From the NCBI RefSeq assembly GCF_000010625.1, contig NC_010296.1:2640001-2672000 (forward strand): a DNA stretch of 32,000 nt, given 5' to 3'. Under the pieces are notes generated by a model, which had not been told where the DNA came from, made no database searches, and was given only the letters and a program-made list of their open reading frames with translations. This stretch comes from Microcystis aeruginosa NIES-843 (GTDB taxonomy: Bacteria; Cyanobacteriota; Cyanobacteriia; Cyanobacteriales; Microcystaceae). Both the position numbers and the translations under genes were made by a program. This document shows positions 1 through 32,000 of this stretch, piece after piece (within the stretch, counting starts at the first letter, position 1; the number at the start of each line of letters is the position of its first letter).

Positions 1-1
1 T

Positions 2-313
2 CAAGGAGACGATATCCAGCAAGAGGGTGGATACAGTTGTTCTTGGGCAAGAAAAAATCCTGTTACTGCTAAAGAAGGATTATCATTTCTTGCTAATATT
101 AAAGGGCAATGCAGCGAATGTCAACGAGAGGAACGGAAACAAGCGTTTAGAAAAGCTGAACGCTTTGTTACAAATGCTAGTGAGCAAGGTGGTGTCACTC
201 CAGAGGCACAACCGCACTCATTTCAGGATTCTAAACGTAAAACTAAAAACGCCCGTGTAGATATTGAAATTCGCAGTGGTCTTACCTTTATCCCTTCGCC
301 CCAAACAGAATGA
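2..313 (+). CDS. 3' end (103 codons) of an unidentified protein-coding gene entering from the left edge
   Basis: Frame 2 is open from the window edge to TGA at 311-313 (...GGYSCSWARKNPVTAKEGLSFLANIKGQCSECQREERKQAF...VDIEIRSGLTFIPSPQTE*). Its stop overlaps the ATG of the next ORF (gaATGAca, 310-313), a typical translational-coupling junction. I prefer it to the listed frame-3 ORF 27-260, which is low-complexity. No family recognised. Confidence 0.5.
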   Translation, partial: QGDDIQQEGGYSCSWARKNPVTAKEGLSFLANIKGQCSECQREERKQAFRKAERFVTNASEQGGVTPEAQPHSFQDSKRKTKNARVDIEIRSGLTFIPSPQTE

Positions 314-1110
314 CAACGATGCTTAGAAGAGTACAACAATTTTTAGACTCTGGCGATAGTGATAACGCTAGAGAAGAAATTGATAGAGCTTTCGGCAATC
401 TGAGAAGGGTGGATAGTCATGTTAGAGAGTTTGCAGATCTGTTGGCACTGGGATCGATCAAAGCTTCAGAAATCGGCTTAGGGGTATTGGGACGTAAGCT
501 TCTACAGAATGACAGCGAGATTAACAATGAGGTTGTTTGGTTATTTATTGCGTCAATTTTATCTCGCAATAGTATTCCCCCTGATAGTCCATCTAGAATC
601 AGCCTACTTGTTCTTACCGCTTCTGTCAATAGTTGGGAATTACCAATTTTTGCGCTTCTTGCCCCTGCCCTCGACGCTTTTTTTAAAGTTAGTCTTGCGG
701 ACGGAACCCCTTTAATTGCCGAACAAACTTTTGATTTTTTGGCCACTTGGGGAAGAATTTATGCGAAAGCACCTCATGTCAAAACGCAGCTTCAAGAACT
801 TCAATCTCTTAGTAATAATCTATTAGAGCAAGTAGATGACTCAGAGTTAAAAGCTGAATGGTCAGAGGGAATTAATATATTTTTTGAAGAAGCCAGGACA
901 ACCAAATATTCAGATAGTAATGTTTTTTCTGCTGGTGAAGAATTAATTAAAAAAATTTATAATACTCAAAGTTTACAGCGCAATACAGAAGATAAGAATT
1001 TGGCAGAGACAAAAGACAAGTTACTCCGATTAGTCACTTCGTCTCTTGCCACTATTGGAACAGTTCTTGATAGTGATGGAGTCATACTAAATCCGGTTAT
1101 TAAAAACTGA
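310..1110 (+). CDS. hypothetical, apparently all-helical protein (266 aa); its last ~10 codons and stop are supplied by a MITE
   Basis: Long ORF whose ATG overlaps the upstream stop (ATGA). No motif recognised. The C-terminal residues GVILNPVIKN* are encoded by the repeat at 1081-1183, which recurs at 4418-4521. Confidence 0.55.
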   Translation: MTTMLRRVQQFLDSGDSDNAREEIDRAFGNLRRVDSHVREFADLLALGSIKASEIGLGVLGRKLLQNDSEINNEVVWLFIASILSRNSIPPDSPSRISLLVLTASVNSWELPIFALLAPALDAFFKVSLADGTPLIAEQTFDFLATWGRIYAKAPHVKTQLQELQSLSNNLLEQVDDSELKAEWSEGINIFFEEARTTKYSDSNVFSAGEELIKKIYNTQSLQRNTEDKNLAETKDKLLRLVTSSLATIGTVLDSDGVILNPVIKN

Positions 1111-1183
1111 TTATTTATTTCCCCTTTTGTCTCTTGCCTTTTGCCTGTTCTGATATGTAGCGCATACTCAACGGATTTAGTAT
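1081..1183. mobile_element. ~100-bp MITE, copy 1 (terminal inverted repeats ATACTAAATCCG / CGGATTTAGTAT)
   Basis: gtcatactaaatccGgttattaaaaactgattatttatttccccttttg...tactcaacggatttagtat is repeated almost verbatim at 4418-4521. A 30-bp internal fragment occurs inverted at about 22691-22720. Confidence 0.6.
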
Positions 1184-1188
1184 TAACC

Positions 1189-1845
1189 CTATATACTTTT
1201 GACTTTTTTATACTGTTCCGTCACGGCGGCATTTAATAGATCATCTTTAAAATCTCTGATTAATTTAATTACTAAATTATAAGTATTGATGTATTCTTCA
1301 TAATCGATAGTTAAATACTTGCCATGAGCAATTTTATTTCTTTGGGTGAGAAGTTGTTCATCAATAGCTTTCTGCCGCAGTTGATAATCACTATCATCAA
1401 TTCCTAGAATAGTACAGATATCAGTGAAAACTTCAAAATTGAGATTAGATTTGGTGTTAATAATATTTTCGTAGGGTATAGAAGCTCTATTTTCTAGGTT
1501 ATCAAGTAAATTTTTGATCATCTCTTTTTGTAACTTAAATTTATTGGTTTTTATTAACTCATTTATAGAACTTCTAGAACCAAGGGCAACGAAACAGTAA
1601 TCCAGTTCATGATAATTTAATTTTCTTAAGGAAACAAACTGCAAATAACATTCTGCTGCATATTTAATAAAACCTTCCCAATGGGCATAGAGAGTGGTTA
1701 TTCCGGCTCTAATTAATACATCTTGCTCAGTTCCTTTTTGTGGAGGAATTTTATTTTTTAAAATACTAAGTTCTTTAATTCGCCATGCCATATCTTCATC
1801 TAAGTTTTTCTGGAGAATTTCGATAGTTCTATTATCTTTACTCAT
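1189..1845 (-). CDS. HEPN-domain protein (RiboL-PSP / MAE_28990-type HEPN-like nuclease), 218 aa
   Basis: An R-x4-H HEPN motif, RNKIAHG, lies at residues 169-175 (nt ~1322-1341). YAHWEGF is present near the N-terminus. The start codon overlaps the stop of the upstream DUF262 gene (TAATG at 1845). The gene is very AT-rich. Confidence 0.75.
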   Translation of the reverse strand: MSKDNRTIEILQKNLDEDMAWRIKELSILKNKIPPQKGTEQDVLIRAGITTLYAHWEGFIKYAAECYLQFVSLRKLNYHELDYCFVALGSRSSINELIKTNKFKLQKEMIKNLLDNLENRASIPYENIINTKSNLNFEVFTDICTILGIDDSDYQLRQKAIDEQLLTQRNKIAHGKYLTIDYEEYINTYNLVIKLIRDFKDDLLNAAVTEQYKKVKSI

Positions 1846-2957
1846 TACTTTTTAAAATATTTTTTGCCAAATTCAATCATTTTGAGCATTCTAGTTCTAG
1901 CTCTCGATCCCGTACCGATGTTATAAATAAAGTCAGATTCTGACCACATTTCCTGAATTTTTGTTCTTAGCAGTTCAATATCTTGAGTAGAGTAATCATC
2001 AATATTTTCTCGTAATCCTGTGGTGATCGCTTCATAAGCAGAATCGAGAAATTTACCCTTAAATCTTGTTCCATCATATTTGGTAAAAGTATCTTCATTC
2101 GTCGCTTGATCAAGCAATAAAAACATTTTAGCGAATTTTTCTTGCTCTAACACACGATCAAAAGTCCTGGAATTGCATAATTCTATCAGATAGTCAGTCA
2201 AATATTCATTAACCTCTTTTTTGTTCAATGATTTTGGATCAAATGTGGGAGAAGACAGGGCAAAATATTTAAGAATTAGTTCCAAGTCGTAGCGTTCTTG
2301 TCTTAATCGCTCGGATAGGGAAATACAATTTTTAAAGTTCTCATTTTCTGCCAAGTCTTCTAACCACTTATATAGGTTTTTATCTAGCATAATCAAAAGA
2401 CAATTACGCACCTCTTGATAAGATAAAAAAGAGCCACCGGTATTTAAACGATCAAAAACTTCAAACTTAGCATTTTTATCCGATTCTTTTTGGATAATCT
2501 GAACCTGTATTTTCGCTCTTTTGAAGTCTATTTTTAGAGATGGGGGCAAATTATACTCTCCTTCCTCTGCACCTTCCCACATAACTCCGTTTAAGCTAGG
2601 TAATAAGTTAGTACCTTGAAGCACCAGTTTCGGTTTTTTCTTAGTTTCATCGTCCTCATCTCTTAAATCGCCAACAAATTCCAAAATTGTTGAAATCCTT
2701 TGTAATCCATCCACCAATTCCCAAACACTATCTTCTTCTCTCTGATAGACAAAAATAGAGGGAATAGGAATTCCTAATAGTATCGATTCTATGAATCGGC
2801 TTTTTTGGGCTATTGTCCAACGAAAATATCTTTGAAAATCTGGATTAATTGTCATTTCTTTGTTATTATAAAGACTAATAATCTCTCCGATTGACATAGG
2901 ATAGTTATCGGTACGAAATTCTTTAGTTTTTGCCTTAACTTCTTCTAATAAATTCAT
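1845..2957 (-). CDS. DUF262 (ParB-like, GmrSD N-terminal type) protein, 370 aa, lacking the DUF1524/His-Me nuclease half
   Basis: Hallmark DUF262 motifs are present: INPDFQRYFRW, SILLGIPIPSIFV, VDGLQRISTI (a DGQQR-type motif) and FEVFDRLNTGGSFLS. There is no C-terminal HNH-like region. The gene forms an operon with the HEPN gene downstream. Confidence 0.85.
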   Translation of the reverse strand: MNLLEEVKAKTKEFRTDNYPMSIGEIISLYNNKEMTINPDFQRYFRWTIAQKSRFIESILLGIPIPSIFVYQREEDSVWELVDGLQRISTILEFVGDLRDEDDETKKKPKLVLQGTNLLPSLNGVMWEGAEEGEYNLPPSLKIDFKRAKIQVQIIQKESDKNAKFEVFDRLNTGGSFLSYQEVRNCLLIMLDKNLYKWLEDLAENENFKNCISLSERLRQERYDLELILKYFALSSPTFDPKSLNKKEVNEYLTDYLIELCNSRTFDRVLEQEKFAKMFLLLDQATNEDTFTKYDGTRFKGKFLDSAYEAITTGLRENIDDYSTQDIELLRTKIQEMWSESDFIYNIGTGSRARTRMLKMIEFGKKYFKK

Positions 2958-3244
2958 CTTATAGCAGTTATCTTAATGGTGAAGTACAAAGTTTTCGTTT
3001 TGGGGAGCCGGTCGTCAGGATTCGATACCAAATTAGGTTACACTTCATCTTTAGAAACAAAGCTGTAATTTTTCTATACTCAGTATAATCTCTCTATTCT
3101 ACTTTTATACCATCAATGATGACTGAATGTGCCAATTTTAAAATGAAACGCGTCAACCTCAAGAGTTGACAGAAAAAGGCTCATCCCCGCAATTGGCACA
3201 AACATCAATTTTCAGGTGGCTAATCTGCAAAGACGCGATTTATC

Positions 3245-3602
3245 GAAAATTTGGGTTAAAACCCCGTCCTAAAAGGACGGCTTTAAGCTACAATGGAAAA
3301 AGCGATAACCAAGCTAAAAACTGAACCTTGACAACAGATAGTAGGGGGTTTTGTTCAGAAAAGAATTCAAATTCGGCCTTGAACGAGTAAAACTTTCTAG
3401 GAAATAAGGTTGAACATGAGATTTTTTCGACTTGTTCAAAGTGGCCGGAGGGCATCCGGACACTCAAAACGGACGTTGAGAAAGAGTCAGACTTAAGCAA
3501 TTAAGCGTTTTTCGGTGAAGCGTCAACCCCATTCAGCGACCACCCTAAAAAAGTGGCGTGGTGAGGAATCGCCGTCCGTTTTACGGCGGCGAGGATGTCA
3601 AG
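3245..3602 (+). mobile_element. ~360-bp internally deleted IS605-family (tnpB-only) derivative retaining both ends (PATE/MITE-like)
   Basis: The left part (cgaaaatttgggt..aaaccccgtc-N-gacggcttta...caATGGAAAAAGC) matches the left end and first four tnpB codons of the full element at 27749. The right end ggaatcgccgtccgttttacggcggcgaggatgtcaag (3565-3602) is identical to 29034-29071. Degenerate TnpB-tail-like coding (KVAGGHPDTQNGR.., SVKRQP) lies between. Confidence 0.55.
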
Positions 3603-4040
3603 TCCCGATATTGCGGTGATGTTAGCTTGGATTGAACAGGCAAAAATCCTCACCAGAGAGTTAAAATAAGCCCTATCTCCGATAATTTTGGCATAAATTA
3701 GCCAAAAGTAGTGCCATTCCATCCCCAAAGATCACCTTTCGTCTCGGCAAATTCTAGATAAATGCGATTTTTCGGTATTCCTAAATAAGCCTCAATTTCT
3801 TGACAAAAATCACTACTCATGCTTTTAGTTTGAGCGGCGGAAATAGAACCAACACTTTTAATCTCCACATAACACACCGGCTCAAAAGTACCAGCAAAAG
3901 TCATTTTTATACCCGATTCTAAAGCTGTCATCACATAGGATTCGGGTTTTCCCAGATGTTTAGCTAATTTAGCCGAAAGACTCTGCAAAAGTTGATTAAC
4001 CGTCTCATCATCGAGGGAGGTGACAGAAGTTTGAATTTTA

Positions 4041-4263
4041 ATTAGGGTTTGCTGAAAAAGCTTTTCCTGGGGGCAGGGTGTGGGGTGTGGGGTGTGGGGT
4101 GTGGGGTTTTACCAGTTTTGAGGTGGTCAACTACCTAATTTTCAGGGAAAAAGTACCTGAATTTTCCCCCGATCCCCGCAATGGCTGGCACTTTTTGAGG
4201 GGAAAAAAGTCCAAAAGTCTTATCCAACAAGGTTTTTAGATTTATTCAGCAGACCCTAATTAG
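4041..4263. mobile_element. ~220-bp MITE (TIR TAATTAGGGTTTGCTGAA / TTCAGCAGACCCTAATTA) with an internal heptamer array
   Basis: The 18-19-bp terminal inverted repeats are read directly. A related copy with the same ends and a different internal heptamer tract lies at 29103-29342. Confidence 0.7.
4069..4106 (+). repeat. (GGGGTGT)n heptamer tandem repeat, G-quadruplex-type tract
   Basis: gggggcagggtgtggggtgtggggtgtggggtgtgggg: at least four GGGG runs separated by TGT. Confidence 0.9.
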
Positions 4264-4417
4264 AGGCATAGAAAAAATCTCAGAAATATTTTTATATAAT
4301 ATAACAGTTTTGATAGCAATCACAGATATTCTTTTGCTTCAGAAGGCTTCAATCATCCAATCCTTGGGGAATTATGAATTATGAATTGGGGAGTGGGAAG
4401 TGGGAAAAAAACTGAAT

Positions 4418-4521
4418 GTCATACTAAATCCTGTTATTAAAAACTGATTATTTATTTCCCCTTTTGCCTCTTGCATGAGTGCCTCGTCTCATAACTAGCC
4501 TGTACTCAACGGATTTAGTAT
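4418..4521. mobile_element. ~100-bp MITE, copy 2 (same family as 1081-1183)
   Basis: gtcatactaaatccTgttattaaaaactgattatttatttccccttttgcctcttgc...tactcaacggatttagtat. Confidence 0.6.
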
Positions 4522-4569
4522 CAGCATTCATCCCATCGCTAAAAGCGAGGGAATTCTGCTGACACTAAG

Positions 4570-7500
4570 TTAAAAAGAATACACGGCTGTTTTGATATTT
4601 TGGTAGTTATCATCTAGATATGATTCTAGGAGAATAATCGCAGTAATTCTTCTAGTCATCTCGCTTACTTCCTGCACTTCTGCGATAGTTAATCCCCGTC
4701 CTAATAATTTTTCCTCGCGATAACTTAGCCATTTTTTAATAACTTGATAACCCCCGATGGTATATTCCCACACCCGGGATGGTATATTTTGCCAATAGGC
4801 TCGATCATTGAGATAAATATCATAGGTGGTCGTTCCTAATAATTTTCGCATTTCTGGGCTAATTACGCTCATTTCTGCGGTTGTATATTGTCTGGCGATC
4901 GCTTTTCCTTTACCCGGCATTGTCACACCATTTTTACCCCCATGTCCCCAACCGACGTTAATAATTAAATCCCCCTTATCTGGGTTTAAATTTCCCCCAT
5001 CAGTGCAGGAAATCAAGGCGATTTTTTGCAGTGCAGGGGTCGGTTTTTTGGTGACTCCTATAACGGGGTTTTCTGTGTCTAAAAGAGAGGCGATCGCTTG
5101 TCCTAGTTGGGCAGATTTAATTAATAATTCTTGGCTATTGGGAAGGGGAATTCTTGGGAAGTCTTGACGAATACCGTCGGCATTTTCCCGAAGATACAAG
5201 GGAGAGTACCCAATCGCTAACGAGTGCAGCCAAATTAAGGAGGCATTCTCGATATTTTCATCAATATTATTAATACCCAGTTGATTTAAGTATTGACGAG
5301 ATTTTTCCGAAAGATTGGCTTTTATTGAAGGACTATTAAAGTTACTGGAATCGAATAATTTTCCTTGAGTATTATCTTCTGTATTCACCTTCTCTGAATT
5401 TTGACGTAATCGTATAGGAAAGTGATAAGCATGACCTCTAATAAAGTCAAAGTCTCCTAAACAGTTAGTAAAATAAAATGGTATTCCTTCGGGAGAGGCA
5501 ACACCAGCAGGACGACTGACTAAAAAGGAATTACCTTGAAATTGATGAATAAATAGCGAAGGTCTAGACTCATTCCAAAGCGGTCTAATTTGAGTATAAT
5601 AACACCACTTAACCTCATAGGGTCTGAGCAGATAAGGTAACAGCATTTGAGGATTAAATTTTTTGCGTAACTTTAAGACTTTATCTCTGGCTTTTTTGGC
5701 ATCAAATCGAGCTGCATTTTTAGTTAAACCTGTATTAAGTGATGCTAATTCTTCCCATGAAACATTTTGATCAAAGTATTTACTTATCCTTTCCGAAAGA
5801 ATAGTTTTATCACTATCAATAAAACTATAGCCTCGATTCTCTTTATAACCTGTAATTGGAGCTTCATCAGATAAATCTGTTAACTTTGGCCATGCTAAAT
5901 AGTGAGAGGAAACATCGGAGGGACGGAAAGAATAACGATTAGATTGTTCTGGGTTAGAGACTTGATACAAAGCATCAAAATCTTGATTATTTAAACTATC
6001 TAATAACTGTTCTCGTTTAGCAACTCCCCAGAAATGGCGAAAATAGACATCAACATTTTTATTCCTTACTTCCTTTCTTACCATTAGTCCGATAGTTGTC
6101 CCGACTCGAATCCCTTCCTTATTGTATTGAGTAGAAAAAACACTAGGATCTGGATTACCTTCAGGGGTTAACTTTCCCGTTTCGCGACTATCCCCATTGA
6201 GACAATCAAACCAAAGGCGATCAAATTCTTGTAAAAATCTTTGCCGCATCACCACAAAAGAAGGATCACCGAGATAGGAAAAATTAGAAATATAACAAAC
6301 AACTCCTTTACCGGTATTTTCTGAAATACATCTTTCTGCTAAACGAAAAAAGCGCACATATAACTCATCCAAATTAAACTTTTTAATCCCCCAATCGGAG
6401 ATTAAACCCTGTTTATACACTTCCACTAAACCTGCTTCTTCCGCGGGACTGGTTCCAGCAAAAGCATTGTAGGGAGGATTACCGAGAATAACTAAAATCG
6501 GTTTACCGCGCTTAACTTCATCGGCTGCCTCTCGTTCCTTATTTAACTCTGGAAAACTTAATTGTAGCTGTTGAATTTTCTGTTTACTTTCCTCATCGGG
6601 AGGTTGCCAACCAGTTAAAGCATTAGTCAGATAAATCCCCACCCGTTCACTATCTTCTATTAAAGGTACACCCAAACTTTGCAGGAATAAACCTAATTGT
6701 AGATGAGCGACGACAAAAGGAGCGGTTAAAATCTCGAAACCGAAAATTCTTTCTATGGCTGCTTTTTTCACCAAAGCCATGGCTAAAGCACCCGCCCCAT
6801 TTTCCTGTAAAGTATCGGTAATATAGCGCAAAACCTCGACTAAATAAGCACCGGTGCCACAGCAAGGATCGAGAATATAAACATCGGGATTAGCTAAACC
6901 GTCCTCAATATTTAATTCTTCTCGTAAAACTCGATCGACTCGCGCTACCATATAGCGAACAATTTCCGGAGGAGTGTACCAAACTCCCAATTCTTTGCGT
7001 AAATCAGGATCAAAAGCTTGCAAAAATGGTTCATAGAAATACTGTACCGCTTGTCCCTCATCGAATTGACGAAAAAATTCCTCTCGTCGCACTCGATTTA
7101 AAGCTGCACCGGTCCAATTCAAAACTTCTACTAATCCCAAAGACTTTAACTTACTCGGTGCGGCGATCTGCTCGAATAGGATCGCTAACATGGGAACATG
7201 GAGATGGTGGGCTGCGGATTTCCAATCGAACTTATCCTCTTTATCCTCGCGATTGAGGTTTTGCTTGTGCCATAATACCCAAGCAGAAAATAAACCATAA
7301 AAGAGGGTTTGCACGAGGGTAGAACGGAAAAATTTATTTCCCTGTTCCCGTTCAAATTTGATACCGAGGGCATTTTCTAAAGCTTGACGGATATTGGCCA
7401 GAGCGGGAAGATCGGAATGATGTTCTAAGCGTGCTTTTGCGTCGCGCGCATAGGAAGCAAGAAACCAAGCAACATCGGCTGGTGAGGTGATAGGAGCCGC

Positions 7501-8034
7501 CTGTAAAAGCACTCTCTTTAGGTATTCTAAGAGGCTATCACCGTGTTCGGCGGCAAATTTGGATGGATTTGAGGTTTTTAGCCAAAACTCGGCTTCTGAC
7601 GGGGCTAAACTATAGGCTTCTAATTCCACCGGTTGACCTTGGCTATTGCGACCAATGAGCAGAAAATCGCGATAATTGGTGACTAATACTTGACCGTATT
7701 TTTGCCAGTATTTTTGTACTTGCTCGCTGGCGGCGATTTTTTTGATATCTTCTTTGGTTCCCTTAATCTCGATCGCACCTCTTTCGGGAAAAATCGCCGT
7801 AAAAGGTTCTAATTCTTGATTTTTTTGGAATTGATCGACGTTAAAAAGTCCCCCGTCCGGCAATCCCGCACCCTGATTTCTGAGGTTGATAATGCAGCGC
7901 ACTCGCGGTTTTAGGGTTTTACCGATTTCGTTAAGGAGAGTTTCGAGAGTGCCGTAGTAGGAGGTTTCTTTTACGGCTGCTTGGGAGGAGTGGATTTCGT
8001 GCAGGTTGCGAAAATAATTGACGAGGGGATTCAT
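4570..8034 (-). CDS. single-chain restriction-modification enzyme (type IIG / type ISP-like): N-terminal PD-(D/E)xK-like region, gamma-class N6-adenine methyltransferase, and ISP-type C-terminal specificity domain; 1154 aa
   Basis: Motif I DPCCGTGAYL (nt 6841-6870). Motif IV NPPY (nt 6469-6480). C-terminal VWEYTIGGYQVIKKWLSYRE tail typical of type ISP specificity domains. N-terminal LPD60GG...E89-I-K91 (nt 7753-7863). No helicase domain. Confidence 0.8.
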   Translation of the reverse strand: MNPLVNYFRNLHEIHSSQAAVKETSYYGTLETLLNEIGKTLKPRVRCIINLRNQGAGLPDGGLFNVDQFQKNQELEPFTAIFPERGAIEIKGTKEDIKKIAASEQVQKYWQKYGQVLVTNYRDFLLIGRNSQGQPVELEAYSLAPSEAEFWLKTSNPSKFAAEHGDSLLEYLKRVLLQAAPITSPADVAWFLASYARDAKARLEHHSDLPALANIRQALENALGIKFEREQGNKFFRSTLVQTLFYGLFSAWVLWHKQNLNREDKEDKFDWKSAAHHLHVPMLAILFEQIAAPSKLKSLGLVEVLNWTGAALNRVRREEFFRQFDEGQAVQYFYEPFLQAFDPDLRKELGVWYTPPEIVRYMVARVDRVLREELNIEDGLANPDVYILDPCCGTGAYLVEVLRYITDTLQENGAGALAMALVKKAAIERIFGFEILTAPFVVAHLQLGLFLQSLGVPLIEDSERVGIYLTNALTGWQPPDEESKQKIQQLQLSFPELNKEREAADEVKRGKPILVILGNPPYNAFAGTSPAEEAGLVEVYKQGLISDWGIKKFNLDELYVRFFRLAERCISENTGKGVVCYISNFSYLGDPSFVVMRQRFLQEFDRLWFDCLNGDSRETGKLTPEGNPDPSVFSTQYNKEGIRVGTTIGLMVRKEVRNKNVDVYFRHFWGVAKREQLLDSLNNQDFDALYQVSNPEQSNRYSFRPSDVSSHYLAWPKLTDLSDEAPITGYKENRGYSFIDSDKTILSERISKYFDQNVSWEELASLNTGLTKNAARFDAKKARDKVLKLRKKFNPQMLLPYLLRPYEVKWCYYTQIRPLWNESRPSLFIHQFQGNSFLVSRPAGVASPEGIPFYFTNCLGDFDFIRGHAYHFPIRLRQNSEKVNTEDNTQGKLFDSSNFNSPSIKANLSEKSRQYLNQLGINNIDENIENASLIWLHSLAIGYSPLYLRENADGIRQDFPRIPLPNSQELLIKSAQLGQAIASLLDTENPVIGVTKKPTPALQKIALISCTDGGNLNPDKGDLIINVGWGHGGKNGVTMPGKGKAIARQYTTAEMSVISPEMRKLLGTTTYDIYLNDRAYWQNIPSRVWEYTIGGYQVIKKWLSYREEKLLGRGLTIAEVQEVSEMTRRITAIILLESYLDDNYQNIKTAVYSF

Positions 8035-8124
8035 AAAAACTGTGGTCTAGATAATTAAGGTTAATCTTATAAAATTTTGTTACAAGATTGAACATTTCTG
8101 CTTTGAACGGTTACAATTCCCATT

Positions 8125-8241
8125 GTAGGTAGCCGGTTATATTTAAATTAAAAATCGATTTTAGGTTCGATCCCCCCTGCCCCCCTTATTAAGGGGGGTG
8201 CTGATAGGCGGGGGCTCTGATAATTTTTAACGCCTACCTAC
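8125..8241. repeat. MITE-like unit in the divergent intergenic region (imperfect TIR GTAGGTAGCCGGTTA / TAACGCCTACCTAC) with a G/C-rich central palindrome
   Basis: The inverted ends are read directly. The centre is ccccccttattaagggggg. A second copy at ~12599-12715 lies inside the duplicated block and differs mainly in the central palindrome. Confidence 0.35.
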
Positions 8242-8279
8242 TTAATTATTGATCTCTCTTGTTTTGGAGGAAATTAAAG

Positions 8280-10814
8280 ATGGCTGATTTTCTTGATTTC
8301 GTTGTTCGTGACAGTTTGCTCAATCCTCTTACTATCACGCTTTTATCTACAGATTTAGAACAAATTGACGAAGGAACAAGACATAGCATTGATGCTCAGA
8401 TTGATGACACAGATCCTCTTGGGCGTAAAGGTGCGATTTTAGCTGAGTCGGCGCAGGAAAATGACCTAAAGACAGGAAATTCCCAGTCTGTATCGCTTAA
8501 TACTAGCCAATCTCTAAGTTCTCTGGTTTCAAGTAACTTACAACACATTGCTGGGTGTAACTGCTCATTCTGCGCTCTTCCTCCATTTGATCCGAATCTA
8601 GTTAAGAATCAACCGAAACAGTCAGCCGCCACTGTATCAGCCGCTTTAAATCTATCTCAAACTTTCTCCCTTAACAGCTTAGCAGGAGCAAATCACACAA
8701 TTTATCTGGATTTTAACGGGCATACTACTTCTGGTACTTCTTGGAATACAGCCTATAATAAGGCTAATATTGTTACTCCTGCTTTCGATTTTGATGGCAA
8801 TACAGGGTCTTTTAGTAATGCTGAACTAGAAAGAATCCAGTATATTTGGCAGCGCGTGGCGGAGGATTTCATCCCCTTTAATGTTAATGTCACAACTCAA
8901 GCTCCAACGGATATCAATGATTTGATTAAAAGCGGTACTGGTGACACTCGCTGGGGTGTGCGTGTTGCTATTGGTGGGAGCAGTTATGACTGGTTCGGTG
9001 CTGGAGCAGGAGGAGTTGCCTACGTTGGTTCTTTTAACTGGAATAGTGATACTCCCACCTTTGTTTTTGATGACCAACTAGGTAATGGTAACGAAAAATA
9101 TACGGCTGAAGCTATTTCCCATGAAGTAGGACATACTCTCGGACTATCCCATGATGGACGAATTACCCCCAGTGAGGGATACTACGCAGGACATGGTAGT
9201 GGGGATACTGGCTGGGCACCAATTATGGGAGTAGGATACTATCAGAACCTATCCCAGTGGAGTAAAGGGGAGTATGCTTCCGCTAATAATACTCAAGATG
9301 ATTTGCAAATTATTACCACCCAAAATGGTTTTGGCTACCGAACCGATGATACTGGCAATACAATTGCTACTGCGAAAGCATTAACGGTTTCTGGTGCTTC
9401 TGTTAGTGGTAATGGTATCATTGAGCGCAATACGGATGTAGATTTCTATAGTTTTACTACAGGTGCGGGTGCGATTAGTTTGACGGTGAATCCATTTAAT
9501 CGTGGACCAAATTTAGATATTTTGGCAGAGTTATACAATTCTGCGGGAACTCTAATTGCATCATCTAATCCGACGGATTTATTATCAGCAAATATTACAG
9601 CAAATGTCGCAGCCGGAACCTATTACCTCAAAATTGACGGTATTGGGAAAGGTAATCCTCTTACTACTGGTTACACAGATTACGGTAGTTTGGGGCAGTA
9701 TTCGATTAGTGGTTCAGTTTCTAGTCCTTCTAAAGATATTTTCATCCGTAGTCCTCAATATGCAGGATTATTAACCTATAACGGTTCGGGCTTTCAACCT
9801 AACTCGATTCAGTATGACTGGATCGGCGGCTGGAAACTTGGTTCAGGGGATAAACATTTGGCGGGTGACTTCGATGGTAATGGTAAAGATGACGTTTTCA
9901 TCCGTAGTCCTCAATATGCAGGATTATTAACCTATAACGGTTCGGGCTTTCAACCTAACTCGATTCAGTATGACTGGATCGGCGGCTGGAAACTTGGTTC
10001 AGGGGATAAACATTTGGCGGGTGACTTCGATGGTAATGGTAAAGATGACGTTTTCATCCGTAGTCCTCAATATGCAGGATTATTAACCTATAACGGTTCG
10101 GGCTTTCAACCTAACTCGATTCAGTATGACTGGATCGGCGGCTGGAAACTCGGTTCAGGGGATAAACATTTGGCGGGTGACTTCGATGGTAATGGTAAAG
10201 ATGACGTTTTCATCCGTAGTCCTCAATATGCAGGATTATTAACCTATAACGGTTCGGGCTTTCAACCTAACTCGATTCAGTATGACTGGATCGGCGGCTG
10301 GAAACTCGGTTCAGGAGATCAACACTTTGTGGGTGACTTCGATGGTAATGGTAAAGATGACGTTTTCATCCGTAGTCCTCAATATGCAGGATTATTAACC
10401 TATAACGGTTCGGGCTTTCAACCTAACTCGATTCAGTATGACTGGATCGGCGGCTGGAAACTCGGTTCAGGAGATCAACACTTTGTGGGTGACTTCGATG
10501 GTAATGGTAAAGATGACGTTTTCATCCGTAGTCCTCAATATGCAGGATTATTAACCTATAACGGTTCGGGCTTTCAACCTAACTCGATTCAGTATGACTG
10601 GATCGGCGGCTGGAAACTCGGTTCAGGAGATCAACACTTTGTGGGTGATTTTAACAACGATGGCAAAGATGATGTTTTCATCCGTAGTCCTCAATATGCA
10701 GGATTATTAACCTATAACGGTTCGGGCTTTCAATCTAACTCGATTCAGTATGACTGGATCGGCGGCTGGAAACTCGGTTCAGGAGATCAACACTTTGTGG
10801 GTGATTTTGCCTAG
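8280..10814 (+). CDS. metzincin-type zinc metalloprotease, paralog A: ~130-aa leader/propeptide, catalytic domain, PPC (pre-peptidase C-terminal) domain, 7 FG-GAP/VCBS-like repeats of 52 aa
   Basis: HEVGHTLGLSHDG matches HExxHxxGxxH(D), and APIMGVG is a candidate Met-turn. The PPC-like segment reads DVDFYSF...GTYYLKIDG. The seven repeats each carry GDFDGNGKDD. ATG 8280 has GGAGGA 8 nt upstream; the listed ORF starts at an upstream TTG (8259). Confidence 0.8.
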   Translation: MADFLDFVVRDSLLNPLTITLLSTDLEQIDEGTRHSIDAQIDDTDPLGRKGAILAESAQENDLKTGNSQSVSLNTSQSLSSLVSSNLQHIAGCNCSFCALPPFDPNLVKNQPKQSAATVSAALNLSQTFSLNSLAGANHTIYLDFNGHTTSGTSWNTAYNKANIVTPAFDFDGNTGSFSNAELERIQYIWQRVAEDFIPFNVNVTTQAPTDINDLIKSGTGDTRWGVRVAIGGSSYDWFGAGAGGVAYVGSFNWNSDTPTFVFDDQLGNGNEKYTAEAISHEVGHTLGLSHDGRITPSEGYYAGHGSGDTGWAPIMGVGYYQNLSQWSKGEYASANNTQDDLQIITTQNGFGYRTDDTGNTIATAKALTVSGASVSGNGIIERNTDVDFYSFTTGAGAISLTVNPFNRGPNLDILAELYNSAGTLIASSNPTDLLSANITANVAAGTYYLKIDGIGKGNPLTTGYTDYGSLGQYSISGSVSSPSKDIFIRSPQYAGLLTYNGSGFQPNSIQYDWIGGWKLGSGDKHLAGDFDGNGKDDVFIRSPQYAGLLTYNGSGFQPNSIQYDWIGGWKLGSGDKHLAGDFDGNGKDDVFIRSPQYAGLLTYNGSGFQPNSIQYDWIGGWKLGSGDKHLAGDFDGNGKDDVFIRSPQYAGLLTYNGSGFQPNSIQYDWIGGWKLGSGDQHFVGDFDGNGKDDVFIRSPQYAGLLTYNGSGFQPNSIQYDWIGGWKLGSGDQHFVGDFDGNGKDDVFIRSPQYAGLLTYNGSGFQPNSIQYDWIGGWKLGSGDQHFVGDFNNDGKDDVFIRSPQYAGLLTYNGSGFQSNSIQYDWIGGWKLGSGDQHFVGDFA
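9741..10814 (+). repeat. coding tandem array, 7 x 156 bp (52 aa); units 1-2 are 100% identical
   Basis: ttcatccgtagtcctcaatatgcagg recurs at 9741, 9897 and onward with a 156-bp period. Two subtypes are visible: GDKHLAGDFDGNGKD (units 1-3) and GDQHFVGDF.. (units 4-7). Confidence 0.95.
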
Positions 10815-10817
10815 CAC

Positions 10818-10855
10818 GATCGCCTTTATGTGAACTGAAATTCCCAAAGGCGATC
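10818..10855 (+). terminator. 10-bp inverted repeat (gatcgccttt ... aaaggcgatc) just after protease A; a possible terminator with no T-tract
   Basis: Stem 10818-10827 / 10846-10855, 18-nt loop, overlapping a HIP1 site. Weak as an intrinsic terminator. Confidence 0.25.
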
Positions 10856-10934
10856 GCCTTACATGAAACAAAATTTTAAAATGCGATCGCCTAAAAAACC
10901 CTAATTGGGGGGAGCGTTGACATTATCTTAGTCT

Positions 10935-11011
10935 TAGGAGGTTTCTTTTACCGCTGCTTGGGAGGAGTGGATTTCGTGCAGGTTGCGAAAATAATTGACG
11001 AGGGGATTCAT
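10935..11011 (-). pseudogene. 77-bp remnant of the RM gene 5' end (codons 1-25, then stop)
   Basis: The reverse complement reads ATGAATCCCCTCGTCAATTATTTTCGCAACCTGCACGAAATCCACTCCTCCCAAGCAGCGGTAAAAGAAACCTCCTAA. This is MNPLVNYFRNLHEIHSSQAAVKETS*, nearly identical to 7958-8034. Confidence 0.85.
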
Positions 11012-11324
11012 TAGGAGTGTTGTAAAAATCAAAAATTGTTGTTAGGGTTAGGAGTCAGGAGTCGGTCGTCAGGAGTCAGGAGAATTAAGAATGAATAATA
11101 ATTAACTAAATAGTCTATTTACATATTTTATGCCATTTAATCCTTATTTTTGCCATTTTTGAACCCTCAAAAATTAATTATCGGTCGCAACTAGCTTCTG
11201 AAGCCTAATCCTGGTCAGGCGTTTGCTTACTGGCCCTCTCTACTCGCACTTAGAAGTTAATTGAATGGAAAGAGCTTCTACGGTACAGTGAAAGTTAACG
11301 TTACTGTTGGAAAAACCTAATCCC

Positions 11325-11753
11325 ATGAATCGTCGTGAATTTGTTGCCCTCGTTGGTGTTGGCGGAGCCATGGCCTGCGCCCCAGAAATCCTAGCGACGG
11401 CTACCGACCAAGAGATGACCCCGGCCCAAGCGGCGGATGGCTTTGTGAAAGTGACGGGCATTACCCTCAAAGAATTGGAAGCCAAAGGCAGTTTTCTGGA
11501 TAAAAAATCCCCGGTCGGCTCCTTGCTCCTGATCTGGGAGAAAAAGACGAAAAAGATCAGTGCAGTAAACCCGACTTGTACCCATGAAGGCTGTACGGTG
11601 AAATGGGATACTGGCGCACAGATTTTAGCTTGTCCCTGCCATACGGGAAAATTTACCGCCACTGGGGTCGTCACGAATAAACCCCCAAAAGGCAATCTAA
11701 CCACCTATCAAGTCAAGGTCGAAAAAGACGTTATTTTCGTGAAAAAAGCTTAA
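11325..11753 (+). CDS. small Rieske [2Fe-2S] protein with a twin-arginine signal and possible lipobox (PetC3-like)
   Basis: MNRREFVALVGVGGAMAC carries the RR motif and an AMAC lipobox-like end. The Rieske ligand boxes CTHEGC and CPCH are present. ATG 11325 is preferred over the listed TTG 11307. Confidence 0.85.
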   Translation: MNRREFVALVGVGGAMACAPEILATATDQEMTPAQAADGFVKVTGITLKELEAKGSFLDKKSPVGSLLLIWEKKTKKISAVNPTCTHEGCTVKWDTGAQILACPCHTGKFTATGVVTNKPPKGNLTTYQVKVEKDVIFVKKA

Positions 11754-11812
11754 CGGGGTTGACGGAATACTGGATTAGGCATAATTGAGGAAAAACTCGC
11801 ACAATTTCGGTT

Positions 11813-12003
11813 TCAGACCTCTGCGGCTTTTTCTGGCTCAATCTCGGTCTCCAATTCTTGACGTAATTCTTCTAGAGAAGTGGTAGCAGCTGTCTGAGAT
11901 AATCTTTCGAGTTTCCCAGTTCTACTTGTTCTAAAACCTGAAGAAAATGTTCTTGTGCTTGGGTATAGCTAGTATAGGTGGTGGGGATGGGCAGCATAGC
12001 CAT
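11813..12003 (-). pseudogene. Phd/YefM antitoxin gene copy with a 142-bp internal (frameshifting) deletion
   Basis: 11767-12033 aligns with 16309-16719 except that 16453-16594 is missing. The junction is gataatctttc|gagtttccc. Confidence 0.8.
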
Positions 12004-12026
12004 TAATCAACTCCGCAGTCAAAAAA

Positions 12027-12509
12027 TTAATCATTGGATGGATTTGAGGTTTTCAGCCAAAACTCGGCTTCTGACGGGGCTAAACTATAGGCTTCTAATT
12101 CCACCGGTTGACCTTGGCTATTGCGACCAATGAGCAGAAAATCGCAATAATTGCTGACTAATACTTGACCGTATTTTTGCCAGTATTTTTGTACTTGTTC
12201 GCTGGCGGCGATTTTTTTGACATCTTCTTTGGTTCCCTTAATCTCGATCGCACCTCTTTCGGGAAAAATCGCCGTAAAAGGTTCTAATTCTTGATTTTTT
12301 TGGAATTGATCGACGTTAAAAAGTCCCCCATCCGGCAATCCCGCACCCTGATTTCTGAGGTTGATAATGCAGCGGACTCGCGGTTTTAGGGTTTTACCGA
12401 TTTCGTTGAGGAGAGTTTCGAGAGTGCCGTAGTAGGAGGTTTCTTTTACTGCTGCTTGGGAGGAGTGGATTTCTTGCAGGTTGCGAAAATAATTAACGAG
12501 GGGATTCAT
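12027..12509 (-). pseudogene. truncated duplicate of the RM gene: N-terminal 158 aa (PD-ExK-like region only) plus 2 novel codons, ORF intact
   Basis: There are 4 substitutions (H12Q, I97V, T119S, R122C) over 158 aa relative to 4570-8034. Homology ends at 12034, where the sequence switches to the yefM upstream region. The promoter-side sequence is almost identical to that of the full gene. Confidence 0.8.
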
Positions 12510-12753
12510 AAAAACTGTGGTCTAGATAATTAAGGTTAATCTTATAAAATTTTGTTACAAGATTGAACATTTCTGCTTTGAACGGTTACAATTCCCATTG
12601 TAGGTAGCCGGTTATATTTAAATTAAAAATCGATTTTAGGTTCGATCCCCCCTACCCCCCTTAATAAGGGGGGCAGGGGAGGCGGGGGCTCTGATAATTT
12701 TTAACGCCTACCTACTTAATTATTGATCTCTCTTGTTTTGGAGGAAATTAAAG

Positions 12754-15396
12754 ATGGCTGATTTTCTTGATTTCGTTGTTCGTGACAGTTTGCTCAATCC
12801 TCTTACTATCACGCTTTTATCTACAGATTTAGAACAAATTGACGAAGGAACAAGACATAGCATTGATGCTCAGATTGATGACACAGATCCTCTTGGGCGT
12901 AAAGGTGCGATTTTAGCTGAGTCGGCGCAGGAAAATGACCTAAAGACAGGAAATTCCCAGTCTGTATCGCTTAATACTAGCCAATCTCTAAGTTCTCTGG
13001 TTTCAAGTAACTTACAACACATTGCTGGGTGTAACTGCTCATTCTGCGCTCTTCCTCCATTTGATCCGAATCTAGTTAAGAATCAACCGAAACAGTCAGC
13101 CGCCACTGTATCAGCCGCTTTAAATCTATCTCAAACTTTCTCCCTTAACAGCTTAGCAGGAGCAAATCACACAATTTATCTGGATTTTAACGGGCATACT
13201 ACTTCTGGTACTTCTTGGAATACAGCCTATAATAAGGCTAATATTGTTACTCCTGCTTTCGATTTTGATGGCAATACAGGGTCTTTTAGTAATGCTGAAC
13301 TAGAAAGAATCCAGTATATTTGGCAGCGCGTGGCGGAGGATTTCATCCCCTTTAATGTTAATGTCACAACTCAAGCTCCAACGAATATCAATGATTTGAT
13401 TAAAAGTGGTAGTGGTGACACTCGCTGGGGTGTGCGTGTTGCTATTGGTGGGAGCAGTTATGACTGGTTCGGTGCTGGAGCAGGAGGAGTTGCCTACGTT
13501 GGTTCTTTTAACTGGAATAGTGATACTCCCACCTTTGTTTTTGATGACCAACTAGGTAATGGTAACGAAAAATATACGGCTGAAGCTATTTCCCATGAAG
13601 TAGGACATACTCTCGGACTATCCCATGATGGACGAATTACCCCCAGTGAGGGATACTACGCAGGACATGGTAGTGGGGATACTGGCTGGGCACCAATTAT
13701 GGGAGTAGGATACTATCAGAACCTATCCCAGTGGAGTAAAGGGGAGTATGCTTCCGCTAATAATACTCAAGATGATTTGCAAATTATTACCACCCAAAAT
13801 GGTTTTGGCTACCGAACCGATGATACTGGTAGTACAATTGCTACTGCGAAAGCATTAACGGTTTCTGGTGCTTCTGTTAGTGGTAATGGTATCATTGAGC
13901 GCAATACGGATGTAGATTTCTATAGTTTTACTACAGGTGCGGGTGCGATTAGTTTGACGGTGAATCCATTTAATCGTGGACCAAATTTAGATATTTTGGC
14001 AGAGTTATACAATTCTGCGGGAACTCTAATTGCATCATCTAATCCGACGGATTTATTATCAGCAAATATTACAGCAAATGTCGCAGCCGGAACCTATTAC
14101 CTCAAAATTGACGGTATTGGGAAAGGTAATCCTCTTACTACTGGTTACACAGATTACGGTAGTTTGGGGCAGTATTCGATTAGTGGTAGTATTAGTAACT
14201 CATATGGAAACTTGACAGTAACAAACCAATTTATCGGAGATTTTGCCTCTTGGTCTGCTAACTCAAACGTAAGGGTATTAACGGGTGATTTTAACGGTGA
14301 TGGTAAAACAGATGTGTCCCTAGTCAATCAGTCCGCAGGATGGAGTACATTGCCCGTAGCTTTCTCTCAAGGAAATGGGAATTTTTCCGTAACAAACCAA
14401 TTTATCGGAGATTTTGCCTCTTGGTCTGCTAACTCAAACGTAAGGGTATTAACGGGTGATTTTAACGGTGATGGTAAAACAGATGTGTCCCTAGTCAATC
14501 AGTCCGCAGGATGGAGTACATTGCCCGTAGCTTTCTCTCAAGGAAATGGGAATTTTTCCGTAACAAACCAATTTATCGGAGATTTCGCCTCTTGGTCTGC
14601 TAACTCAAACGTAAGGGTATTGACGGGTGATTTTAACGGTGATGGCAAAACAGACGTATCTCTAGTCAATCAGTCCGCAGGATGGAGTACATTGCCCGTA
14701 GCTTTCTCTCAGGGAAATGGGAGTTTTTCCGTAACAAACCAATTTATCGGAGATTTTGCCTCTTGGTCTGCTAACTCAAACGTAAGGGTATTAACGGGTG
14801 ATTTTAACGGTGATGGTAAAACAGATGTGTCCCTAGTCAATAAATCCGTAGGATGGAATACATTGCCAGTAGCTTTCTCTCAAGGAAATGGGAGTTTTTC
14901 TGTAACAAACCAATTTATCGGAGATTTTGCTTCTTGGGCTGCTAATCCGGGTGTTGACGCACTAACAGGTGATTTTAACGGCGATGGTAAAACGGATGTG
15001 GCCCTAATCAATAAATCCGCAGGATGGAATACATTGCCAGTAGCTTTCTCTCAAGGAAATGGGAGTTTTTCTGTAACAAACCAATTTATCGGAGATTTTG
15101 CTTCTTGGGCTGCCAACCCGAACGTAAGGGTACGAACGGGTGATTTTAACGGTGATGGTAAAACGGATGTGGCCCTAGTCAATCAGTCCGCAGGATGGAA
15201 TACATTGCCAGTAGCTTTCTCTCAAGGAAATGGGAGTTTTTCTGTAACAAACCAATTTATCGGAGATTTTGCTTCTTGGGCTGCTAACCCGAACGTTAAC
15301 GTACTAACAGGTAATTTTAATGGTGATAGTAAAACGGATGTGGCTCTAGTCAATCAGTCCGCAGGATGGAATACATTGCCTGTGGCTTTTTTCTAG
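12754..15396 (+). CDS. metzincin-type zinc metalloprotease, paralog B: same leader, catalytic and PPC domains as A, but 7 unrelated FG-GAP/VCBS-like repeats of 57 aa
   Basis: The first ~478 codons differ from paralog A at 3 residues. After ...GSLGQYSISGS the sequence switches to repeats carrying LTGDFNGDGKTDV. Confidence 0.8.
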   Translation: MADFLDFVVRDSLLNPLTITLLSTDLEQIDEGTRHSIDAQIDDTDPLGRKGAILAESAQENDLKTGNSQSVSLNTSQSLSSLVSSNLQHIAGCNCSFCALPPFDPNLVKNQPKQSAATVSAALNLSQTFSLNSLAGANHTIYLDFNGHTTSGTSWNTAYNKANIVTPAFDFDGNTGSFSNAELERIQYIWQRVAEDFIPFNVNVTTQAPTNINDLIKSGSGDTRWGVRVAIGGSSYDWFGAGAGGVAYVGSFNWNSDTPTFVFDDQLGNGNEKYTAEAISHEVGHTLGLSHDGRITPSEGYYAGHGSGDTGWAPIMGVGYYQNLSQWSKGEYASANNTQDDLQIITTQNGFGYRTDDTGSTIATAKALTVSGASVSGNGIIERNTDVDFYSFTTGAGAISLTVNPFNRGPNLDILAELYNSAGTLIASSNPTDLLSANITANVAAGTYYLKIDGIGKGNPLTTGYTDYGSLGQYSISGSISNSYGNLTVTNQFIGDFASWSANSNVRVLTGDFNGDGKTDVSLVNQSAGWSTLPVAFSQGNGNFSVTNQFIGDFASWSANSNVRVLTGDFNGDGKTDVSLVNQSAGWSTLPVAFSQGNGNFSVTNQFIGDFASWSANSNVRVLTGDFNGDGKTDVSLVNQSAGWSTLPVAFSQGNGSFSVTNQFIGDFASWSANSNVRVLTGDFNGDGKTDVSLVNKSVGWNTLPVAFSQGNGSFSVTNQFIGDFASWAANPGVDALTGDFNGDGKTDVALINKSAGWNTLPVAFSQGNGSFSVTNQFIGDFASWAANPNVRVRTGDFNGDGKTDVALVNQSAGWNTLPVAFSQGNGSFSVTNQFIGDFASWAANPNVNVLTGNFNGDSKTDVALVNQSAGWNTLPVAFF
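14218..15396 (+). repeat. coding tandem array, 7 x 171 bp (57 aa); units 1-2 are 100% identical
   Basis: gtaacaaaccaatttatcggagatttt recurs at 14218, 14389 and onward. Sequence grades from the SWSANSNVRVL/VSLVNQSAGWST type (units 1-3) to the SWAANPNV/VALVNQSAGWNT type (units 5-7). Confidence 0.95.
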
Positions 15397-15536
15397 CGCT
15401 ATCGCCTTGACGTAAACTCTGAAAATATGGAACGCAATCGCCTAAAAAACCCTAATTGGGGGGGAGCGTTAACATTATCTTAGCCTTGGCAGTAGCTGAC
15501 TGGGTGAGGGGGTCATCAGGATTTTAGCAGACTTAG

Positions 15537-15749
15537 CTTGAAGTAACGGTTAAATTTCTGGAATCCATTATCCGTAAACCAGAAAAAAACTTCTGGTTTA
15601 CGGATAATTTACAAGGAGATGTCAAGCAATTAAAGAATTTTACCCCTAATTATCGCTTAAGGGTGGGTAACTATCGAATTCTATTTGAGGTTGAAGAAAT
15701 CACTTTAGTGATTTATCGTGTTAAACATCGACAAAATATCTACAATTAA
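15537..15749 (+). pseudogene. RelE/ParE-family toxin remnant lacking a start codon
   Basis: The frame is open from 15537 with no ATG or GTG near its 5' end. The C-terminus ...NYRLRVGNYRILFEVEEITLVIYRVKHRQNIYN* is typical of RelE/ParE. Confidence 0.6.
15568..15607. repeat. perfect 17-bp stem / 6-nt loop palindrome
   Basis: ttatccgtaaaccagaa aaaaac ttctggtttacggataa. It lies inside the RelE-like remnant, about 170 bp downstream of protease B. Confidence 0.9.
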
Positions 15750-15764
15750 ATTAAGGAGAAAACA

Positions 15765-15965
15765 ATGATTGAATTACATCCTGAATTCTTAATCAAAAAT
15801 GGCAAAAAAGAATTTGCTGTTTTAACTTATGAGGAGTTTATGAAAATTAAAGAAATCTTAGAAGACTTAGAGGATTTGGAAGATTTAATACAGGCAAAAG
15901 AAGAAGAAAAAGATAGTCAAACTTATTCTCTAGATGAGGTTAAGAAGATGCTAAATATTGATTGA
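15765..15965 (+). CDS. small acidic antitoxin-like protein (Phd/YefM-like N-terminus), 66 aa
   Basis: AGGAG lies 8 nt upstream of the [31 protein letters not shown] resembles antitoxin helices. It sits 15 nt downstream of the toxin remnant. Confidence 0.5.
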
Positions 15966-16183
15966 TTGCTTGTATCTTGCTTTAATTCTACTATTTCGCA
16001 GATGGGAAAAAATAGAGTTCCCCTTGTATCTCTAAATCTGGCTCGTTTTCCTACTTTTCGACAGTTTTCGTCTATTTCACAAGAATATACACAGTCATAA
16101 CCAACGCTCTCGAAAGCTAATCTAAATCCTCCAATACCAGCAAAAAGATCGATAAATCTGAGTTTTTCGTTTGTCATTGCCAA
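15923..16183 (-). pseudogene. C5-cytosine DNA methyltransferase remnant with an in-frame deletion of the catalytic PCQ motif and a 3' truncation
   Basis: [37 protein letters not shown]|[25 protein letters not shown] aligns with M.HhaI motifs I-II, then jumps to the GK.KGF.D.RGTLFF segment. About 38 residues including the PCQ catalytic motif are missing (junction ~16051). The ENV motif and everything after it are absent. Confidence 0.8.
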
Positions 16184-16356
16184 ATTATGACATCAAAGAT
16201 AGCCAAAGTGAATATATCCTAAATTTTAGCAAATGTTCCGACTTATGCAGCGATAAAAACTGTAGTCTAAATAATTAAGGTTAATATGTCCCCATATAAT
16301 CAATTTGGAGATACTAGATTAGGCATAATTGAGTAAAAATTCGCACAATTTCGGTT

Positions 16357-16689
16357 TCAGACTTCTGCGGCTTTTTCTTGCTCAATCTCGGTCTCCAATT
16401 CTTGACGTAATTCTTCTAGAGAAGTGGTGGCAGCTGTCTGAGATAATCTTTCTTGTGACCAATTTAAGGACTGAAAAAGTCGTTGAGCGTTAGCTGGAGA
16501 GCGCAAAAGATAAACTTCTTCTAATAAAGCGGATAATTCGTCAGCAGCAATCAAGGCCACATCATGATGACCCTGACGTTGGACAATAACGATCGAGTTT
16601 CCCAGTTCTACTTGTTCTAAAACCTGAAGAAAATGTTCCTGTGCTTGGGTATAGCTAGTATAGGTGGTGGGGATGGGCAGCATAGCCAT
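16357..16689 (-). CDS. Phd/YefM-family antitoxin, apparently orphan
   Basis: The N-terminal YTQAQEHFLQVLEQVELGNSIVIVQRQGHHDVALIAADELSALLE is Phd/YefM-like. No toxin ORF lies in the 170 bp downstream. Confidence 0.75.
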   Translation of the reverse strand: MAMLPIPTTYTSYTQAQEHFLQVLEQVELGNSIVIVQRQGHHDVALIAADELSALLEEVYLLRSPANAQRLFQSLNWSQERLSQTAATTSLEELRQELETEIEQEKAAEV

Positions 16690-16757
16690 TAATCAACTCC
16701 GCAGTCAAAAAATTAATCAATGGGTGCGTTAACAAAGCGTAACGCACCCCAAAGAAA

Positions 16758-19700
16758 TTACACCGAAGTTAAGGTTTTCTCCGCGCTAATTTGCGCTTCG
16801 GGACTATCCGCTTCCGAGGGAGGGACCACTTGCCAGAATTGACCGAGATAGCTATCCCAATTAGCTAAAATTAACTTACCTTTGGGGCTATTAGTGCGTT
16901 CTACATGGGCCTCAATTAAAGATTTTAACTGTTCCGCACCAGCAGCCGTGCCAACCCGTTGAATCTTGACAATTTCGGGGTTGAGTTTCTCCGGTAGGGA
17001 CGGATCAAGGATATAAGCTAATCCTCCCGTCATCCCGGCGCCGACGTTGCGACCGACGGAACCAAGCACGACAATTACCCCCCCGGTCATATATTCACAG
17101 AGGTGGTCCCCGGCCCCTTCGATAACTGCTTTCGCAGTGGAATTGCGGACAGCAAAACGTTCACCAGCGCGACCATTAGCGTATAACACCCCACCGGTGG
17201 CCCCGTAGAGACAGGTATTACCGATGATAGCGTTATCTTCGGGCTGATAATTGGCGTTTTGGGGCGGTAAGATGACGATTTCGCCGCCGTAGATGCCTTT
17301 ACCCACATAATCGTTAGCTTCTCCCTCTAAATGGAGATTGACACCGGGTAAATTAAATGCTCCGAAACTTTGACCGGCCGCACCCTGGAAATTGAGCTTA
17401 ATTTCGCCTTCAAAGCCGTCATTACCGTATTTTTGGGCAATTACCCCCGCAATTCTCGCCCCCACGGAGCGATCGGTATTGACAATCCTGTAGGTTTTGC
17501 TGACGGTTCCCTGTTGCTCGATCGCCTGTTTAATCTCGCTATCTGCTAGAATCTCGTCATCGAGGACAGCACCGTTACTATGTACTTCCTCGTGCTGCAA
17601 CCAAGAGCGATCGCTACGGCCATCGGGTAAATTCAACAAACAATCAAGATTGAGGGATTCTGTCTTAGTTAAACGAGCATCGGAGCGCACTTTTAACAGA
17701 TCTGCCCGGCCAATCACCTCATTTAAACTGTGATAGCCTAATTTCGCTAATAATTGCCGCGTTTCCTCGGCCACCAAAGTAAAGAAATTGACCACATGAG
17801 CGGGAATTCCTGGAAAACGAGTGCGGAGACGTTCCTGCTGGGTAGCGACTCCCACAGGGCAATTATTCGTGTGACAGACGCGGGCCATGATGCACCCCTC
17901 GGCAATCATGGAAATGGAACCAAAACCGAATTCCTCCGCACCCATCAGAGCAGCCATGAGGATATCCCAACCGGTTTTTAGTCCTCCATCTGCGCGCAAA
18001 ATCACCCGATGACGCAGTTGATTTTCCATTAACATCCGATGCACTTCCGTTACTCCCAATTCCCAGGGACTACCTGCGTGTTTGATCGAACTTAGGGGTG
18101 ATGCACCTGTACCACCATCGTGGCCAGAAATCTGGATAATATCAGCGTTAGCTTTGGCAACTCCGGCCGCAATTGTGCCGATACCGATCTCGGCCACTAA
18201 TTTGACGGAAACTTTGGCCCGGGGGTTAATTTGGTGTAAATCGTAGATTAATTGCGCTAAATCTTCGATCGAGTAGATATCGTGGTGAGGAGGGGGAGAA
18301 ATCAAAGTTACTCCCGGTTTTGATCGCCGTAACATGGCAATATAGGAACTGACTTTTTTCCCGGGTAATTGACCTCCTTCTCCCGGTTTTGCTCCCTGGG
18401 CCATTTTAATCTCTAGCTGTTTTCCACTCATTAAGTATTCGGGAGTGACTCCAAAACGACCCGAAGCTATCTGTTTAATGGCAGAATTAGCCGTATCACC
18501 GTTTTTTAAGCCGTTTAGATGGGGCATAGTCACGGAATGTCCTTCTGCATCCACATCGCTTAAGCTGGTGTAACGGATCGGATCTTCTCCCCCTTCTCCG
18601 GAATTGGACTTACCTCCGATGCGATTCATGGCGATCGCTAGGGTTTCGTGTGCTTCCCGGCCCAAGGCACCGAGGGACATTCCCCCTGTGCAGAAGCGTT
18701 GCAGGATACTTTCGATCGATTCTACTGCTTCGATGGCAATTGAGGCTCGATCGCTGTTAAATTCTAATAAATCGCGCAATGCAGTAACGGGTCTTTGCTG
18801 CAAGATTTGGCGATAGGTTTCGTAATGGTCATATCCTTCCCCTTGGGAGTGAGCGGCCACGGCTTTATGGAGTGCTTTCGCCATTTCTGGGGAATTCATG
18901 TGGTATTCTCCCCCCGGACGGTAGTTGACAAAACCGTAGTTTTCTAGTTTTTTAGCGGTAAGATTGGGAAAAGCTTTGCTGTGGAATGCGATCGCTTCTT
19001 GGGCCACTTCAGCAATGCTTAAACCCCCGACGCGACTGGTAGTACCGTTAAAAGCTAGTTTAACTAAATCTGCCGACAGACCGATCGCCTCGAAAATTTG
19101 CGCCCCATGGTAGGAAGATAGGAGAGAAATACCCATTTTCGAGAGGATTTTCAGTAATCCTGCTTCTACGGATTTGCGGTAATTAATTAGGGCTTTTTCG
19201 AGGCTAATAGCTTCTAATTTGCCATTTTCCATCAATTTCTGAGTTTTTGGCTCGATCCACCACTGGGCGATCGTTTCTAGGGCCAGATAGGGACAGACTG
19301 CGGAAGCGCCATAACCAATTAGACAAGCGAAGTGATGGGTACTCCAACATTGGGCCGTGTCGATAACGATCGAAGCTTTTAAACGCAAGTGTGAGCGAAT
19401 CAGGTGATGATGGACGGCACCAACAGCTAATAAGGGGGGAATATAGCTAGTTTTTTCGTCAATAGGAGCAGTCCTGTCACTGAGAATTAAAATTTCCGCT
19501 CCCGATGCTACTTTCTTGGCGGCCTCAGCGCACAAATGAGCGATCGCGGTTTCTAATCCCCCCGGTCCGGTGGTCAGATCATAAAGGGTAGAAAGTTCGG
19601 CTGTTCTGTAGCTAGAGGTTTTAACTTTGGCTAATTCCGCATTATTGAGCAGGGGAGAGTCTAATTTCAGTAAATGTGCGTCATCAACCCCTAATTTAAG

Positions 19701-21362
19701 TATATTGCCCCGTCGTCCCAGATACATAGTCAAGGACATGACTAAACTTTCCCGTAAGGGATCGATGGGGGGGTTAGTAACTTGGGCAAAACGTTGTTTA
19801 AAGTAATCGTAGAGAAGATGGGGTTTACTGGAGAGGACCGCTAGGGGAGTGTCATCACCCATACAGAAAGTCGGTTCTTTTCCCTGTTCTGCCATGGGAA
19901 CGATAATCATATCCACATCTTCGGCAGTATAACCGAAAGCGGTTTGCCGGGGAAGGAGATGACTAGGAGCGGGAATGTCTATCGCTGTTTCTTTGTCAAT
20001 CAAGGTGCGTTGGGATTTAACCCATGCACCGTAGGGATTAGCTCGGGCAATTTCCTGTTTAATCGGCCAATTACGCTTAATTTCGCCTTTTTCTAGGTCA
20101 ACTGCGATCATTTGACCGGGGCCGAGACGACCTTTTTCGATAATGGTGGTTTCATCGAGGGGAATAGTTCCCGCTTCCGAGGAAACGACGATATAACCGT
20201 TGTTAGTAATGCTATAACGGGCCGGTCGCAAACCGTTGCGGTCCAAACAAGCGCCGACGATTCCCCCGTCACTGAAGACCAGTAAAGCCGGACCGTCCCA
20301 GGGTTCCTGTAAACCGCTATAGTATTCGTAGAAGTCGATAATTTCGGGATAATCCTGTAAATCCGGCTGATTATTGTAGGCCTCCGGCACTAGGATCATA
20401 GCTGCTTCTAGGGGACTGCGACCGGTTCTCACCAATAATTCTAGGGCGCTATCGAGGTTATAGGAGTCGCTGTTAGCGGGGTTAACAATGGGAGTCAGGG
20501 ATTGTAATTCTTCGTGGGTCCAACCTTCCGTTTCTAAAGCGGGTTCCCGGGCCGACATCCAGTTAATATTGCCCAAAAGGGTGTTAATTTCGCCGTTATG
20601 ACCCAATAAGCGCATCGGTTGAGCGAGGGGCCATTTTGGTTGGGTATTGGTGCTAAAACGTCGGTGATAAATAGCGAATTGACTGCTATAGGCGGTATTT
20701 TGCAGGTCTAGATAGAATTCTCGCAGGATTTCGCCCCGTACCATGCCTTTATAGACAATGGTGCGACAGGAAAAGGAACAGAAATAGAAATCATCGGCCA
20801 GTTGCTTACCCACTTCAGAACGGGCAATATAGAGTAGGCGATCGAATTGAGAACCGGCTAAATCGGGGGAAGTAACCAGAATTTGCTCGACGTAGGGTTG
20901 ATTTTCCCTTGCTTGTCTTCCGAGGACTTCGGGACGGACGGGAACAGTGCGCCAACCTAAAATCTTAATATTATATTTATTGACAATTTCCTCGATATGT
21001 GATTTAGCCTCGGCTCGTTCTTGGGCCGCTTGGGGAAGAAAGACCATACCCACCCCTAGGCGCTCAGATTCCGGCATATTTAAGCCATTTTCGGCGAACC
21101 AAGGAGCGAGGACATCTCTGGGGATAGCGGTCATCATACCGGACCCGTCCCCGGAATCCTGATCGGCGCTGCAGCCTCCCCGGTGTTCCAAACAACCTAA
21201 GGCTAAAAGGGCCTGTTCGATCAGTTGATGGCTGCCGGAACCGCGCACATCGGCAATAAAACCGACTCCGCAAGCGTCCCGTTCCTCTACGAGCCATCGG
21301 GGACCCCAATAGGTATCGATTTGGTGGATATTGTCGGTTTTTGGTTTATTTTGTTGCGCCAT
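16758..21362 (-). CDS. glsF: ferredoxin-dependent glutamate synthase (Fd-GOGAT), 1534 aa
   Basis: The N-terminal amidotransferase cysteine is present ([12 protein letters not shown]). The FMN/Fe-S central domain and the C-terminal GXGXG beta-helix region (GQSFGAF...[11 protein letters not shown]) are recognisable, and the length is typical. Confidence 0.97.
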
Positions 21363-21582
21363 AGAAGTTATCCTTAGGGTCGTTGTCTAGAAGGGTGGGA
21401 TAGTTGGTCTGCTGATAAGGGTCAATCTAGAATAGAAATTTTTTTGATCTTGCCGTTTCGATTGTCGCTGATTTTTCCTAATTTTTGCCTGTTGCCATCT
21501 TTATCTTGGCCAGTCTGAGGAATCACAGGTGGTCTACCATGATATAGTAGCTCTCAGGAATTGTCATCGAAAATCTGCTAGG

Positions 21583-21604
21583 CAGGATGGGGTGAAACAT
21601 CCTG
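21583..21604 (-). terminator. 7-bp stem hairpin (caggatg-gggtgaaa-catcctg) 65 nt downstream of the SucD-like gene
   Basis: The inverted repeat is read directly. On the minus strand it is followed by a short T-containing stretch (...gattttc). Weak. Confidence 0.3.
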
Positions 21605-21668
21605 TTAGGTGCTTATTTTGGCAGAATATTGTCAGATTATAAATATTATCGAGGCAATGGGGTCAAAT

Positions 21669-22556
21669 TCAGCACAAGACTTTAGCTAAAGAGGCGGGTA
21701 AATCGGCCAATTTTTCCACCACTGTCACCCCAGCTTCTTGAAAATGACGTAGGCTATCTTTTCTGGTATTCTTAGCGGCAACAGAGTAGGAAAGTTGGTT
21801 AGAAATAATTGTTTCTGTATCGCCGAAATTGGTTTCAATCCCTGCATTTAACCCCACAAGATAGGCAATCACTGGTTTTTCGATCGCCGAGGCAATATAT
21901 TTGGCTGCCTCGATTTCGGCCTTTCCCCCCACCTGACTGACGAGGAGAATTGCCTCGGTATTGTCATCTTCCTCAAAAACCTGCAACCATTGGGACAAAT
22001 TGGAGCCAATAATGCCGTCAGTACCCAAATTTACCGCCATAGATTCACCATACCCCGCTGCTGTTAAAGTTTTCGCCACTTCATCCCCTATGCGATCGCC
22101 GCGGGTGATCAGACCGATTGTCCCCGATTGATAAAAATTCGGTTCACAAATACCCAACCAAAGATAATTGGGAATAATTACACCCTGGCTGCCAGGTCCG
22201 AGAATTAATGTCCCGGTGGTACTAGCTATCTTTAATAATTCCACCAGATCCAAGGGGGGAACTCCGGGGGTGACGATAATTAATTGGGGGATGGCTGCTG
22301 CGATCGCTTCTAAGGCCGCATCTAGGACTTGATTGGGGGGGACTAAAATTAAACTGGTCTTGATTTCTCCCGCTTCAGCAACGGCCTCGGCCACTAGATC
22401 AAACACTGGTATCTCTGCGATTATCTCACCACCGCAGCCACTAGCCACCCCCGCTACTAAACAGGTTCCCTGAGCTTTCAATCGTGCCGCATAATATTTG
22501 CCTAGGGGTCGATCGATCCCTTGCATAATTATCTGATCTTTATCTGTCCATTTCAT
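21669..22556 (-). CDS. succinyl-CoA ligase alpha-subunit-like (CoA-binding/ligase-CoA fold) protein lacking the phosphohistidine
   Basis: It is colinear with SucD (..LVAGV.SGCGG...IPVF..V.EAV......S.I.VP...V.DA..EAI.A.I.L...T.G.P..D..). However, the SucD active-site segment GKRMGHAGAII corresponds here to ETNFGDTETII. Confidence 0.7.
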   Translation of the reverse strand: MKWTDKDQIIMQGIDRPLGKYYAARLKAQGTCLVAGVASGCGGEIIAEIPVFDLVAEAVAEAGEIKTSLILVPPNQVLDAALEAIAAAIPQLIIVTPGVPPLDLVELLKIASTTGTLILGPGSQGVIIPNYLWLGICEPNFYQSGTIGLITRGDRIGDEVAKTLTAAGYGESMAVNLGTDGIIGSNLSQWLQVFEEDDNTEAILLVSQVGGKAEIEAAKYIASAIEKPVIAYLVGLNAGIETNFGDTETIISNQLSYSVAAKNTRKDSLRHFQEAGVTVVEKLADLPASLAKVLC

Positions 22557-22579
22557 ATATTAAGTGTTGGGAGTTGTTT

Positions 22580-22680
22580 CAGTAAACAGTAAACAGTAAT
22601 CAGTAAACAGTAAACAGTAATCAGTGAGACACTGTTGATGGGAGTTTTTTTCAGTGGTCAGTAAACAGTAAACAGTAATC
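22580..22680. repeat. heptamer (CAGTAAA/CAGTAAT) STRR-type tandem arrays
   Basis: There are two blocks, at 22580-22628 and 22652-22680. The complementary heptamers CTGATTA/CTGATGA lie at 22835-22860. Confidence 0.85.
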
Positions 22681-22865
22681 AGGTTCTGAAGGCAAGAGTC
22701 ACTCATGCAAGAGGCAAAAGAAAGAATCTGGCAATTCTCTCACCTAAAAAGAAGGTTAGAAACTAGGCACATCAAAGCTTTTAGCTTAACCAATTAGGTT
22801 TTAGATTCGGTCCTTGTGAACTGAAAACTCACATCTGATTACTGATGACTGATGACTGATATACT

Positions 22866-23160
22866 TTAGTCGTTCATAATCTGAGATTTATTAAACTTCT
22901 GAAATCCTAGAGTGAGCAAGGAATCCAGTTCTTTTTTATGTTTCAGATGGGCATCATTCAGACATTCATAAATAGCTGAAGAAAAGTCGGAAAAGTTTTC
23001 ATAATATTTACCATATAAACATTTATTTTTGACCAATTTACCCAGGCTTTCAATTAAATTTAGATTAGGCAATAAGACGGCAGATAGAGTAACTATATTG
23101 ACAAAGAAAGAGCCAATTCATCAACAATTTTACATTTTTGATAGCGGGCATTATCTAATA
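22866..23160 (-). pseudogene. IS630-family transposase 3' fragment (5'-truncated, in-frame stop plus frameshift)
   Basis: Minus-strand reading gives LDNARYQKCKIVDELALSLSI*LLYLPSY, then after a shift PNLNLIESLGKLVKNKCLYGKYYENFSDF...DSLLTLGFQKF. This matches the IS630 C-terminal consensus (LDNA..H, YLPPYSPNLNPIE). Confidence 0.75.
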
Positions 23161-23577
23161 CTAGAGTGATTTGAGGAAAAAATGCAAGTTATAGCCGTGC
23201 AAAGTATAGCTCAAGAGAGCATAGGCTACGATCGCAATCACAATATTAACATCAAATATGTTTGCTCCACCAGATGAAGCAGGACTAATGAATAAGGTGG
23301 AAAATGGCGCAATGAAAGGTGCAGATAGATGATTAATCAACTGAGCAAATTGATTTTGTGGGTTCGCACCAAACAAACGCAGCAAGAACCTCATTACCAG
23401 TAGTATTTGCCCTATTCCTGCCAGCCCGAAAATGCTATTAATTATCCAATTTAAGGTATTACTTCGTCTGGCAGATCGCAGGCGTTTCTCTTCTTGATCA
23501 AGTCGAAAAGCCTCTTCATCATGTAGCAGTTCTTGTCGCCGCTCAAGATTGGTTTCATCATCCCGATCGTGATTCAT
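23161..23577 (-). CDS. membrane protein, YggT-like (weak call), 138 aa
   Basis: A charged N-terminus precedes two hydrophobic segments. The RFLLRLFGANPQNQFAQLINHLSAPFIAPF pattern resembles the YggT family. The 3' end abuts the IS630 fragment. Confidence 0.4.
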   Translation of the reverse strand: MNHDRDDETNLERRQELLHDEEAFRLDQEEKRLRSARRSNTLNWIINSIFGLAGIGQILLVMRFLLRLFGANPQNQFAQLINHLSAPFIAPFSTLFISPASSGGANIFDVNIVIAIVAYALLSYTLHGYNLHFFLKSL

Positions 23578-23666
23578 TCTTAGACCTCAGAGTCAATATT
23601 TTTCTGATTTAAATAAATTCTCCAATCAGTGGCGGGTACAAGCCACCACTGATTGTTCCCTCCGAC

Positions 23667-24530
23667 CTACTCCCTTTCAACTTCTGCCTCCTTTTTAGGA
23701 TTGCTATCCTTTAACTCTATTGATCGAGAGAAAACGGGCTTGCGAGTTTTCAAGTTAAAGCGGAATCCTTGAGGTAAGATGTGCAACCTGACTCCACACA
23801 CTGCCATCGCTTCATCTTTGAGCAGTTCGTCTAAATTATCATAAGTTGCTTCTGATTCATCGACAATTGTTACAGCCCCACGCCCCACCACTTTAAATTC
23901 GTCACCGTCCACAATTACTGCTGTATCTTCGTCAATGCCAAAGCCTAAGTTAGCTGGCTGCTGTAAGAGAGCGGAAATCAGGCGACCTAGCCGTCCGCGC
24001 TGGGCAAAATGCTGATCGATCACCACTGAGTGCAGAAATCCCATTCCCGGACCCATCTCTATCGCGTCCATGCGTGGGTTGGTTTCCGAGTCTCCTTCAA
24101 TAATCATCAGATCGGGCATGATGGCAGCACCGGCACTTGTCCCACCTACCACCATTCCCTCCCGATTGCGTTGGTGAAGTAAGGCATCTAGCTGAGTTCC
24201 CTTGATGTGTTCAATGATTAGGGCTTGATCTCCCCCGGTAAAAAACGCTCCTGTGGCTTCCTCAATGATTTTCAGGTTTTCTGGATCGTCGGCATCTTCC
24301 CTGTGAATGGTATCGAGGACACGCACATCCTCGACACCGAGTCGCTCAAACACTCGGGTATAGGTTTCTCCAGCCGAACGAGGCTCACTTGTTGCCGCCG
24401 TTAACACGGCAATTTTAGCTTTAGTCCCGCCAGCACAGCGAACAAACTCTCGCAAGATTTGACAATCTCCTTCTTTGTCTTCTGCTCCACCAATGATGAT
24501 TAATTGCCCGCGCTCTTTTGTGGATTCCAT
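23667..24530 (-). CDS. cphB: cyanophycinase (peptidase S51)
   Basis: LIIIGGAEDK, FFTGGDQ, GGTSAGAA (catalytic Ser) and VIDQHF...GFGIDEDTA are colinear with Synechocystis CphB. ATG 24530 has AAGGAG 8 nt upstream; the listed ORF starts 30 nt further upstream. Confidence 0.9.
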   Translation of the reverse strand: MESTKERGQLIIIGGAEDKEGDCQILREFVRCAGGTKAKIAVLTAATSEPRSAGETYTRVFERLGVEDVRVLDTIHREDADDPENLKIIEEATGAFFTGGDQALIIEHIKGTQLDALLHQRNREGMVVGGTSAGAAIMPDLMIIEGDSETNPRMDAIEMGPGMGFLHSVVIDQHFAQRGRLGRLISALLQQPANLGFGIDEDTAVIVDGDEFKVVGRGAVTIVDESEATYDNLDELLKDEAMAVCGVRLHILPQGFRFNLKTRKPVFSRSIELKDSNPKKEAEVERE

Positions 24531-25098
24531 ACAAAAACTCCTTGAATAACTAAACAGCACAACAACATAAGGGACTTGCGCTTTGATAATGTACCATTTA
24601 TGGCTGGTCTGATTCTTCTACAGAGCGAGTGTCTGGCTGGGATATTATTCCTACGCAGGTCCCTAAAATTAAATTATAATCGTTCACACCTCCCCTACCC
24701 AATACCGTTCGGTTGAGCAAACCAGCCCCCACCCCCCTCAGTCCCCACCCCTCTCTTATCTCCCCTTTCAGGGGAGACGATAGAATTACCCCTTAAGGGG
24801 GATTTAGGGGGTGGGATTGACATCCTCACCGCCCTAAAAGGGACGGTGATTCCTAGACCTCACGATCTAGGTTTCTGCTTCTTAGCAGTTGCCTTCACAG
24901 ACTTGCTCTGTTCGGGTCTGACACTCGCGACCCAGACTGATACCGCAAGCCCTGCGGCCAAAATGTTTTTACTGGCGTTAACATCCCTTTCATGGCAAGT
25001 TCCACATTCAGGACACTCCCATTCTCGGACACTTAACGGCATTTTCTCAACGATATGCCCACAATTATTGCACCGTTTTGAACTAGGAAACCATCTAT

Positions 25099-25188
25099 AG
25101 CGTTTCTCGCATCTGTGCGGCACAGTTAAACCTTTGCTGATTAAGCTGTTCAGGCTCGGGAATGTACCTTTTGTGAATCAGAAATGCT
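25099..25188. mobile_element. ~90-bp insertion (MITE-like, TIR AGCGTTTCT / AGAAATGCT) in the tnpB remnant
   Basis: It interrupts the sequence that is continuous in the full copy (ccatctat|ctatttcg). It also supplies the artificial start of listed ORF 24860-25123. Confidence 0.5.
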
Positions 25189-25300
25189 ATATCTATTTCC
25201 CGATAGTTTCTCCCATACCAACGGCATTTATAGGCTCATTGTCGAGTGATTTCTCCCCAACTAACATCTGATATAGCTTGAGCTAGTTTCGGGTTTTTTA

Positions 25301-25523
25301 CAGGGTGAGAGCATCTCAAACGCTATTGACAATTGGCCAATTTTGTCATCCGCGTGGGCATTTCAAGTGATACCAGTCAATCAGAATAGTTACGAAATCG
25401 ACCCAAATGGGTCGATTTTTGCTTAACAATTGAGATGGCAAATTCTCCTCAAATATGCCTGAATCGTGGGCAAGCAACTCACATAAAGTTCATTTTGTCA
25501 AGGATTGTTAAGATGCGCTTACC
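25301..25523. mobile_element. 223-bp MITE (imperfect ~29-bp TIR GGTGAGAGCATCTCAAACGCTATTGACAA / TTGTCAAGGATTGTTAAGATGCGCTTACC) in the tnpB remnant
   Basis: It is flanked by a 13-bp direct repeat ttcgggtttttta (25288-25300 and 25524-25536) that occurs once in the intact tnpB copy. The GAGCATCTCA core is shared with the MITE at 29630-29750. Confidence 0.65.
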
Positions 25524-25713
25524 TTCGGGTTTTTTACCAGGTCTTTTACCGCTAAATTTTCAACTACAATCGTTTAGTTTTCACGAACTAATTGAGTGGT
25601 TAGCTTATGTAAATGGTCTTTTCTGCTATCGGTGATTCGAGCCTGAATCTTAGCTACTTTGATTCTTGCTTTTTCCCGATTTTTTGACCCTTTCTGTGTT
25701 CGAGAATCAACAA

Positions 25714-25863
25714 TTACCGTCGCCTCATAAACAAGTTGTAGACAACGCCAATCAGCACCAAAACCAAAAGCAGGTGGATTAAGCTGCCGCCAATGTTAAT
25801 GGAGAATCCTAACAACCAGAGGATGAAAAGTATAACAACGGCAGTCCAAACGAGATCAAACAT
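25714..25863 (-). CDS. lmo0937-family small membrane protein (49 aa), absent from the supplied ORF track
   Basis: MFDLVWTAVVILFILWLLGFSINIGGSLIHLLLVLVLIGVVYNLFMRRR*. AGGAGG lies 5 nt upstream of the ATG. It has two TM helices and an RRR tail as in the lmo0937/DUF5670-type family, and sits next to csbD genes. Confidence 0.65.
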   Translation of the reverse strand: MFDLVWTAVVILFILWLLGFSINIGGSLIHLLLVLVLIGVVYNLFMRRR

Positions 25864-25913
25864 ATTTCCCTCCTTGATTTAGAGAAAAGTAATGAAAATT
25901 CAGTCATCGATCC

Positions 25914-26393
25914 TTAATTGAGTATATCTTGAACCGTATCTTTCACATCTTCTACTGCATTGCGAACTTGGCTTTCGACTTGTTTAGCTTTTCCAGCAAC
26001 TTGATCTTGGCGGTTGCCAGTAGCTTTACCTATCGCTTCTTGAGCTTTGCCTTCAATGTTCTTTGTGACTGCTTTTGCCCGCCCTTTTAACTTCATCTGG
26101 TCTTTTATATCTTCTGCTGCGTTACGAGCCTGACTTTCGACTTGCTTGGCTTTTCCCATCATCTGATCTTTGGGATCGCCTGTCATGTTGCCAATCGCTT
26201 CTTGAGCTTTGCCTTCAATATTTTTCGTAACTGCCTTGGCTCGATTCATGCTTGCGATTTGAGTCTGCGATTGGGTGGGTAAAGTTGCAGCCCAACTATT
26301 TGTAGTTCCAAAATCAAAAGCTATAGTAATTGCCAGCATTATAGTTAAAATAATGGTGACAAAAAAGCGACGAATCTGTTGAAGTGACATCAT
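25914..26393 (-). CDS. signal-anchored protein with two tandem CsbD-like domains
   Basis: The pattern KAVTKNIEGKAQEAIG..TG....Q..GKAKQVESQ.RNA.EDVKD occurs twice, after a hydrophobic N-terminus. ATG 26393 (GGAG upstream) is preferred to the listed 26432. Confidence 0.8.
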   Translation of the reverse strand: MMSLQQIRRFFVTIILTIMLAITIAFDFGTTNSWAATLPTQSQTQIASMNRAKAVTKNIEGKAQEAIGNMTGDPKDQMMGKAKQVESQARNAAEDIKDQMKLKGRAKAVTKNIEGKAQEAIGKATGNRQDQVAGKAKQVESQVRNAVEDVKDTVQDILN

Positions 26394-26682
26394 TTTAACT
26401 CCAAAAAAGAATTTGATGAATCGATGATACATGGATGATGAACAACTACTGTCTAGACCCTTTCGAGAAAGATTTTTCTAGTCTTTGACGGCGTAAGTTT
26501 ACCGAGGGAGAGATCTTCGACTTCTTTGAGAAGCTAGATATCTGGTAATATTGGGTTTATTTACGCCGCCTTGTCCTAGTATTTCACCTGTCTCGAAAGA
26601 AGCCATTTTTTGAGGAAGAGTTCCGATGAAATCTGGGTTTCAATCATTTGTCTGAATGGCGGTTGCCGTGACAAATGACCTA

Positions 26683-26865
26683 CTAATCAATAATTTTTTT
26701 GACTTCATCTTTCACATCTTCGATAGTGTGACGAACTTTTGCCTCTGCCTGTTTTTCCTTGCCCTCTGCTTGAGCTTTGGAATCGCCAGTCAGATCTCCT
26801 ACTGCTTCTTGAACTTTACCTTCGATATTTTTGGCGGTTGCCTCGGTTCTATCTTTTAAGCTCAT
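26683..26865 (-). CDS. CsbD-family general stress protein, 60 aa
   Basis: AKNIEGKVQEAVGDLTGDSKAQAEGKEKQAEAKVRHTIEDVKDEVKK is a canonical CsbD repeat. AAGGAG lies upstream. Confidence 0.9.
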   Translation of the reverse strand: MSLKDRTEATAKNIEGKVQEAVGDLTGDSKAQAEGKEKQAEAKVRHTIEDVKDEVKKIID

Positions 26866-26923
26866 GATGCTCTCCTTATTGAATTTGTTGGATTTGAGAA
26901 CTGCTTACCTAAGTTGAGCTAAC

Positions 26924-27023
26924 AATTCTGCTTCTGGTATTACTGTAACGGGTGGTTGTTTGATTTACTGTATGAATTGATTGAGTCTGTATGAATTGCT
27001 TGAATACGACACAAAATGTAACG
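26924..27023 (-). promoter_or_regulatory. 100-bp conserved upstream element, copy 1 (59 nt upstream of csbD)
   Basis: It matches 31022-31121: the distal 63 nt are identical and the proximal 37 nt carry 6 mismatches. It contains the direct repeat CTGTATGAATTG twice (26968 and 26987). Minus-strand TTCATA-N17-TACAGT is a plausible -35/-10 pair. Confidence 0.45.
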
Positions 27024-27185
27024 ATACCGTTTCTGCAAGCACAGAAATTACGCATTGACAAAAAGGCTTAAATGTGGGTGGTCTAATTTTGTTAGTCTTA
27101 GATACAATTTCTCTCTCGACTCTTGACAAAACCCTCTCCGATTTGATTTCCTGACACAAGGGCATCTCTTATAACAGAACAACTG

Positions 27186-27748
27186 ATGAGAAACATTACG
27201 AAGCCAACAACTGCTCAATGTAATCTGGCTATTTACACCCTATTTTTGCTCGGCGAACCTAAATATATAAGCTGTGTTCGTTTGGCTCAAATTCTGGGCA
27301 ATTTATCTCATGACAGTGTCAATCGTTTCTTGTGGCGAGAGAACTATACACCCAAGGATTTGTTTGATGAAGTGGCTCCTCAAATCGAACTTGAAGGAGG
27401 AACAATCAGTACAGACGACATGGTAATTGACAAGCCTTATAGTCACCCAGCTAAAGCTGAGTTAATCGATTACTTTTACTGGTGGTAAACACAAAAAAGT
27501 AGTCAAAGGTATTAACGCAGTTACCTGATATTATACCGATTGTAAAGGAAGGTCAGTTCCCGTTAATTATCGAATCGTTAATAAACAGGAGGGTCAGACA
27601 AAACATGAATATTTCTTAGAAATGTTGGACGAAGTAAAAGCTTGGGGATTGAAACCAGAGACAGTCACAGGAGATAGTTGGTATGCTGCCAAAGAAACCA
27701 TGAATACCCTTAAAGACAAGGGCTTTCGGGGTTTGTTTGCTCCTCATC
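27186..27748 (+). pseudogene. DDE transposase (IS4/IS701-like) pseudogene: frameshift near 27480, in-frame TGA, then interrupted by the IS605-family element
   Basis: MRNITKPTTAQCNLAIYTLFLLGEP...DYFYWW* continues in another frame as GKHKKVVKGINAVT*YYTD...VTGDSWYAAKE...FAPH. The reading frame resumes after the insertion at 29072 (LNRLVSVELGTK*). Confidence 0.6.
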
Positions 27749-29071
27749 GAAAATTTGGGTCTGAAACCCCGTCGTTCTACGACGGCTTTACTGTTAAATA
27801 TGAGCATCGTTTACGAAATATATGCTAAAATGTGAGGTATGGAAAAAGCCTATTCGTTTCGATTTTACCCCACACCCGAACAAGAGTCGCTATTGCGGCG
27901 CACTTTGGGCTGTGTAAGATTAGTTTACAACAAAGCTCTCCATGTCAGAACACAAGCATGGTACGAAAGACAAGAAAGAGTAGGCTACGCTCAAACTTCT
28001 TCAATGCTAACCGATTGGAAAAAGCAAGAAGAATTAGACTTTCTCAATGAGGTAAGCTGTGTACCTTTACAACAAGGGTTAAGACATTTACAAACAGCTT
28101 TTACTAATTTCTTTGCTGGTCGTACTAAGTATCCCAACTTTAAGAAAAAACATCAAGGAGGAAGTGCCGAATTTACCAAATCAGCCTTTAAATTTAAAGA
28201 CAAACAAATCTATTTAGCCAAATGCACAGAACCTTTACCTATTCGATGGTCAAGAAAAATACCAGAAAGCTGTGAACCAAGCACAGTAACAGTCAGATTA
28301 CATCCCTCAGGACGTTGGCATATTTCAATAAGATTTGATGACCCAACGATTAAGCCATTACCAGTAACAGATAAAGCCATTGGAATTGACTTAGGAATTA
28401 GTAGCCTTGTCATTACCAGCGATGGTGACAAAGTATCTAATCCTGAGCATTTTAACAAGCATTATCGGAGACTGCGAAGAGCATCTAAAAGTCTTTCTCG
28501 AAAACAGAAAGGGTCAAAAAATCGGGAAAAAGCGAGAATCAAAGTAGCCAAGATTCACGCTCGAATCACCGATAACAGAAAAGACCATTTACACAAGCTA
28601 ACCACTCAATTAGTTCGTGAAAACCAAACGATTGTTGTTGAGAATTTAGCCGTCAAGAATATGGTCAAAAACCCGAAATTATCTCAGGCAATATCTGATG
28701 TAAGCTGGGGAGAAATCACCCGACAATTAGCCTATAAATGCCGTTGGTATGGGAGAAATTACATCGAAATAGATAGATGGTTTCCTAGCTCTAAAAGGTG
28801 TAGTAATTGCGGGTATATTGCCCTTGAAAATGCCGTTAAATGTTCGAGAATGGGACTGTCCAGACTGTGGAACACACCATGACCGAGATATTAACGCCAG
28901 TAAAAATATTTTGGCCGCAGGGCTTGCGGTGTCAGTCTGTAGAGCGACCATAAGACCAGAACAGAGTAAATCTGTTAAGGCAGGTGCGAAAAATCCTTCG
29001 GGAAAGAAGCAGAAACCCAAATCGTGAGGTTTGGGAATCGCCGTCCGTTTTACGGCGGCGAGGATGTCAAG
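27749..29071 (+). mobile_element. IS605-family, tnpB-only (IS1341-type) element, ~1.32 kb, with LE hairpin and RE
   Basis: The LE gaaaatttgggtctgaaaccccgtcgttctacgacggcttta has the hairpin ccgtcg/cgacgg. The RE is ggaatcgccgtccgttttacggcggcgaggatgtcaag. Removing 27749-29071 restores the DDE transposase frame. Confidence 0.75.
27839..29027 (+). pseudogene. tnpB: tnpB (RuvC-like RNA-guided nuclease family) with a +1 frameshift at ~28818-28826
   Basis: MEKAYSFRFYPTPEQESLLRRTLGCVRLVYNKAL.. is followed by IGIDLGI (RuvC-I) and VVENL (RuvC-II). The zinc finger CSNCG is followed by the frame change. CPDCG and [11 protein letters not shown] (RuvC-III) continue in listed ORF 28818-29027. Relative to the other copy there is one extra nt (attgcccttgaaaatg versus atcgttgagaaaatg). 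Confidence 0.85.
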
Positions 29072-29091
29072 TGAATCGGTTAGTCTCGGTT
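28900..29091 (+). ncRNA. candidate omega/reRNA of the tnpB element (scaffold over the tnpB 3' end and RE, plus ~20-nt flank-derived guide)
   Basis: The call is by position only. In characterised IS200/IS605 TnpB systems the guide RNA spans the 3' end of tnpB and the RE and reads into the flank (here tgaatcggttagtctcggtt). The conserved RE hairpin is present in 3 copies. The 5' boundary is a guess. Confidence 0.3.
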
Positions 29092-29102
29092 GAACTAGGA
29101 AC

Positions 29103-29342
29103 TAAATAGGGTTGGCGGCAAAAAGTTTGTTGGTGGGGTTAGGAGTCGGTCGCCGGTCGTCAGTAGCCGGTCGTTTCAGGCTTTGTTGCCCTCTTTTTTG
29201 TACCAGTTTATGTACTAAAAAAAGGATAATGCAAGGTTTTTGAAGGTCTTAATCCTATATTCGCAGCATGAACATCGGATTTTAACAGGTCAAAAGCCTT
29301 ATTTTAAAAGGGTTTTACCATTATTCAGCAAACCCCAGTTAG
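29103..29342. mobile_element. ~240-bp MITE, same family as 4041-4263
   Basis: The ends are CTAAATAGGGTTGGCGGCAAAAAG... and ...TTATTCAGCAAACCCCAGTTAG. An internal heptamer tract reads ggagtcggtcgccggtcgtcagtagccggtcg. It truncates the DDE transposase remnant. Confidence 0.6.
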
Positions 29343-29539
29343 AATTTCTCCGATTTAAAGCGCAAATTGTTAATTGGTATTCCTGACAAAGAGAGTTATT
29401 TACTGAGGTCATCCGCTCTTTTATTGTCAATAATTTAGCATCCAACTTCCTTGACCTCAATAACTTGGAAGCCATAGTCTGAAGTTCAAAGGCATACTAC
29501 GGAAATTCTGTCAATGCGTAAGTCCTAAAGCAATGATTA

Positions 29540-29563
29540 GACAAGGGGCTTAAGCCCCTTGTC
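29540..29563. repeat. perfect 24-bp palindrome GACAAGGGGCTTAAGCCCCTTGTC (possible bidirectional hairpin)
   Basis: Read directly. It lies about 290 bp downstream of the BON gene. Confidence 0.8.
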
Positions 29564-29629
29564 TTCAAGGTTAGTTACAGTTGCTATCTTCTGTTTACTT
29601 CTTTTTAGCTGGAGCTGCTGGCGCAACTT

Positions 29630-29750
29630 GGGAGCATCTCATTTATGCAAGTGAGTAATTATGCTTGTCGCTAAAACTTGCTTCTGGTAAGGCTTTCAAA
29701 ATAGCTTGACATAAAACTTAATTTAGGAGTTACAAAGGTGAGATGCTCAC
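29630..29750. mobile_element. 121-bp MITE (TIR GGGAGCATCTCA / TGAGATGCTCAC) with an 8-bp target duplication CGCAACTT
   Basis: CGCAACTT occurs at 29622-29629 and 29751-29758, flanking the inverted ends. Confidence 0.65.
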
Positions 29751-29847
29751 CGCAACTTTTGCGGCGTTGTCAGATTAGAATATGAAAGATGCAATGCAAT
29801 CCTTGCTATCAAAGTAATTTCAGTTCCAAGCTGATTCGGAGCATCTT

Positions 29848-30303
29848 TCAATTTGACAACGCCACTTTTGCTGTAACTTTGACACTATTGACACCCTTGA
29901 TTTGTTTTGCCAAGGGGTCAATTTTGTCGAGTTGCTCTTGAGTTTCTACGGTTCCAGAGACGACTACCGCTCCATCTTTAGCAGAAACTGTAAGTTGCCC
30001 TTTCGGGATGTTGGCTTCTAGCTTAGAGCGAACTTCACTGGAAAGGTCACTGTTGGCGCGATCCGCATCTCCTCCAGTTAGATTGTTGCGTTGCTCACGA
30101 GCGCGAATATCAGAATTGAGTTGATTTCGGCGCACTTGACTAGACGCATCGCTTTGGTTCTTTTGGACTGTTTTAGTATCAGGAACTTGCCCCGTTTCCT
30201 CTGTGGAAGAAGGGGCGTTGGTGCTAGTTTTAGCGTTGTTCTCACAAGCCACAGTTCCAATCAGTAGAAGGCTGCTGAGGATTAAAGTTGTGATCTTTTT
30301 CAT
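29848..30303 (-). CDS. BON-domain lipoprotein, 151 aa
   Basis: The signal with lipobox reads LLLIGTVAC. The C-terminal BON pattern reads LTVSAKDGAVVVSGTVETQEQLDKIDPLAKQIKGVNSVKV. Confidence 0.85.
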   Translation of the reverse strand: MKKITTLILSSLLLIGTVACENNAKTSTNAPSSTEETGQVPDTKTVQKNQSDASSQVRRNQLNSDIRAREQRNNLTGGDADRANSDLSSEVRSKLEANIPKGQLTVSAKDGAVVVSGTVETQEQLDKIDPLAKQIKGVNSVKVTAKVALSN

Positions 30304-30331
30304 GATGCAAATCCTTTAATAATTTCCGATT

Positions 30332-30934
30332 TTACAAACGAGAAGCAGGAGGATCGACATAGCCTTCAATTGCTAGGGCATTGTAAATTTCCCACTCGCG
30401 AATCCCTCGGCGCTTTAGAATTGTTTCAGCCTGAAGGATGTCAGCATCTGCACCGTCCACGATCAACAGGTAGTCTCCACGAACCACATAATCGTGATAG
30501 ACTCGTGCCCGATCTTCTGGAATTCCTAGACCAATTAGACCACCTACCAAACCTCCGGTAGCCGTCCCGATTGCACCGCCAGCTAACGTGGTAGCGATCG
30601 CAGTTGCAGCCGCCCCTGCCAACATGACGGGGCCCACTCCAGGAATTGCCAATATGCCCAACCCAACCAGCAAGCCTGTCAGTCCTCCGATGGCTCCGCC
30701 TGCAGCTGCCCCGGTCTTTGCTCCTTCGTCAATATGAGTTGTTTTTGTTTCGGTAAGCTCTTGAACTCGTGTCTCACCAATCCGGTTGCTCTGCTCCAGT
30801 CGTTCAGGCTCTTTGGCAATGATTGATACCTCATTCATGGCAAATCCGTCATCTCGTAATCCATTCAGTGCCTTCTCTGCCTCTTGATAGCTAGAGAAGA
30901 TTCCCACGGCTCGTTTACGGTTAGTTAAAGTCAT
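30332..30934 (-). CDS. general-stress protein with a YflT/GSP17M-like N-domain, a glycine-zipper membrane segment and a C-terminal repeat of the same fold
   Basis: AVGIFSSYQEAEKALNGLRDDGFAMNEVSIIAKE is followed by the Gly/Ala-rich GAAAGGAIGGLTGLLVGLGILAIPGVGP..., then IPEDRARVYHDYVVRGDYLLIV. ATG 30934 (GGAGGG upstream) is preferred to the listed TTG 30946. Confidence 0.7.
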   Translation of the reverse strand: MTLTNRKRAVGIFSSYQEAEKALNGLRDDGFAMNEVSIIAKEPERLEQSNRIGETRVQELTETKTTHIDEGAKTGAAAGGAIGGLTGLLVGLGILAIPGVGPVMLAGAAATAIATTLAGGAIGTATGGLVGGLIGLGIPEDRARVYHDYVVRGDYLLIVDGADADILQAETILKRRGIREWEIYNALAIEGYVDPPASRL

Positions 30935-31021
30935 TTTTCCCTCCAACGCTATGCGGTAAAAGCTTTGTAAATCCTATAGTATGGCGAACTATAGCGATTG
31001 AATTTCCTGATTCGAGTTGAT

Positions 31022-31121
31022 AATTCTGCTCTTGGCATTACTGTAACAGGCGGTTGCTTGATTTACTGTATGAATTGATTGAGTCTGTATGAATTGCTTG
31101 AATACGACACAAAATGTAACG
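31022..31121 (-). promoter_or_regulatory. 100-bp conserved upstream element, copy 2 (88 nt upstream of the preferred ATG 30934 of the YflT-like/BON operon; 76 nt from the listed TTG 30946)
   Basis: See 26924-27023. 31059-31121 is identical to 26961-27023. Confidence 0.45.
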
Positions 31122-31208
31122 GGCGATGCACTAGAACTACCTTTTTTTATTAATAAATAGCGCCGCCCTTAACAGACGGTAAGGCCACTCTTTTTGTCTC
31201 TGCTGCTC

Positions 31209-31538
31209 TTATTGCACTGCTAGAACAGAAATATGTCCGACCTCTTTTGTATCGCTACGAGGCCGGATGACGATCTCTACGTCTTGATTCAATGCCGTGA
31301 GAAATTCCATCAATCGTTCAACTGAAAATTGATCGAGCCGATAGTTTTTTAGTGCTGAAACCTTGGGCTGCGGGATATTAAGCAGTATGGCAATCTCCCT
31401 CTGTTTCAGCTTGCGACTTTTCAGAAGTTCGTTAACGGCCAGGGCTAGGCGTGTTTTCGTTTGCCGTTCGGTTGCGTCTGGATAACCAAGGTCAGCGAAA
31501 ACGTTTGTGGTGCCACGAGTAATTTCCAAATAGCTCAT
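31209..31538 (-). CDS. higA: HigA-type antitoxin (XRE-family HTH), 109 aa
   Basis: The HTH segment reads LKQREIAILLNIPQPKVSALKN. It lies downstream of the toxin gene and overlaps it by 4 bp (ATGA). Confidence 0.85.
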   Translation of the reverse strand: MSYLEITRGTTNVFADLGYPDATERQTKTRLALAVNELLKSRKLKQREIAILLNIPQPKVSALKNYRLDQFSVERLMEFLTALNQDVEIVIRPRSDTKEVGHISVLAVQ

Positions 31539-31894
31539 TTTGTCCCTCTACTTTCATAATCCGCTTGTGCGCGTTTCATCCGTTCAACAATAAGCTTTAC
31601 ATCCTCTTGAGGTGTCTTGATTCCAGACTTCGACTTTTTCTGGAATGCGTGCAGAACGTAAACAACTTCAGCGAAGCGCACAGTATAGACCGCTCGATAA
31701 GTGTCGCCTCGATGATCTTCGACGATCTCAAATACTCCTGCCCCTTCACCCTTCCAAGGTTTAGCCTTTGGATGTTTACCCCCCAACTGCGCTAGACCAA
31801 GGGCATAGCCCATATCGTCCTGCACCTCGGCAGGGAAAGTCAGGTAGTCCTTTTTCGCAGAGGCCACCCAATACAAGGGTTTTTCCCGCGACAT
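31535..31894 (-). CDS. higB: HigB-type toxin (RelE/ParE superfamily, phage Gp49-like), 119 aa
   Basis: WKGEGAGVFEIVEDHRGDTYRAVYTVRFAEVVYVLHAFQKKSKSGIKTP is a typical Gp49/HigB-like core. The order is toxin first. Confidence 0.85.
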   Translation of the reverse strand: MSREKPLYWVASAKKDYLTFPAEVQDDMGYALGLAQLGGKHPKAKPWKGEGAGVFEIVEDHRGDTYRAVYTVRFAEVVYVLHAFQKKSKSGIKTPQEDVKLIVERMKRAQADYESRGTK

Positions 31895-32000
31895 ACTTTT
31901 AGAAATTTATATCACTCAACAATATACCCAAACTGGAATAATCAGTCAAGGAATTAACAGAGCGGCGGTATCGCTTGAAGTTGCATTGCGGGGTCAATAT

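Follow-up and report, generated by a model that had tools for sequence, protein, structure and literature searches.

A DUF262/ParB-like and HEPN gene pair of Microcystis aeruginosa, a probable distant relative of the PD-T4-2 anti-phage system

The stretch of Microcystis aeruginosa DNA analysed here (32,000 nucleotides, below called the window) carries two overlapping genes, referred to as gene A and gene B, whose products were matched to database entries by exact-sequence look-up. The features that bear on their interpretation are these:

1189..1845, minus strand: gene B, a 218-aa ORF encoding a stand-alone HEPN protein (BAG02721.1 / WP_012265916.1 / UniProt B0JJS9)
1321..1341, minus strand: HEPN Rx4H catalytic motif RNKIAHG (R169-G175), read from the sequence
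1672..1689, minus strand: a further invariant HEPN motif, YAHWEG (Y53-G58), with K61 after it; invariant columns in the gene B homologue alignment (A1)
1843..1847, minus strand: TAATG stop/start overlap of genes A and B
1845..2957, minus strand: gene A, a 370-aa ORF encoding a DUF262/ParB-like protein (BAG02722.1 / WP_012265917.1, Microcystis aeruginosa)
2697..2711, minus strand: DGLQR (D83-R87), the ParB/DUF262 nucleotide pocket, counterpart of DGQQR in GmrSD, BrxU and SspE
2958..3243, minus strand: intergenic region upstream of the operon
3244-3601: insertion of 358 bp
1084-1183 and 4421-4521: two copies of a MITE-like unit of ~100 bp, within direct repeats at 1081-1183 and 4418-4521
4570..8034: type IIG restriction-modification gene adjoining the pair
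16357..16689: Phd/YefM antitoxin gene

The stop codon of gene A (TAA, 1847-1845) shares one base with the start codon of gene B (ATG, 1845-1843), an arrangement consistent with translational coupling. Among 80 genome loci, 59 show an overlap of 4 nt (ATGA) or 1 nt (TAATG), as do 67 among 106 loci from metagenomes or viruses, and nearly all of the remaining loci have a spacing of 20 nt or less. Both genes are poor in GC: gene B has 0.295 and gene A 0.332, against 0.423 for the window and 0.47-0.49 in gltB and other core-type genes. This composition, together with the adjacent type IIG restriction-modification gene and the MITEs, looks like a defence-type setting. An initial annotation of this DNA had described two AT-rich genes joined by a stop/start overlap in surroundings resembling a defence island, and had read them as a DUF262 protein without a DUF1524/His-Me domain followed by a stand-alone HEPN protein with an Rx4H motif; the searches reported here bear out that description throughout. 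Downstream of gene B lie a MITE-like repeat and then a convergent ORF, leaving the HEPN gene as the only downstream partner in the operon. The ~100-bp direct repeats were also considered as the ends of an integration cassette, an idea that was set aside: because each unit bears its own 12-bp terminal inverted repeats, two MITE copies are the simpler reading.

The sole Pfam match of the gene A product is PF03235 (GmrSD_N/DUF262; 2.8e-26, residues 28-188), and profile searches found no match to PF07510/DUF1524 or to another nuclease domain at E-values up to 1. A DUF262/ParB-like domain occupies the N-terminal part (~20-190); the C-terminal domain (~190-370) is conserved and helical, and is of the ParBDB type in the terminology of Li et al. 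2025. Relatives of gene A carry JGI names that refer to 'ParB-like and HNH nuclease' domains. Three motifs can be read directly from the sequence, namely FQR (41-43), DGLQR (83-87) and LNTGG (171-175). Of the 202 homologues aligned at the DGxQR motif, every one has D, G and R and all but one (201) have Q, and V82-R87 is invariant in the gene A homologue alignment (A3). The AF2 model (pLDDT 90.9) has a purely helical C-terminal half, and its best fold matches in the PDB are BrxU (7p9k, E = 1e-4), SspE (7drr) and ParB CTPases; a sequence search of the PDB with gene A returned nothing meaningful. The PADLOC models NsnA (3.1e-59) and PD-T4-2_A (1.8e-34) both match gene A over nearly its full length, the latter covering residues 23-362 and profile positions 40-355 of 363. 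NCBIfam holds no match for either gene product.

Gene B matches PF18735 (HEPN_RiboL-PSP) from end to end, with 2.4e-42 and 145.5 bits over residues 17-205 and profile positions 1-191 of 191, and also matches PF18737 (HEPN_MAE_28990; 1.2e-29). It is thus a full-length, high-scoring member of the RiboL-PSP / MAE_28990 HEPN families, with no material difference from them, and its product is predicted to be an RNase effector of that type. The NCBI name of the protein is 'MAE_28990/MAE_18760 family HEPN-like nuclease', and BAG02721.1 may be none other than MAE_28990, the locus on which PF18737 was founded. Two features by which the HEPN superfamily is recognised are seen here, a conserved Rx4-6H motif and an all-helical predicted model (AF2, pLDDT 92.5). 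A1 shows no variation at R169, A173, H174 or G175, and R169 and H174 are shared by all 180 homologues, from 187 loci, that align at these two positions. The YAHWEG motif, found in 178-185 of the 187 homologues, is probably part of the active site or of a dimer interface. A Foldseek comparison of the model with the PDB gave nonspecific helical bundles only (all E > 0.5), and a PDB sequence search with the HEPN profile gave nothing meaningful; because solved structures provide no significant match, the HEPN fold is assigned from the sequence profile. The best viral fold match, a phage MAE-28990-like HEPN protein (TM 0.66-0.69), belongs to the same family and is the sole fold match. The gene B family comprises ~2,850 clusters at 50% identity. 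The best 150 of these consist entirely of stand-alone proteins, 210-272 aa long, and none of their representatives joins DUF262 and HEPN in a single polypeptide.

The association of the two genes extends well beyond Microcystis. Genome loci were picked by the HEPN protein alone, using the exact pattern YAHWEGF[IV], which gave 548 confirmed matches among 185,579 species genomes. A DUF262 gene lies directly upstream on the same strand at 80 of 80 such loci. Conversely, when 78 metagenome loci were chosen by DUF262 alone, 77 had a HEPN gene directly downstream. The pairing is near-obligate in both directions and far above chance. On both sequence checks that the initial annotation had named, conserved co-occurrence and conservation of the HEPN motif residues, the outcome favours a real module. 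The pairwise identities of A and B are correlated (r = 0.87, Mantel p = 0.001), indicating co-divergence. The spread is patchy, with the 548 matches scattered over more than ten phyla, and the pair is also carried by 29 viral contigs (IMG/VR). Proteobacterial homologues include a copy in Pectobacterium (L029). Within Microcystis it is kept at one locus in at least 12 genomes or metagenome contigs. Two MAG loci, L018 and L067, have lost most of gene A and retain an intact HEPN ORF; gene B may therefore be tolerated in the absence of A, or these may be decaying copies. Distant relatives of gene A on viral contigs (31% identity or less) are followed not by HEPN but by NsnB and NsnC of the Menshen system.

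The initial annotation knew of no phenotype for such a pair, and on this point it has to be corrected. PD-T4-2, from E. coli ECOR65, is a two-gene system listed as 'DUF262, HEPN' and isolated by T4 selection (Vassallo et al. 2022; PMC9519451). That report describes its validation against T4 in E. coli K-12, where a low-copy plasmid carried it, and higher T4 plaquing when it is deleted from the native strain ECOR65 (PMC9519451). Protection was reportedly lost in four site-directed mutants of key conserved residues, which the text of the report calls essential; four point mutants appear in its strain table, PD-T4-2B H127A among them (PMC9519451). His127, within RNAAAH, is the equivalent of the Rx4H histidine of gene B, and its exchange for Ala corresponds to the mutant test that the initial annotation had suggested.

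The likeness to the window pair is considerable. Both systems consist of two same-strand genes with HEPN immediately downstream of DUF262, and both lie in variable or mobile contexts, E. coli PD-T4-2 being located at the psu-integrase hotspot of a P4-like satellite. PD-T4-2A, like the gene A product, is a DUF262/ParB-like protein (~365 aa) with a DGLQR motif and without DUF1524, and the two share 27% identity over 247 aa (E = 3e-24). PD-T4-2B, like the gene B product, is a stand-alone HEPN protein with an RNxxAH motif that passes PF18735 (31.4 bits, as against a gathering threshold of 28.4). The differences lie mainly in the HEPN half: window B has 218 aa and PD-T4-2B only 167, window B belongs to a separate and much larger branch, and YAHWEG is replaced in PD-T4-2B by ELCGWxE. 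In addition, the genes of E. coli PD-T4-2 are 4 nt apart whereas those of the window overlap, and the hosts are E. coli in one case and a cyanobacterium in the other.

The two HEPN branches are far apart. The three PADLOC PD-T4-2_B models all miss window B at E-values up to 1. A direct link was sought by BLASTP, by profile-versus-sequence and by profile-versus-profile comparison, and no more than the catalytic motif could be aligned: BLASTP of window B against PD-T4-2B gives no alignment, and an hhalign comparison of the two HEPN alignments (A1 and A2) joins 11 columns around RNxxAH only (E = 0.043). The branches were linked through their common membership in PF18735 and through the HHpred analysis by the authors of PD-T4-2, in which PF18735 (97.8%) and PF18737 (96.9%) are the top matches of PD-T4-2B. 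Since the HEPN halves lack pairwise similarity and the PADLOC models miss window B, transfer of the PD-T4-2 phenotype to the window pair rests on the shared Pfam family and architecture.

Other known systems share the first gene rather than the second. The best PADLOC match of window A is NsnA of Menshen (NsnABC; Millman 2022; Li et al. 2025), which has the same layout of ParB-DUF262 and helical C-terminal domain, and the NsnA model outscores PD-T4-2_A for window A and E. coli PD-T4-2A alike. Li et al. 2025 model NsnA as the DNA sensor of a pathway that ends in an RNase effector. The window pair differs in having HEPN in place of the NsnB ABC ATPase and NsnC (inactive PIN plus nuclease), both of which are present at true Menshen loci (L193 and L197). 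GmrSD, BrxU and SspE, a group of type IV restriction and phosphorothioate-sensing enzymes, share with window A the N-terminal DUF262 ParB-like fold and the DGxQR pocket motif (DGQQR in these enzymes, DGLQR in window A), but their DUF1524 His-Me nuclease is absent from window A, where the effector is a separate predicted RNase. In these enzymes DUF262 is reported to bind or hydrolyse NTP, whereas DUF1524 is assigned the cutting (PMC10952713). The initial annotation had described the nuclease half of a GmrSD-like protein as replaced by an RNase. This is fair as an account of the architecture, but it is not a demonstrated history. The closest relatives of gene A are PD-T4-2A and Menshen NsnA, which likewise lack DUF1524, rather than GmrSD, BrxU or SspE.

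We consider it likely that the pair is a PD-T4-2-type two-gene anti-phage defence operon with an HEPN RNase effector. On the sequence evidence it would be a distant relative of PD-T4-2, and would represent a large, under-annotated long-HEPN branch of a known system. In this operon gene A would supply a ParB-like (DUF262) nucleotide-binding or NTPase domain and a helical DNA-binding domain, and may act as both sensor and switch, recognising invading DNA or some feature of it and undergoing an NTP-dependent change of state. The HEPN ribonuclease would be made in a fixed ratio with A by way of the overlapping stop and start codons, and A would restrain or activate it. Once active, the gene B product would cut RNA by means of its Rx4H site, so that translation, and hence the multiplication of the phage, would come to a halt. 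The sensor and switch steps of this scheme are put forward tentatively, as a possible rather than a probable account.

HEPN RNases often occur as toxins whose partner gene lies upstream (PMC3710099), and the pair might accordingly be asked to fit a simpler scheme, a toxin-antitoxin-like addiction or abortive-infection module in which HEPN is a constitutively active toxin, DUF262 is a mere protein antitoxin, and stress that depletes A frees B with no sensing of DNA. The gene overlap, implying a fixed stoichiometry, and the tight co-divergence of A and B, as with interacting partners, would both be at home in such a module. However, a two-domain protein of 370 aa with an invariant nucleotide-pocket motif is unexpected in a mere neutraliser, and the relatives of gene A (SspE, BrxU and NsnA) are sensor or NTPase modules. 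Nor would the two MAG loci with A mostly gone and B intact be expected if A were needed to survive B. The partner of gene B is DUF262, and no minimal nucleotidyltransferase antitoxin of the HEPN-MNT kind (type II/VII TA) lies beside it. We regard an addiction module as unlikely.

Some ParB/Srx-fold proteins cut DNA. The principal effector could be the DUF262 protein, attacking phage DNA as a ParB-fold DNase, with HEPN as an accessory (a second nuclease, a noncatalytic regulator or an RNA-binding subunit), and the JGI names of the relatives of gene A are in keeping with this. Anantharaman et al., who tabulated the ParB-HEPN operon association in 2013 in purely computational work, termed the partner a 'ParB nuclease' (PMC3710099). 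Against this, no HNH or DUF1524 domain is detectable in gene A, and in GmrSD, BrxU and SspE it is DUF1524 to which cutting is ascribed, DUF262 reportedly handling NTP (PMC10952713). The Rx4H motif of the HEPN protein is invariant, and the equivalent histidine is reported as essential in the text on PD-T4-2 (PMC9519451), which argues that gene B would be catalytic rather than accessory; an effector role for DUF262 is less likely still than an addiction module. A housekeeping role outside defence, for instance in RNA processing linked to the partition of chromosomes or plasmids, might be suggested by the action of ParB-fold proteins in partition and by the constancy of the locus in Microcystis, but it is highly improbable given the patchy spread, the low GC, the viral contigs, the neighbouring restriction-modification genes and MITEs, and an E. 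coli relative with a demonstrated defence phenotype in the report on PD-T4-2 (PMC9519451).

If the pair is indeed a PD-T4-2-type operon, it opens no new category of defence system. It would belong to a type with an established phenotype; our literature search for mechanistic papers on PD-T4-2 or on DUF262 plus HEPN found none. The long-HEPN clade, with its many diverse, compact A and B pairs and invariant motifs, is suited to the study of how a ParB-fold NTPase might control an HEPN RNase. It could even be that this branch is mechanistically distinct, with the HEPN RNase licensed directly by an NTP-gated DNA clamp or switch of the ParB type, possibly in response to a trigger other than T-even hypermodified DNA. 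We think this rather unlikely, but, if true, it would lead from DNA sensing to RNA cleavage with neither second messenger nor ATPase transducer. As the PADLOC PD-T4-2_B profiles miss the HEPN half, this widespread pair is probably under-called as defence. A single exact peptide pattern reached 548 species genomes, and a profile built from the HEPN alignment A1 would mend the annotation gap.

For Microcystis, a bloom-forming genus known for large defence repertoires, the pair would add a further likely defence locus. The upstream intergenic region presumably holds the operon promoter; a scan for promoters and terminators found nothing above chance, its one sigma-70-like site being on the minus strand at 3162-3135. 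The region itself (2958..3243) is 96-99% conserved in most other Microcystis strains (blastn), and the 358-bp insertion that follows it is missing from the other Microcystis loci spanning that point (blastn synteny).

Judged from its sequence, the window pair is a divergent DUF262 plus HEPN defence pair of the PD-T4-2 type, a two-gene E. coli anti-phage system, and not a new category of system. Its two ORFs and their motifs are:

1845..2957, minus strand: ORF of A, the DUF262 protein, 370 aa
1189..1845, minus strand: ORF of B, the HEPN protein, 218 aa
A residues 41–43: FQR motif
A residues 83–87: DGLQR motif
A residues 171–175: LNTGG motif
B residues 169–175: RNKIAHG motif

The initial annotation had described a DUF262 protein without DUF1524, partnered by a stand-alone HEPN protein, and its observations hold. 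PF03235 (GmrSD_N/DUF262) is the sole Pfam domain on A (2.8e-26, residues 28–188), with no DUF1524 or other nuclease domain in the Pfam search at E up to 1. B matches PF18735 (HEPN_RiboL-PSP) end to end (2.4e-42) and also PF18737 (HEPN_MAE_28990, 1.2e-29), and RNKIAHG supplies the Rx4H motif. All four motifs it named were located, and the overlap it described is visible as TAATG, in which the stop of A (TAA, 1847–1845) and the start of B (ATG, 1845–1843) have one base in common. Both genes are AT-rich, as had been noticed: the DUF262 gene has a GC content of 0.332 and the HEPN gene one of 0.295, versus 0.423 for the whole window and 0.47–0.49 for gltB and nearby core-type genes. The deposited Microcystis aeruginosa proteins BAG02722.1 and BAG02721.1 are identical to A and B.

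Conserved co-occurrence had been named beforehand as a test, and the linkage proved near-obligate in both directions. The pattern YAHWEGF[IV], taken from an alignment of 40 HEPN homologues, recovered 548 confirmed relatives (one genome per species, 185,579 species). The best 80 of these 548 loci were picked on the HEPN only, and 80/80 have a same-strand DUF262 homologue immediately upstream. Their hosts include cyanobacteria, Chloroflexota, Alpha-, Beta- and Gammaproteobacteria, Deltaproteobacteria-type lineages, Bacteroidota, Acidobacteriota, Planctomycetota, Verrucomicrobiota, Ignavibacteria and Chlorobi, Gemmatimonadota, and Coriobacteriia. Conversely, 80 metagenome loci were chosen by DUF262 alone (at least 41% identity), and a HEPN gene follows in 77 of the 78 with room downstream. 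The two genes share 4 nt (ATGA) or 1 nt (TAATG) at 59/80 genome loci and 67/106 metagenome or viral loci, and nearly all the non-overlapping pairs in these sets are at most 20 nt apart. Pairwise identities of A and B are correlated (r = 0.87, Mantel p = 0.001, 73 complete pairs; 0.70 for pairs below 60% identity), and the r of 0.87 indicates that the two genes travel and diverge as a unit. The catalytic motifs are invariant: B residues R169 and H174, whose conservation was checked as the initial annotation proposed, are present in 180/180 homologues aligned at those columns, and D83, G84 and R87 of A in 202/202. A HMMER scan of 1.84 billion representatives with the HEPN profile gave 2,852 clusters at 50% identity (972 with E ≤1e-30), and the best 150 of the 2,852 are all stand-alone proteins of 210–272 aa.

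The interpretation offered in the initial annotation stands in part; its claim that no phenotype had been shown does not. PD-T4-2 had already been recovered by functional selection on T4 by Vassallo et al. in 2022, and is entered in their Table S1 as 'DUF262, HEPN' and as validated (PMC9519451). Their HHpred table gives PF03235 for PD-T4-2A and, as the top two for PD-T4-2B, PF18735 (97.8%) and PF18737 (96.9%); the strain list has pCV1-PD-T4-2 (PD-T4-2B H127A), the mutagenic primer for PD-T4-2B reveals an RNAAAH motif, and the mutated conserved residues are reported as essential to protection (PMC9519451). The defence phenotype and the reported dependence on the HEPN histidine have thus been shown by others, in this E. 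coli relative only. Reviews place PD-T4-2 among DUF262 systems without DUF1524 and describe these as largely uncharacterised (PMC10952713, PMC12065111); our literature search found no mechanistic study of PD-T4-2 or of DUF262 plus HEPN. The second description in Anantharaman et al. fits the window locus.

Searching 5,426 complete E. coli genomes for an exact match to the published lambda-red primer placed PD-T4-2 in 17 of them. In the locus fetched from NZ_CP013025.1 (3549901–3557950), the validated system occupies locus positions 3968–5603. There it has psu (polarity suppression protein) on one side and the integrase on the other, within a P4-like satellite inserted at ssrA, as is typical of satellite defence cargo; RefSeq names gene B of this system 'HEPN domain-containing protein'. 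Homology between A and PD-T4-2A is clear: they are 27% identical over 247 residues (E = 3e-24), share the DGLQR motif, and score alike on the broad NsnA model, near 1e-59. PD-T4-2B is much further from B. BLASTP gave no alignment between them, only LLxxRNxxAH aligned when the profile of the 40 HEPN homologues was compared with that of 23 PD-T4-2B homologues, and 0/3 PADLOC PD-T4-2_B models match B. PD-T4-2B nevertheless clears the PF18735 gathering threshold (31.4 versus 28.4 bits, profile positions 7–181 of 191). The window pair therefore matches PD-T4-2 in architecture and in both Pfam families, and falls in a separate long-HEPN branch, far larger, whose members would go unlabelled by PADLOC's current profiles. 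Window-type pairs are probably under-annotated. The pair marks an annotation gap and is good material for mechanistic work; it will not surprise a specialist.

AlphaFold2 modelled both proteins confidently, with pLDDT values of 90.9 (A) and 92.5 (B). The best solved-structure matches of the A model are BrxU 7p9k (E = 1e-4), SspE 7drr and ParB CTPases. Its C-terminal 180 residues are modelled as purely helical and are strongly conserved (G348, G350 and R356, among others, are invariant), and this predicted domain fits the ParB-associated DNA-binding domain reported for NsnA and the SspE middle domain (PMC12065111). The B model is all helical. No PDB structure matches it significantly, and the single real fold match is to an MAE_28990-like HEPN protein encoded by a phage (TM 0.66–0.69).

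On IMG/VR viral contigs, DUF262 relatives at least 31% identical to A are followed by HEPN genes in 29 loci, and more distant relatives by NsnB and NsnC of the Menshen (NsnABC) system. Two of the latter (L193, 5872–9075; L197, 671–4332), with DUF262 proteins ~29–31% identical to A, are complete Menshen systems, the NsnA of L197 being extended (573 aa); prophage-like elements therefore carry both wirings of the sensor. Intermediate loci L191 and L198 have divergent HEPN proteins, of which that of L198 clears both PF18737 and PF18735 and that of L191 falls below the PF18735 threshold (23 versus 28.4 bits). This supports a single putative ParB-DUF262 sensor module, which would be linked to a HEPN RNase directly in some systems and to other nucleases via an ABC ATPase in others.

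In the likeliest mechanism, drawn by analogy from the SspE, BrxU and ParB literature, A would sense invading DNA, serve as an NTP-dependent switch, and restrain or activate B, a predicted HEPN RNase whose cleavage of RNA would halt infection. That literature is the source for the sensor role, NTP hydrolysis, contact of A with B, the target RNA and any death of the cell. Were A a plain antitoxin of B, its invariant nucleotide pocket would be unexpected. More weakly, two MAG loci (L018, about 4777–5612; L067, 4438–5648) argue against an antitoxin by keeping the HEPN ORF intact with the DUF262 gene cut to a 71-aa remnant in one and an N-terminal half in the other. In another three MAG loci (L006, L017, L046) the DUF262 gene carries one frameshift; such damage may reflect assembly errors where coverage is low.

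The pair lies in a mobile, defence-type context, and the MITEs, RM and TA elements read there by the initial annotation were all found. ORF 4570..8034 (1154 aa) encodes a restriction-modification enzyme of type IIG (Pfam N6_Mtase + Type_ISP_C; PADLOC REase_MTase_IIG 4.9e-88). A ~100-bp unit at 1084–1183 and 4421–4521 (copies about 85–96% alike) looks like a MITE because of its 12-bp terminal inverted repeats (ATACTAAATCCG ... CGGATTTAGTAT). The first copy begins within the 3' end of ORF 310..1110 and stops 5 nt short of the HEPN stop codon, the second is just 3' of the type IIG gene, and together they flank a 3.3-kb segment with the HEPN, DUF262 and MIF-like genes. In two other Microcystis loci (L004, L084) similarity to the window starts exactly at 1181, which marks a recombination breakpoint. 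Between the DUF262 and MIF-like genes, a 358-bp stretch (3244–3601) is missing in the other Microcystis loci spanning the point, 3243 being joined straight to 3602 in L001, L003, L082 and others; it is probably a strain-specific MITE insertion. Its last 39 nt have an exact second copy at 29034–29072. A Phd/YefM-type antitoxin gene lies at 16357..16689, with no obvious toxin ORF beside it among the called ORFs.

The MIF/tautomerase-family ORF (3698–3988, 96 aa; PF01187, 5.9e-22) keeps its synteny with the defence pair at most Microcystis loci. Given that it starts with TTG and aligns to the profile no earlier than position 21, it may lack part of its N-terminus or have been called from the wrong start. 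Of the fetched Microcystis loci, L086 alone has the type IIG gene. A second copy of the first ~160 codons of this gene and of the region upstream of it lies ~4.47 kb away (7559–8472 / 12034–12946, 95–98% identity), and ORF 12027..12509 is a 160-aa N-terminal fragment of the enzyme left by this duplication. Upstream of the fragment, ~270 bp of the Phd/YefM gene region is duplicated (92–98% identity; partial copies 11767–12040). Each copy of the 4.47-kb duplication is followed by one of two large paralogues (8259–10814, 851 aa; 12733–15396, 887 aa). Both paralogues contain a reprolysin-like metallopeptidase domain together with FG-GAP repeat domains, and the end of each consists of seven tandem DNA repeats (156 bp in the first, 171 bp in the second; 66–100% identical). 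A long inverted repeat set (24817–25706 versus 28495–29070; arms 46–183 nt, 81–91% complementary) encloses ~2.8–4.1 kb with ORFs of 172, 100 and 347 aa, and could have arisen by inverted duplication or belong to a composite mobile element.

Follow-up and report, generated by a model that had tools for sequence, protein, structure and literature searches.

A tandemly duplicated protease locus of Microcystis aeruginosa with putatively exchanged propeller cassettes

Introduction

Idiomorph-like cassette polymorphisms, such as those of O-antigen and capsule loci or of the receptor-binding domains of phage tail fibres, place non-homologous alleles at one locus. Recombination homogenises the flanks of such loci up to the cassette borders, hence the sharp breaks in identity there. 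The locus described here differs in that its cassette lies inside a gene, as one domain of a protease, and in that two alleles lie in tandem in one genome.

Highly repetitive, recently amplified VCBS/FG-GAP propellers have been documented in cyanobacteria, where near-identical paralogs differing only in blade number are already described (Pereira & Lupas 2022, PMC9218822). The Microcystis propellers resemble these in being of FG-GAP/VCBS type, with a DxDxDG cation motif per blade, internal identity far above 60% and seven blades. Moreover, their blade number also seems to vary among close relatives. However, the Microcystis paralogs and alleles carry different blade families in the same frame, on a protease. 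At least five array types (A-E), mutually only 24-37% identical, occur at one locus, and the catalytic module is exchanged too.

The C-terminal displacement of Rhs and CdiA proteins (PMC3150448, PMC3967940) offers a further parallel, with a conserved N-terminal part, a sharp motif and unrelated C-terminal cassettes. As in those systems, a displaced former C-terminus has been left downstream (a relic of array B in the Microcystis wesenbergii locus L165), and recombination between repeated conserved parts can alter the expressed C-terminus. In contrast, the variable part in Microcystis is a predicted binding propeller rather than a toxin, and is not followed by an immunity gene; unlike an orphan fragment, the second protease gene is complete and has an upstream region of its own. 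The genes identified in the window, by which we mean the whole 32,000-nucleotide stretch analysed, showed no T6SS or two-partner-secretion context.

In structural superposition, the models of propellers A and B fit best to UmbA of the Streptomyces umbrella toxin particles (PDB 9oee) and to the fungal integrin-like lectins PVL, AAL-2 and PAL. UmbA combines a lectin propeller with a protease-like domain, whereas the catalytic partner in Microcystis is a metzincin or an S8 protease. No umbrella-particle partners were seen in the window.

Results

The protease locus of this bloom-forming cyanobacterium sits between a defence island, with an RM gene, and a ferredoxin-GOGAT gene. The full-length RM-methyltransferase fusion gene (4570-8034, minus strand) encodes a type ISP/IIG-like protein of 1154 aa with Pfam matches to Type_ISP_C (8.9e-32) and N6_Mtase (3.6e-9). 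Two protease genes lie on the plus strand, A at 8280-10814 and B at 12754-15396. As proposed in the original prediction, both join a constant leader, metzincin and PPC domain to one of two alternative 7-blade FG-GAP propellers (Pfam, AlphaFold2). In protease A, a 57-aa leader (8280-8452), which matched no known family, precedes a metzincin with HEVGHTLGLSHD and a PPC domain (8453-9713), and then array A; protease B has the same leader and module, and then array B. Pfam matches were to Reprolysin_3, PPC, FG-GAP and FG-GAP_3. The ATG at 8280 agrees with annotated homolog starts (MADFLDF...). The proteases are probably exported, and the metzincin module may be proteolytically active.

The first copy of the divergent intergenic region (8035-8258) contains promoter-like hexamers and a G/C quasi-palindrome (8174-8205) whose hairpin is polymorphic. 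The promoter-like sites at 8048 and 8088 are repeated at 12523 and 12563, and copy B, like copy A, comes with an entire intergenic region and leader, these hexamers included. Since both protease genes are intact, each with its own full upstream region, both can be made.

Cassette A (9714-10814, plus strand) consists of a linker and seven 52-aa FG-GAP units, and cassette B (14188-15396, plus strand) of a linker and seven 57-aa units. These repeat counts, as first claimed, are confirmed: array A occupies 9739-10808 with seven units of 156 bp, and array B occupies 14204-15389 with seven units of 171 bp. Within array A, units 1 and 2 are identical, unit 3 is off by 1 nt, units 4 and 5 are identical, and units 6 and 7 have diverged further. 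Units 5-7 of array B carry the position-specific variants DAL, RVR and NVNVLTGNFNGDSKTD, and P0302 and P0133 show its unit order downstream of an S8 subtilase. AlphaFold2 modelled both C-terminal parts with seven blades (A, pLDDT 91.5, pTM 0.88, 28 strands; B, pLDDT 94.9, pTM 0.91). The best Foldseek matches of both were the 7-blade lectins AAL-2, PAL and PVL. Against 7-blade GlcNAc-/glycan-binding propellers, E values ranged from 1e-11 to 1e-15 and TM scores from 0.53 to 0.70, at a sequence identity of just 17-23%. The models thus predict with high confidence that both arrays are 7-blade lectin-like beta-propellers, which may bind a glycan or other target.

Self-BLASTN of the window recovered the direct repeat noticed earlier. 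Copy 1 (7559-9713), comprising the RM 5′ end (first 476 nt of the gene), the entire intergenic region, the leader and the metzincin-PPC module, aligns to copy 2 (12034-14187) over 2155 columns at 98.886% identity, with 23 mismatches and 1 gap, the offset changing from 4475 to 4474. Copy-to-copy comparison reproduced the protease changes D->N, T->S and N->S (nucleotides 8910, 8938 and 9358) and the 4 aa changes between the RM fragment and the full-length RM start that had been listed before; the protease copies also differ at two synonymous sites (8933, 9356). Identity stops abruptly inside the protease ORFs, at 9713/14187 directly past GSLGQYSISGS, as had been claimed. Divergence within the 2155 bp is patchy, the RM fragment differing at 11 of 476 bp and the protease module at 5 of 1455 bp. 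At the 23 distinguishing sites the same alleles segregate in other strains. The two protease modules of the window are closer to each other than to those of any other strain (5 versus 12-57 differences), which points to an added contribution from some gene conversion within the genome or from a very recent duplication.

Similarity resumes in the 3′ flank common to arrays A, B and C (10815-10935), which begins at the stop codon and has HIP1-like GCGATCGC sites. The short flank similarity reported earlier is real (10880-10935 versus 15431-15487, 91%, self-BLASTN). Next comes a 77-nt RM relic (10935-11011, minus strand) of the first 25 RM codons, 99% identical to 7958-8034 and also present behind arrays in L081, L082, L083, L164 and L167. 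Between the protease copies lies a gene for a small Rieske [2Fe-2S] protein (11307-11753, plus strand, Pfam Rieske 2e-11), which comes after S8-B in L082 and after Mz-C in L167. The right end of duplication copy 1 is a degenerate Phd/YefM antitoxin gene with upstream DNA (11767-12033, minus strand), in which a 140-bp internal deletion is accompanied by a shortened 43-aa ORF at 11872-12003. It adjoins the truncated RM 5′ fragment (12027-12509, minus strand), a 160-aa ORF lacking methylase or specificity domains and any Pfam match, and probably a pseudogene.

Downstream of copy 2, the segment 15397-16310 is 97.5-99.5% identical to L164 and L165. It contains the shared flank (15431-15487), a 5′-truncated ParE (15602-15752), a 66-aa ORF (15765-15965) and a C5-methylase fragment (15923-16183, minus strand). 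An intact Phd/YefM antitoxin gene follows (16357-16689, minus strand, Pfam PhdYeFM 7e-12), and duplication copy 2 ends at ~16719, just ahead of the Fd-GOGAT gene (16758-21362).

Two further collinear matches were found by self-BLASTN beyond the repeat, 11767-11908 with 16311-16452 (96%) and 11907-12040 with 16593-16726 (98%). These resumed matches extend the duplicated unit to ~16719 and show a true tandem segmental duplication. In a three-way alignment, 16719 is joined to 7559 at 12030-12040 via ~3-4 nt of microhomology. The 2.15-kb repeat of the original prediction therefore stands as a repeat but not as the full event, the unit being ~4.5-4.7 kb with a microhomology junction. The alignments indicate a ~4.5-4.7-kb tandem duplication with one illegitimate junction (12033|12034), followed or accompanied by cassette replacement. 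The two extra collinear matches, the third, 77-nt RM copy and the uneven divergence had previously been overlooked.

A false doubling of one protease gene during assembly, or a tandem stitching of two strains' alleles, might produce such a structure. The exact protease proteins are absent from all searched collections, and assemblies commonly interrupt or collapse such arrays, as seen in N runs, contig ends and the 4-unit P0240, which matches the four distinct unit kinds. However, L167, an independent ENA metagenome contig, reproduces at 98.8% identity the stretch that runs from the Rieske gene through the deleted Phd fragment and the junction into the RM fragment. Moreover, seven units of 98-100% identity were resolved, which would imply long reads. 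The second protease copy in the window strain rests on the given assembly and L167. Because the copies differ at 23 segregating sites and L167 spans the same junction, the duplication does not appear to be an assembly artefact; a misassembled single copy, a possibility raised when the repeat was first noticed, is contradicted and very improbable.

Other Microcystis loci match the window at 96-99.5% identity. Among them, the leader and metzincin-PPC module is at least 97.8% identical and is joined to five array types; the catalytic and PPC modules carrying these types are 97.8-99.2% identical. The breaks between module and array all fall at one codon following GSLGQYSISG, and for arrays A, B and C flank homology restarts at the stop codon. 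The comparison contigs are mostly short-read metagenome assemblies, where arrays collapse and mis-joins inside repeats are possible; only their module-to-first-unit and last-unit-to-flank junctions are trustworthy. L167 has the window's junction, but its first slot is occupied by array C instead of the window's A, between flanks 99.4% and 98.8% identical to the window, with breaks at 9713 and 10817.

Orthologous single-copy loci next to GOGAT were found in M. aeruginosa L164, with Mz-A, and in M. wesenbergii L165, where the RM ortholog adjoins the protease and is followed by Mz-E and then by a remnant of the final B unit that is not translated. The RM gene is absent from L164 and L085, which have a ParB-like gene instead. 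In L166, the RM 5′ end, intergenic region and leader (98%) are followed by an S8 subtilase, array B x6 and the ParE-side flank (98.5%), indicating that the catalytic module has been swapped within the same RM/ParE frame. Elsewhere, arrays lie behind S8 in P0041/L081 (A unit) and P0133/L082 (B). The cross-strain alignment thus reveals cassette content varying from A to E behind a fixed 5′ module and, with C for A in L167 and the B relic in L165, bears out the notion of the propeller as a swappable cassette. These comparisons support cassette exchange at the population level via recombination in conserved flanks.

Alternatively, the two genes may be old tandem paralogs whose 5′ halves were homogenised by intragenomic gene conversion while the arrays diverged in place by re-amplifying different founder blades. 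The scarcity of differences between the protease modules (5/1455 sites), against 11/476 in the adjacent RM fragment and 13/333 in the 3′ pieces, is consistent with this, as are the near-identical blades inside each array, the documented continuous amplification of blades (PMC9218822) and the diverged tandem paralogs of the protease family in other phyla (L048, L057, L066, L075, L079). However, arrays A and B, with matching ends and matching position-specific variants of their units, occur in other strains and behind another catalytic module, and so predate the duplication rather than having been made in place. Moreover, L167 has the same duplicated frame with C replacing A, the copy-distinguishing sites are shared polymorphisms rather than private mutations, and the array types share just 24-37% identity. 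Divergence in place is therefore unlikely.

The original prediction also envisaged a one-step switch placing B behind the promoter. This is not supported, since copy B already has the full intergenic region, leader and promoter-like hexamers, and a deletion would not newly link it to a promoter. A programmed or selectable switch, in which RecA-mediated recombination of the 2.15-kb repeats deletes 4.47 kb and alters the displayed propeller, would have a good substrate in two direct repeats at 98.9% identity, a precedent in the recombination-driven C-terminal switching of Rhs loci (PMC3967940), and single-copy loci in other strains (L164, L165). It would resemble an orphan Rhs toxin activated by recombination with the main gene. 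However, copy B is neither silent nor promoterless, unlike the Rhs orphan, which is without initiation and export signals. The 4.47-kb deletion would only remove A and the Rieske gene, irreversibly. L164 is not the predicted repeat-to-repeat product, as it keeps A and the RM relic, then an intact ParE, and a second sample (L167) also stably carries the duplication. Moreover, no inverted repeats were found in 5000-18000 and no recombinase among the scanned ORFs nearby, the sole one being a TnpB 12 kb away. A switch of this kind is quite unlikely, and a programmed one-step switch is not supported.

Discussion

Taken together, these data probably reflect a modular protease with exchanged propeller alleles, of which the window strain holds two by tandem duplication plus cassette replacement. 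In the window strain, a ~4.5-4.7-kb segment containing the RM 5′ end, intergenic region, protease and downstream genes would have been duplicated in tandem (16719|7559, now 12033|12034). One copy may later have gained the other cassette with its 3′ flank (A, RM relic, Rieske gene); alternatively, the two copies may derive from different allelic backgrounds. We infer the order of duplication and replacement from the present arrangement. Blade turnover inside each array could occur by unequal crossing-over or recent amplification.

The product would be a protease of modular build, probably exported, in which a 57-aa leader is followed by a reprolysin-like zinc metalloprotease, then by a PPC domain and a Ca-binding, lectin-like 7-blade FG-GAP/VCBS propeller. 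The propeller exists as at least five dissimilar allelic cassettes, framed by the codon past GSLGQYSISG and the stop codon, and an S8 subtilase can take the place of the catalytic module while the leader stays the same. Ordinary homologous recombination within the conserved flanks would carry cassettes from strain to strain and from one paralogous protease gene to another, and diversifying selection may be the cause of the polymorphism.

A near-identical protease module precedes two different repeat arrays

Self-comparison of the window recovered the direct repeat claimed in the original prediction (7559-9713 and 12034-14187), with 98.9% identity over 2155 columns and differences at 23 mismatched positions plus a 1-nt gap. 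Within the repeat lie the first 476 nt of the methyltransferase fusion gene (RM; 4570-8034, minus strand, 1154 aa; Pfam Type_ISP_C and N6_Mtase), the entire 224-bp divergent intergenic region, the protease leader, and the catalytic and PPC modules of two protease genes, A and B (ORFs 8259/8280-10814 and 12733/12754-15396). The amino-acid differences claimed between the copies were correct when checked against the ORFs and the repeat alignment. Identity does end abruptly, at 9713/14187 and directly after GSLGQYSISGS; from there copy A continues with 7 units of 156 bp and copy B with 7 units of 171 bp, also as predicted. Collinear similarity resumes downstream (10880-10935 and 15431-15487, 91%), followed by two renewed matches that the original prediction had missed (11767-11908 and 16311-16452, 96%; 11907-12040 and 16593-16726, 98%).

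Divergence between the copies is uneven, with 5 differences in 1455 bp of the protease modules and 11 in the 476 sites of the RM fragment. The two modules of the window are closer to each other than to those of other strains (12-57 differences). All 23 differences between the window copies are alleles segregating among other strains, which suggests that they came by recombination and not by private mutation. The closeness of the modules owes something to recent duplication, to a degree of intragenomic conversion, or to both. Promoter and terminator scans returned the same candidate sites in both copies and nothing further. A G/C-rich intergenic hairpin (CCCCCC-TTATTAA-GGGGGG; 8174-8205 and 12649-12679) occurs in two states, its right arm being TGCTGATAGG or CAGGGGAGG, the second of which lengthens the stem. 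These states segregate among strains: that of copy 2 is found in contig L084, and that of copy 1 in contig L085 and in the M. wesenbergii and M. aeruginosa loci L165 and L164. They look like quasi-palindrome template-switch correction, and account for a 7-nt mismatch cluster and a small inverted BLAST match.

Both copies contain the zinc-binding motif HEXXHXXGXXH(D), in the form HEVGHTLGLSHD. The two proteins matched Pfam Reprolysin_3 (25.3 and 24.4 bits, cutoff 22.4), with Reprolysin_5 and Reprolysin_2 below their cutoffs. A PDB sequence search with the catalytic module gave marginal reprolysin matches only, the best near the motif being a weak one to snake-venom atragin (E 0.25). A candidate Met-turn methionine (WAPIMGVGY) lies some 30 residues past the zinc motif, and the stretch HIAGCNCSFC may be a cysteine switch. 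On its extended zinc motif the module is classed as a metzincin (reprolysin/M12B-like) zinc metalloprotease, with putative protease activity. The PPC domain scored 26.1 bits in protein A (cutoff 25.9) and fell below the Pfam reporting threshold in protein B, though the proteins are near-identical there.

The leader of about 57 residues (8280-8452 and 12754-12926; MADFLDFVVRDSLLNPLTITLLSTDLEQIDEGTRH.IDAQIDDTDPLGRKGAILAES) is common to metzincin and S8 subtilase genes, the latter represented by protein P0302 on the metagenome contig L166. Searched alone against Pfam and NCBIfam with E up to 10, it had no match. It does not have the appearance of a Sec signal peptide; export or targeting may be the role of this uncharacterised leader. 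Double-glycine leaders follow the register LSxxELxxIxGG; the stretch LSTDLEQIDEG is off this register, and no claim to a double-glycine (C39/PCAT) leader is made. In contig L093 a 370-aa transposase (1452-2564, IS630-like by eye) interrupts the protease gene at about window position 8768, and protein P0031 combines an A-type array with a TnpB-like ORF, either fused to it or interrupting it. This gene family is a target of mobile elements.

Both arrays are predicted to fold as seven-bladed propellers

FG-GAP repeats were detected in both proteins (A: FG-GAP 8.7e-29, FG-GAP_3 5.5e-25; B: FG-GAP_3 6.3e-36, FG-GAP 7.7e-32), with 6-7 FG-GAP/FG-GAP_3 repeats in each. Every full unit carries a DxDxDG-type cation loop, GDFDGNGKDD in A and GDFNGDGKTD in B. 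The propeller proposed for the C-terminal arrays was borne out by AlphaFold2 with homolog alignments, which predicted closed rings of seven four-stranded blades for both (A: pLDDT 91.5, pTM 0.88, 28 strands; B: pLDDT 94.9, pTM 0.91, 28 strands). When these models were compared with the PDB using Foldseek, the top matches of A and B were the 7-blade integrin-like GlcNAc lectins AAL-2, PAL and PVL (E 1e-12 to 1e-15, TM 0.63-0.70), followed by the Streptomyces glycan-binding propeller UmbA4, CRTAC1 and integrin alpha chains.

Units of array A share 85-100% DNA identity, those of array B 81-97%. Pereira & Lupas define highly repetitive, or recently amplified, propellers by a median internal blade identity above 60% (PMC9218822), and both arrays fall within this class. 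Array A contains two identical pairs, units 1 and 2 and units 4 and 5, while unit 3 departs by 1 nt; the most diverged units are the 3′-terminal ones. The blade family of array B is widespread on many enzymes (3210 matches), that of array A rare (166 matches). Several FG-GAP array proteins (P0004, P0010, P0032, P0240) are called 'ribosome modulation factor' in JGI or UniRef, and one B-type fragment is named 'predicted alpha/beta hydrolase'; both labels appear to be misannotations. Directly after both array stops (10815-10900 and 15397-15450) lie HIP1-type palindromes (GCGATCGC or degenerate versions of it), three of them in the A flank.

The two copies arose by tandem duplication

The last two collinear pieces are the 5′ part of a Phd/YefM antitoxin gene (16357-16689) and its upstream DNA. 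In copy 1 this gene has a 140-bp internal deletion and is represented by a 43-aa ORF (11872-12003). A three-way alignment revealed a single novel joint (TTAATCA followed by TTGGATGG), whose left side continues 16676-16719 and whose right side continues from 7559 onward, with 3-4 nt of microhomology at the junction 16719/7559. Collinear copies with one novel joint are the expected mark of illegitimate tandem duplication, here of a unit from 7559 to about 16719. Copy 1 is 4475 bp long (7559-12033) and copy 2 is 4686 bp (12034-16719). They differ in array type, in the Phd deletion and in what follows the common flank: a relic of the RM start (10935-11011) and a Rieske gene (11307-11753) in copy 1, and a 5′-truncated ParE, a 66-aa ORF and a C5-methylase fragment in copy 2. 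The ParE gene (15602-15752) is truncated in the window and L165, and intact (82 aa) in M. aeruginosa L164; of the C5 cytosine methylase (15923-16183) only an 86-aa N-terminal fragment survives. Positions 16253-16285 repeat 33 nt from upstream of the RM gene.

An ENA contig (L167) matches window 7636-9713 at 99.4%, continues into an array of a third type, C, and then matches 10817-12174 at 98.8%, a stretch spanning the flank, RM relic, Rieske gene, deleted Phd fragment, identical junction and RM fragment. The duplicated frame is therefore present in a second sample, where C fills the slot of the window's A. The two sequences are non-homologous over precisely the interval that opens with the codon following GSLGQYSISGS and closes at the stop codon. 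The head-to-tail, collinear copies and their one end-of-unit to start-of-unit junction are those of a tandem segmental duplication, and reproduction of that junction in the second sample shows that the duplication is real and not a single-copy artefact. RM 5′ truncation points beside protease units lie at 7958 (the 77-nt relic, found behind arrays in six contigs), at 7559 (window and L167) and at 7290 (contig L089), indicating that rearrangements carrying the upstream region along occurred repeatedly. The sequences are compatible with either temporal order of duplication and cassette replacement.

Cassettes are probably exchanged within a conserved frame across Microcystis

The closest named proteins come from Microcystis wesenbergii and M. 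aeruginosa, and their loci have 96-99.5% nucleotide identity to the window. Neither protease, with a TTG or an ATG start, nor the RM protein had an exact record in the collections searched; among GTDB representatives the best match reached 81%, and PLSDB did not contain the genome. Since the comparison contigs are mostly short-read assemblies, in which arrays are collapsed or broken and joins inside arrays possibly chimeric, the comparison rests on the junctions of module to first unit and of last unit to flank. Alignment across strains bore out a fixed 5′ module, the catalytic and PPC regions being 97.8-99.2% identical to the window, with five array types attached: A (52-aa units), B (57-aa units), C (53-aa units), D (~60-aa units) and E (a two-unit super-repeat). 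The types share 24-37% mutual identity, and GSLGQYSISG directly precedes all of them. In more distant Nostocales orthologs (68-81%), the GQY.ISG boundary is likewise followed by a C-like array, Calx-beta/RTX domains or other repeats. Draft and metagenome proteins with 3-6 blades were treated as unreliable for blade number, the four units of P0240 being the four distinct kinds among the window's seven.

Two loci occupy the orthologous position beside Fd-GOGAT. L164 (M. aeruginosa GCA_004305995) has a single metzincin module with array A and a ParB-like gene upstream, with no RM; L165 (M. wesenbergii GCA_014696875) has RM and then a single metzincin module with array E. In L165, homology to the window returns at 15211, 118 bp past the E array's own stop, with an untranslated copy of the last B unit (terminal-unit signature TGNFNGDSKTD, end VAFF*) and then the B-side flank. 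This unit is read as the fossil of a replaced B array. The catalytic module is also exchanged: in metagenome contig L166 the RM 5′ end, intergenic region and leader (98%) are succeeded by an S8 subtilase, array B in six units and the ParE-side flank (98.5%), a swap within the same RM/ParE frame. The same S8 C-terminus is joined to an A unit in contig L081, and to B and the Rieske flank in L082.

Divergence of A and B in place by point mutation was rejected, as the flanks differ by 1-4% and the units are only 33% identical. Independent re-amplification in place was likewise rejected as sole cause, given that whole arrays with the same position-specific variants recur behind S8 modules and in other strains. 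The reading we favour is that the propeller cassettes are idiomorph-like alleles within a conserved frame, in which homologous recombination exchanges them among strains and leader-sharing protease genes. Microhomology-mediated tandem duplication would have let the window strain retain two cassettes, and blades would be amplified and homogenised inside the arrays, the amplification being consistent with that documented as continuous for VCBS/FG-GAP propellers in cyanobacteria (PMC9218822).

Tandem duplication rather than a programmed switch

The swappable propeller cassette of the original prediction thus holds at the population level, with five types in one frame and in other strains, but not as a programmed one-step switch. 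As predicted, 4.47 kb would be lost if the 2.15-kb repeats recombined. This was said to place array B behind the promoter, but copy B is already complete, having its own copy of the intergenic region with the same promoter-like sites. Recombination does have a precedent in Rhs loci, where it activates an orphan C-terminus (PMC3967940). Programmed rearrangement by an invertase or shufflon depends on a site-specific recombinase and inverted repeats, and gene conversion from silent cassettes on promoterless copies. Here, Pfam scans of 17 ORFs found no recombinase except TnpB at 27839-28882, inverted repeats of at least 40 nt numbered zero in 5000-18000, and both copies have the full upstream region. 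Moreover, the deletion would be irreversible, and the single-copy L164 locus differs from the predicted deletion product. A programmed switch is therefore not supported, and instability is taken to be what any tandem duplication would show and not a device.

The locus resembles the Rhs/CDI polymorphic toxin loci in its conserved N-terminal region, demarcating motif (GSLGQYSISG) and non-homologous C-terminal variants. However, the variable part is an FG-GAP propeller and not a toxin, and where those loci have an immunity gene next, the arrays are followed by a flank, RM relic and Rieske gene, or by truncated ParE and methylase relics. The displaced C-terminal fragments of Rhs/CDI loci may have one counterpart, the last B unit in L165; the window, with its complete second gene copy, showed no recognisable one. 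The locus is a variant of recently amplified propellers and C-terminal cassette polymorphism, both known.

Other rearranged features of the window

A HEPN (RiboL-PSP/MAE_28990-like) and GmrSD_N (DUF262) gene pair (1189-1845 and 1845-2957, minus strand) lies within 1081-3601. The near-identical strain contig L084 matches the window at 99.6-99.9% on both sides of the pair and has different DNA between, which marks the region as a swapped defence cassette. A 104-bp repeat (1081-1183 and 4418-4521, 86.5%) brackets this region and a MIF gene. Inverted repeats at 24817-25706 and 28495-29070 (78-91% identity) take in the 3′ portion of a TnpB gene of IS605 type (27839-28882; OrfB_IS605, HTH_OrfB_IS605, Cas12f1-like TNB). 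Further direct repeats pair 26905-27023 with 31003-31121 and 3565-3603 with 29034-29072. A CsbD-like protein (25914-26432, minus strand) has two CsbD domains through an internal 144-bp direct repeat (25939-26243, 78%).

Significance for Microcystis

Microcystis is a toxic bloom former whose strains vary in the form of their colonies, their surface glycans and their ecological interactions. Because one exact frame accommodates five unrelated lectin-like propellers and two protease types, this locus is a candidate determinant of strain specificity and a possible typing marker. For protein evolution, it offers a natural case of a single scaffold on which recently amplified propellers from distinct blade families replace one another, with codon-sharp cassette borders and a fossil of a replaced array still discernible. 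Draft assemblies systematically collapse or break such arrays, so loci of this kind are under-reported; in the literature searched, no paper joined Microcystis with FG-GAP or VCBS.

The fold matches and the polymorphism suggest that this protease, putatively secreted, is guided by a propeller binding glycans or another target, and that diversity would be selected. An unlikely extension is a combinatorial, population-wide specificity system under diversifying selection, with one export leader, two protease types and at least five lectin-like propellers, in which tandem duplications would recur, as the three RM 5′ truncation points (7958, 7559 and, in L089, 7290) suggest, and serve as a cassette store that recombination exposes or discards. 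If true, such selection could act, for example, through strain-specific recognition of cell-surface or mucilage glycans, whether in colony formation, inter-strain antagonism, or grazer or phage interactions.
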